From positions 1 to 41,333 of IMG/VR virus record IMGVR_UViG_3300020045_011942: a stretch of DNA of 41,333 nucleotides. One strand, 5' to 3'. This document shows, in pieces, positions 1 to 41,333 of the stretch. The DNA is from a virus. Its lineage: Duplodnaviria; Caudoviricetes. Within the stretch, counting starts at the first letter, position 1, and each line of letters begins with the position of its first letter. The notes under the pieces were generated by a model that was not told the DNA's origin, made no database searches, and saw only the letters and a program-made list of their open reading frames with translations. The position numbers and the translations under genes are program-made.

Positions 1-1
1 T

Positions 2-1234
2 CCTCTCGGAGAGAGTGACGAATCATCTGTCCTCGAAGGACAAGCGCGTCGTAATGAATTTCAAAGAATTAAGCTTGAGCAAGCAACTCGCAAAGCAGAA
101 ATGGCAGAGATGGCAGAGATGGCAGAGATGGTTGCCCCTGCGGGAGAGGAAGGTGGAGAACAAGCAGCGAAGTATCAAATGTATCTTTTTAACTATTTCG
201 ATGTTCCCCGTAAGCCATACATCTTTGCGACTATTTTTAATAATGAAAACAAGCCGATTGGACGCACGGACATGATTACTTTGTCGGCATCATTGCAGCG
301 TGGAATCGACAAGCGTAAATGCGACATCGACGAGAACGCAGAAATGGTGAACGGAATGCTCAAAGTGGACGCGACGGTGATGTCGAAAGCGGAAGCGCAG
401 CGCATTCGTTTCGAAACGAAAGGAATTATTTGGGGAAAGAATGTAAATACTGGTGTTACGCGTGAGACGGGCACACCACTTCCTCAATTCGTGTTTGAGG
501 ACATGGTGGATAGTCGTAGTGAGATCGACAATATCATGGCCGCAACTGCTGCTTTTCGTGGAGAACGACAAGGACAGGAAACGAAAGCAGGACGTATCGC
601 GCTTATTCAACAGTCATTTCAGCGTCTCAATGAGCTTGTGCAAACAACAGACTTTGTTGCACAAGAAATGTTCGCGTGGGCGATGCAACTCGCAAAGACT
701 CGATACACGGAATATCACTATGCAAAGTGGATGGGGAAGGAAGGTGCGCGCGAAGTCATTGAACTTATTCAGGACGACTTTGAAACAGGACTCGAGGTAA
801 AGGTTATCGCAGGAAAATCACTCCCGGTTGACGATGAGTTTAAATTCGAACAGGCGCAAGTGGACTTCGAAAAGGGTGCGCTTGGCCTTACGGACTATCT
901 TGAAGCGGCAAACTACGATGATGCGAAAACGAAGGCGCAGAACGCAGTCAAATATCGTCTTGCCCCTGCGGTTGCTGTCGGCATCCCAGCGGAGGAAATG
1001 CAAAAAATGAATCCTGCGCCCGAGGAGAAGCCGCCGTCAGTTTCGATCAAGTACGAAGATTTGCCGCCGGATGCCCAGGTACAACTTCTTGCGAAGATCG
1101 GAATCAATATAAACCCGGCGATGCTTGTCGCAGAAAAGATGGCAGATCAACGGAAGGAAAGAGAGAAAGACTCACTTGAGGCCGAACGCACACGAGCGGA
1201 GATGGAGAGAAAGCCAGTGGAAAAAGTTCTTTGA
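2..1234 (+). CDS. Portal protein, C-terminal part (5' truncated at window start)
   Basis: Frame is open from nt 2 (PLGESDESS...) through the listed ORF 101..1234. P22-like portal features (helical, 'FRGERQGQETKAGRIALIQQSFQRL', coiled C-terminus). Lies directly before scaffold/capsid; the N-terminal part is at the other window end after terL. Confidence 0.8.
   Translation, partial: PLGESDESSVLEGQARRNEFQRIKLEQATRKAEMAEMAEMAEMVAPAGEEGGEQAAKYQMYLFNYFDVPRKPYIFATIFNNENKPIGRTDMITLSASLQRGIDKRKCDIDENAEMVNGMLKVDATVMSKAEAQRIRFETKGIIWGKNVNTGVTRETGTPLPQFVFEDMVDSRSEIDNIMAATAAFRGERQGQETKAGRIALIQQSFQRLNELVQTTDFVAQEMFAWAMQLAKTRYTEYHYAKWMGKEGAREVIELIQDDFETGLEVKVIAGKSLPVDDEFKFEQAQVDFEKGALGLTDYLEAANYDDAKTKAQNAVKYRLAPAVAVGIPAEEMQKMNPAPEEKPPSVSIKYEDLPPDAQVQLLAKIGININPAMLVAEKMADQRKEREKDSLEAERTRAEMERKPVEKVL
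101..131 (+). repeat. 9-nt tandem repeat ATGGCAGAG x3 plus partial, encoding MAEMAEMAEM within the portal
   Basis: Read directly: atggcagag atggcagag atggcagag atgg. Confidence 0.95.
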
Positions 1235-1237
1235 CAT

Positions 1238-1379
1238 GTTTCTTTGAAGAGAGAAAGCGAGACACGCACGAATTTGAAATAAATGCTCGCCATTTCTCTT
1301 CAGGGAAACCTGAATTAAAAACATAGTACGACCAAGCAATCCGATTCAGCCGCAAGGCCAAGTTGAGGAGGGGCAGTCG
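1238..1379 (+). promoter_or_regulatory. Structured leader (two stem-loops) between portal and scaffold genes
   Basis: gtttc..tgaagaga..gcgag pairs with ctcgc..tctcttca..gaaac. A second element is closed by cgac/gtcg and contains a gcc-GCAA-ggc GNRA hairpin. Confidence 0.5.
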
Positions 1380-1390
1380 AAAAAATCGCT

Positions 1391-2098
1391 ATGATGGTAG
1401 ACGAAAGTATCGAAGTAGTTCCCAGTGAGGATAACGGTAATATTCCAGCGGAAGTTACCGACCCGACACCAAGTGAACCTACGACGACAGAAGATGCTCC
1501 CGCTAAAGAGGAGCCAGCACCACCTGCTGCGACCGAACCTGAGCTCTTTGAGCTTCCGGACGGACGAAAGGTGGATGCGGTTACACTTACGAAAGAATGG
1601 AAAGAAAACTTTCTTCCGGATTATACCCGTAAATCCCAAGCACTCGCTGCGAAGGAAACAACGATTACTAAAGTAGAAAAGAATCCAGTTGACGACCCTG
1701 AGTGGCAGCCAAAGTCGTATCAAGAACTTTTGGAAATTGCTGAAAGTCGCGTCCTTACGAAAATTGAGGAACGTGAAAAACAAGCGTTTGAACAAAAGCA
1801 AAATCTTGAAAATGAAGTGGCGTCTCAGCTCGACGCTGTAAAAAAACTAGATGCAAGCGTAAATGAGAATGCTCTCTTTCTCCATGCGACTAAGTACGGT
1901 TTTCGGGATCTCCGACAAGCGTATCAAAACATGAAAGATATGAGCGAAACGGTGAAGAAGGTACAGACAAAAACTGCTGCCGACATCGCCAAGCGCGTGG
2001 ATCCAGTCAGTGTTAAGCCAGGAGGCTCAGGAGCAAAACTCAATCCAAGCACTTTCTCAAGTGGGGTTGAGTATCTCCGTGCTCTCAAGGGACAATAA
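1391..2098 (+). CDS. Capsid scaffolding protein
   Basis: Acidic Pro/Glu-rich N-terminus, 'DYTRKSQALA' motif typical of phage scaffolds, coiled coil, position between portal and capsid. Confidence 0.8.
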   Translation: MMVDESIEVVPSEDNGNIPAEVTDPTPSEPTTTEDAPAKEEPAPPAATEPELFELPDGRKVDAVTLTKEWKENFLPDYTRKSQALAAKETTITKVEKNPVDDPEWQPKSYQELLEIAESRVLTKIEEREKQAFEQKQNLENEVASQLDAVKKLDASVNENALFLHATKYGFRDLRQAYQNMKDMSETVKKVQTKTAADIAKRVDPVSVKPGGSGAKLNPSTFSSGVEYLRALKGQ

Positions 2099-2113
2099 TT
2101 GGTCTAAAAAACT

Positions 2114-3187
2114 ATGATTTTTAACTCAGCAGTCACGACGACAACGCGCGAATTTATCGTTCCGCGTGTGTACGATCAGGTGACCACCGGCACTCCGGGG
2201 CTTATGACTTTCTTGCAAAAGAAGTTCAACGCTCCAAGTGGTGAATGGACAACTGGTACATCGTACAAGTTCGCAATTAAGTACCAGGACACCACTAACG
2301 GTGGTAACGCTGGTATCGCAGATCGTCTTGATACGGATCGTCAAAACGTCCGTGTCCAGGCAAACTTCAATCTCAAAATGACCTATAAGCCGGTTGTTGT
2401 TGCGATTGCAGAAACGACAGTAAACATGGGTGACGAACAGATCGTCAACTTGCTCGATACGGAGTTCGATTCTCAAGGCCAGTCGCTTATGAATAACCTT
2501 GCTCAGAACCTCTACACCGGCAACGGTACAGGTAATGATTGGGACTCATTGGCAAACGCAGCATCAGACTCAACTCTGTTTGCAACGTATGGCGATCTTT
2601 CTCGCTCAACTTACACCGCATGGCAGGGGTATTACCTTGCTTCAACTGGCGCATTGACGCTTGCGAAGCTTGCTACCGCTGACGATGCAGTAACCATTGG
2701 AGTAGATTCTCCGGATCTCGCCTTCACCACGAAGTCGATCTGGTCTACCTACGAGAGCTTGCTCACGCCTACGGTGCGCGCAAACTTCTCAACTGCTGGT
2801 TACCCACGCATGAATGCATGGGGCGGCGTTCCTTCAACACCTGGAAACGGTGCACAGCAAGGATTCGTTTACCTCGCATTCCGTGGTACTCCGATTGCAA
2901 AGGATGAACAGGTGCCATCAGGCAAGTTCTTCTTTGTAAACTCGAAGGGCTTCGGTTTCGTTGGCTTCAACTACCAGGACGAAAACATCATGACCGCGAA
3001 CTTCAAGCAGACAACTGACGCAGTTCCAGCAGGTGTTCCAGGTAACGTGAAATCAACTCGTGGCTTCCAGTTCCGTAAGATGATGTCTCCAGTCGATCAG
3101 TTGACCAAGGTTGGTTACTTGATCTATGCAGGTAACTTCATCGCGGTCGAGCCTCGTCTCAACGGTACGCTCGCAGGTACTACATGA
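2114..3187 (+). CDS. Major capsid protein (HK97 fold)
   Basis: 357 aa, follows scaffold; 'LAQNLYTGNGTG', 'FRGTPIAKDEQVPSGKFFFVN' and the C-terminal 'PRLNGTL' resemble HK97-fold capsid segments. Confidence 0.85.
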   Translation: MIFNSAVTTTTREFIVPRVYDQVTTGTPGLMTFLQKKFNAPSGEWTTGTSYKFAIKYQDTTNGGNAGIADRLDTDRQNVRVQANFNLKMTYKPVVVAIAETTVNMGDEQIVNLLDTEFDSQGQSLMNNLAQNLYTGNGTGNDWDSLANAASDSTLFATYGDLSRSTYTAWQGYYLASTGALTLAKLATADDAVTIGVDSPDLAFTTKSIWSTYESLLTPTVRANFSTAGYPRMNAWGGVPSTPGNGAQQGFVYLAFRGTPIAKDEQVPSGKFFFVNSKGFGFVGFNYQDENIMTANFKQTTDAVPAGVPGNVKSTRGFQFRKMMSPVDQLTKVGYLIYAGNFIAVEPRLNGTLAGTT

Positions 3188-3387
3188 GCCGTATGAGTGA
3201 AAAAATCCCTCACATGGTTGAGCAAATTATCAAGTTTTCCGATGGTACTGAGACAGTTATCAAGTACCGTGGAGTAATTGAAAATGGAATCCTTATGGAA
3301 GATCAACCAAACGTAGGTGCGGAGGCAGTTCCAGAACCAGAAGAAGTTGTGGAGGCTGCCCTAGCAGAAGAGAAAGTGGAGGAATAA
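3184..3387 (+). CDS. Small acidic hypothetical protein
   Basis: ATGA overlap with the capsid stop; 67 aa, Glu-rich tail. Confidence 0.6.
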   Translation: MSRMSEKIPHMVEQIIKFSDGTETVIKYRGVIENGILMEDQPNVGAEAVPEPEEVVEAALAEEKVEE

Positions 3388-3438
3388 TTTCCTTTTACCG
3401 CGAGATATTAAAGACTACGCGAGAAGGTATGCAAAATT

Positions 3439-4635
3439 ATGGCAATCGGAACAAAGAAGGTAGAGGATTACATTCCAGTAATCAAATATAACGAAGGCTT
3501 TTACTCGACACTGGACTTTACAGTGGCGACAGGGGCAGTAGTTACTCTTCCTTCAACAACGACCATTGGTGGTAGCGCGGTTGTAGCTTTGGGTGACATC
3601 ACTTCAAGCTCAACGACAGCAACTGCCTTCACGGTCACAAACTCTGGCATCTTCACTGGTGCTAGTGTCGTTAGCTTCGTTGCTAACAGCTTGACGACGG
3701 GAACACAATTCCTCGTCACAGCGAACGGCGTCACATCTGGTCACATGCTTAGTCTCGTTTCAACGGGAACTATCGTGACGACTGGTGATGTTCTCTCTAT
3801 CGCAGCTAACACAGCGACAACCTCAACAGGTATCGTTCGTGTGAGCGCGACCGGCCTTACGGACGGTTTTGCGATGGCGATTACCTCAGGAGGCGCGAAC
3901 CTTACAGCGAACGGAGGCGGTATCAATCTTTCTCTTGGTGCAAGCACCTTGGGAACTGGTATCTCAGTCGTTTCGACTGGAGCGATGATTACCACATCAA
4001 GCTTACTGACACTCACAGCTAACTCAGCGACTACGGCCGCTGGATTGCTGCGAATCAACGGTAACGCTTTGACGGACGGTAAAGGACTTGTCATCGCATC
4101 GTCGTCAGCAGTGATGACCTCAACGGGCCGCCTTCTTCATGTTTCCCATACGGGAAATGCTGGAGTTTCAGCGGTTCTTGCGGAAGTTTCTTCGGCGGCA
4201 GCGGATGAGACAGTCGTGTTTCAAGTATCTGCTTCGGCAGCACTTGCAGCAGGAAAAGTAGTGAACGTCTCAGGTGCGGCGGTTACAACCGGCACACTCT
4301 TGAGCGTTGCAAATGCGGATGCGTTGACGACAGGTATGATTGCTCAATTCAAGAGCAATAGTTCCGACGCAACAGCGCGTACGTTAGTGGACATTCATAA
4401 CGATCATGCTTCGGCAGTCGGTACAATTCCACTCAAGATTACCCAAGATGCTCCAACGTCAACGAACTTTAAGTTGATGATGACTCTTGGAACAATGCAG
4501 ATCTTCGTTTCTGACCAGACAAGCCCTAACACGGCGTTGACTGCGACGGAAGGATCAATCTGTTTGAACGGATCAGCCACCGGACAAGCCTTCTGGAATA
4601 CAGATGGTGCGACTGCGTGGACAGCATTAGCTTAA
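3439..4635 (+). CDS. Ser/Thr/Ala/Gly-rich virion protein with beta-solenoid-like repeats (head fibre/spike)
   Basis: Recurring ANSLTTG/ANGVTSG/ATGLTDG/GNALTDG/ADALTTG units; located in the head module. Confidence 0.6.
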   Translation: MAIGTKKVEDYIPVIKYNEGFYSTLDFTVATGAVVTLPSTTTIGGSAVVALGDITSSSTTATAFTVTNSGIFTGASVVSFVANSLTTGTQFLVTANGVTSGHMLSLVSTGTIVTTGDVLSIAANTATTSTGIVRVSATGLTDGFAMAITSGGANLTANGGGINLSLGASTLGTGISVVSTGAMITTSSLLTLTANSATTAAGLLRINGNALTDGKGLVIASSSAVMTSTGRLLHVSHTGNAGVSAVLAEVSSAAADETVVFQVSASAALAAGKVVNVSGAAVTTGTLLSVANADALTTGMIAQFKSNSSDATARTLVDIHNDHASAVGTIPLKITQDAPTSTNFKLMMTLGTMQIFVSDQTSPNTALTATEGSICLNGSATGQAFWNTDGATAWTALA

Positions 4636-4688
4636 CAAGTGTTGCTAACACAAATTGGCAAAGTTTAAGAGACGATGCCTGAAAAACT

Positions 4689-5384
4689 ATGAACCAAATT
4701 ACTTTCCAAAGCGTCTATCAGACGATTACCGCACGCGGCGAGTTTAAACTCGGCGAGCGTGGCATGACTCCTGATGGACGTGAATGGCAATTTGCTCAAT
4801 CGAGCGAAACCATTGCTAACAGTTCAGCAGTTATTCCTGCGGCCGTTGTTGATACCGACCTCTGGTCCTCGTCAACAGACAATCAAGGTCGCATCGTATA
4901 TGCGAACCGTGCTGCCAACTCGCTTACCGTTGGCGTGTACGAAGATGGTATCGGTATCGTGAACGAAGGTACTGGCGCAGGACAGACGTTCAAGATTCGC
5001 ACAAACAGTGCGACTCAGTTGACGCTCTATCCTGAAACGGCGCTTACAACCGCGCTTGCAGTTGCGGATTCAGACCTCATGTATCTCGTGATGTCGAAAG
5101 TTCGTCCTGCGGCGATTACTTCTAAGGTTCAGATGTGTCAAGGAGGCAACCAAGTTGCATTTGCTTCTGGTGATTACGGCTGGATTCTTACGAACGGAGA
5201 TGGACGCGCAGTTACGGGTGCAGCTCTCACCATCGGTGGGGGCTTCATCACTGGTGACGACACAGTAGGACAGGTTATTCCTGCGACTACTAACGTCGGC
5301 TCACTCGAACAACAGACCCTTGGTTATGCTATTACGGCATCAACCACAGATACAGGTGCTCTTGTCCGTTGGATTACACGATAG
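4689..5384 (+). CDS. Putative capsid decoration/cement protein
   Basis: N-terminal 'FKLGERGMTPDGREWQFAQ' and 'AFASGDYGWILTNG' resemble beta-tulip decoration proteins; head module position. Confidence 0.55.
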   Translation: MNQITFQSVYQTITARGEFKLGERGMTPDGREWQFAQSSETIANSSAVIPAAVVDTDLWSSSTDNQGRIVYANRAANSLTVGVYEDGIGIVNEGTGAGQTFKIRTNSATQLTLYPETALTTALAVADSDLMYLVMSKVRPAAITSKVQMCQGGNQVAFASGDYGWILTNGDGRAVTGAALTIGGGFITGDDTVGQVIPATTNVGSLEQQTLGYAITASTTDTGALVRWITR

Positions 5385-5484
5385 TGATCTGCTTTTCCCT
5401 CTCTTTTATAGGGAGGGAAGGTGCAGGACATTAGTTCTGCGACTGGAATGACAAAGCCAGTCTTACAAGTTAAGGATAAAAACT

Positions 5485-6132
5485 ATGCCACAAGCACAAG
5501 TTTCGAATCCAAATGACTTCAAAGTCGTAAAGTTCACAAACAGGAACGACTTTGGATTCACTCCTGAAATGGGCTGCATGTACGATGGCCGCCCCATCTT
5601 TGGTATTACAGGAGCTCCCGGCATCAATGGCGGGGAGAGTATCGTGCTGCCGTATCACATCGCGCAGCGTTTAGCCATTAACCTTGCAAAGATTGTTCAG
5701 TTGAGACGAGCACCGACTACGGATGCAGCGGGTATTCCAACAGGAGTTCCGCTTTGGTCTATTGAAGATCTCGAGTCGTTGAAGCAGTCTTACCTTGAGG
5801 AAATGTACTCTGAGGCAAGGCCCGTTGCGATGACGGAGACTGATAAATTGTTTGCGAGAGTTGAAGAATACAAGAAGATGGTAGATCAGCTTCTGGAAGT
5901 GAAGGGATCGACTCCACCTGTTCAGGCACCAGTTGAAGAGCCTCAAGCTCCTTCAATTCCGTCTGAAACCACAGAACCAAACCCGGGGACGGGCGCTCCT
6001 TCCAGTCCTTCTGCGGATAAAACAGGGCAAGTATTCAATGATAAGCAGGAAGTAATTGCTGCGCTTGAATCACGCGGAATCCCGCATGATAAGCGACTGC
6101 ATAAAGATAAGTTGGAATTGCTCTTGAAATAG
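5485..6132 (+). CDS. Hypothetical protein with C-terminal HeH/LEM-like helix-loop-helix
   Basis: Pro-rich linker then 'KQEVIAALESRGIPHDKRLHKDKLELLL'. Confidence 0.55.
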   Translation: MPQAQVSNPNDFKVVKFTNRNDFGFTPEMGCMYDGRPIFGITGAPGINGGESIVLPYHIAQRLAINLAKIVQLRRAPTTDAAGIPTGVPLWSIEDLESLKQSYLEEMYSEARPVAMTETDKLFARVEEYKKMVDQLLEVKGSTPPVQAPVEEPQAPSIPSETTEPNPGTGAPSSPSADKTGQVFNDKQEVIAALESRGIPHDKRLHKDKLELLLK

Positions 6133-6185
6133 GGGATTTTCCTGGCGCAAAGACGTGAAAAGTAGTGCAAGCCTACACAGGAATT

Positions 6186-6710
6186 ATGGAAGAAATTGAA
6201 GTAAGTAAAGCAAAAATGGACGCGCTCAAGGCGCTTGCTGACACCAATATCGCGGTTTCGCGAGCGAAAGAGACGCTGCAAGTTTTAGAGGAGAATGAGG
6301 CGAAGTATCTCTTGGAGAGAGAGAAAAAAGTCGTTGAGCGGGTAGGGAAAGCGCTTAACGATAGTGCGCAATTAGTAGAGCAAACAATACAGAATTATGA
6401 GCTTGTCAAGGGGTTTTCGGACTCTGTTACCGAGGCTGGTAAGAAAGTGTCGGAAGTGGTTGAAAGCATCGAGAAGCATTCAGCTCTCCATGAGGCGCGG
6501 GTTAGTGCGTGGGAAGCGAAGTGCAATGAACAAGATGCCTGGATTTCGGAGCAAAAAAAGGTGATACACTTAGGACACATATCTCTGAACTCCGAAAAGG
6601 AGGGTATCGAAAAGAGAAAAAAACTCCTAGATCAGATTGAGCGGAAATTAGTAGATGAGCGCGGAACGCTCGAACGAGCGATCAAGCGCCTAAAAGAAGG
6701 AAAGATTTAA
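6186..6710 (+). CDS. Coiled-coil hypothetical protein
   Basis: E/K/L-rich heptads; ATG 6186 chosen over GTG 6165. Confidence 0.65.
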   Translation: MEEIEVSKAKMDALKALADTNIAVSRAKETLQVLEENEAKYLLEREKKVVERVGKALNDSAQLVEQTIQNYELVKGFSDSVTEAGKKVSEVVESIEKHSALHEARVSAWEAKCNEQDAWISEQKKVIHLGHISLNSEKEGIEKRKKLLDQIERKLVDERGTLERAIKRLKEGKI

Positions 6711-6711
6711 T

Positions 6712-7041
6712 ATGTCACAAATTACTTCGGCTTTACCTGTAGATGCAAATCAAAAACCTATTGAAAATGGGAATCTTGTAGGTACGGTCCTCGCGGTCAC
6801 ATACGACGCAACTATCTCAAGCGCCACTTCCATATCCTTAAATGCAGCTACAACTTCTTTCGAAGTACTGGCGATTGATAAGCCTATTTTACTAAGATTC
6901 GCAGCAAATGTTTCGACATCTGCGTTTAATGCCGTTATCCCCGCAAATGGAAGTAAGGTTTTTTATCGAGATCCCGCTGTAACGACAATTTCAGTAATTG
7001 AAGCGTCTGCGACAGCAATCGTCGCGGTAATTGAAAGATAA
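6712..7041 (+). CDS. Small putative virion protein
   Basis: 109-aa beta-rich ORF tightly packed in the structural operon. Confidence 0.6.
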   Translation: MSQITSALPVDANQKPIENGNLVGTVLAVTYDATISSATSISLNAATTSFEVLAIDKPILLRFAANVSTSAFNAVIPANGSKVFYRDPAVTTISVIEASATAIVAVIER

Positions 7042-7042
7042 T

Positions 7043-7318
7043 ATGTCTGAAAATGCCTTCACAGATCAAAACTTTGTACCGACAAAGCTTGCGGTGCTGA
7101 ATACTGATACGGTGCAAGGCACGAATAAAGTTCGCATTCACCTCGACGAGCTAACGGGAGCTATGTCGGTAAACGAAAGTGACACTATTTCATTCACCAT
7201 GCAGCCGATTGACGCTCAAGACGAGAACTTCCGAGACTGCATGATGTTCGTTGGAAGTGACGGTTTAACTTATCCGTGGGTAGCTAACGCAGCGGGGGAA
7301 GTCCTCATTGACCGATAA
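7043..7318 (+). CDS. Small virion protein built from two copies of a 'DQNF/DENF' module
   Basis: AFTDQNFVP...DELTGAMSV and AQDENFRDCMMFVGSDG...GEVLID; the same module begins the next gene. Confidence 0.6.
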   Translation: MSENAFTDQNFVPTKLAVLNTDTVQGTNKVRIHLDELTGAMSVNESDTISFTMQPIDAQDENFRDCMMFVGSDGLTYPWVANAAGEVLIDR

Positions 7319-7322
7319 TTTT

Positions 7323-9362
7323 ATGGCAGAACAAGCTAAAAGAGATCAGAACTTTGTAACCTCAATGCTCTTCGTGGGGACTGATGGCGGCACGTACAAC
7401 GTGCATGGAGATGAATTGACCGGACGACTTTACGTTGACGTCGCAGGAGGCTCTGGCACCGTTACGAGCGTGTCGGTCGTCTCCGCAAATGGCTTTGCAG
7501 GAACAGTTGCAACGGCAACAACGACGCCAGCGATCACTCTTTCAACAACAGTAAATAGTCCTGTACTCGCAGGAAACGGAACAGCGATCAGTGCTGCTAC
7601 AACTACGGGATCGGGCTCGACAGTAGTTTTAAATAACTCCCCAACATTCGTTGATGATATTACCGTCGGAACGGCAGCAACAGCGACAGGATCTATTCTT
7701 TTCAAGGGGCTCACTTCGGGAACGGTTACTCTCTCAGTGGCAGATGCAGCAGGAACGTGGACATTGAAACTTCCTACGACAGATGGAGACAACTTACAAT
7801 TCTTACAGACTGATGGTGCTGGTAACACGACATGGGCTGCCCCCGCAGGAGGCGGAAACGTATCAAATACAGGTACACCAGCGAACAATCAAGTAGCCAT
7901 TTGGACAGATGCAACAACGATTGAGGGAGTCGCGGGACTTACCTTTGATGGAACAACTCTCACTACTACCGCACTCACGGTAGACAATATAACGGTTGAC
8001 TTAAACACTATTTCTTCCACGTCAGGAAACTTAAACATCACTCCGGTCGCAGGAAGCGCGATTGTGCTCGATGCAACGATAAGCATTGACGCAGGAGTCG
8101 TAACAGGAATCACATCACTTGGTGTTACTGGTACACGCGTAACCGCAGGATTCTTCGTCGATCTTACTGTAACGAATGCAATTGCTGGCTCAATCACAGG
8201 AACAGCCGCTGTTGCGACGACGGTAACGGTTGCTGACGAAGCCGCAGATACCTCATGCTTCGTAAACTTCACCACGGCGGCAACAGGAAACTTAGGCGTA
8301 AAGACGAACGCAGGACTCACCTTTAACTCGTCAACAGGGGCGCTCACTGCTACAAGCTTTGTTGGTTCAATCACAGGAAACGCTGCAACGGTTACATTCG
8401 CAAACGAAGCTACTGACACCTCATGTTTCATTGCATTCGGTACAGCGGCAACTGGTTCACTTCCTGTAAATACTAACGTAAACATGACGTTCGATTCTAG
8501 TACAGGAATTGCGACATTCGCCTCAACAGTTCTCACCACAACAGACATCAATGGAGGCACCATTGATGGAGTCACTATAGGGGGCACATCAGCAGGAAAT
8601 ATCACCGGACTTGTGATTACGGCGAATACTAGTTTCATGCCAGACGCCAATGATGGTGCCGTTCTCGGCGCATCAGGGACGGCTTTCTCGGATCTCTTCT
8701 TGGCATCGGGTGCAGTCATAAACTTCCTCGCAGGAGACGTCACAGTTACTCATTCGGCAGGAATCCTTACGGTTGCGGGATCTGGCGCGGGAGACTTGCG
8801 CGTTACGACGGCGGGTACGAACACAGCGTCTGTAGTTACAGTAGGAGGCACTCAAACACTCACTTCTAAGACACTTACCTCACCGACAATTACAACTGCA
8901 ACATTGTCTGGAGCACAGCAACTTGCAGAAAACGCGTCAATTACACTGGATCAGACGCTCTCGGCAGATGGCACTTATTCTGGAATTACGATTGCAGGAA
9001 CAGCGGGAGCAACGCTCGCATTCGGACAACTTGTTTACCTTGCCGTTGCAGACTCACGATGGGAGTTATGTGACGCGGATACTGCTGCCCTCGGATACGG
9101 AGTTCTTATCGGTATGTGTGTCTTGGCAGCAGCAGGGGACGGTTCAGCAACAACTATTCTCTTACAAGGAAATATTCGTGCAGATGCACAATTCCCTGCG
9201 CTCACTGTCGGTGCAGCCGCATACATGGGAGAAACAGCGGGCGCGATTCAAGTCGCAATCCCTACGGGAGCAGACAACACGGTTCGTGTCGTTGGTTTTG
9301 CTCTCACGGCCGATTCACTCTACTTCAATCCTTCATCAGATTCATCATCAACTGTCGCCTAG
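7323..9362 (+). CDS. Thr/Gly/Ala-rich fibre protein with C-terminal cement-like domain
   Basis: Fibre motifs (GSGTVTSVSV, LPTTDGDNLQFLQTDGAGNTTW, GTQTLTSKTLTSPTI), internal ~56-aa duplication, C-terminal 'TAGATLAFGQLVYL...VRVVGFA' domain. Confidence 0.75.
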   Translation: MAEQAKRDQNFVTSMLFVGTDGGTYNVHGDELTGRLYVDVAGGSGTVTSVSVVSANGFAGTVATATTTPAITLSTTVNSPVLAGNGTAISAATTTGSGSTVVLNNSPTFVDDITVGTAATATGSILFKGLTSGTVTLSVADAAGTWTLKLPTTDGDNLQFLQTDGAGNTTWAAPAGGGNVSNTGTPANNQVAIWTDATTIEGVAGLTFDGTTLTTTALTVDNITVDLNTISSTSGNLNITPVAGSAIVLDATISIDAGVVTGITSLGVTGTRVTAGFFVDLTVTNAIAGSITGTAAVATTVTVADEAADTSCFVNFTTAATGNLGVKTNAGLTFNSSTGALTATSFVGSITGNAATVTFANEATDTSCFIAFGTAATGSLPVNTNVNMTFDSSTGIATFASTVLTTTDINGGTIDGVTIGGTSAGNITGLVITANTSFMPDANDGAVLGASGTAFSDLFLASGAVINFLAGDVTVTHSAGILTVAGSGAGDLRVTTAGTNTASVVTVGGTQTLTSKTLTSPTITTATLSGAQQLAENASITLDQTLSADGTYSGITIAGTAGATLAFGQLVYLAVADSRWELCDADTAALGYGVLIGMCVLAAAGDGSATTILLQGNIRADAQFPALTVGAAAYMGETAGAIQVAIPTGADNTVRVVGFALTADSLYFNPSSDSSSTVA

Positions 9363-9363
9363 T

Positions 9364-9825
9364 ATGAAAATCCTCAAAGCACTCATCGAAGTCCAGCACC
9401 CAGACGCAAACAGCACGCAGTATATGGGATACCCGCAAGTATGGCTCGATAATAAGGAGAGGATTCCTGCAATTCTTTATCACTCCACTCGTGAGGATGA
9501 GATTCAGCAGGACGGAAAACTGTATCAAACAGCATTTCTCGTTGTCCCTGATGATCTAGCGGTAGAGTTATTGAAAGAAGAAAATATCACAGAGGCAGCT
9601 CGACCAGAGGTCGATTCTTTCGCAGCGAAACACTACCCAATAAAAACAATGATTAACGACCAAGATGCCGTTCTAGCCATTACCGCAAAAGCAGCTCTTG
9701 GAGAAACACTGACCAAGGAGGAGAAGGATGCGCTTGATCCTAACTCGCCAGTAAAAGGGATCATAAAAACAAAGCCATGGGTAGAGGCGATTGAAGAACA
9801 ATATGGAACCGTCGAACTCAAGTAA
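9364..9825 (+). CDS. Hypothetical protein
   Basis: ATG 9364 (MKILKALIEV...) is 1 nt after the fibre stop; the 5' part of listed ORF 8923 is a shadow frame. Confidence 0.65.
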   Translation: MKILKALIEVQHPDANSTQYMGYPQVWLDNKERIPAILYHSTREDEIQQDGKLYQTAFLVVPDDLAVELLKEENITEAARPEVDSFAAKHYPIKTMINDQDAVLAITAKAALGETLTKEEKDALDPNSPVKGIIKTKPWVEAIEEQYGTVELK

Positions 9826-10429
9826 ATCAAAGGTACTCGTTACGATCATTCATCAAGGATGGATTCGACCTGAAATGCTTACAGTTGTTTCCTTACTTTC
9901 TCGTGATTCTCGTGTGGAAGTTTCCATTGTTCCTATTCAAATGCGCCCGTATGAGAATGCACTCAATACCGCATTGAAGATTGCACATGATTACGATTTT
10001 CTCCTCACGCTCGACCACGATAATGTGCCAAAAAATAACCCGATTGACCTTGTTTTCATGGATAAAGACATTATTGGGATGCCGTATCTTGGTTATCAAA
10101 AGAACGAAGCAGGGCAACTTGAGGTGGCTTTTCTCGCAATGGATAAGCAAGAAAATGGAGAGTATCTCGACCATCGAAACATGGAGGGTTTACAGGAAGT
10201 CGATGCAGTAGCAAGCGGGGCGATGCTCATCTCAAAGAAAGTGATTGAAAGTGGCGCCTACTTTGCCCGCAAGTGGGACGAAAAAGGTTTTGCAGTAACA
10301 GGCATCGACTTTCATTTCTGTGAAAAAGTCAAAGAAGCTGGATTCAAAGTATTCGCACACTATGACTATCTTGCGTCGCACTTTAAAGAGATTGACCTTT
10401 TAGACGTCCTGGCGTTCAAGGCAAAATAG
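9803..10429 (+). CDS. GT-A fold (family 2-like) glycosyltransferase
   Basis: 'DFLLTLDHDNV' DxD motif, 'EVDAVASGAMLISKKV', 'GIDFHFCEKVKEAGFKVFAH...H'. Confidence 0.8.
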   Translation: MEPSNSSKSKVLVTIIHQGWIRPEMLTVVSLLSRDSRVEVSIVPIQMRPYENALNTALKIAHDYDFLLTLDHDNVPKNNPIDLVFMDKDIIGMPYLGYQKNEAGQLEVAFLAMDKQENGEYLDHRNMEGLQEVDAVASGAMLISKKVIESGAYFARKWDEKGFAVTGIDFHFCEKVKEAGFKVFAHYDYLASHFKEIDLLDVLAFKAK

Positions 10430-10430
10430 T

Positions 10431-11189
10431 ATGGCTACTTACCTCATCCAATACAACGAAGTCGGAGGAGCGACGTTTTCCTATAAGCGGTACACTGGAT
10501 TCTCTGGCACCGTGAACTCTTCTTTTGCTCTCTCACAAGACATGGGCGGCGCATGTTGGGACGGGACAAACGCTATTTGGGGTGCGGGAACAGTAGGAGC
10601 GTCTGCATCAATCAAAAAAGGGACTGGCTTTTCATCTTCAATCCAGGCAAGTTTTGCGGCTCCATCTGCTGCTGATCGTATTTACGACCTTCACTCAGAC
10701 GAATCAGATAATATTTATGTTGCAGAGAACACTACAAAACTATGGAGAATGACTGGTTTTTCTTCAACGGTGAGTGCTTCGTTTACAAAGGCATCTGCTT
10801 CTTTTCGAGGGGTGTCTTTTGATGGAACAGACGCCTATGCCTATGACGCTACGACATCTCACTATATTCGATTTACGGGCTTTACGTCTAGTATTTCATC
10901 CAGTTACTCGGGAACTCCTGACGGTGGCCGTGGCGTGGCGTGGAGTACAACTGATAGTGCAATGCTTGGGTCTAACGGCCCTAAAGCAGTTAAATTTGTC
11001 GGCTTTTCTTCCAGTGTCAGCTCCTCAATCAGTATTACTGCAAACTCTCTTGGCATTTTCTGGGATGCAGGAGCAGCAGCTGGCCCGGTAAACTGGAAAA
11101 CGTATAACACTGTCACGGTTGCGACGAATCTAAAGACATTGAATACCAATACGTTGGCTAACATCAAAAGCTACGACACTATTGTATAA
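10431..11189 (+). CDS. Ser-rich repeat protein (five ~42-aa repeats, beta-propeller-like), candidate receptor-binding protein
   Basis: YTGFSGTVNSSF / GTGFSSSIQASF / MTGFSSTVSASF / FTGFTSSISSSY / FVGFSSSVSSSI. Confidence 0.6.
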   Translation: MATYLIQYNEVGGATFSYKRYTGFSGTVNSSFALSQDMGGACWDGTNAIWGAGTVGASASIKKGTGFSSSIQASFAAPSAADRIYDLHSDESDNIYVAENTTKLWRMTGFSSTVSASFTKASASFRGVSFDGTDAYAYDATTSHYIRFTGFTSSISSSYSGTPDGGRGVAWSTTDSAMLGSNGPKAVKFVGFSSSVSSSISITANSLGIFWDAGAAAGPVNWKTYNTVTVATNLKTLNTNTLANIKSYDTIV

Positions 11190-11191
11190 AT

Positions 11192-11479
11192 ATGAACAAC
11201 GACTTCTTCGAGCCAATACAAGCACTCTACGCAATCATCGCTGTTCTCGGTGGTGTTGCGCGCTATTTGAATAGTTTCACCACTGGCACGCCGTTTAATC
11301 AACGCATCTTCTGGGCGTCAGCGTTCGTTGCCGGATTCTCGGGATACATGTTTGCTCTTGTTGGCGATTCTCTCCATTTGCCTTCCCCAATGTCTTCCAT
11401 AATGGCAGGAGCGGGAGGATTCTTTGGAGAGCAAACAATGAAATTAGTACTTGAGTACGTCCACAAAAAAACAGTATGA
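11192..11479 (+). CDS. Holin (LydA-like, about 3 TM segments)
   Basis: 'AVLGGVARYL...AFVAGFSGYMFAL...MAGAGGFFGEQ' with basic C-terminus. Confidence 0.7.
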   Translation: MNNDFFEPIQALYAIIAVLGGVARYLNSFTTGTPFNQRIFWASAFVAGFSGYMFALVGDSLHLPSPMSSIMAGAGGFFGEQTMKLVLEYVHKKTV

Positions 11480-12939
11480 TTGGTCAAAAATCATTTGAAA
11501 TAAACGCTGACGATTTCCTCCGAGGGATTTCTTCATCAGATTTCATTACTGATGGAGGACTCTCGAATAAAACAGCCGGGATCAATCTCACAAAAACTCC
11601 AGGACTTCTCTACTACGCTGCGGCAAAAGTAGACACGACAGACGAACTTGAAGGAGACATGATTTCCTCGTGCGAGGATGGGACGCTTGGAACAGCGGCC
11701 GTTGATCGTGTGGTTGTGGACAACGAGGGAAAATATTACACCTGGAACGGAACTCTGTTGGATAAGGTTGCTACGGACTCGACAACGACGTCGTATACGA
11801 AGGGGTACACGAATATGATCTCTTTCGGTATAACGAGCGCTCGAGCGAATGTTTTCACAACAAACCCGCGATACATTACCCGGCTACAACTTGCCTCGAA
11901 TACTCTTACTGAAAACTTCAAGGAGTTCACCTTTAACGGTACTGCTGCGGATCTTGTGGCCCCGCACCCCTGCATCGTGTTCGAAAACAACGCCTACTAT
12001 GGAGACGGGAATCTTCTTCGAAGACAGACATCAGCAACAGATACAACGGTAGCTGTTATCATGACTCTTCCCTCTGAGCAGATCATTACTGGCTTTGGCA
12101 TCGACCCGGGAAGTGGACGTCTCCTTATCTCGGTAGTTGACGGAGTAAACGCATCAGACACTAAAGCACGTATTTGTCGTGTCCTTTACCACGATGGATT
12201 CAGTAACAAAGCACTCAAATCAATCATCGTGGATGACATGATTACGGCCTTTTATCCGGTTGGAGCTATTCTCTTTATAGGCTACGGAACAAAACTAGGA
12301 GTGTGGAACGGTGCCGGAATCCAATTCTTGCGTGACTTAGATATTTCTCTTACAAGCACGAAGCTCCCGTACCGAGATAATTTCACCAACATTGACGATA
12401 CTTTGTATGTGATCGAGGGACACAAGATCCTTGCCTATGGGGAAGTTGTTGCTGGGTTTCCAAAATGTTTTTATTACGCGCACATAAATAAGAACGGTAG
12501 TCTTGTGAACTGTGATCTGACGGCAATCTTTAATGCAGGATCCGGCCTCCTCGCGTTCGGATGGATTGATGATGACGCCTCGGAAGAGTTCTCAACCTTA
12601 GACACAACGAGCGTATCGACTCTCGGGAATACTTTCTCGGACGTGTGGACGAATAAGTACGTGTTCGCGCGGCCCGTCACGTTCAATAACCTTGTCATTG
12701 AATACGGGGCAGCGCTCCCCACGTCAAACTCCTATGCTGATATTTACTTGTACGACGACACGCAAACAGCAACACAGATTGCTACAGGAGCCACGAATAC
12801 TGTCGCTAATACCTATACCGTTGAATACCCGTGGCCGTCGATTACCACGCGCTCACTTCAATTCCGATACCTCAATACACAATTGAGTGGTCAAACACCG
12901 ATCCGACGTATGACGGTGTTTTATACCCCTGTCGATTAA
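11476..12939 (+). CDS. Putative tail nozzle/packaged-DNA stabilisation protein (beta-propeller-like)
   Basis: 487 aa beta-rich protein in the tail region of a genome with no tape measure; inference from position and composition. Confidence 0.5.
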   Translation: MIGQKSFEINADDFLRGISSSDFITDGGLSNKTAGINLTKTPGLLYYAAAKVDTTDELEGDMISSCEDGTLGTAAVDRVVVDNEGKYYTWNGTLLDKVATDSTTTSYTKGYTNMISFGITSARANVFTTNPRYITRLQLASNTLTENFKEFTFNGTAADLVAPHPCIVFENNAYYGDGNLLRRQTSATDTTVAVIMTLPSEQIITGFGIDPGSGRLLISVVDGVNASDTKARICRVLYHDGFSNKALKSIIVDDMITAFYPVGAILFIGYGTKLGVWNGAGIQFLRDLDISLTSTKLPYRDNFTNIDDTLYVIEGHKILAYGEVVAGFPKCFYYAHINKNGSLVNCDLTAIFNAGSGLLAFGWIDDDASEEFSTLDTTSVSTLGNTFSDVWTNKYVFARPVTFNNLVIEYGAALPTSNSYADIYLYDDTQTATQIATGATNTVANTYTVEYPWPSITTRSLQFRYLNTQLSGQTPIRRMTVFYTPVD

Positions 12940-12943
12940 CTAT

Positions 12944-13441
12944 ATGAATCCTGAAATACAACGAAAAATAGACGAAGCAATCCTAAACCACATTCATGAT
13001 GGGAACTACGCTCAACGAGTGAATTTCCCTGACATCTTCCTCTATACCTTTCCTCAGAATGCGACTACGGCGACCATCGCGACAACAGGAACAACTAACG
13101 GGTATTTCATCGCTCCATATAACATGACTCTTTCTCAGGCAATTTTCTCGGGAGGGCAGTCTCTCGCAGCAAGCGACACGAATTACATCACGTTCACTAT
13201 TACGAATCTCGCACAAGACGGACTTACTTCAACAGCTATGCTTGCAGCGGTAGATGCAAATACGACAAAGGCTACGGGGGGAACTGCGCTGATTCTTGAT
13301 ATTCCGAGGACATTTACGATCAGTACCAGTGCGAATGCGTTACAGGTGCGTCAGGGGGATCGTATAAACGTCGCAGCAACTGTTACAGGCACCCTCGCGA
13401 ATACGGTTGTTTTTCCGAACTACATGCTTATCTTCCAGTAA
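12944..13441 (+). CDS. Putative virion protein
   Basis: 'HIHDG' N-terminal motif, Thr-rich beta C-terminus. Confidence 0.55.
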   Translation: MNPEIQRKIDEAILNHIHDGNYAQRVNFPDIFLYTFPQNATTATIATTGTTNGYFIAPYNMTLSQAIFSGGQSLAASDTNYITFTITNLAQDGLTSTAMLAAVDANTTKATGGTALILDIPRTFTISTSANALQVRQGDRINVAATVTGTLANTVVFPNYMLIFQ

Positions 13442-13464
13442 TTATAAGGTGATAAAATTATTTT

Positions 13465-14463
13465 ATGTTAACTTACTCACAAAGCGTCTCGACTCTCCAG
13501 CAAATGACAAAGGTGTCTACTTCGGACACAACTAATACCGCTCTCCTTACTCAGTTCTGGAATGACTCTATCCGTACCATCTGCGCGATCAATGGGGGCA
13601 AGTGGCCGTTTCTTGAGACAGAAGAGGAAGCTGCTACCGTCGCCAATCAAGAGTATGTGGAGATCCCCAATAATATTCGAAAGGTGATTTCTTATCGCTA
13701 CACCGACGGGACGGATCCTCAGACAGACTCAACCTTTCTTCCTCGCATGGTTTTTGACCCCCTCGCGTGGGAGGTGATTCTGGCAGGACGACTTGGAACT
13801 TCTAACTGGCCGTGGTTCGCATATCAACGAGGAAGTCGTTTGTACTTCCAGCCTATCCCGGCAACTACCGGAAACATCGTTACGATCAGAGGCCGCTTGA
13901 ATGTCAGGGATCTTTCTATCGCTGATGTCACGAACGTCACAGTGACGACTGCCACCAATGGCTCAACTGCGCTCACTGTCTCCGGCTCTATGACCGCTGA
14001 TTTTGTCGGCCGCTGGATTCGCATCACAGAGACGTCGGCGGCGAATGGAGGAGACGGAGAATGGTATCAAATTGGAACGTTCACCAACACAACGACAATT
14101 GGCCTCAAGAAGAAGTATCAGGGAACGTCCATCGTCGCGGGAACAGCGGCATGTACCATCGGACAAGTGCCGGTCATTCCGGAAGCGTACCAGATGGCAC
14201 CTATCTACCGTGCGCTCGCACAATGGCTCCAGATTAACGATCCTCTCCACAACGAAAAACGAATCAATTCTTATTGGAGGCTGTACGATGGAGGAGTAGA
14301 GGCAGGACTTTCAAAGGAGTATGGAGGTTTTATCGGGCAGATGATGGAGGAAAGTAACGAGAGCATGGAGGGAGCATACGTTTCCCCGGTTTTCGGTACA
14401 AACGATTCTCTTGGACAAATTCCATACTGGTATCCGTGGAATCAAGCAAGTGGCTTTAACTAA
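13465..14463 (+). CDS. Head-tail adaptor/tail tubular protein with inserted beta domain
   Basis: 'KWPFLETE...TVANQEYVEIPNN', 'RLYFQPIP', 'PVIPEAYQMAPIYRALA' are typical of podoviral adaptors. Confidence 0.65.
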   Translation: MLTYSQSVSTLQQMTKVSTSDTTNTALLTQFWNDSIRTICAINGGKWPFLETEEEAATVANQEYVEIPNNIRKVISYRYTDGTDPQTDSTFLPRMVFDPLAWEVILAGRLGTSNWPWFAYQRGSRLYFQPIPATTGNIVTIRGRLNVRDLSIADVTNVTVTTATNGSTALTVSGSMTADFVGRWIRITETSAANGGDGEWYQIGTFTNTTTIGLKKKYQGTSIVAGTAACTIGQVPVIPEAYQMAPIYRALAQWLQINDPLHNEKRINSYWRLYDGGVEAGLSKEYGGFIGQMMEESNESMEGAYVSPVFGTNDSLGQIPYWYPWNQASGFN

Positions 14464-14469
14464 AATTAT

Positions 14470-15483
14470 ATGTACCCAAATCAAAGTCCAAAAGCAAGTT
14501 TTATGAAGACATTGGCGACACCGATGGGATTCAACTCTCAACGTCGGCAGCCGAAACCGAAGACCGTCGCGATTGATTCGTCTGCGTACCAAAACAATCC
14601 TAATAACCCGGCACTTTCTGTTTTTTCAGCATCTAATAGTGCGACCGCGCCAGTTGCAACTCCGGCACCGTCAACGGCAATGAAGTCGCAGCCAGCACAG
14701 AACTACATGAGCAGTCTCTCCAAGGATTCTCTTGCCGGCCTCTCAACCGGGCTTCAAAACTTGAGCACTGGACTAGGAAACTTACAGACAAATACACCAG
14801 CAGCTCCCGCGCGCGACCCGTACCGTGAGGCATTTGACACATACATGGCGTCTCTCACTCCTGGTGACGATATTACGCGTGCGCAAAAGGCACTCAGCGA
14901 CTTCGACATCCAAGCACTCAAGGACGAAGAGGCGGCACTCAACCGAGGCGAAACTATCGGCTTTGCTCGAGGAGAAGCGGAACGAACAAACAGAAATAAT
15001 GCGATAGAGCGTATGGCACGCGCCTCGTCTCTTGAGGCTCTTTCGGGAGTCTACAAAACACGAACGGAAGGATCGAAAGCGCGTCTCGATTTCGAGAAGT
15101 CACTCATGGATAAAAAGGAGCCGTCTATCACAGAGAAGTACGGAAGTGGTGCAATCGGTGAGTACAACTTCGCAAAGGAGCAGGGGTACACCGGATCATT
15201 CCAGGACTATCAAAATGAGGATGCAAATCGTAAAGCAAAAGCATCTGGCTCTGGCTCGGAATACACTAACTACGAAGCAAAAAACAAGGCGGCTCAAAAA
15301 GCGGCATCCGCGAAACTCGGAACGTGGCTCTCGGGTGTTGTCGGGGAAGATCAACGCGTATCGCCGACAGACTACAAGAAAGCGAAGGCCGCGTGGGTTG
15401 CGGATGGATATTCTGGAAAAGACTTTGACGACATTTTTAACGGCTTTGTAAATCCTGCGTTCGCTCCGGACTACACAAACTAG
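14470..15483 (+). CDS. Putative internal virion/DNA ejection protein
   Basis: Low-complexity N-terminus, helical Ala/Lys-rich body, precedes the giant internal protein. Confidence 0.5.
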   Translation: MYPNQSPKASFMKTLATPMGFNSQRRQPKPKTVAIDSSAYQNNPNNPALSVFSASNSATAPVATPAPSTAMKSQPAQNYMSSLSKDSLAGLSTGLQNLSTGLGNLQTNTPAAPARDPYREAFDTYMASLTPGDDITRAQKALSDFDIQALKDEEAALNRGETIGFARGEAERTNRNNAIERMARASSLEALSGVYKTRTEGSKARLDFEKSLMDKKEPSITEKYGSGAIGEYNFAKEQGYTGSFQDYQNEDANRKAKASGSGSEYTNYEAKNKAAQKAASAKLGTWLSGVVGEDQRVSPTDYKKAKAAWVADGYSGKDFDDIFNGFVNPAFAPDYTN

Positions 15484-15485
15484 CT

Positions 15486-18400
15486 ATGAGTTCCATCGAC
15501 GACTTAATCGCAGGAAAAAAAACACCTGCCTCGTCGGGAACTTCTGCTATTGATTCTCTCGTTACACAGAAAAAAGTTGTAGCGACTCCTTCGGTTGTAG
15601 CCACTCCCTCCACTCCTCCTGCAAAGAAAGGATTTCTAGGACGAGTGAAAGACATGTTTACTTCAAAGCCGGCTGCGCCGACAACTGCTGCGCTGGATCA
15701 GCGACCAAAGGTTGCACAGACAATTCCTCCGATTCCCGAACGGCCTGTCGCTGGCAGTCAACTCAAAGACGCATATAACGCGTACATGGATCAGCTAGAG
15801 AGAAAGTCCATGTCACTTTTTTCCGGTGCGGTACAAGGGGGTGCAGCGATGCCGCGAGCAATACAGCAGTTAGGTGATCGGTTAGTTGGTGATCGCGTGG
15901 TCGCAGCCGAATCTGATAAGAGACTCGGAGAAGATGATCTTGCGGCAGCTTTTCAATTGAGAAAGTTTAAGGATCAACTTGCAGCAAACAAAGCTGCGGG
16001 GAAGGATTCAACTCGACTTATCGAAGGAATAAAAAAGTACGGTGGTATTGATCCAGCCAACTATCCGACACAAAATGACACACAGAATATAACAACAAGG
16101 ATTCAAGAAAAAGGAAAACGTGCGGCTGACATTGTAAAAGAAAGTGCTGGAATTACTCCGGAGAACCAACGATTCTCGGATAAGCTCGTCGAAGGTTTTG
16201 GATCATCACTTCCCTACTTCGTTCCCGGAGCAGGAACCGCTGCTATTGCATCTCGCGCAGGAGCGGCTGCAAAGTACGCGATGCTCTTCGGTAACATCAC
16301 ATCATCAACACTCGAATCCGCAGCGGAAGCATCGCAAGTGTACGACGAAGTAAAGAAGACGAAGGGAGAGCGCGAGGCCGCAGACGCATTCTCTCGGACA
16401 TTCTTAACAAACGCAGTCTTGCTCGCGGTGACGGAGCGACTCGGTGTTTTCAATCCTAATGTTGTTGGAGCGATCAAAAAGGGCTTGATCTCTATGCCAA
16501 CAGAAGGCTTTCAAGAAGCTGTGCAGCAGATCATTCAGAATCGAGAGAGCGGCCGTCCGATCTGGGAAGGAGTCCTCGAGGCTGGAGCAATTGGATCGGT
16601 TGTGGGAGGCGTCCTCGGTACAGGTGTCGGCATCGCTCAGTCGGGATCATCCGTTCCGGTGCAGTTGGAGGATAAGAAGAAAGAAACTCCTATCCTTCCG
16701 AAAACGCCTCCGCCTACTCCGTCTAAAAGCGTTTACTCCCCACCACCAACACCAGGAAAGTCCGGAAGTTTTATTACTGAAAAACCTGTACCGGGGGCAA
16801 CATACACACCAGTGGAAACGTCGAAAGCACCAGAAGTGATTAGTATCGCAAAGGGAGTTGAGCCAATAAAACAAACGCCATCAGCGGTGGATGCGCTCAC
16901 GGGTGACGTCACTCCTCGCGCCCTTACCCTCAAACCCGAGAATCTCACGAAGCTCAAGGAGGAAAGAGCAGAACAAATTGCTAAAGAGTCAGAAGGGTAC
17001 GCAGGATCAATTCCCGAGATTGCTAAGAAGCAAGCGTCCGAAGAGGTGAAAAAGACAGTCACTATTCAAGGGAAGCCACTTCCGCGTATCGAGCCAGTCA
17101 TCAAGAAGTCAGATCTAAAGGCGATGGTTAAAACAGCTCCAGTGACGTTTACAATTGTTGATCGCAATGGAGAAAAGGTAATGCTGTACGAGCGCGGGAA
17201 TGCGCGCATGGTTATGAAGCCATCCGCACTCGGACTCATTAGCGACAATCTCCCTCTTGGAGATACCATCACCATCGACAAGAATCAGCTCAAGGATGAA
17301 GGCACGTCGTATCGTGCAGTCAACAAAAATGGCGATGTCGTCGCTTCCCTCAAGGAAGATCTCGAGACTGACGAAGTGGATGCTGCAAAAACCGTTGACG
17401 ACTTCAAGCACCGGATCGACCAACTCAACAAGTTCGGTCAACGACATGCAATTCTCCGTCGCTCCGGTGGACTATCGAGTAAGGCTGCTGGCGTGTTCCG
17501 TCCAGGTAAACCAGGTGAAGAGAAACAACCAGCGGATCGCAGAGAGAAAGGTGATGTTCGTTTGCAGAACGACGTCGTAATGAATCCACGACAATACATG
17601 TCCACGCTTTCACACGAGCTCGGACACGCGCTTGAGTACACGCTCACCGGGGGCATCAATTCAAAAACGATTGAAGTGTTTGGAAAGGATATTTCGAAAG
17701 AAGATCAAAAGATAATCTGGCAAGAACTCAAAGCAGTGACGAATGACATGGTGGGGGAAGCTACTGCGAAAGCAGGATCTGGGTACTACTATATGAAAAC
17801 GGAACTCCTCGCGCGCTTCCTCCAGAGCATGTTCATTTCTCCAGGAAAGTTAGCCGAGCTCGCACCAACAGCGTTGGATTACTTCGAGAAGAATGCTGTG
17901 CAAACACCTATCTTGGCAGAGTACCTTGAGGCGGTGTACGGAAAGATCGACGCAGGGTATGTCCGTCCATTCTTCTTCGCTGACATGAAAGAGACGTACC
18001 AGAAAGTACTTGGTGCGCGTGTTGGAGAGATGGCCTGGAACTCAGAAGTACGCTACCGAGCAATGAAAGAGCGTGCGAAGTTCCTCATTGAAAAACTTGT
18101 TACGGACAAATTCAAAGGAGTAAAGGACGCTCCGGATCTTCTCTTCCGTGCAGCAGAGAGTATCAAGGTAACAAAGGATGGTGTTCCGGAGTTTGGCACA
18201 CGAGACTTTCAGTATGCGAAGACAGAAAAAGAAATGGCAAAGCTCATGATTGCTGGATACGAACCTGTTATCGATGAGGAAGGGAACCAGGTATTTCAAA
18301 TAGAGGACGGCGAGCAAGTTCTCCGATTCGCAAAGTCTCGATACTCTCCAGAAGAAGCGAAGCGACTCTTCGAACAACTCTCCCCGGAAGGGCAGCAGCT

Positions 18401-20363
18401 CGTAAAAGATTTTACGGCGGCTCGAGATGAAGCGAAAGATTACTTTAATCGTGAAGTGATAAAAGATGTTCACAAAATAAATAGTGAACTGGAAGGCTGG
18501 GTGCATCGCTATTGGGAAGAAGACTCCGGCGGTATTGGGGGAGATAAGTTAAAACTAAAAACCGCTTCTGCAAAGAAGCAGCGCAAAGGGGCAGAAGGCT
18601 ACGTCGAGGATCTCCAGAAAGCGATGACGAAGGCACTCACGGAACTTGAAACAACGAAGGCATATAACTCATTTATTGACGACTACTTCGCGATGGTTTC
18701 AAAGCCAATTGCAAAAGGGGCGCTCCCCGAAAAAGGGTGGGTTGAAGTTCAAGGGGACGTCAAAAAAGGAGGCGTCGGCACCCCAGGACAAACAAAAACC
18801 ATCGTCATAAATGACGGGAAAGGAGTTCCCATTGAGCGAGCTCGCTACCAGATGCCAGCAAAGATCTATCAGCGGTTCCAAATGATCCGCGAGTTAGCTA
18901 TTGAGGCGTCCACTGCTGTTCGAGTCGTTAACTCACTCTCTCGTTATTGGAGAGTAAACATTCTCGTCCATCCCGGATCAGCGGCAACAAACTTCTTTTC
19001 CGGGGGAATCCAATACGGAACAAAAGTCCTCACCGATTTCTATACCGAAGCGCTCACTGGATCGGTAACAATGCCAAAGACGCGACAGAACATCTACTCA
19101 ATGTTCACTGTCCTTTCTCCGACCGGTTGGCAGGACGCTCCGGATTGGGTCTATGGCGGGGACATGTCGAACTTCTATGGACAGTTCGGTACTGAGAAAA
19201 CTCCGGGAATAAAAGCGCTGGATACTACAGTTGACGCATACGCTGACAAAGCACTAAAGATATACGGTCTGGTGGAACGCTACTGGAAGAAAGTTATTCT
19301 CCTCTCGGAACAATCCAGCTCTCTCAAGGGACTGAATGAGGTGACAAAAGAGGGACTGCGCCTTCCTACCGAAGAAGAGAAAGCTCTCATTGACGAGATC
19401 AACAAGGAGGTGGATATATTTGCGTACGATTACGATAACGTGCCTACTGCCCTTGATGCATATCAGCAAAGTGCTGTTGCTCAGGCAGTGAAGCCATTCG
19501 TTAAATATCCGTACAAGTATGCAAAACACATCACGCATCTTATTCATGCTGCGTTCGATGGAACCCTTCCGTGGGAAGAGCGCGTAGCAAAGATGCTCAC
19601 ACTAGCAACGATGGTCGCCGTCTTTTCAGCTATCCGCGAGGAACGAAAGAAAGATCGGAAGACACGAGAGGTCAACGAAAATGCTCCAGCACAAGTATCC
19701 ACTCGAGGACGTCTCTTCGTTGGAACGGACGAAGAGGGACGTGAGAAGTTCACGAGGACATCGAAGTATCCATTCCTCAACGTAACCGAAGCCGGCTGGC
19801 AGATCGCAGAAGGAAACTTCGAGACGGCACGTCAGCAAATAACAGATATGGTAGGGGGTGTCGCTCCTGCCGGCCGTATTGCCGCAGCAATGCTTGGTTT
19901 TAAGAACGAATACAATCAATACACACCTATCCAAGTGTCGCTCGGAGAGGAGCTCGCCTCCTTTGTTCCAGGAACACGTATCCTCGCAGACATCTCTCGC
20001 TTCTTTGATCCGTACCAGCGCAAAAAGACAACATTCACACAAGGGCTTACGTCTCTCATTCCCACAACGAGCGAATCCTTGCAAGAAAAACTTCGAGGGG
20101 AAAAGCGTTCAATACAAGTGCCGATTGAGGGAAGCATCCTCGGGAAACCGGAGGAAGGAAGGCAGCGAACAACAACTGACATGCTCCTCAGAAACTATAA
20201 AGAAGATGTCCTCCTCGCGTCCCTTCTCGGTGTCTACGTCACGCGTATTGATCCTAAAGTCGCTGATGCGTTCATCACGCGCAAAGAAGAAAACGACAAG
20301 AAAGCAGAGATCAAGGTACGACGTGAAGCATTGCTGGAAAACATGAGAAAAGCGAGTAAATAA
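15486..20363 (+). CDS. Large internal virion/ejection (polyvalent-type) protein with zincin metallopeptidase motif
   Basis: 1625 aa; Gly/Ala-rich hydrophobic helices; 'TLSHELGHALE' HExxH at 17613-17627 with downstream 'TELLARF'; last long gene of the structural operon. Confidence 0.7.
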   Translation: MSSIDDLIAGKKTPASSGTSAIDSLVTQKKVVATPSVVATPSTPPAKKGFLGRVKDMFTSKPAAPTTAALDQRPKVAQTIPPIPERPVAGSQLKDAYNAYMDQLERKSMSLFSGAVQGGAAMPRAIQQLGDRLVGDRVVAAESDKRLGEDDLAAAFQLRKFKDQLAANKAAGKDSTRLIEGIKKYGGIDPANYPTQNDTQNITTRIQEKGKRAADIVKESAGITPENQRFSDKLVEGFGSSLPYFVPGAGTAAIASRAGAAAKYAMLFGNITSSTLESAAEASQVYDEVKKTKGEREAADAFSRTFLTNAVLLAVTERLGVFNPNVVGAIKKGLISMPTEGFQEAVQQIIQNRESGRPIWEGVLEAGAIGSVVGGVLGTGVGIAQSGSSVPVQLEDKKKETPILPKTPPPTPSKSVYSPPPTPGKSGSFITEKPVPGATYTPVETSKAPEVISIAKGVEPIKQTPSAVDALTGDVTPRALTLKPENLTKLKEERAEQIAKESEGYAGSIPEIAKKQASEEVKKTVTIQGKPLPRIEPVIKKSDLKAMVKTAPVTFTIVDRNGEKVMLYERGNARMVMKPSALGLISDNLPLGDTITIDKNQLKDEGTSYRAVNKNGDVVASLKEDLETDEVDAAKTVDDFKHRIDQLNKFGQRHAILRRSGGLSSKAAGVFRPGKPGEEKQPADRREKGDVRLQNDVVMNPRQYMSTLSHELGHALEYTLTGGINSKTIEVFGKDISKEDQKIIWQELKAVTNDMVGEATAKAGSGYYYMKTELLARFLQSMFISPGKLAELAPTALDYFEKNAVQTPILAEYLEAVYGKIDAGYVRPFFFADMKETYQKVLGARVGEMAWNSEVRYRAMKERAKFLIEKLVTDKFKGVKDAPDLLFRAAESIKVTKDGVPEFGTRDFQYAKTEKEMAKLMIAGYEPVIDEEGNQVFQIEDGEQVLRFAKSRYSPEEAKRLFEQLSPEGQQLVKDFTAARDEAKDYFNREVIKDVHKINSELEGWVHRYWEEDSGGIGGDKLKLKTASAKKQRKGAEGYVEDLQKAMTKALTELETTKAYNSFIDDYFAMVSKPIAKGALPEKGWVEVQGDVKKGGVGTPGQTKTIVINDGKGVPIERARYQMPAKIYQRFQMIRELAIEASTAVRVVNSLSRYWRVNILVHPGSAATNFFSGGIQYGTKVLTDFYTEALTGSVTMPKTRQNIYSMFTVLSPTGWQDAPDWVYGGDMSNFYGQFGTEKTPGIKALDTTVDAYADKALKIYGLVERYWKKVILLSEQSSSLKGLNEVTKEGLRLPTEEEKALIDEINKEVDIFAYDYDNVPTALDAYQQSAVAQAVKPFVKYPYKYAKHITHLIHAAFDGTLPWEERVAKMLTLATMVAVFSAIREERKKDRKTREVNENAPAQVSTRGRLFVGTDEEGREKFTRTSKYPFLNVTEAGWQIAEGNFETARQQITDMVGGVAPAGRIAAAMLGFKNEYNQYTPIQVSLGEELASFVPGTRILADISRFFDPYQRKKTTFTQGLTSLIPTTSESLQEKLRGEKRSIQVPIEGSILGKPEEGRQRTTTDMLLRNYKEDVLLASLLGVYVTRIDPKVADAFITRKEENDKKAEIKVRREALLENMRKASK

Positions 20364-20459
20364 GCCATATTTCGCGTCCACATTTGTGGAGTTTTTTCGC
20401 TGTTTTCGTGCGCAAAAGCGGTACAATTGTGTGGGGATTATTAAACTAGCGTAAAGGTC

Positions 20460-20735
20460 ATGGAACTAATTTTATTATTGCCATTCTTGAACCATCTCGT
20501 GATGTCCGGGATCAAATGGTTTGGGAACCAGAAGTGGTTTAGTGGACAGTCTCGTCACCCTCGTCTGCAATTGGTGCTCGTTGTCTTATCGCTCTTGGGA
20601 GTTATCTCCTCGGCAGCTTTGAGCGGCGATCCGATTGATCCGGGGCGTGTATGGGATCTTGTAATGATGATATTCGATACGACCATCGTAGCGACCATAT
20701 CTCACTACTCGTACAAAGCAATAAAGAACGCGTAA
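20460..20735 (+). CDS. Small membrane protein (holin/antiholin-like)
   Basis: 2-3 hydrophobic segments, basic C-terminus, convergent with the endolysin; TACAAT -10-like site at 20422-20427. Confidence 0.55.
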   Translation: MELILLLPFLNHLVMSGIKWFGNQKWFSGQSRHPRLQLVLVVLSLLGVISSAALSGDPIDPGRVWDLVMMIFDTTIVATISHYSYKAIKNA

Positions 20736-20780
20736 AACAAAAAGCCTCGGTACGTGCGCTTACCAGAGGCTTTTTGTTTT
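20734..20780. terminator. Bidirectional intrinsic terminator
   Basis: aaaacaaaaagcctc-ggta-cgtgcgct-tacc-a-gaggctttttgtttt; A-tract and T-tract flanks; sits between convergent genes. Confidence 0.85.
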
Positions 20781-20821
20781 ATATTCGTGGCACGCAATAT
20801 TTCCCCCGCCACGAACACACG

Positions 20822-21481
20822 CTACTTCTTCAATAATTTCAACATATTTTCGAGAAGTTGAATAAGCATTTTCTGTAGAGTAATCACTTGCGGGACATCG
20901 ACAGCGTGGATGTCTAGGAAGTGCGGCATGGGATCAATGGCACCGAACCATCCGTTGTCCTGATGTACGTTATAAATACTTTTTTCGTCCGGGTAATACA
21001 TGACGGGCTTCAATTCGAAGTGGTCATGGTCGCCGGCGGATACTCCGGTATTATCGGATGTTCCAAGAAGATCTCCGGCCTTCACTTTCTGTCCGAGCTT
21101 CACCTCGATGGACTGCAAGTGCCAGTTACGGTACTTAGCGTAATGCGTCCCCCACGCCCCCATGTCATATTTCTTATCGGTTACGATACCGATACCTAAA
21201 CCTCGTTCAATCTCTGTGTTCACCTCTTCAACGGTGCCGTCAGCAGACGCATAGATCCCGAAACCGCGAGGACCGTAGAGATCTAGTCCAGTGTGTCCTT
21301 TTTTCATGCCAAGGAGGGGGTACAGTTCCACATATCCTACGGGGCACACACCATTCACCTTCCCCACAACCTTCCTTTTTGTAACGGGGAGAGTGGAATT
21401 ACCGTCAACACACGCTTGATTATCCGCGAATGCCTGGTTTACCCTAAATGGCTTAATTGGGTAGTATAGAAACTTCTCCAT
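20822..21481 (-). CDS. M23 family peptidase, probable endolysin
   Basis: 'GHTGLDL' (HxxxD), 'WHLQSIEVKLGQKVKAGDLLG..DNTG.SAGDHDHFE' (HxH); start at MEKFLYY with TATAAT 9 nt upstream. Confidence 0.88.
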   Translation of the reverse strand: MEKFLYYPIKPFRVNQAFADNQACVDGNSTLPVTKRKVVGKVNGVCPVGYVELYPLLGMKKGHTGLDLYGPRGFGIYASADGTVEEVNTEIERGLGIGIVTDKKYDMGAWGTHYAKYRNWHLQSIEVKLGQKVKAGDLLGTSDNTGVSAGDHDHFELKPVMYYPDEKSIYNVHQDNGWFGAIDPMPHFLDIHAVDVPQVITLQKMLIQLLENMLKLLKK

Positions 21482-21540
21482 ATCTTCATCATTATACCGT
21501 ACAGAAATGCGGGTTTTGTGGAGATCCCGCGACTCCCTGT

Positions 21541-21849
21541 TTATATGCCCGTTCTTCCGAGTAAGCAGTACAGCTTCTCTGGCGAAAAACAGGCATGTGC
21601 CTTTTGACTGTCGAACTCTTCCCACTTGAAGTCGGAAGGGAACACAGCCGTCCCGTGCTTGGTGGTGATCCTCATTGAACCATCACCGAGGCGCACTACA
21701 TTGATGATGGGGGCACAATCATTCCCTCCACAGCAATGAGCTGGATAGGCGTACAATTCTCCTTCTTCTTTGTGTGCGAGGGCAACTCCTGCGGCGATGG
21801 TCAGCAACACTGCGCACAGTGTGCCGATTATCGTAAGCAGTCGTTCCAT
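21541..21849 (-). CDS. Secreted Cys-rich small protein
   Basis: Signal peptide ending ALA-H; 'YPAHCCGGNDCAP...HACF...LYCL'; AGGAG SD 6 nt before ATG. Confidence 0.75.
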   Translation of the reverse strand: MERLLTIIGTLCAVLLTIAAGVALAHKEEGELYAYPAHCCGGNDCAPIINVVRLGDGSMRITTKHGTAVFPSDFKWEEFDSQKAHACFSPEKLYCLLGRTGI

Positions 21850-21860
21850 GAGCTTCTCCT

Positions 21861-21992
21861 ATCTCCCGCTTCTTGTGCGGGGTGTCGGATTGAATGGATC
21901 TGTAAAACACAGCCCTCGAAAGGATTGTCAGGAAATACATTCCTGTATCTCCAATCCTTCAATCCAACACTCCGTGCAAGAGTGGTGGGGAT
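21861..21992. ncRNA. Long imperfect stem-loop (about 30 bp stem with two internal hairpins)
   Basis: tcttgtgcggggtgtcggattgaa pairs with ttcaatccaacactccgtgcaaga; loop holds acagccct-cgaa-aggattgt and caggaa/ttcctg hairpins. Confidence 0.6.
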
Positions 21993-22042
21993 TGTTTAAC
22001 GTCTAACCCCCAAACGACATCTCGTGCGCCTAGTGGCGAACT

Positions 22043-22258
22043 TCAGAAGCCACTGCCTGACTCCCACCAATTTGGTTTTTGTCGGGGGCGTCGGCCCTCG
22101 AGCGGTCTGCCTTCGTATGCCATATCAAAGACATTCGATTGCTTGATCCACTCGTTCGAGCATTCGTGAGAACAAAAGATTCGTTCTCCGATGTTGACGT
22201 GCGGTCGGTTGACCACGCTCACGAGCTTACTGCAAGTAGGTAACGCGCAGCGATGCAT
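22043..22258 (-). CDS. Small Zn-binding protein (CxxxxC...FCSxxC, TRASH/YHS/MYM-like)
   Basis: 'RCALPTCSK...RIFCSHECSNEW'; GGAGGT SD 5 nt before ATG. Confidence 0.7.
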   Translation of the reverse strand: MHRCALPTCSKLVSVVNRPHVNIGERIFCSHECSNEWIKQSNVFDMAYEGRPLEGRRPRQKPNWWESGSGF

Positions 22259-22291
22259 GACGTACCTCCGTTATCCCACCCACAGCTGCGT

Positions 22292-22340
22292 GAGTAGGGA
22301 GCATGAGGCAGTTTCCCTACGTGCCCCATACTCTCTACTC
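22292..22340 (-). promoter_or_regulatory. 19-bp 5' leader hairpin just downstream of a TACAAT -10-like site (22352-22357, minus strand)
   Basis: Minus strand gagtagagagtatggggca pairs with tgcctcatgctccctactc (2 G-U, 1 mismatch). Confidence 0.6.
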
Positions 22341-22398
22341 GCTACGTCTTAATTGTACTTCATAGAAAACACACACAAACTCATGCCTGTGTAGAACC

Positions 22399-22498
22399 AT
22401 CAGCACCACTGTGAGAGATTAAAGTGGAAACCAGCGACGACAATCCCCCAAGGAGAAAAAGTGACAACTAGACTTTAATCCCTCACGGTAGCGCCGAT
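22399..22498 (-). other. 26-27 bp imperfect inverted repeat/RNA hairpin
   Basis: Minus strand tcggcgctaccgtgagggattaaagt pairs with actttaatctctcacagtggtgctga (4 G-U, 1 C-A). Confidence 0.7.
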
Positions 22499-22677
22499 CA
22501 TGACTTCTTTTGTATAGGTGTAATGGTGACTGTGCAGTGGACAATTTTGTGGGTTCCTGCGCAATCCTTGATCGTTTCTTTGAGGGCGCGTGCTTCTGCT
22601 TTGGTAGCCAGGACGCCGCAAATTAGGTTGTGGCACATGACTGCGTAGTAGGTGTCCGTTCCTTTGATTGTTTTCAT
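22498..22677 (-). CDS. Hypothetical protein
   Basis: MKTIKGTDTYY...; start immediately after the upstream stop. Confidence 0.55.
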   Translation of the reverse strand: MKTIKGTDTYYAVMCHNLICGVLATKAEARALKETIKDCAGTHKIVHCTVTITPIQKKS

Positions 22678-22678
22678 A

Positions 22679-23302
22679 CTACTTCTTTTGAATGAGAGAG
22701 AGGATGTCGTTGAGGGCGGCAACATATCCAGTACCAGCATCGTCGCCAGGACAGCACCCTCCTCCTTCCTTCTCCAAGATTTCGTACCCCTTTGCTTCTT
22801 CGTCTTCGGGCCGCAACTTCTGTATTTTCTCCACCAACTCCACCTCTCTCTCCTGTAGGAGGCGGTGGATGAGTGGGAGATATTCGCGTACTTCTTTGCG
22901 GTCGCTTTCCTTTTCTGCTTCGCTCAATTCCCTATAAGTTTGGTTTATTTGTTTCTGCCATCGTTCTCGAAGAGGACGCGGCAAAATCCAGTCGCCAAAA
23001 CTATTTACGTCGCAAGAGTTGTGAACGTGACTTTGCCATCTACTCCATCGCGCATGTTCAAGTCGCGCCGCTTCTTCAATGAATTCTTTCTCCCACCCTC
23101 CCTCTTGTGTGGACTTGGAATGGTGACATAAACACTCACCTCGGCAAGTGTCTGTTGGGTTGTTAGGGGCGGGACAGCCGCAGCAGGTGTTCTCTTGTGT
23201 GGGGGAGGGACCGCAGGTGCAGTAGAAGCGTTCAACGATGCTCCCGCGGTGGACATTCTTTGCGGGGCAATTTTCGGCGTGTTTGTTCTCTTCATTGTTC
23301 AT
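22679..23302 (-). CDS. Hypothetical protein with Cys-rich N-terminus and RyR-like domain
   Basis: 'AARLEHARWSRWQ...QTYRELSEAEKESDR' resembles the RyR repeat seen in phage proteins. Confidence 0.6.
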   Translation of the reverse strand: MNNEENKHAENCPAKNVHRGSIVERFYCTCGPSPTQENTCCGCPAPNNPTDTCRGECLCHHSKSTQEGGWEKEFIEEAARLEHARWSRWQSHVHNSCDVNSFGDWILPRPLRERWQKQINQTYRELSEAEKESDRKEVREYLPLIHRLLQEREVELVEKIQKLRPEDEEAKGYEILEKEGGGCCPGDDAGTGYVAALNDILSLIQKK

Positions 23303-23796
23303 AAACGCTTTAAATCTTTTACTTTGAATATGTGTAGGAGGAGGAAATTATCCATCTCTACAACTGCGTACTCACCACCGTTCGATGGAGTGAAGAGCGA
23401 CACAATGGTGCCAGGGAAGCGGTAGTTTTCGCTAATGCGGTCTACTTTGTCGCCGATTTTTAGAGGGTTATTTTGTGTGGTGGTGGAGGAGGTGGTCATT
23501 TGGATTCTTGCATCAGCGGCGCGCTCCTCTGGTGTTCGCGCATCTACATAGTTCCTCACTTCAGACACAGATAGGTCACACCCCACATGCCCATGTTCTT
23601 GAGTACAGCCTTGGTGTGTGCCACCAAGCGGGTCGTTTCTTAGGTCAGTGCAGCCGGAGCAATGATGTTGTAGTTCTGGGTCAGTGCATTTTATAGATAT
23701 GTGTGAGAGAACATTGCCGCTGTCATAACAATATTTGCGGCAGTTCCGAAGATTAGGAAAGCTCTTTGTGTTGGTGTCATAGATAGGATTACACAA
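23299..23796 (-). CDS. Hypothetical protein, C-terminal SH3/KOW-like domain (start uncertain)
   Basis: 'LKIGDKVDRISENYRFPGTIVSLF...YAVVE'; the true start may be the internal Met near 23499. Confidence 0.45.
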   Translation of the reverse strand: MCNPIYDTNTKSFPNLRNCRKYCYDSGNVLSHISIKCTDPELQHHCSGCTDLRNDPLGGTHQGCTQEHGHVGCDLSVSEVRNYVDARTPEERAADARIQMTTSSTTTQNNPLKIGDKVDRISENYRFPGTIVSLFTPSNGGEYAVVEMDNFLLLHIFKVKDLKRL

Positions 23797-23798
23797 AA

Positions 23799-23948
23799 TT
23801 ACATGAACATACTAATGAGGGTGAAGAGCCCTATAAGTGCGAGTGAAATAAACCCGCTCACCAAAATAAACGCCAGAAAAACTCCTGCCTTCTCAAGGTG
23901 AGGGTAGTGGTTTTGTTTGCATTCAGGGCAGAGATGGAGGTCGTTCAT
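23799..23948 (-). CDS. 49-aa membrane protein with CxxC (not in ORF track)
   Basis: Hand translation: MNDLHLCPECKQNHYPHLEKAGVFLAFILVSGFISLALIGLFTLISMFM. Confidence 0.6.
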   Translation of the reverse strand: MNDLHLCPECKQNHYPHLEKAGVFLAFILVSGFISLALIGLFTLISMFM

Positions 23949-23956
23949 AGATAGGA

Positions 23957-24277
23957 TTACTTAGATTTATTAAGAGCGAGATATAGGTTTACTACTGCAA
24001 TTTTTGGGGTTGAGCCGCTCTCTTGTCCGAGCTTCTTTCGAGTATCAGTATTCCAAGCGTCTGCCCACCATTTGCCGTCTATTTTTTCGAGCGTACGGAA
24101 ATGTTCGCACTCTTCAATCAATTCTTCGAGGGTGGGTACGAAAGCAGCTTTGTATGCCATTTCTTTATCTGCGAGCGTGACGCCTTCTGGGAATAAATAA
24201 TGACCTTTGAGAGAGCCATCTTCTTTGAATTGCGGGAATCCCGCCTTCTTGAGGGCCAAAGCTGTTTCGTAGTTCAT
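23957..24277 (-). CDS. Hypothetical phage protein
   Basis: 'MNYETALALKKAGFPQ...PTLEELIEEC...TPKIAVVNLYLALN'. Confidence 0.7.
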   Translation of the reverse strand: MNYETALALKKAGFPQFKEDGSLKGHYLFPEGVTLADKEMAYKAAFVPTLEELIEECEHFRTLEKIDGKWWADAWNTDTRKKLGQESGSTPKIAVVNLYLALNKSK

Positions 24278-24281
24278 AAGA

Positions 24282-24488
24282 TTACTTCTTGGGGAGTTTG
24301 TAAGTGATGGTGACGTGAACTAGGATGCGGCCAGAATGTTGGTATTCTTGAGCACTTTTCTTGTTTCCGTACACGTGGAGAGCAGCAACTCGATCTCTTA
24401 TTTCGTGTACTGCAATTGCGCCCCTCTTTGAGTTGAGTAAGGCCCACACCTTCACCTTCCTCTCTCTTCCTGATGGTTTGGATTTCAT
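24282..24488 (-). CDS. Basic hypothetical protein
   Basis: ATGA overlap with the upstream gene. Confidence 0.5.
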   Translation of the reverse strand: MKSKPSGRERKVKVWALLNSKRGAIAVHEIRDRVAALHVYGNKKSAQEYQHSGRILVHVTITYKLPKK

Positions 24489-24733
24489 ACAATACTCTTG
24501 ATTTCTTCGGCGAGAATACGAACGACGGGCAATGGGTTGCGATACTTCTCAACGCAGAACTTCACCACTGCGTGCAAAAGCATATCAGTCCGAATGTTCT
24601 GGTTCATCGTCATGCCGTAAGCAGATTGCCCCTCACTAGGTGGGTCGAATACGCCATTATCACGCAGGTACTTTAATAGAGCTTGTTCTGCTAAAGCTTT
24701 TCGGCTTAATGGGCTTAAAATATCGTGTTCCAT
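24485..24733 (-). CDS. Hypothetical protein
   Basis: 82-aa ORF in the packed leftward operon. Confidence 0.6.
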   Translation of the reverse strand: MEHDILSPLSRKALAEQALLKYLRDNGVFDPPSEGQSAYGMTMNQNIRTDMLLHAVVKFCVEKYRNPLPVVRILAEEIKSIV

Positions 24734-24758
24734 ACCTAGAGTAAGTTACTTGTAAGGG

Positions 24759-25049
24759 TTAGGAGAGATAATCAGTTCGTTGCGCAAGTCCGGCCAAACC
24801 GCTGTGCTTTTCCAGTTCTTTGAGGGGGATAACAATCTTTCCGTCTTGGTGGCTGTGCTCTTTAAGGCGTTCAATGTGGCCTTCTACGTTACAAACACGA
24901 TTGGTGAGATAGCGGAAGTCTCGCAATTCCGCGCGGATTTTCTCTAACTTTTCCTCGGTAGTGCAGTCATCCCACTTCTTTTCTAAGGTCGCGCGAAGTT
25001 TAATGTGATCTTCAATGCTTTTATTTGTTGCTCCTGTTATTGGTTCCAT
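24759..25049 (-). CDS. Coiled-coil hypothetical protein
   Basis: 96-aa ORF in the leftward operon. Confidence 0.6.
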   Translation of the reverse strand: MEPITGATNKSIEDHIKLRATLEKKWDDCTTEEKLEKIRAELRDFRYLTNRVCNVEGHIERLKEHSHQDGKIVIPLKELEKHSGLAGLAQRTDYLS

Positions 25050-25097
25050 ACTGTTCTAGTTACTTGTAATGAGTCGCACCATGTATATGGTGCGAAG

Positions 25098-25271
25098 TTA
25101 TTGCTCCCACCCTTTGTGGTTGTTTATCATTGAAGTGAACTCATCGAAAAGGCTGCTGACTTCGCCGCGGCTGGGTATGGACACTTCAAAGCGTCTTTCG
25201 TCTTCGTAATGATCCCCGACGCTGTTCGGAGTTGTGACTTTGATGATGATCGTTAAAAATTCCTTGTCCAT
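25098..25271 (-). CDS. 57-aa hypothetical protein (not in ORF track)
   Basis: Hand translation MDKEFLTIIIKVTTPNSVGD...GWEQ; fills the gap and is followed by a hairpin at 25074-25095. Confidence 0.55.
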   Translation of the reverse strand: MDKEFLTIIIKVTTPNSVGDHYEDERRFEVSIPSRGEVSSLFDEFTSMINNHKGWEQ

Positions 25272-25272
25272 A

Positions 25273-25374
25273 TTAGTTGTTTGTTGCCCAAATGTAGCTC
25301 ATAAATGTGAGCGCTAGTAATGCCACAATTCTGACTGCTGCGTGGAGTATGATTTCAAGTTTGTCTTTATCCAT
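25273..25374 (-). CDS. 33-aa single-TM peptide (not in ORF track)
   Basis: MDKDKLEIILHAAVRIVALLALTFMSYIWATNN. Confidence 0.45.
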   Translation of the reverse strand: MDKDKLEIILHAAVRIVALLALTFMSYIWATNN

Positions 25375-25384
25375 AATGGTTATG

Positions 25385-25831
25385 TCACACGACGTTAATT
25401 AGTAATTCAGGGTTCTCATAGATGTTCCCGATGACTTCTATGTCTTTGGGCATCGGGAGTGCCTTATCGAAGGGGAACCAGCCGTAGTACCTGAACTCGA
25501 CGGCAAAGGGTTTATCCAATCCCTCTAAGAAGCCCTCGACCTTATCAAGACCACCCCAGTCTACTTGCACAATATCCCCCTCATATATCTCTTTTCCATT
25601 CTTGTCTTTTAATCCCGTGAACTGCATAAGTTCAATGGTTCCAAAGACACAGAAATGTCCTTTCTTAATACCGTCTACGCTCATGATAAGAGAACCATCT
25701 TCGTCTCTTCTTGTCTGGCTTGGAGTGGGGGAATTGCCAACGAGAAAAGCTCCCTTCTCAAAATTTATCGTTGTTACCGGACACATGACTTGCTCAATTT
25801 TGTCCCACGCCCTGAATTTAATCTCTCTCAT
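25385..25831 (-). CDS. YopX family protein
   Basis: 'MREIKFRAWDK', 'LMQFTGLKDKNGKEIYEGDIV', 'EVIGNIYENPELL'. Confidence 0.93.
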   Translation of the reverse strand: MREIKFRAWDKIEQVMCPVTTINFEKGAFLVGNSPTPSQTRRDEDGSLIMSVDGIKKGHFCVFGTIELMQFTGLKDKNGKEIYEGDIVQVDWGGLDKVEGFLEGLDKPFAVEFRYYGWFPFDKALPMPKDIEVIGNIYENPELLINVV

Positions 25832-25865
25832 ATCTGATAATACTTATCAATAATGCGGCGGAGGG

Positions 25866-26084
25866 TCATAGGAAGAAAAGCCATCCTAAGAATAAGAAAT
25901 ACGCCATAGCTGTCGCGACAAAGAGAGTGGCGAGAATCGCGACAGGCGATACCCACGAAAGGGAGGCTGCCTCATCATGTCCTCCCTCTTGAATGCTTCC
26001 GTCAGCAAGTCTATTGGGGCACGCACATTCCCGTGTGGGGGATATCTGTTTATTGCATGTTTGGCACGAAGTAGTGTAGTTCAT
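25866..26084 (-). CDS. Small protein with Cys motif and C-terminal TM helix
   Basis: CQTC...CAC followed by a hydrophobic tail. Confidence 0.55.
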   Translation of the reverse strand: MNYTTSCQTCNKQISPTRECACPNRLADGSIQEGGHDEAASLSWVSPVAILATLFVATAMAYFLFLGWLFFL

Positions 26085-26416
26085 ACCTGGTCAGGGGTTA
26101 TTGTGCCGGATGCTTTAGGGATTCCGATCATTTCCAAGTACTGAGGACTGTTTCCTCCATCAAGTAAGCGTACTCGCAGATCCTCAATGGTTTCCGGTTG
26201 CAATAAGCGTACGCATTTCTGTTGATTGTTAATGTCGAACATCGCGAAAATATACACAAAGTTATCACGAATGTTTTTGATATCTCGTACTCGCCCTGTT
26301 TTTTCGTCGTAGTAAAGAACATCATCTTTATACTGTTCCCACACTTCCATTGCTGCGCGCTTCATGTCTTCGAATGATTCGTCGCTCGGTGCCGTGTAGT
26401 AGAGTTTTGCTTCCAT
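26081..26416 (-). CDS. Hypothetical phage protein
   Basis: 111 aa, tightly packed in operon. Confidence 0.65.
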   Translation of the reverse strand: MEAKLYYTAPSDESFEDMKRAAMEVWEQYKDDVLYYDEKTGRVRDIKNIRDNFVYIFAMFDINNQQKCVRLLQPETIEDLRVRLLDGGNSPQYLEMIGIPKASGTITPDQV

Positions 26417-26420
26417 ATTG

Positions 26421-27059
26421 TTAGTATTTTAGTCTTTCATCTGGCACATGAGTAGCAAATGCCAGCTCAATTTCCTTACAGATTCTCGTCGTCTCTTTCA
26501 TCTCCTTGAGAATGTCTGCAAGGGTGAAGGTGACGCGGAACGATTCCACTCTTCCGGTCGGTTGTATTCCGTTTTCGGTTTGCTCTGTCTCAATCCAATC
26601 GAGATACGCTTCCGAGAGTACTTTCTTAAACTCAAGGTAGATCGCCATCGCGTAAAAGATCATCTGCGGGTGCTTCTGTGCCTTCTCTTTTGTCCACGAG
26701 GTTTTCCCCGTTTTATACTCACGGAAGTCATGCGTCTTGCTGTCCCTAGTGTCTGGCTTCGCGAGAACGGTGATGTCTCCGTCTTTCGTGCTCAAGAGCG
26801 TGCGGATCTCCTGGTCAGCAATGTCGTACTTGGGAAGGAGGAGAATCGCACTGTCCGTAAGAAGATCGTTTGTCTGGATTCCGTGCTCGAGCGCGTCGGC
26901 AACGACCTTTCCATACTCCATTCCCCGGTTCGATGTACGCAGCTCGTCCCGATTATCGAAGTAGATCTCCATGTAGCGCTTCTTGTCATTGAGCCACAAT
27001 TGTTTCTGAGAGTACGATATGTATCCTTTCGGAAGCTGGATGATGTGTTTCTTTTTCAT
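26421..27059 (-). CDS. PD-(D/E)XK exonuclease (RecB/Cas4-like)
   Basis: 'ISYSQ', 'AKPDT...FREYKTG', 'QMIFYA' motifs. Confidence 0.8.
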   Translation of the reverse strand: MKKKHIIQLPKGYISYSQKQLWLNDKKRYMEIYFDNRDELRTSNRGMEYGKVVADALEHGIQTNDLLTDSAILLLPKYDIADQEIRTLLSTKDGDITVLAKPDTRDSKTHDFREYKTGKTSWTKEKAQKHPQMIFYAMAIYLEFKKVLSEAYLDWIETEQTENGIQPTGRVESFRVTFTLADILKEMKETTRICKEIELAFATHVPDERLKY

Positions 27060-27253
27060 ACTTCTTTGACACGAAGTGTCCCCGGTGCCGTTGCGACTCC
27101 GGTAAACTCTTCGTACCTATCCCAATCATGCGCGCAGGAGTACACCACGAAAATGTGTGTGTCATCCCACGTTTTAATACGACCAACTTCCGGGGCGCTC
27201 CCTCCTGCTTGGTATTCAACCCACTGCCCTTTCTGTGCGTCGCTGATTTTCAT
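27056..27253 (-). CDS. Small SH3-like hypothetical protein
   Basis: 'GQWVEY...EVGRIKTWDDTHIFVVY'. Confidence 0.6.
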   Translation of the reverse strand: MKISDAQKGQWVEYQAGGSAPEVGRIKTWDDTHIFVVYSCAHDWDRYEEFTGVATAPGTLRVKEV

Positions 27254-27256
27254 ACA

Positions 27257-27877
27257 TCATCGACTAACGCTGGCGATAGTCTTTTCTTCGTAGCGCTCAA
27301 CTCCCGGAATAACAATTCCTTTTCGTAACACTGCCTCTGCGATCTTTGTCATGTCTGGAACGAGATACTCGCGAGGAATGAGGGACTCATCCACCACGCG
27401 AACCTTTACCAGCGTGCGTGTTTGAATCTTGCCAACTGATCCGCTCGCGGATAAAGGAGCTTCACCGAGATTCTCAAGCTTTGCAATCGCTGTTTCGCCT
27501 TTCATCGTCCCTTTTTCAACGCGAGCAGCGATGCGCGCTTGCTCCTTTGCAATGCGCTCCTCTTCTTGAATCTGGAACTCAAGCATCTTTCCCTTGATTA
27601 CTTTCTTGGCTTCCGCGTGCGCTACTTCAAGTGGCTTGAATAAGTCCCGCGCAGAAGCGAGCGCGGTCATGAGTGGTCGTGTGATCTCCTCTTTCCGCTG
27701 TGTGATTGATTTTTCAATCCCCGCGATAACATGGAGGAGATCCGCACCATGATCCATATCAGTCTGCGAGACAATGGTATATGCCTCAGCTTCTCTTTGA
27801 ACACTGGTTATCTTTGTTTTATACAATGCAATCTCCTTCGGTTGAACGATTGCTGCTACTTCCTTTATCTTGGTCAT
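27257..27877 (-). CDS. Gp157/Mu Gam-like coiled-coil protein
   Basis: Long coiled coil then 'VVDESLIPREYLVPDMTKIAEAV...IPGVERYEE'. Confidence 0.65.
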   Translation of the reverse strand: MTKIKEVAAIVQPKEIALYKTKITSVQREAEAYTIVSQTDMDHGADLLHVIAGIEKSITQRKEEITRPLMTALASARDLFKPLEVAHAEAKKVIKGKMLEFQIQEEERIAKEQARIAARVEKGTMKGETAIAKLENLGEAPLSASGSVGKIQTRTLVKVRVVDESLIPREYLVPDMTKIAEAVLRKGIVIPGVERYEEKTIASVSR

Positions 27878-28031
27878 GGTTAGGGAGTGACACAACTTTC
27901 CATCCATCTGATTTCCATACACCGCTTACCGTTTCACGAACATAGATCTCGCCGGATTCTGTAAGGGCATACAACGAATGGGAATCGTCGTAATCACTGG
28001 TTACTGCTATCTGAATAATTTTGCTTGGCAT
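27819..28031 (-). CDS. Hypothetical protein
   Basis: 'KIIQIAV...LYALTESGEIY...W' small phage protein pattern. Confidence 0.55.
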   Translation of the reverse strand: MPSKIIQIAVTSDYDDSHSLYALTESGEIYVRETVSGVWKSDGWKVVSLPNHDQDKGSSSNRSTEGDCIV

Positions 28032-28034
28032 ACC

Positions 28035-28169
28035 TTAGACACCGGCAATGAGAGCAATCCCTGCAACGAGGAGAACAACACCAGTAAGTACTGCTGGTAC
28101 TGCGGCAATCCCAAACAACGGAATAGCTAAAAGAATAAAACCAATTCCACCTGCAATTTTGTATACCAT
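28035..28169 (-). CDS. 44-aa two-TM membrane peptide (not in ORF track)
   Basis: MVYKIAGGIGFILLAIPLFGIAAVPAVLTGVVLLVAGIALIAGV. Confidence 0.7.
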   Translation of the reverse strand: MVYKIAGGIGFILLAIPLFGIAAVPAVLTGVVLLVAGIALIAGV

Positions 28170-28221
28170 AAGTTATTTTCTAACTTTTAATTTTAATGCG
28201 CGGGGTCGGACGCGCATCTAT

Positions 28222-28689
28222 TTAGAACTGTTCTACTGTTTGCTGTTCAAGAAACGCCTCATCCATGAGCGGCGATCCATCATCGTTCTTTGGAGCGTAC
28301 ACCTTCACAATCTTTGCCGGGTTAAAGCCTTTTTGCTTCGCTGCCTTCTCCTCAATGTATTTCAATCCAATGATTTGTCCGACTTTGATGTTTTGCATCT
28401 GTCGGTCAATAACCGCCGTTCCACCAATCGAGAAAATATCTCCGACACGAATCGGACGAGGCTCCGGGATAAGAACTTTCTTATCGTCGAGCGCGTGAAA
28501 GACACTTTCTTCGTCTGCTTTAATTTCGTAAATATGCACAAGCTCGCCAGCTTTATCCGGCATCGTGGACTTCATCGTACGTTTCGCTATCAAGGTTCCA
28601 TGAATCTTGTCCTCAAGCGGTACGTTAAATTTCATCCAATTGCTTTGTACAGCATTTTCTTCTGAATCCCATCCTTTTGATTTTGTCAT
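28222..28689 (-). CDS. Putative single-stranded DNA-binding protein (OB-fold-like)
   Basis: 'WMKF...KIHGTLI...IKVGQIIGLKY...KIVKVY', acidic tail ending in Phe; located in the recombination module. Confidence 0.55.
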   Translation of the reverse strand: MTKSKGWDSEENAVQSNWMKFNVPLEDKIHGTLIAKRTMKSTMPDKAGELVHIYEIKADEESVFHALDDKKVLIPEPRPIRVGDIFSIGGTAVIDRQMQNIKVGQIIGLKYIEEKAAKQKGFNPAKIVKVYAPKNDDGSPLMDEAFLEQQTVEQF

Positions 28690-28779
28690 GATTTTTTATG
28701 TTATTGCTTATTGCACTGAATCGACCGACCCTCCAATCAATGCAAGGACATACCTCCCCGTACGGAAAGAGGCATGTCC

Positions 28780-28995
28780 CTACTTTGAAACATCACTCGC
28801 CTTGATCCACTTCGGCTCCCACTTCCGAGGCATTTGGCGCAAAATACGCAGGATCGTGGAACGATGCACATTAAACATTCGCGAGATCTGCGCATCGCTA
28901 TAGTTCTGAAACGAGAGCGCCCAGACTAATTCGTTGCGCTTGTCGAGGAGAAAACTCTCTACGTTTGTGTTGTCCACATGTTTCTTCTTTGCCAT
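28780..28995 (-). CDS. Helix-turn-helix regulator
   Basis: 'YSDAQISRMFNVHRSTILRIL'; divergent from the replication genes. Confidence 0.8.
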   Translation of the reverse strand: MAKKKHVDNTNVESFLLDKRNELVWALSFQNYSDAQISRMFNVHRSTILRILRQMPRKWEPKWIKASDVSK

Positions 28996-29050
28996 ACACA
29001 AAGTATAAGTGGTACTCTGTGTGGATGCAACAGAAAGATGCTGTGGATAA
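28970..29050. promoter_or_regulatory. Divergent control region with DnaA-box-like sites
   Basis: TTGTCCACA 28970-28978, TGTGGATGC 29020-29028, perfect TGTGGATAA 29042-29050. Confidence 0.45.
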
Positions 29051-29591
29051 ACTCCCTTCATTCGCCCAAGGATGGCTCTCTTACGAAGGGAAAGAGGCAG
29101 TGCAAACGATCCCACAAAAAGCGAAAAAGATAAAAGATCTCATTCATTACTATCAGAATATCATCGACGACAATAAGGAAATTGAAGAAGAAGTTCGCTA
29201 TTCCCTCGTGAATAAGGTGCCAATGATAAATATCGAGCTTGTCGTCAATCTCGTGATGGTCATGGCTCCTGTCCATGAAGAAAAAGATCGTTTGCGCCAA
29301 CTGGAGCGCGCACTACTTTTACGAAAGAAACAAAAAGTACCGGCGGGAAGCATCACCGACGTCGATATTGAGTGTGCAAAAGCAACTCCTATTCGCTCAC
29401 TTATCACGGTACGCAAAGACGGAAAGGCAAAGTGCTTGTGGCATGACGACAAGAACCCTTCGATGCATGTGTACCCGGATCATGTGTACTGCTTCTCCTG
29501 TGCACGACACGGAGACGCAATCGACGTCACAATGGCGCAGCAAAATATCTCTTTTATTGAGGCGGTAAAAGTACTCACAAAGAAAGTATGA
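29025..29591 (+). CDS. CHC2 zinc-finger protein (primase Zn-binding domain, no TOPRIM)
   Basis: 'CLWHDDKNPSMHVY...YCFSCARHGDAID...SFIEAVKVL'. Confidence 0.85.
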   Translation: MQQKDAVDKLPSFAQGWLSYEGKEAVQTIPQKAKKIKDLIHYYQNIIDDNKEIEEEVRYSLVNKVPMINIELVVNLVMVMAPVHEEKDRLRQLERALLLRKKQKVPAGSITDVDIECAKATPIRSLITVRKDGKAKCLWHDDKNPSMHVYPDHVYCFSCARHGDAIDVTMAQQNISFIEAVKVLTKKV

Positions 29592-29887
29592 AAAGATCAG
29601 GCTGGAAACACCTCGCACAACAAGAGAAACACGCCATCGAGATGGCTGGCTACTCTCTATGGGTTGAGTACCCATGGCATTGGGTTGTCTCGAATTACAA
29701 AAGCGACATCCGTGTTCATGTCTGGCCGACAGTCGGAAAGTATATGGCATATTTCGACTCCGGGGCGACTACCTACCGTAATAAGGAGGAGCTTCTTAAA
29801 GGAATCGACCGCGCATTCAATCCACCAACAAGAATTGCAGATGATATTGGAAGTGCAACGAAAGATGCTCGTGACCTCTTTATATGA
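29588..29887 (+). CDS. Hypothetical protein
   Basis: ATGA-coupled on both sides in the replication operon. Confidence 0.65.
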   Translation: MKRSGWKHLAQQEKHAIEMAGYSLWVEYPWHWVVSNYKSDIRVHVWPTVGKYMAYFDSGATTYRNKEELLKGIDRAFNPPTRIADDIGSATKDARDLFI

Positions 29888-31158
29888 AGATTGCCACGAT
29901 CAAGGAAGAGTTCGAAAAGTACCTCGTGATGGCCGATGATCGCATCATTGATCTTGTCCTCGCTACCATCATTGGTAACGCACTGATACCGAGAGATCCT
30001 CTGTGGCTCATGATTATTGCCCCGTCATCAGGGGGAAAGAGTACCTTCCTTGCCCCTGCTGCCGGCGTGCCGGGCGTGCATTTCTTTGACGACCTTACTG
30101 AAAAAACATTTCTTTCCGGGTACAAAGTGAAAGGAAAAGAAACGTCGCTGCTTAAAATCATCGGATCAGGCGTTATGTGCTTTTCCGACTTTACTTCCAT
30201 CATTTCCAAAAACCCTGTCTCTCGGGGGGAGATTCTAGGACAGTTACGCCTTGTCTATGACGGGAACTTTTCTAAAAGAACAGGCACCGGGGAGATTACC
30301 TGGAAAGGAAAGATGGGATTTCTCGGCGCGTCTACTCCCGATATTTATTTTCACCTTGAATCATCGCGGTCGATGGGTGAACGCTTCGTCTACTATTCAT
30401 TGATACAACCAACCGATGAAGAGATCGTGAGAAAGCAGGAGACGGTCATGATGTCGTCGAAGGAGATCGCACAAACACTCCAACCTATGTATCAAGAGTT
30501 TTGCTCTGGTATTCATAAATACGTTGAGGAAAACGGAGTCCCTGAGTTGAAAATGACATCGGCGCAGCAAGCCGCCGTACACCGGGCCGCTATCTTCTGT
30601 GTCTCAGCAAAAGCAACCGTGCATCTCGACTTCAAAACATCCAAGCCCGACGCGCTCGTCAACCGCCCTGGCGTGGGTCGTGACCGCAAGATGTTTAATA
30701 CGCTTCTCCACACCTTGCAGCTCATGAATTGCTACGAGCATGGCATCACGGACCTTCCTGTCGAAGACTGGATGGTTAAGCTTGTGGAAAAGTGTGCGTA
30801 CTCAAGTGTGTCCCGGGAAAGACGGAAGATCCTCGAGATCCTCACTGCGTACGACAAGCCGATGAGTGCGTCACACATCGGGTATACCGACGACTTCGGA
30901 CTCCCAAAAGAAAGCGTGGAAAAGTACCTCCATGTCCTCCATGCGGTCGCCTTGGTCCAAAAGAAAAAAGATGGTAATAACTTTGTGTGGTACATAGAAA
31001 GCGAGGAGACGAAGGAGTTTATCCGTTCCGTCGCGAATCTCTCTCCCGAGAAACGGGAACTCCCGCCGATGGTAGAGGAGGAGACTGTGGAGGATCTCCC
31101 GTCTGACCTCAAAGAAGATAACGACGCACTACTCGCTGATTTTGATAAGAGGCCATGA
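29884..31158 (+). CDS. P-loop AAA+-type ATPase, putative replicative helicase with C-terminal winged helix
   Basis: Walker A 'APSSGGKST', Walker B-like 'MCFSDF', 'MGERF' Arg finger-like, C-terminal HTH-like segment. Confidence 0.75.
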   Translation: MKIATIKEEFEKYLVMADDRIIDLVLATIIGNALIPRDPLWLMIIAPSSGGKSTFLAPAAGVPGVHFFDDLTEKTFLSGYKVKGKETSLLKIIGSGVMCFSDFTSIISKNPVSRGEILGQLRLVYDGNFSKRTGTGEITWKGKMGFLGASTPDIYFHLESSRSMGERFVYYSLIQPTDEEIVRKQETVMMSSKEIAQTLQPMYQEFCSGIHKYVEENGVPELKMTSAQQAAVHRAAIFCVSAKATVHLDFKTSKPDALVNRPGVGRDRKMFNTLLHTLQLMNCYEHGITDLPVEDWMVKLVEKCAYSSVSRERRKILEILTAYDKPMSASHIGYTDDFGLPKESVEKYLHVLHAVALVQKKKDGNNFVWYIESEETKEFIRSVANLSPEKRELPPMVEEETVEDLPSDLKEDNDALLADFDKRP

Positions 31159-32306
31159 AAAAGCTTTATGCACACCAGCAGCGATTCATAGATAAAAACC
31201 CTAATCGCGCGCTTTTAGTCTGGGAAACCGGGACGGGCAAGACAGTAGCAGCATGTGAATGGGTAAAGAAACGAAAAGGTCGCGCGCTCGTCGTCTGTCC
31301 GAAAGGGATCGTTGAAAAGTGGAAACGTGACCTTAAAGAGTGGGGAGTAAAAGCCGACGTCGTATCCCGAGATACCGTCAAAAAAACAAACATCACTCCT
31401 TACAGCATCCTCGTCCTCGACGAAGCGCAAGACTTTGCGTCCCCACTCTTCGAGAAAGGCCGTTCACAGCGTGCGACCGTGATCTATACCGCGATTAAAA
31501 ACAACCCGAAGATGCATGTACTCTTACTCACCGCGACGCCTATTCGTTCAACGCCGTACAATATCCACACTCTTGCGTGCTACCTCGGTATTTATTGGCC
31601 GGTAAAGGAATTTCGAGATAAGTTTTTCCATCTCACCAATAAGTTCGGACGGATGCACTATGAAAAAAACAAAGGATGGCAGAAAGCAATCCGTCCATAC
31701 GTGGAAGAGATATCCGACATAGTACTCGCTCGAGACTGCGCCGACATCCCGCCACAGCGTGAACACGTCGTCACTGTTCCTTGGGACACGAAGCAAGAGG
31801 AGGAATTAAAACAGCGGTATCTCGAGCCGGCCGCTGAATGGCACGAGAGGCACCGCGCAGAGAATGGAAAAAAGAAGTTCGATGCAGTCATGCGAATAGC
31901 AAACGGATACAGAAAAGCAATTATCGTTGTGTACTACCGCTCGCAGATCGAAGAAATGGAAAAAGAAATAGGGGAAGATCGACAAGTGTTTGTCCTCCAC
32001 GGGGGAGTGAAGGACCAAGATGCCGTGATCCAGGCTGCGCGCGACGCCGACGATTGCATCTTCATCCTCCAGGCATCCATGGGAGCCGGCTTCGATGCAT
32101 CAGAGTTCTCCGTGATGATATTCGCATCAATGTCCTTCAAGTTCGTAGATCATATACAAAGCCTCGGACGCATCAAACGCCTCAACAATCTCCACGAAAA
32201 TGATTATTACTACGTCCTTGGCGGGAAGTGTGATATCTCAGTCCATCGCACAATTATGGCCGGCAATGACTTCCACCCACCGCACTATATGCTCGCCCGG
32301 CAGTAA
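31155..32306 (+). CDS. Superfamily 2 (SNF2-like) helicase
   Basis: 'ETGTGKT', 'LVLDEAQ', 'LTATP', 'QSLGRIKR'. Confidence 0.9.
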   Translation: MKKLYAHQQRFIDKNPNRALLVWETGTGKTVAACEWVKKRKGRALVVCPKGIVEKWKRDLKEWGVKADVVSRDTVKKTNITPYSILVLDEAQDFASPLFEKGRSQRATVIYTAIKNNPKMHVLLLTATPIRSTPYNIHTLACYLGIYWPVKEFRDKFFHLTNKFGRMHYEKNKGWQKAIRPYVEEISDIVLARDCADIPPQREHVVTVPWDTKQEEELKQRYLEPAAEWHERHRAENGKKKFDAVMRIANGYRKAIIVVYYRSQIEEMEKEIGEDRQVFVLHGGVKDQDAVIQAARDADDCIFILQASMGAGFDASEFSVMIFASMSFKFVDHIQSLGRIKRLNNLHENDYYYVLGGKCDISVHRTIMAGNDFHPPHYMLARQ

Positions 32307-32848
32307 GACGTCGGCGTCGATGCGCCATTAGGATCGAGAAGATCCAACTTGTACGCGCTTCTTTTTGGCACCCCATCAATACTGCCCGACACTCTTTCGT
32401 GAGAAAACAACGGTCGTTCCGTGAAAACAGGAACAAAAGAGAATCCATTATTTTCATACGATCCGCTTTCCCACTTGAGCACCGCTGCCCCGGCATCTTT
32501 CGTTGTCCAGGACAAAAGGACAAGCTCGCGTCCTTCCACGGGCTCTTTGTACACCGTTGCGGCGAGGGTGCAGGATGGAGAGTAGGTAACGGTAGCGGGG
32601 GTAGCCGCCAACGCAGGAGCCGCGCCTACGGAAGCTGCGGCACGTTCCGCGAGGATGGCCTCAATTTGCTTCAAGAGGAGCTGAATGACGGCCTGTAGGC
32701 TCTTTATCATTTCCACGCGCTGCGCTTCGCTCATGCCAGAATCTATGGATTGAGCGTACGTTGTCCCGGGGGCTGCGGTGAACCCGAGCACCATTAGAGT
32801 TGATATACTTAAAACTATATTTCTTGTTCCCAAGAGGATATTCTTCAT
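32285..32848 (-). CDS. Exported protein (signal peptide, coiled segment, Ig-like tail), antisense moron
   Basis: Signal peptide ending TYA-Q; 'IKSLQAVIQLLLKQIEAIL'; 'PSCTLAA...LLSWTTKDA'. Confidence 0.7.
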   Translation of the reverse strand: MKNILLGTRNIVLSISTLMVLGFTAAPGTTYAQSIDSGMSEAQRVEMIKSLQAVIQLLLKQIEAILAERAAASVGAAPALAATPATVTYSPSCTLAATVYKEPVEGRELVLLSWTTKDAGAAVLKWESGSYENNGFSFVPVFTERPLFSHERVSGSIDGVPKRSAYKLDLLDPNGASTPTSYCRASI

Positions 32849-32878
32849 AAGGGTGGATAATGCTTATTTAATAAGGAT

Positions 32879-33274
32879 ATGTCAACACATTACGAACCAT
32901 TGCCGGACTTGCCGCGACAAGTGAAGAAGCGGGAAGCCGACGTCACTCCGAAGATCCTTGACTGGTTCCTACACAAACATTGGGGGTCGTGCGCGATAGA
33001 GATCAAGGCCACGAACGGGAACAGCATCCCCGCAAGCGCCCTCGAGCCGCACCAGCAACGTGCTCTCCTCGACGCACTTGACCACGGCATCGTCCACAAG
33101 ATCGCCGATAGTGGTCGCCGCCTTCCTTTCGACGCCTTTGTGCTGAAAGGTGTCCCCGCGTACGTTGTCGCGTGCTTCACTTCGCACGGGAAAGCATACG
33201 TGGTGCCTGTGGATAAGTGGAAAGGTGGTCGCTGGCACAAAACTCCGGGAGCTGAGTACATGATCGTGCTTTAA
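32879..33274 (+). CDS. PD-(D/E)XK nuclease, RecU/Holliday junction resolvase-like
   Basis: 'CAIEIKAT...LEPHQQRAL...HKIAD...PFDAF'. Confidence 0.65.
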   Translation: MSTHYEPLPDLPRQVKKREADVTPKILDWFLHKHWGSCAIEIKATNGNSIPASALEPHQQRALLDALDHGIVHKIADSGRRLPFDAFVLKGVPAYVVACFTSHGKAYVVPVDKWKGGRWHKTPGAEYMIVL

Positions 33275-33619
33275 CTACCCCTTAATCACGTCCGGGAGCA
33301 CGCTTTGTCGCTCTTCGATGTCCTTTTTCTGCCGTGGTCCCATCCATTCACCGAAGTAAAAGTGTTTTTTAGGGAGATCGTCGCTGTAATCTGGTTCCGG
33401 CTCACTATCAATCCCTCCATCCTCTTCTTTACGTGGGCGTCCCGGACCGCGTTTATTCTTTTCCTCTTCCCGTCTCTTGTTTTCCTGGACAATGAGGAAG
33501 CCGAAGTACGCTGATACGTCCGTCTGTGAATCTTCTTTCATGAGCTTTTCGAGGATGTCTTGCTGCGGGGCGTTTACCGAGACGGAATATCGCGCTACTT
33601 TATGTCTTTGTTTTGCCAT
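33275..33619 (-). CDS. DNA-binding protein: ribbon-helix-helix-like N-terminus plus AT-hook
   Basis: 'RYSVSVNAPQQDILEKLMKE...VSAYFGFLI' and 'KRGPGRPRK'. Confidence 0.6.
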   Translation of the reverse strand: MAKQRHKVARYSVSVNAPQQDILEKLMKEDSQTDVSAYFGFLIVQENKRREEEKNKRGPGRPRKEEDGGIDSEPEPDYSDDLPKKHFYFGEWMGPRQKKDIEERQSVLPDVIKG

Positions 33620-33635
33620 GCATTTTCTTTAGTTT

Positions 33636-33815
33636 TTAATACTCTCCACCTCCGGGGGAGATTCCAAGAATCCACAACACCAAGAGGAACGCGAGAGCGT
33701 AGGCTACCCATGTCATGTTTTCTTGGCGTCTGCGTGATCGTTCCTCCTGTTCCTGGATATTCTGTCGATCCCCATGGTACATGGACGGGAATACTGGCTT
33801 TTTGTTGTTATTCAT
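33636..33815 (-). CDS. 59-aa membrane protein (not in ORF track)
   Basis: MNNNKKPVFPSMYHGDRQNIQEQEERSRRRQENMTWVAYALAFLLVLWILGISPGGGEY. Confidence 0.6.
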   Translation of the reverse strand: MNNNKKPVFPSMYHGDRQNIQEQEERSRRRQENMTWVAYALAFLLVLWILGISPGGGEY

Positions 33816-34035
33816 GGTTTTGCGAGGGAGTTGAGCACCCCATCATCGGGAATAAGCAGCCGGATATTTCATACGATCCATCTTCGTATAGAACCCCGGA
33901 ATCAATGAACGCTAAACCAAGAATGCGGACATAGAATGCCAAGAATACAAGGAACATGATGGAGAAGAATCCTACGCACACCATGAATCGTCTCCAAGGA
34001 GTATAATCGCTTATTTGTGGGACTTCGTAGTACAT
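33808..34035 (-). CDS. Membrane protein
   Basis: Start MYYEVPQ; long hydrophobic segment, C-terminal CxxxxxxC. Confidence 0.6.
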   Translation of the reverse strand: MYYEVPQISDYTPWRRFMVCVGFFSIMFLVFLAFYVRILGLAFIDSGVLYEDGSYEISGCLFPMMGCSTPSQNHE

Positions 34036-34039
34036 AGTT

Positions 34040-34255
34040 TTACATTTCGTTCTTGTAATACTTAGTAACTGCTGCTGCCAAGTCGCGGCCACTCGAAAAA
34101 GCCTCAAGGTTAAGGGCATATCTCAAGCCGTCATTGAACCGGGAACGCACAATTTTGAACCCTTTTGGGGTAATCCCGCCGTGGACATTTACCGGCAAGC
34201 GCATAACCGCCTCTTTTTCATTTTCAGTTTTCACTAGGAATGTTTGGTATTTCAT
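34040..34255 (-). CDS. Hypothetical protein
   Basis: Start MKYQTFL, 4 nt after the upstream stop. Confidence 0.6.
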   Translation of the reverse strand: MKYQTFLVKTENEKEAVMRLPVNVHGGITPKGFKIVRSRFNDGLRYALNLEAFSSGRDLAAAVTKYYKNEM

Positions 34256-34259
34256 ATGG

Positions 34260-34484
34260 TTATCTATTTTGGTAACGATCAGTGCAGTACTCTGCGAACG
34301 TATCCCACTTTTCTTTTGGGGTGAGTCCTTGTGCGCCTTCACGGTCGGCCACGATGTCCACACAGTCGCCTACATAGAGGAGTGATGCGTCTTTAATACT
34401 TGTAAATACCACTGAGAGTAAAACAACCAACACAAAGCAAAAGATCAGGAATAAGATAGTGGTCGCATTTAACGAGTCTTGCAT
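34260..34484 (-). CDS. Membrane-anchored small protein
   Basis: N-terminal TM, two Cys in the C-terminal part; first gene after the leftward promoter. Confidence 0.65.
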   Translation of the reverse strand: MQDSLNATTILFLIFCFVLVVLLSVVFTSIKDASLLYVGDCVDIVADREGAQGLTPKEKWDTFAEYCTDRYQNR

Positions 34485-34579
34485 ACGTTAATCAGTAATT
34501 GTGAAACGTGATAATGACTTAAACCTCTTGACGTAAAGTATGATTTTGTGGCTTTATGCGATTGCTTGTTAATAGCGAT

Positions 34580-34609
34580 ATAGTACTATATGGTGCATTA
34601 TATTGTCAA
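34580..34609 (-). promoter_or_regulatory. Sigma70-type leftward promoter
   Basis: TTGACA (34609-34604), 18-nt spacer, TACTAT (34585-34580) on the minus strand; overlapped by GTGCATWATAT repeats. Confidence 0.6.
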
Positions 34610-34692
34610 TAGCGTGCATAATATAACACTGTATTATGACAGAAAGTGGGGGGTTTTGTCAAAAGAGCGTGGCTCAACAGAGCCATATTTTG

Positions 34693-34831
34693 AAAACACA
34701 TACCCCCGTTCTGGGGGGGGTATATCTACTATTGATTATTGATTAAATTTCTTCTTCTTATTTAAAGAAGTAAGATACCTTATAGGACTGGGGTATGTGT
34801 TTTGAGTCCGAAAAATTCAAAACACATCCCC
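34693..34831. repeat. Three copies of AAAACACAT(A)CCCC in alternating orientation around an AT-rich core
   Basis: 34693-34706 (+), 34790-34803 (-), 34819-34831 (+, 1-nt deletion). Confidence 0.8.
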
Positions 34832-34854
34832 TATTTTTATGATATTCTCTTGGA

Positions 34855-35067
34855 ATGAATAAGGGAACAAAGCGGCTCGAGACGGCGCGAGGGTATATCC
34901 GTGAGAATTGGGAGAAGGAGTCGGACCGGGAGATTGCTGTTTCTATGGAAATTACGAAACAACAAGTGAGGGAGATTCGGGCACGGCTTGGTTTAAAGCG
35001 GAGCAAGGAGAATCAAAAGAGGATGCAAGCGAAGGGATTTAATAAGAGTGGGTGGAAAAGGAAGTGA
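34855..35067 (+). CDS. Small basic HTH protein
   Basis: 'SDREIAVSMEITKQQVREIRARLGLKR'. Confidence 0.75.
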   Translation: MNKGTKRLETARGYIRENWEKESDREIAVSMEITKQQVREIRARLGLKRSKENQKRMQAKGFNKSGWKRK

Positions 35068-35124
35068 TATTGACACATAAAAATGGTGCTATAGTTATTT
35101 CATTATTCGAAGCAATTTAGGAAC

Positions 35125-35421
35125 ATGAAAATTGATTGCTCACAGGAAATTCACACGTTGAAAGGAATCCCTTTCAAGGATGCGGAGGGGAAAAATCTTA
35201 CTCTCGGGGACGTTATCGCGGAAGTATTGGCGATGGATGAGGTGGGGGGAAAGATGAAATTATTCACACTCGCGCAAAAGGCGTATGGTAGCGGAGACAT
35301 GGAGGTCGATGCTGCGGATTTGTCTTTGATAAAAAAGTCTTTTGAGAAAACGAAGGCATATAACGGAAATGCGCTTGTGTTGGGACAGGCGCAAAAGATG
35401 CTCGAGGAGGTAAAGGAATAA
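35125..35421 (+). CDS. Hypothetical protein
   Basis: 98 aa; extended -10 TGcTATAGT upstream at 35087-35095. Confidence 0.7.
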   Translation: MKIDCSQEIHTLKGIPFKDAEGKNLTLGDVIAEVLAMDEVGGKMKLFTLAQKAYGSGDMEVDAADLSLIKKSFEKTKAYNGNALVLGQAQKMLEEVKE

Positions 35422-35423
35422 GT

Positions 35424-35672
35424 ATGGAATATAAAACACGAGAGTTATTGCCGGAGGAGGCGGAGGCGTTGTCTAAGGATTTGCAGGATGTTTTGAAAAA
35501 GCACAACTGCGAGATGGGGGTGCGGTCGATGATTGAATTACTAAAATATGTGGAGGAGCCAGAAGTCTCTCCTATACAATCCGATGGAAAAGGGGGAGTT
35601 AGTGAAGTCGGAGAAGAGGCAGCAGAAGTACACCAGGCCGACGGTGGCGATCAAGCACAAAAAGGTGCTTGA
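35424..35672 (+). CDS. Acidic hypothetical protein
   Basis: Starts 2 nt after the upstream stop. Confidence 0.55.
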   Translation: MEYKTRELLPEEAEALSKDLQDVLKKHNCEMGVRSMIELLKYVEEPEVSPIQSDGKGGVSEVGEEAAEVHQADGGDQAQKGA

Positions 35673-36195
35673 CAACTTGGTTGCAAATGGTGGGAACTTG
35701 GGGAAAGCGATCCGGGACACCGGGCTTTATTCTGAGGTTGTAGCTAATGATCCCGGAAAGATAACTGATTCAAAGACATGGCAAGAGCTTGTAGAACAAT
35801 ATCTTCCCGACGATATTCTCGCGGAGAAACATCGAGAGTTATTGAGCCAAGTTCGTATTGAGTACTTCATGTTCCCGAAGGGACTGGACGATGAAGAGAT
35901 ACGAGGGCATCTCGAAGCGAATGGGCTCACTTGTTTGAATGTCCGAATGAGCGACAAAGGAAAGATGGCTTTTTACGCAATCCCCGACTCTCAAGCTCGC
36001 TCTAAGGCCATAGAAATGGGATACAAGCTAAAAGGGCGCACGATGGAGGATGGAGCACAACAAAAATCCGGCAACACATACAACATCCTCTTTGCCGCCG
36101 AGACGCAAGCGACGGTGAAAGCGTTTGAGGAAAGTTTAAAAGATAAACTACTTGGCTATGCTGGCGAGGATAGTAAGGGCATGGAAACTAAGTAA
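35584..36195 (+). CDS. terS: Putative terminase small subunit
   Basis: HTH-like 'NGGNLGKAIRDTGLYSE...P.KIT.SK.WQEL' and oligomerisation-type 'DSQARSKAIEMGYKLKG'; upstream of terL in the same operon. Confidence 0.6.
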   Translation: MEKGELVKSEKRQQKYTRPTVAIKHKKVLDNLVANGGNLGKAIRDTGLYSEVVANDPGKITDSKTWQELVEQYLPDDILAEKHRELLSQVRIEYFMFPKGLDDEEIRGHLEANGLTCLNVRMSDKGKMAFYAIPDSQARSKAIEMGYKLKGRTMEDGAQQKSGNTYNILFAAETQATVKAFEESLKDKLLGYAGEDSKGMETK

Positions 36196-36367
36196 AAAGG
36201 AGCCGGAAGCGCTTGAACAAGCGATGAGTGTTTCCGATACCATCCCGGAGATTGGAGATGGTGGCGGTGCCTTTTTGGGCGAAGGAACGCATGAGGAGTT
36301 CCTACAACAACAGCGTGAAGACGAGGGAATGGCCCCCTGGTACAAGCGTCTCGAGCGATTGATATGA
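36158..36367 (+). CDS. Hypothetical protein
   Basis: MLARIVRAWKLSKK...; packed in operon. Confidence 0.55.
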   Translation: MLARIVRAWKLSKKEPEALEQAMSVSDTIPEIGDGGGAFLGEGTHEEFLQQQREDEGMAPWYKRLERLI

Positions 36368-36462
36368 CTGACTCAGAATCGTGCATCGTTTGTCTTAGAG
36401 ACTGGCCATATTGTGAGTGTGGAGAAGTGGAAAATGAAGAGTTAGAAGATGAGTTGCTATGA
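36364..36462 (+). CDS. 32-aa Cys4 micro-protein (not in ORF track)
   Basis: MTDSESCIVCLRDWPYCECGEVENEELEDELL; ATGA overlaps at both ends. Confidence 0.6.
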   Translation: MTDSESCIVCLRDWPYCECGEVENEELEDELL

Positions 36463-36902
36463 GTTACGAACACACGCCACGGCCAAATATCGAGTATCAC
36501 CCGCATATTCGCTATTTGATCGAGACGCAAGAGAAGCGCGTGGAGGACCGTATTCGGTTTCGTGAGAACGAAAAGATTGCCACGGAGCGCGATCAGTTAA
36601 TAAAAGACGCGAAACTGGTGGAGCTTGTAGAGTTTTGGTGCGCGTCATGTCGAGAGGACTTTAAGGGTGTCGCGATCAAACAGGTAGAGCAGGACTGGTC
36701 GTGTAATGGACAATGGGTCGCGTTCTATAAAACAAAGTGCTTTAGAGGACATTGGTGCATGAGATTGATAACGGACAAGAATCGGGATGGTTATTGGACA
36801 AGATCACGACAGGTTCTAAGGGACAGAGGGACGCACTTCAAGGACGTTTTACAGCCATGGGAGAGCGGCTTTCAATTACTATACGGACGTAAAAATACAT
36901 AA
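36459..36902 (+). CDS. Hypothetical protein with Zn-ribbon-like motif
   Basis: 'FWCASCREDF...KCFRGHWC'. Confidence 0.7.
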   Translation: MSYEHTPRPNIEYHPHIRYLIETQEKRVEDRIRFRENEKIATERDQLIKDAKLVELVEFWCASCREDFKGVAIKQVEQDWSCNGQWVAFYKTKCFRGHWCMRLITDKNRDGYWTRSRQVLRDRGTHFKDVLQPWESGFQLLYGRKNT

Positions 36903-36913
36903 AGGACAAGACT

Positions 36914-37165
36914 ATGAAGATACTCGGAGACAGAGTGTTGGTGAGTAAGGTTGAGGAGCCGGTAAAGGACGGCTTTCAGACAGTCGATGTGCAGGATAGC
37001 TTCGTTAATAAAGGACGTGTTGAGCAGACGTCGCAAGACTATGCATCTATTAAGGTTGGCGATGTTGTCCTTTTCGCGAAATATTCCCCGGACACACAAG
37101 AGATCGAACACGAAGGAGAGAAGATGAAGATCGTCATGGTGAGTGACATCATCGCGGTACTATGA
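36914..37165 (+). CDS. groES: Co-chaperonin GroES (divergent)
   Basis: 'MKILGDRVLV', 'KGRV', 'IKVGDVVLFAKYS...EIEHEGEKMKIV...DIIAVL'. Confidence 0.92.
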   Translation: MKILGDRVLVSKVEEPVKDGFQTVDVQDSFVNKGRVEQTSQDYASIKVGDVVLFAKYSPDTQEIEHEGEKMKIVMVSDIIAVL

Positions 37166-37458
37166 AGATCACGAGGCAAGACGTAGAGAAGTACGTGGCA
37201 GGACGGCCGATGAGTGAGGTACAGGTGGACGGCATCCCGGACGGCTTTGCGTTCAAGTATGCTGATGTGAATATTGGGGGAAAGGAAGTCCTCGGATCAT
37301 TGATTGCGTACGTGCCGCTGAGTAATTGGAAGGCGGTGTTTGCACAGGGAGGAGATTATAAAAAATTAGTTGAACTCTATAACAAAGAGCTTTATGCAAT
37401 ACAAAGAAGTACTACAGGGGCACCATGCGCGACAGCGAGTGAAGGATGGGATCGATAA
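37162..37458 (+). CDS. Hypothetical protein between groES and groEL
   Basis: ATGA overlap with groES; 3' end overlaps groEL by 65 nt. Confidence 0.65.
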   Translation: MKITRQDVEKYVAGRPMSEVQVDGIPDGFAFKYADVNIGGKEVLGSLIAYVPLSNWKAVFAQGGDYKKLVELYNKELYAIQRSTTGAPCATASEGWDR

Positions 37459-38968
37459 AGCAACTAAAGCGGTCGCCCCAACGCTAGGCGCGGTCGGTAT
37501 GACGGCTCTCATTGAGTGGCCGGGCTTGGACCCAATCGTCGCTGACGATGGTGTCACTATTCTCAAAAGCCTCGAATTTGAGGATGCACACGAGAACATG
37601 GGGCTTTATATGCTACGAAAAGCAGCTATCCGCACCAGTACGGAGGGCGGAGACGGTACAGCAACGACGACAGTTTTGACGCAAGCGCTCGTTCAAGAGG
37701 CATTTAAGGAGATCGCGAACGACTCTTCGAAGACTCGCGAGGTGAAAGAACGGCTACAAAAGGGATTAGAAGAAGCGCTTGCTGCGCTCAAAGAGATTAA
37801 ACGAGAGGTGACGGAGGACGATATCGAGAAGATTGCAGCTATTTCCTCGCTCGATCCAGAGGTCGCCCGGCTTATCGCGGAAGTCATTAAGGATGTTGGC
37901 ATCGACGGGGTGGTGACGGTGGAGCGTGGAGCACAGCTTGGATATTCGAAAGAGGTGGTGAAGGGCGCGCGCTTCGATAAGGGGCTTATTTCGCCATTCT
38001 TCATTAACGATCATGAGCATAAACAGACCGTGCTCGAGGACGCGTACATCGTCCTCGTGGATCGTAAGATCAGTACGAACGAACAGATACTTTCACTCCT
38101 CAATTCAATCGGGACGGGAAAGGATATCCTTTTCATCGCCACGGACGTAGACAGTGTGGCGCTCGGAACACTCGCACAGAACGCGGTAAATAAGGTCGCG
38201 GATATTGCGTGTGTACGAAACCCTTATACAGCGAGTCCTTCCCGGGACTTCCTCTTCGACATGGCTGCGCTCACAGGCGCGACAGTAATTAGTGAGGAAA
38301 TGGGAATGATGCTCGATAAAGCGACGGTCGAAGTGTGCGGTCGGGCGGAGAAGGTTATCGTCACGCGAGACACGACAACGATCATTGGTGGAAAGGGAGA
38401 TCCAACAGAGCGGATTGCAGCTATTCAAAAGGAGATCGAGGGAACGACGTCGGAATACCAGAAAGGAATGCTCGAAGATCGTCTCGCGGCACTCACAGGG
38501 GGGATTGGTGTTATCCGTGTCGGAGCGTATACGGACCCAGAGTTTAATGCCAAAAAGTACAAGTTCGAGAATGGAATCAATGCGACGCAAGCGGCGTTGC
38601 AGGAAGGGATTATTATCGGAGGAGGAGCCGCGCTCGCGAAGATCAGTGAAGGTGTCCTCGATCCTATGTTCCAAAAGTCTCTTATCGCACCTATTAAGCA
38701 AATGGCGGAGAATGCCGGGCTTGAGTGGTATCAAGTGCTTGAGATGGTACGCGGCACTGAGACGAACGAGTTCGGATCAGAGGTGCAAACAAACATTGGC
38801 TTCAACTTTGTTTCGTGTGAGCCAGTAGACATGTTCGACGCCGGCATCATTGACCCATTCAAAGTGACCCGCCTTGCGCTTGAGAGCGCAGTGTCGATTG
38901 CATCTATGCTTGTTGGTATGGAGACGGCCATTACCGTTAAAAAAGATGAAAAAAAAGGAGAAGAGTAA
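37394..38968 (+). CDS. groEL: Chaperonin GroEL (group I, divergent ATP site)
   Basis: 'PTLGAVG', 'DDGVTI', 'GDGTATTTVL', 'GARFDKGLISPFF', 'RLAALTGGIGVIRVGA', 'AGIIDPFKVTRLALESAVS'; no GGM tail. Confidence 0.97.
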   Translation: MQYKEVLQGHHARQRVKDGIDKATKAVAPTLGAVGMTALIEWPGLDPIVADDGVTILKSLEFEDAHENMGLYMLRKAAIRTSTEGGDGTATTTVLTQALVQEAFKEIANDSSKTREVKERLQKGLEEALAALKEIKREVTEDDIEKIAAISSLDPEVARLIAEVIKDVGIDGVVTVERGAQLGYSKEVVKGARFDKGLISPFFINDHEHKQTVLEDAYIVLVDRKISTNEQILSLLNSIGTGKDILFIATDVDSVALGTLAQNAVNKVADIACVRNPYTASPSRDFLFDMAALTGATVISEEMGMMLDKATVEVCGRAEKVIVTRDTTTIIGGKGDPTERIAAIQKEIEGTTSEYQKGMLEDRLAALTGGIGVIRVGAYTDPEFNAKKYKFENGINATQAALQEGIIIGGGAALAKISEGVLDPMFQKSLIAPIKQMAENAGLEWYQVLEMVRGTETNEFGSEVQTNIGFNFVSCEPVDMFDAGIIDPFKVTRLALESAVSIASMLVGMETAITVKKDEKKGEE

Positions 38969-40511
38969 ACAATACTATTCGATCCTTCACTGGATACTTG
39001 AGCGGGGGATCGTGAGCGAGAAAGGGGAGCTATTCGACTTTAAAGATCGCCCGTTTCTCTTGGATATTCTCACGGACTTTAACCCGGACATCGTGGTTGT
39101 AGCGTGCGCGCAGGTCGGGAAAACAGTGACATTCTTGCTCAAGATCCTCTTCGCGGTGAAGCACTTCGGTATGCAAGTGATCTATACGATGCCGACGGAC
39201 GACGATGTGCGCGAGACGGTCGCGTCTAAGGTGAATAAGATAATCCAGGCCAATAGTCATGAGTTCCGGGGGATGGATAGCGATAGTATCGAGCGTAAGG
39301 AAATCAACGGGCGGTTCATCTTTTTCAAGGGAACGGTGTCGAAAACGGCCGCTATCTCAACGACGGCGGATCTTCTTGTGCATGACGAAGTGTCGCGCTC
39401 GGATCAGTTGGCTATTGAGACGTACAAGTCACGTACGAAAGCGTCGGACTATAAGGGACGATGGCTATTCTCAAACCCGGGAACGGAGCGCGACGAGCTT
39501 GACCTTGCCTGGAATAAGAGCGATCAGAGGGAGTGGGTAATCAAATGCCCTTCATGTAAGGACGAGCACTACATGGTATGGCCGGAGAGTATTGATGTGG
39601 GAAAAAAGAAGTATGTTTGTCGCGCGTGTAAGGCACCGATCAGTGACGAGGTACGACGTCGGGGTAAGTGGGTGCCGCAGAATCCGGGATCTAAGACACA
39701 CGGCTACCATATATCCCACATGATGTTTCTCAAGGTGAGCGCGGAGGAAATTATCAAGGATTCAGAGGGGGATCCGGCGTACTTTAACAACTTCGTACTC
39801 GGAAAGGCGTACTCTCCCGGGGATCTTTCTCTTTCGAAAACTACTATCCTTGACTTGTGGACGCCGAAAGATCTACGAACGGGGAACATTTTCCTCGGGG
39901 TGGACGTGGGGAATATGAAGCATTACTCGATTCGCACGGAAAAGGGAGTAATCAAGCTTGGACGTTTCTCGGACTGGCGCACGCTCGATGACATTATCGC
40001 TACATGGAAGCCGACGGCAGGGGTAATTGACGCTATGCCGGACAACACGGCCGCGAATCACTATGTCTCGACGTATCCGTTCATGAAAATGAGTTATTTC
40101 CAGGAAAACAACAATAATCCACAGACGATTGTGTGGTGGGGAGAGGGGGATAAATACGGAATAGTGTACTCACACCGGGATCGGGTGCTTGATCGCATGT
40201 TTACGGACATGATCGAGGCGAAGTTCTTGATCGGGGTACAGACGGACGCTGATTTTCGAGAATATATCAAGCATTACGAGACATTGAGGCGCGAAAAGGT
40301 GGTGAATAACAAGGGAATAGAGCGGTATATATGGGCGTCTACAACTGGCGTGGATCACTATGTGTTTGCAGATCTTTATAGCTACCTAGCGATGCTTGGC
40401 GCGGGTTCTGGCACCTTTTTTGCAGAACCAACAGGTGCGAATAAGCCGTCGGTGATTGATGCAGATAACGTATACGATGTCACTCAAGCGTTTATGGACG
40501 CCAATTCTTGA
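38946..40511 (+). CDS. terL: Terminase large subunit (lambda GpA-like ATPase plus nuclease)
   Basis: Walker A 'CAQVGKT', Walker B 'LLVHDE', 'FSNP', Zn motifs CPSC/CRAC, RNase H-like 'FLGVDVG' and 'DHYVFA'. Confidence 0.92.
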   Translation: MKKKEKSKQYYSILHWILERGIVSEKGELFDFKDRPFLLDILTDFNPDIVVVACAQVGKTVTFLLKILFAVKHFGMQVIYTMPTDDDVRETVASKVNKIIQANSHEFRGMDSDSIERKEINGRFIFFKGTVSKTAAISTTADLLVHDEVSRSDQLAIETYKSRTKASDYKGRWLFSNPGTERDELDLAWNKSDQREWVIKCPSCKDEHYMVWPESIDVGKKKYVCRACKAPISDEVRRRGKWVPQNPGSKTHGYHISHMMFLKVSAEEIIKDSEGDPAYFNNFVLGKAYSPGDLSLSKTTILDLWTPKDLRTGNIFLGVDVGNMKHYSIRTEKGVIKLGRFSDWRTLDDIIATWKPTAGVIDAMPDNTAANHYVSTYPFMKMSYFQENNNNPQTIVWWGEGDKYGIVYSHRDRVLDRMFTDMIEAKFLIGVQTDADFREYIKHYETLRREKVVNNKGIERYIWASTTGVDHYVFADLYSYLAMLGAGSGTFFAEPTGANKPSVIDADNVYDVTQAFMDANS

Positions 40512-40512
40512 T

Positions 40513-40734
40513 ATGCCCCCTAAAATTGAAGTTGCCGTATACATGCCGGACGCTGAGGCAAGACAATTTTTGCTATTCAAGAAACATTTCGACGTGTTCG
40601 AGGTTCTTGTAGCGGCGAATGTTTTTGACCAAAAGAATGCTTCGATAACACTCAATTTCGATAATCACGGGATTCTCCAGGTGGTGGAGCGAAAGGATCG
40701 GTTGTACTCGCGAAGACATTCACTATCCACATAG
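40513..40734 (+). CDS. Hypothetical protein between terL and portal
   Basis: MPPKIEVAVY...; starts 1 nt after the terL stop. Confidence 0.65.
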   Translation: MPPKIEVAVYMPDAEARQFLLFKKHFDVFEVLVAANVFDQKNASITLNFDNHGILQVVERKDRLYSRRHSLST

Positions 40735-40794
40735 GAAATCTTCGGTGAAAATTCATGGTATAGTTTTGGTACATAAATGCCCAATCCAAACAAC

Positions 40795-40829
40795 GGAGGG
40801 CCGTCCCATGTAGGGCGGCTCTCCTTTTT
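40795..40829 (+). terminator. Intrinsic terminator-like hairpin immediately before the portal start
   Basis: ggagggccgtcc-catgta-gggcggctctcc-ttttt. Confidence 0.7.
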
Positions 40830-40832
40830 GAT

Positions 40833-41333
40833 ATGAAAATTAACTTCGAAGAATTTAAAGATCCAGACCTCGTAAAACTTATTGATAGTCGATGGGAATC
40901 TTCGAAGGACGTGTGGAATGACATCGAACGAATCTATAAAACAAATACCGCAATTTACGAGAACCACGCCGAGTGGCTCGACTTGTTGCCGGAACGACGT
41001 CGTAACTATGCAGTCCAGGCCAATCGTATCTTCGTCAACATGGAGTCGGTTATCAATGCGGTGATCGCAAATCCACCAGGACTCAACATATTACCGAGTA
41101 GAGACGGAGAAGTGGCGCAAGAATTTGCACGAAAGCTCGAGAGTTATCTTCGTAAGAAGTTCTTGGATCTCAATACGAAAGAAACAATGCGCATGGGACT
41201 GCGCAATCTCTACTTCGCGCGTCTCTTGGTGATAAAGCCATTTTGGAACCCTGCTATCAATGACTTTGATTTCCAGTCGATTGATCCGCGCAAGGTTCGT
41301 TTTGGTAAGTTCGCGCGCAAGGAACAGGATTCA
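40833..41333 (+). CDS. Portal protein, N-terminal part (runs off the window end; absent from ORF track)
   Basis: Open for 167 codons: MKINFEEFKDPDLVKLIDSRWESSKDVW...QANRIFVNMESVINAVIANPP...IDPRKVRFG; follows terL. Confidence 0.8.
   Translation, partial: MKINFEEFKDPDLVKLIDSRWESSKDVWNDIERIYKTNTAIYENHAEWLDLLPERRRNYAVQANRIFVNMESVINAVIANPPGLNILPSRDGEVAQEFARKLESYLRKKFLDLNTKETMRMGLRNLYFARLLVIKPFWNPAINDFDFQSIDPRKVRFGKFARKEQDS

Follow-up and report, generated by a model that had tools for sequence, protein, structure and literature searches.

Why does a phage whose genes are hardly ever preceded by a Shine-Dalgarno (SD) sequence carry two adjacent small genes that both have a canonical one, and for which ribosomes might these genes be written? 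The window, that is, the whole stretch of DNA analysed here, is a complete virus record of 41,333 nt that encodes a portal protein, capsid protein, terminase, chaperonin, helicase, holin and M23 peptidase. Scoring of its start codons for anti-SD pairing confirmed that SD sites are rare genome-wide: 3 of the 56 ORFs reach −6 kcal/mol or better (median −0.9), with starts at 22258 (−10.9), 21849 (−7.0) and 13465 (−7.7, with a long spacing). The first two are the genes of the unit, and the initial annotation's view that it follows a translation grammar different from that of the rest of the phage is thereby borne out.

All of the parts that the initial annotation had named were found on the minus strand, in the places assigned to them, when the sequence was re-read. 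Along that strand, a long hairpin (22399..22498) with 27-nt arms that are 81% complementary (z −7.0; 0 of 200 shuffles as good) starts at the upstream gene's stop codon. Since it lies upstream of a −10-like TACAAT hexamer (22352..22357), a putative promoter part identified from its sequence, this hairpin probably marks where the preceding transcript ends, or some other boundary, and would not be part of the predicted mRNA. At the predicted 5′ end is a hairpin of ∼20 bp (22292..22340; z −4.2), followed by the strongest SD site in the window, GGAGGT (22264..22269), which is 5 nt before the ATG at 22258 of a 71-residue Cys/His peptide (22043..22258), a predicted zinc finger (C-x4-C...C-x3-C). The intergenic region (21861..22042) is folded into a branched stem-loop with arms at 21871-21894 and 21958-21981 (branched stem 21845-21990; z −5.0) and adjoins a second SD site, AGGAG (21856..21860), 6 nt before the ATG at 21849 of a 102-residue Cys-rich protein with a predicted signal peptide (21541..21849). 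The closing hairpin of the initial annotation is present (21501..21540), but it is weak (z −2.0, equalled by 5 of 200 shuffles) and has no U-run, and so is not a clear terminator. The downstream boundary of the unit is the TATAAT of the next gene (21491..21496, minus strand), which encodes the M23 peptidase; its ATG at 21481 is 9 nt past the hexamer and has no SD. At 20733-20781, between converging genes, lies an inverted repeat of 16 perfectly paired bp with runs of A and T, likely a bidirectional terminator.

Predicted folding of the RNA extends through the unit as a whole. The description of the unit as framed by hairpins was right as to the hairpins but understated the extent of folding, as the whole of 21495-22345 (851 nt, coding regions included) folds with z −8.2 (0 of 20 shuffles as good), the part from 21845 to 22345 also gives z −8.2, and neither ORF is matched in folding by any of its 40 synonymous-codon shuffles (z −2.6 and −4.0). 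When 10,551 overlapping 800-nt stretches from one strand of 28 phage genomes were ranked by predicted folding, with correction for composition, 21701-22501 came first (mean z −3.5; 0.1% quantile −2.7). Single strong hairpins are frequent elsewhere in the window, and the peculiarity of the unit is its unbroken folded run rather than any single hairpin. A known RNA family, a tRNA or a tmRNA was ruled out as its identity, as the window gave no Rfam match at the gathering score (three chance-level rows at E 2-8) and no match in tRNA and tmRNA searches. Other strongly folding stretches of the window are 27601-27750, 29201-29350, 31301-31450, 34601-34850, 40701-40850 and 1200-5550, and in many relatives, too, the region directly following the capsid gene ranks among the most strongly folded. 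Strongly folded stretches of the relatives, some of them without called genes, include G011:14701-15501, G049:37801-38601, G015:5901-6701, G022:24401-25201 and G046:37001-37801.

The 71-residue peptide gave a sub-threshold match to the Pfam family zf-FLZ (FCS/TRASH-type zinc fingers; 15.1 bits, cut-off 23.4, E 0.016), and its best Atlas score was 0.89, the zinc-finger matches again being sub-threshold. Its one viral match (L002) was set aside, as it lies in a different context. The 102-residue protein consists of an N-terminal hydrophobic helix, the predicted signal peptide, and a small Cys-rich beta domain, and belongs to a family with the motif H..YP..CC...DC..TTKHG..HAC..C, in which H26, C39 and C40 are invariant and D44, C45, H85, C87 and C95 nearly so. 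Its AlphaFold model (pLDDT 90) had no Foldseek match at E 0.001, and a weak likeness to OB-type barrels, given by the best VIA-align match (Z 3.8), was discounted; Pfam, PHROGs and fold searches assigned no function to the family. Word-indexed protein searches returned the protein itself or nothing, and the family was recovered by a full HMMER search, which gave 210 matches at E 0.001 that include some unrelated repeat proteins (best 53% identical). A family member matched 94 plasmid records, all from genera of the Rhizobiaceae and 86 of them from Sinorhizobium, in keeping with the earlier attribution of the protein to an Alphaproteobacteria-type family. The family was not found in 401 genomes of the phylum Patescibacteria (positive control 2/2), and a family protein (P0003) had no tblastn match in 50,697 phage records. 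A second secreted-family scan returned three loci, all of them already known.

Does the pair exist elsewhere? A pattern scan for the Cys protein gave 25 viral stretches, 13 of which are true family members, and a zinc peptide lies upstream of the Cys gene in 1 of 10 inspected viral loci. This locus, L017, belongs to a second SD-less phage, G001 (median −0.1), which has the same gene order with both genes SD-led and shares no protein with the window beyond the pair. The two zinc peptides are 29% identical (E 2e-7). In G001 the leader of the unit is folded (z −4.3), and the unit terminates in a hairpin followed by GTATACT. It folds overall at z −5.6, and no other stretch of that genome ranks higher; its zinc ORF taken alone does no better than codon shuffles (z +0.7). 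The two units have no blastn similarity and their hairpins show no sequence conservation. The 9-mer TACAGGAAT occurs within the long stem of both (window 21940-21948 and L017 ∼3118-3126, both on the minus strand), which may be chance. Rfam gave one row at E 2 in G001 and, in seven related loci, solely a tRNA. At the other Cys loci the gene stands alone, mostly in SD-using contexts that include several Alphaproteobacteria-like phage contigs; the pair was found in 0 of the 9 other inspected viral loci and in 0 of 5 metagenome loci, these five being the true matches among 20 in a metagenome pattern scan. The region upstream of one stand-alone Cys gene (L026) is folded (z −6.7). A simple recent import, which the initial annotation had offered as one explanation, is not supported as the main one: no near-identical donor DNA was found in the 50,697 phage records, the best relative of the Cys protein is 53% identical, and the pair recurs in a second SD-less phage.

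At E 1e-20, 583 relatives of the window's capsid protein were found, and the best 120 of these 583 are 83-95% identical. The 26 of 68 capsid relatives that were fetched for comparison are all SD-poor, and across 28 phage genomes 75 of 1579 ORFs have anti-SD pairing of −6.5 or better. A search of 48 of the 68 loci, together with two bins, found the Cys gene in none of the 48 relatives, 21 of which are at least 90% complete (control 2/2). Several other features of these phages may be recorded. The window encodes a phage GroEL-type chaperonin (37370-38968), as do relatives and a TM7 phage; a tail-like gene at 7308-9825 consists of overlapping long plus-strand frames (7308-9362 and 8923-9825), with a possible frameshift or internal start; and TGAAA occurs 4-10 nt before ATG 41 times versus 17 expected in 1229 genes of the 28 phage genomes, an enrichment seen in the phages and not in anti-SD-less chromosomes.

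Adjacent SD-led gene pairs are clustered in these phages, with 17 pairs in 31 phage sequences compared with a mean of 5.8 and a maximum of 13 in 2000 shuffles, a count by an automatic caller that missed the window's own pair. Inspection by eye revealed mini-operons in 8 of 26 related phages (G011, G016, G019, G022, G034, G038, G041 and G048). These consist of a −10 box, two to five small SD-led ORFs and an end hairpin, which is followed by a T-run and is clearer than in the window unit. The ORFs encode CxxC zinc peptides and, in most operons, a signal-peptide protein. Their SD sites are kept even at overlapping stop and start codons, and over the class as a whole, the window and G001 included, SD sites persist across 29-57% protein identity. 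The cargo families recur and are shuffled between operons, with no Pfam match above cut-off. One of them, zinc family A, with which the 71-residue peptide aligns loosely, was found by scanning on nine viral contigs, seven of them new and all nine SD-poor (median start score −2.9 to +0.1), and family-A operons often stand directly after peptidase and holin genes. Codon use sets the operons apart from the other small genes of their carriers: GC3s is raised in all 10 phages compared (by 0.17 on average; 0.56 versus 0.49 in the window), the share of ATA is 0.10 versus 0.37 and that of TTA/CTA 0.20 versus 0.44, and 18 of 30 operon genes end in TGA compared with 87 of 408 others. Operon GC3s also tracks the carrier genome in part (0.34 to 0.90), which suggests long residence. 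The window unit, in which each ORF is SD-led in an SD-less genome and a zinc peptide is joined to a signal-peptide protein, very probably belongs to this recurring class of SD-led phage mini-operons.

Most of the related operons open with a two-helix leader that has an A-rich bulge, followed by a word that we take to resemble boxA and then by the first SD. The leader RNA was located at L190:5930-6003, L191:5846-5919, L195:5805-5882, L197:4674-4754, L166:17467-17545, L156:4567-4646 and L196:5929-6001, and the four loci scanned against Rfam (L191, L195, L196 and L197) gave no match. On a plain alignment, all nine predicted pairs of the leader show double-sided change, with a consensus energy of merely −2.7; on a model-fitted alignment, 81% of cells pair versus 54% after shuffling, a figure that is tilted in favour of the model. 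Beyond its nine training sequences, the leader model (R1) matched the sequence ahead of a zinc-peptide frame in L192 (E 2e-4) and the start of the G011 operon (E 0.03), with three more putative matches at E 0.02-1.7. It gave nothing below E 0.2 in the TM7 phage or in the Patescibacteria genome G229, and it matched neither the window nor the G001 unit. Likewise, the boxA-like word stands before all 8 of the related operons compared with 64 of 1167 other starts, and is absent at 3 of 3 starts of the window and G001 units. Thus, with neither leader nor boxA-like word, these two units are a variant of the class with a longer folded RNA. In addition, a long repeat-containing leader precedes one SD operon (L193:5660-6000), and a tRNA gene lies on the opposite strand just after another (L197:5669-5740). 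Whichever explanation of the SD sites holds, the phage mini-operons make up a class that had no name, with a leader RNA that had no annotation.

Which cells these phages infect bears directly on whether the SD sites can be read there. Among annotated phages, the best match of the window capsid is a TM7 (Patescibacteria) phage, at 27.6% identity. The capsid gene is contained in four genome bins, with labels that include Scalindua, Saccharibacteria and Ignavibacteriaceae; the bin contigs look like binned phage DNA, and no host is fixed by them. The M23 peptidase, tried as a host marker, gave two weak matches in the 401 Patescibacteria genomes. The distance from the −10 box to the ATG peaks at 6 nt both in the phages and in Patescibacteria, which is a mark of leaderless messages, and the phage start context (−1 to −15) correlates at 0.85 with that of anti-SD-less Patescibacteria genomes, at 0.47 with anti-SD-bearing ones and at 0.21 with the TM7 phage, in sets that are small and unequal (686, 213 and 41 genes). 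From such sequence features, the phages likely infect anti-SD-less Patescibacteria.

Patescibacteria differ in this respect. In PMC9297842, the anti-SD motif is given as present in 48% of Parcubacteria and as missing mostly in a group that lacks uL1. In our phylum-wide sample, CCUCC is kept at every 16S end that could be read (46 of 46, from 50 sequences whose choice by high model score biases the sample), and all 27 16S ends of one batch contain ACCTCC. Family-A-like genes, on the other hand, led to genomes without the motif. Three matches were obtained in the 401 genomes, of which those in the chromosomes G229 and G349 are real and SD-led and that in G325 is spurious. The 16S of G229 has no anti-SD, and neither do 29 of 29 16S ends read in its order, in which 30 of 44 matches were examined and one (G490) was dropped as not being a 16S end; the eukaryote-like rRNA matches of G050 were ignored. 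A family-A-like gene in G620 has a weak AGGA. Five profile matches to family A were obtained within the order, of which those in G622 and G562 are other Cys-repeat proteins and that in G636 is spurious. In 26 of 30 16S 3′ ends (L253, L278-L307), a conserved TTC(A/C)A tail stands in the place of the anti-SD, and about half have a complementary word just downstream, like the CCTCCT/AAGGAG of normal operons. However, an orthogonal SD that pairs UUGAA with a UUUCAA tail was rejected, since it shows no peak in anti-SD-less genomes (8 versus 10.5 expected).

SD sites are nevertheless enriched in the genomes that lack the anti-SD. AGGAG/GGAGG lies 4-10 nt before ATG 26 times in 357 genes of G229 (317 kb) versus 3.7 expected, and 23 times versus 3.3 expected in 429 genes from segments of 10 further genomes (G490 included), taken from the contig bearing the match, with none in 3 of the 10. 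For the anti-SD-less set used in the start-context comparison, the count is 42 in 686 genes versus 6.0 expected, with a spacing peak that is sharp at 5-7 nt. The SD-led genes of G229 are mostly orphan and GC3-richer, and are dense, with a zinc-family relative among them, at G229:C1 ∼83,500-97,700 (L266). In anti-SD-less genomes, some of the genes behind an SD have the look of ordinary enzymes acquired by import, so that the peak can be a relic. Anti-SD-bearing genomes contain many small SD-led genes (39 versus 3.1 expected in 213 genes), and in the phage genes as a pooled set the SD peak is weak (25 versus 18).

Our tentative proposal is that the SD-less phage carries the unit as a moron-like operon whose message is addressed to ribosomes other than those of the infected cell, probably to those of the host's host. 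Transcription from the TACAAT site would yield a short RNA, stabilised by its extensive folding, and this RNA or the DNA would reach a second cell, most plausibly the basibiont on which the infected cell would live. There, both SD sites would be used by the basibiont ribosomes; the zinc peptide would alter that cell from within its cytoplasm, and the signal-peptide Cys protein would be exported to a Gram-negative periplasm. We know of no route of transfer from the infected cell to the second cell. The initial annotation had raised translation in a second organism as a speculation, and a likely anti-SD-less host group and the SD peaks in such genomes support it indirectly. The sequence evidence extends to the translation signals, the recurrence and the anti-SD-less context, and every later step is an inference. 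Several observations weigh against the proposal: the CCUCC kept in the phylum-wide sample, the possible relic origin of the SD peak, its weakness over all phage genes, the window and G001 units having neither leader nor boxA-like word, the unremarkable folding of the G001 zinc ORF and the folded region upstream of the solitary Cys gene in L026. It is doubtful, though conceivable, that anti-SD-less Patescibacteria and their phages more generally keep genes that their own ribosomes are unable to read through SD pairing and that are translated in the bacterial host on which they live, and that the window RNA crosses two cell boundaries and reprograms the host's host.

Other readers of the SD sites can be envisaged. 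The infected cell might be a Patescibacterium that keeps its anti-SD and translates in two modes, with most genes leaderless or coupled and a minority SD-led; the operon would then be an early, strongly expressed host-takeover unit, translated in the infected cell, whose boxA-like site and hairpins serve antitermination and stability. This explanation is possible but rather unlikely. It agrees with the CCUCC retained in the phylum-wide sample, with the small SD-led genes of anti-SD-bearing genomes and with the boxA-like word before every related operon; yet the phage start context is nearer that of anti-SD-less genomes, the zinc-family relatives are located in an anti-SD-less order, and a Rhizobiales-type Cys protein not found in the 401 Patescibacteria genomes is left unexplained. 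It is quite improbable that a factor other than rRNA, such as a CsrA-like protein, a ribosomal protein or a phage factor, reads GGAG in an infected anti-SD-less cell and that the operon is translated or regulated there. CsrA-family proteins do bind GGA words near starts, and the SD peak does exist in anti-SD-less genomes, but its sharp spacing is that of true SD pairing, and pairing with the replaced 16S tail, as noted, gives no peak.

The SD sites might instead not be read at all. Repeated imports from SD-using phages of ordinary bacteria, with the SD sites and codon use as relics and the genes silent or translated independently of SD, would fit the solitary Cys gene of several SD-using, Alphaproteobacteria-like phage contigs, its absence from all 48 capsid relatives searched and the imported-looking SD genes of anti-SD-less genomes. 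We consider this improbable, because the zinc and Cys genes were found paired in the two SD-less phages and at none of the 9 other viral and 5 metagenome loci inspected, family A turned up on SD-poor contigs alone (9 of 9), the SD sites have persisted through protein divergence, operon GC3s suggests long residence and the leader shows double-sided changes. That two ordinary small genes merely happen to lie between hairpins is hardly credible: single strong hairpins are common in the window, but the unit contains the most folded of the scanned stretches, its gene pair recurs in G001 and SD clustering exceeds that of every shuffle. The folding rank and the clustering largely refute chance.

New here are the class of phage operons, the leader RNA that goes with it and the SD peak of genomes that lack the anti-SD. 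No description of such operons or SD peaks was found in a search of chiefly open-access full texts, and the available portions of PMC6851277, PMC9723584 and PMC12641178 contain nothing on such SD-led operons. Whether and how Patescibacteria phages influence symbioses is described as unknown in PMC13059738. As a marker that needs nothing but sequence, SD-led islands in SD-less, likely anti-SD-less genomes point to candidate cross-cell effectors; that SD peaks occur where the anti-SD is missing holds under the rival explanations too.

Several known systems share some of these features. The TM7 phage DolZOral124_53_65 (MG269973.1) is of similar size and shares portal, capsid, adaptor and chaperonin at 23-29% identity, but it uses SD genome-wide (24 of 57 genes, median −5.6) and hence has no contrasting island. 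SD-less Bacteroidia reportedly have an occluded anti-SD and an SD-led rpsU, and so resemble the present case in having few SD-led genes in an SD-less genome; however, they keep the anti-SD and have the SD on one autoregulated gene, whereas the order of G229 has lost it and its SD genes are variable cargo. The early host-takeover regions of SPO1/T5-type phages are chains of small genes with strong SD sites and their own promoters, and resemble the unit with its small SD-led genes behind a putative promoter. These regions belong to SD-using phages and act on the infected cell, and signal-peptide Cys-rich cargo is not known as a hallmark of them. The secreted Cys-rich proteins of Rhizobiaceae plasmids and phages have the motif family in common with the 102-residue protein, but there the gene is alone, in SD-using DNA and with no zinc-peptide partner, whereas that of the window is paired in an SD-less genome.

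The unit also resembles phage morons, the accessory units with their own promoter and terminator found in lambdoid and other tailed phages, although it has no clear terminator. Like a moron, the unit has a −10-like site and a weak end hairpin of its own, is patchily present (its Cys gene in 0 of 48 capsid relatives), deviates in composition (GC3s 0.56 versus 0.49, and higher in 10 of 10 phages) and, as a class, often lies beside lysis genes. Classic morons, however, use the normal translation signals of the host, whereas the unit uses signals that its genome avoids and that the ribosome of the likely host would be unable to pair with, and its whole message is predicted to be folded. If its RNA is indeed translated in a second cell, it would be a categorically new kind of phage unit.
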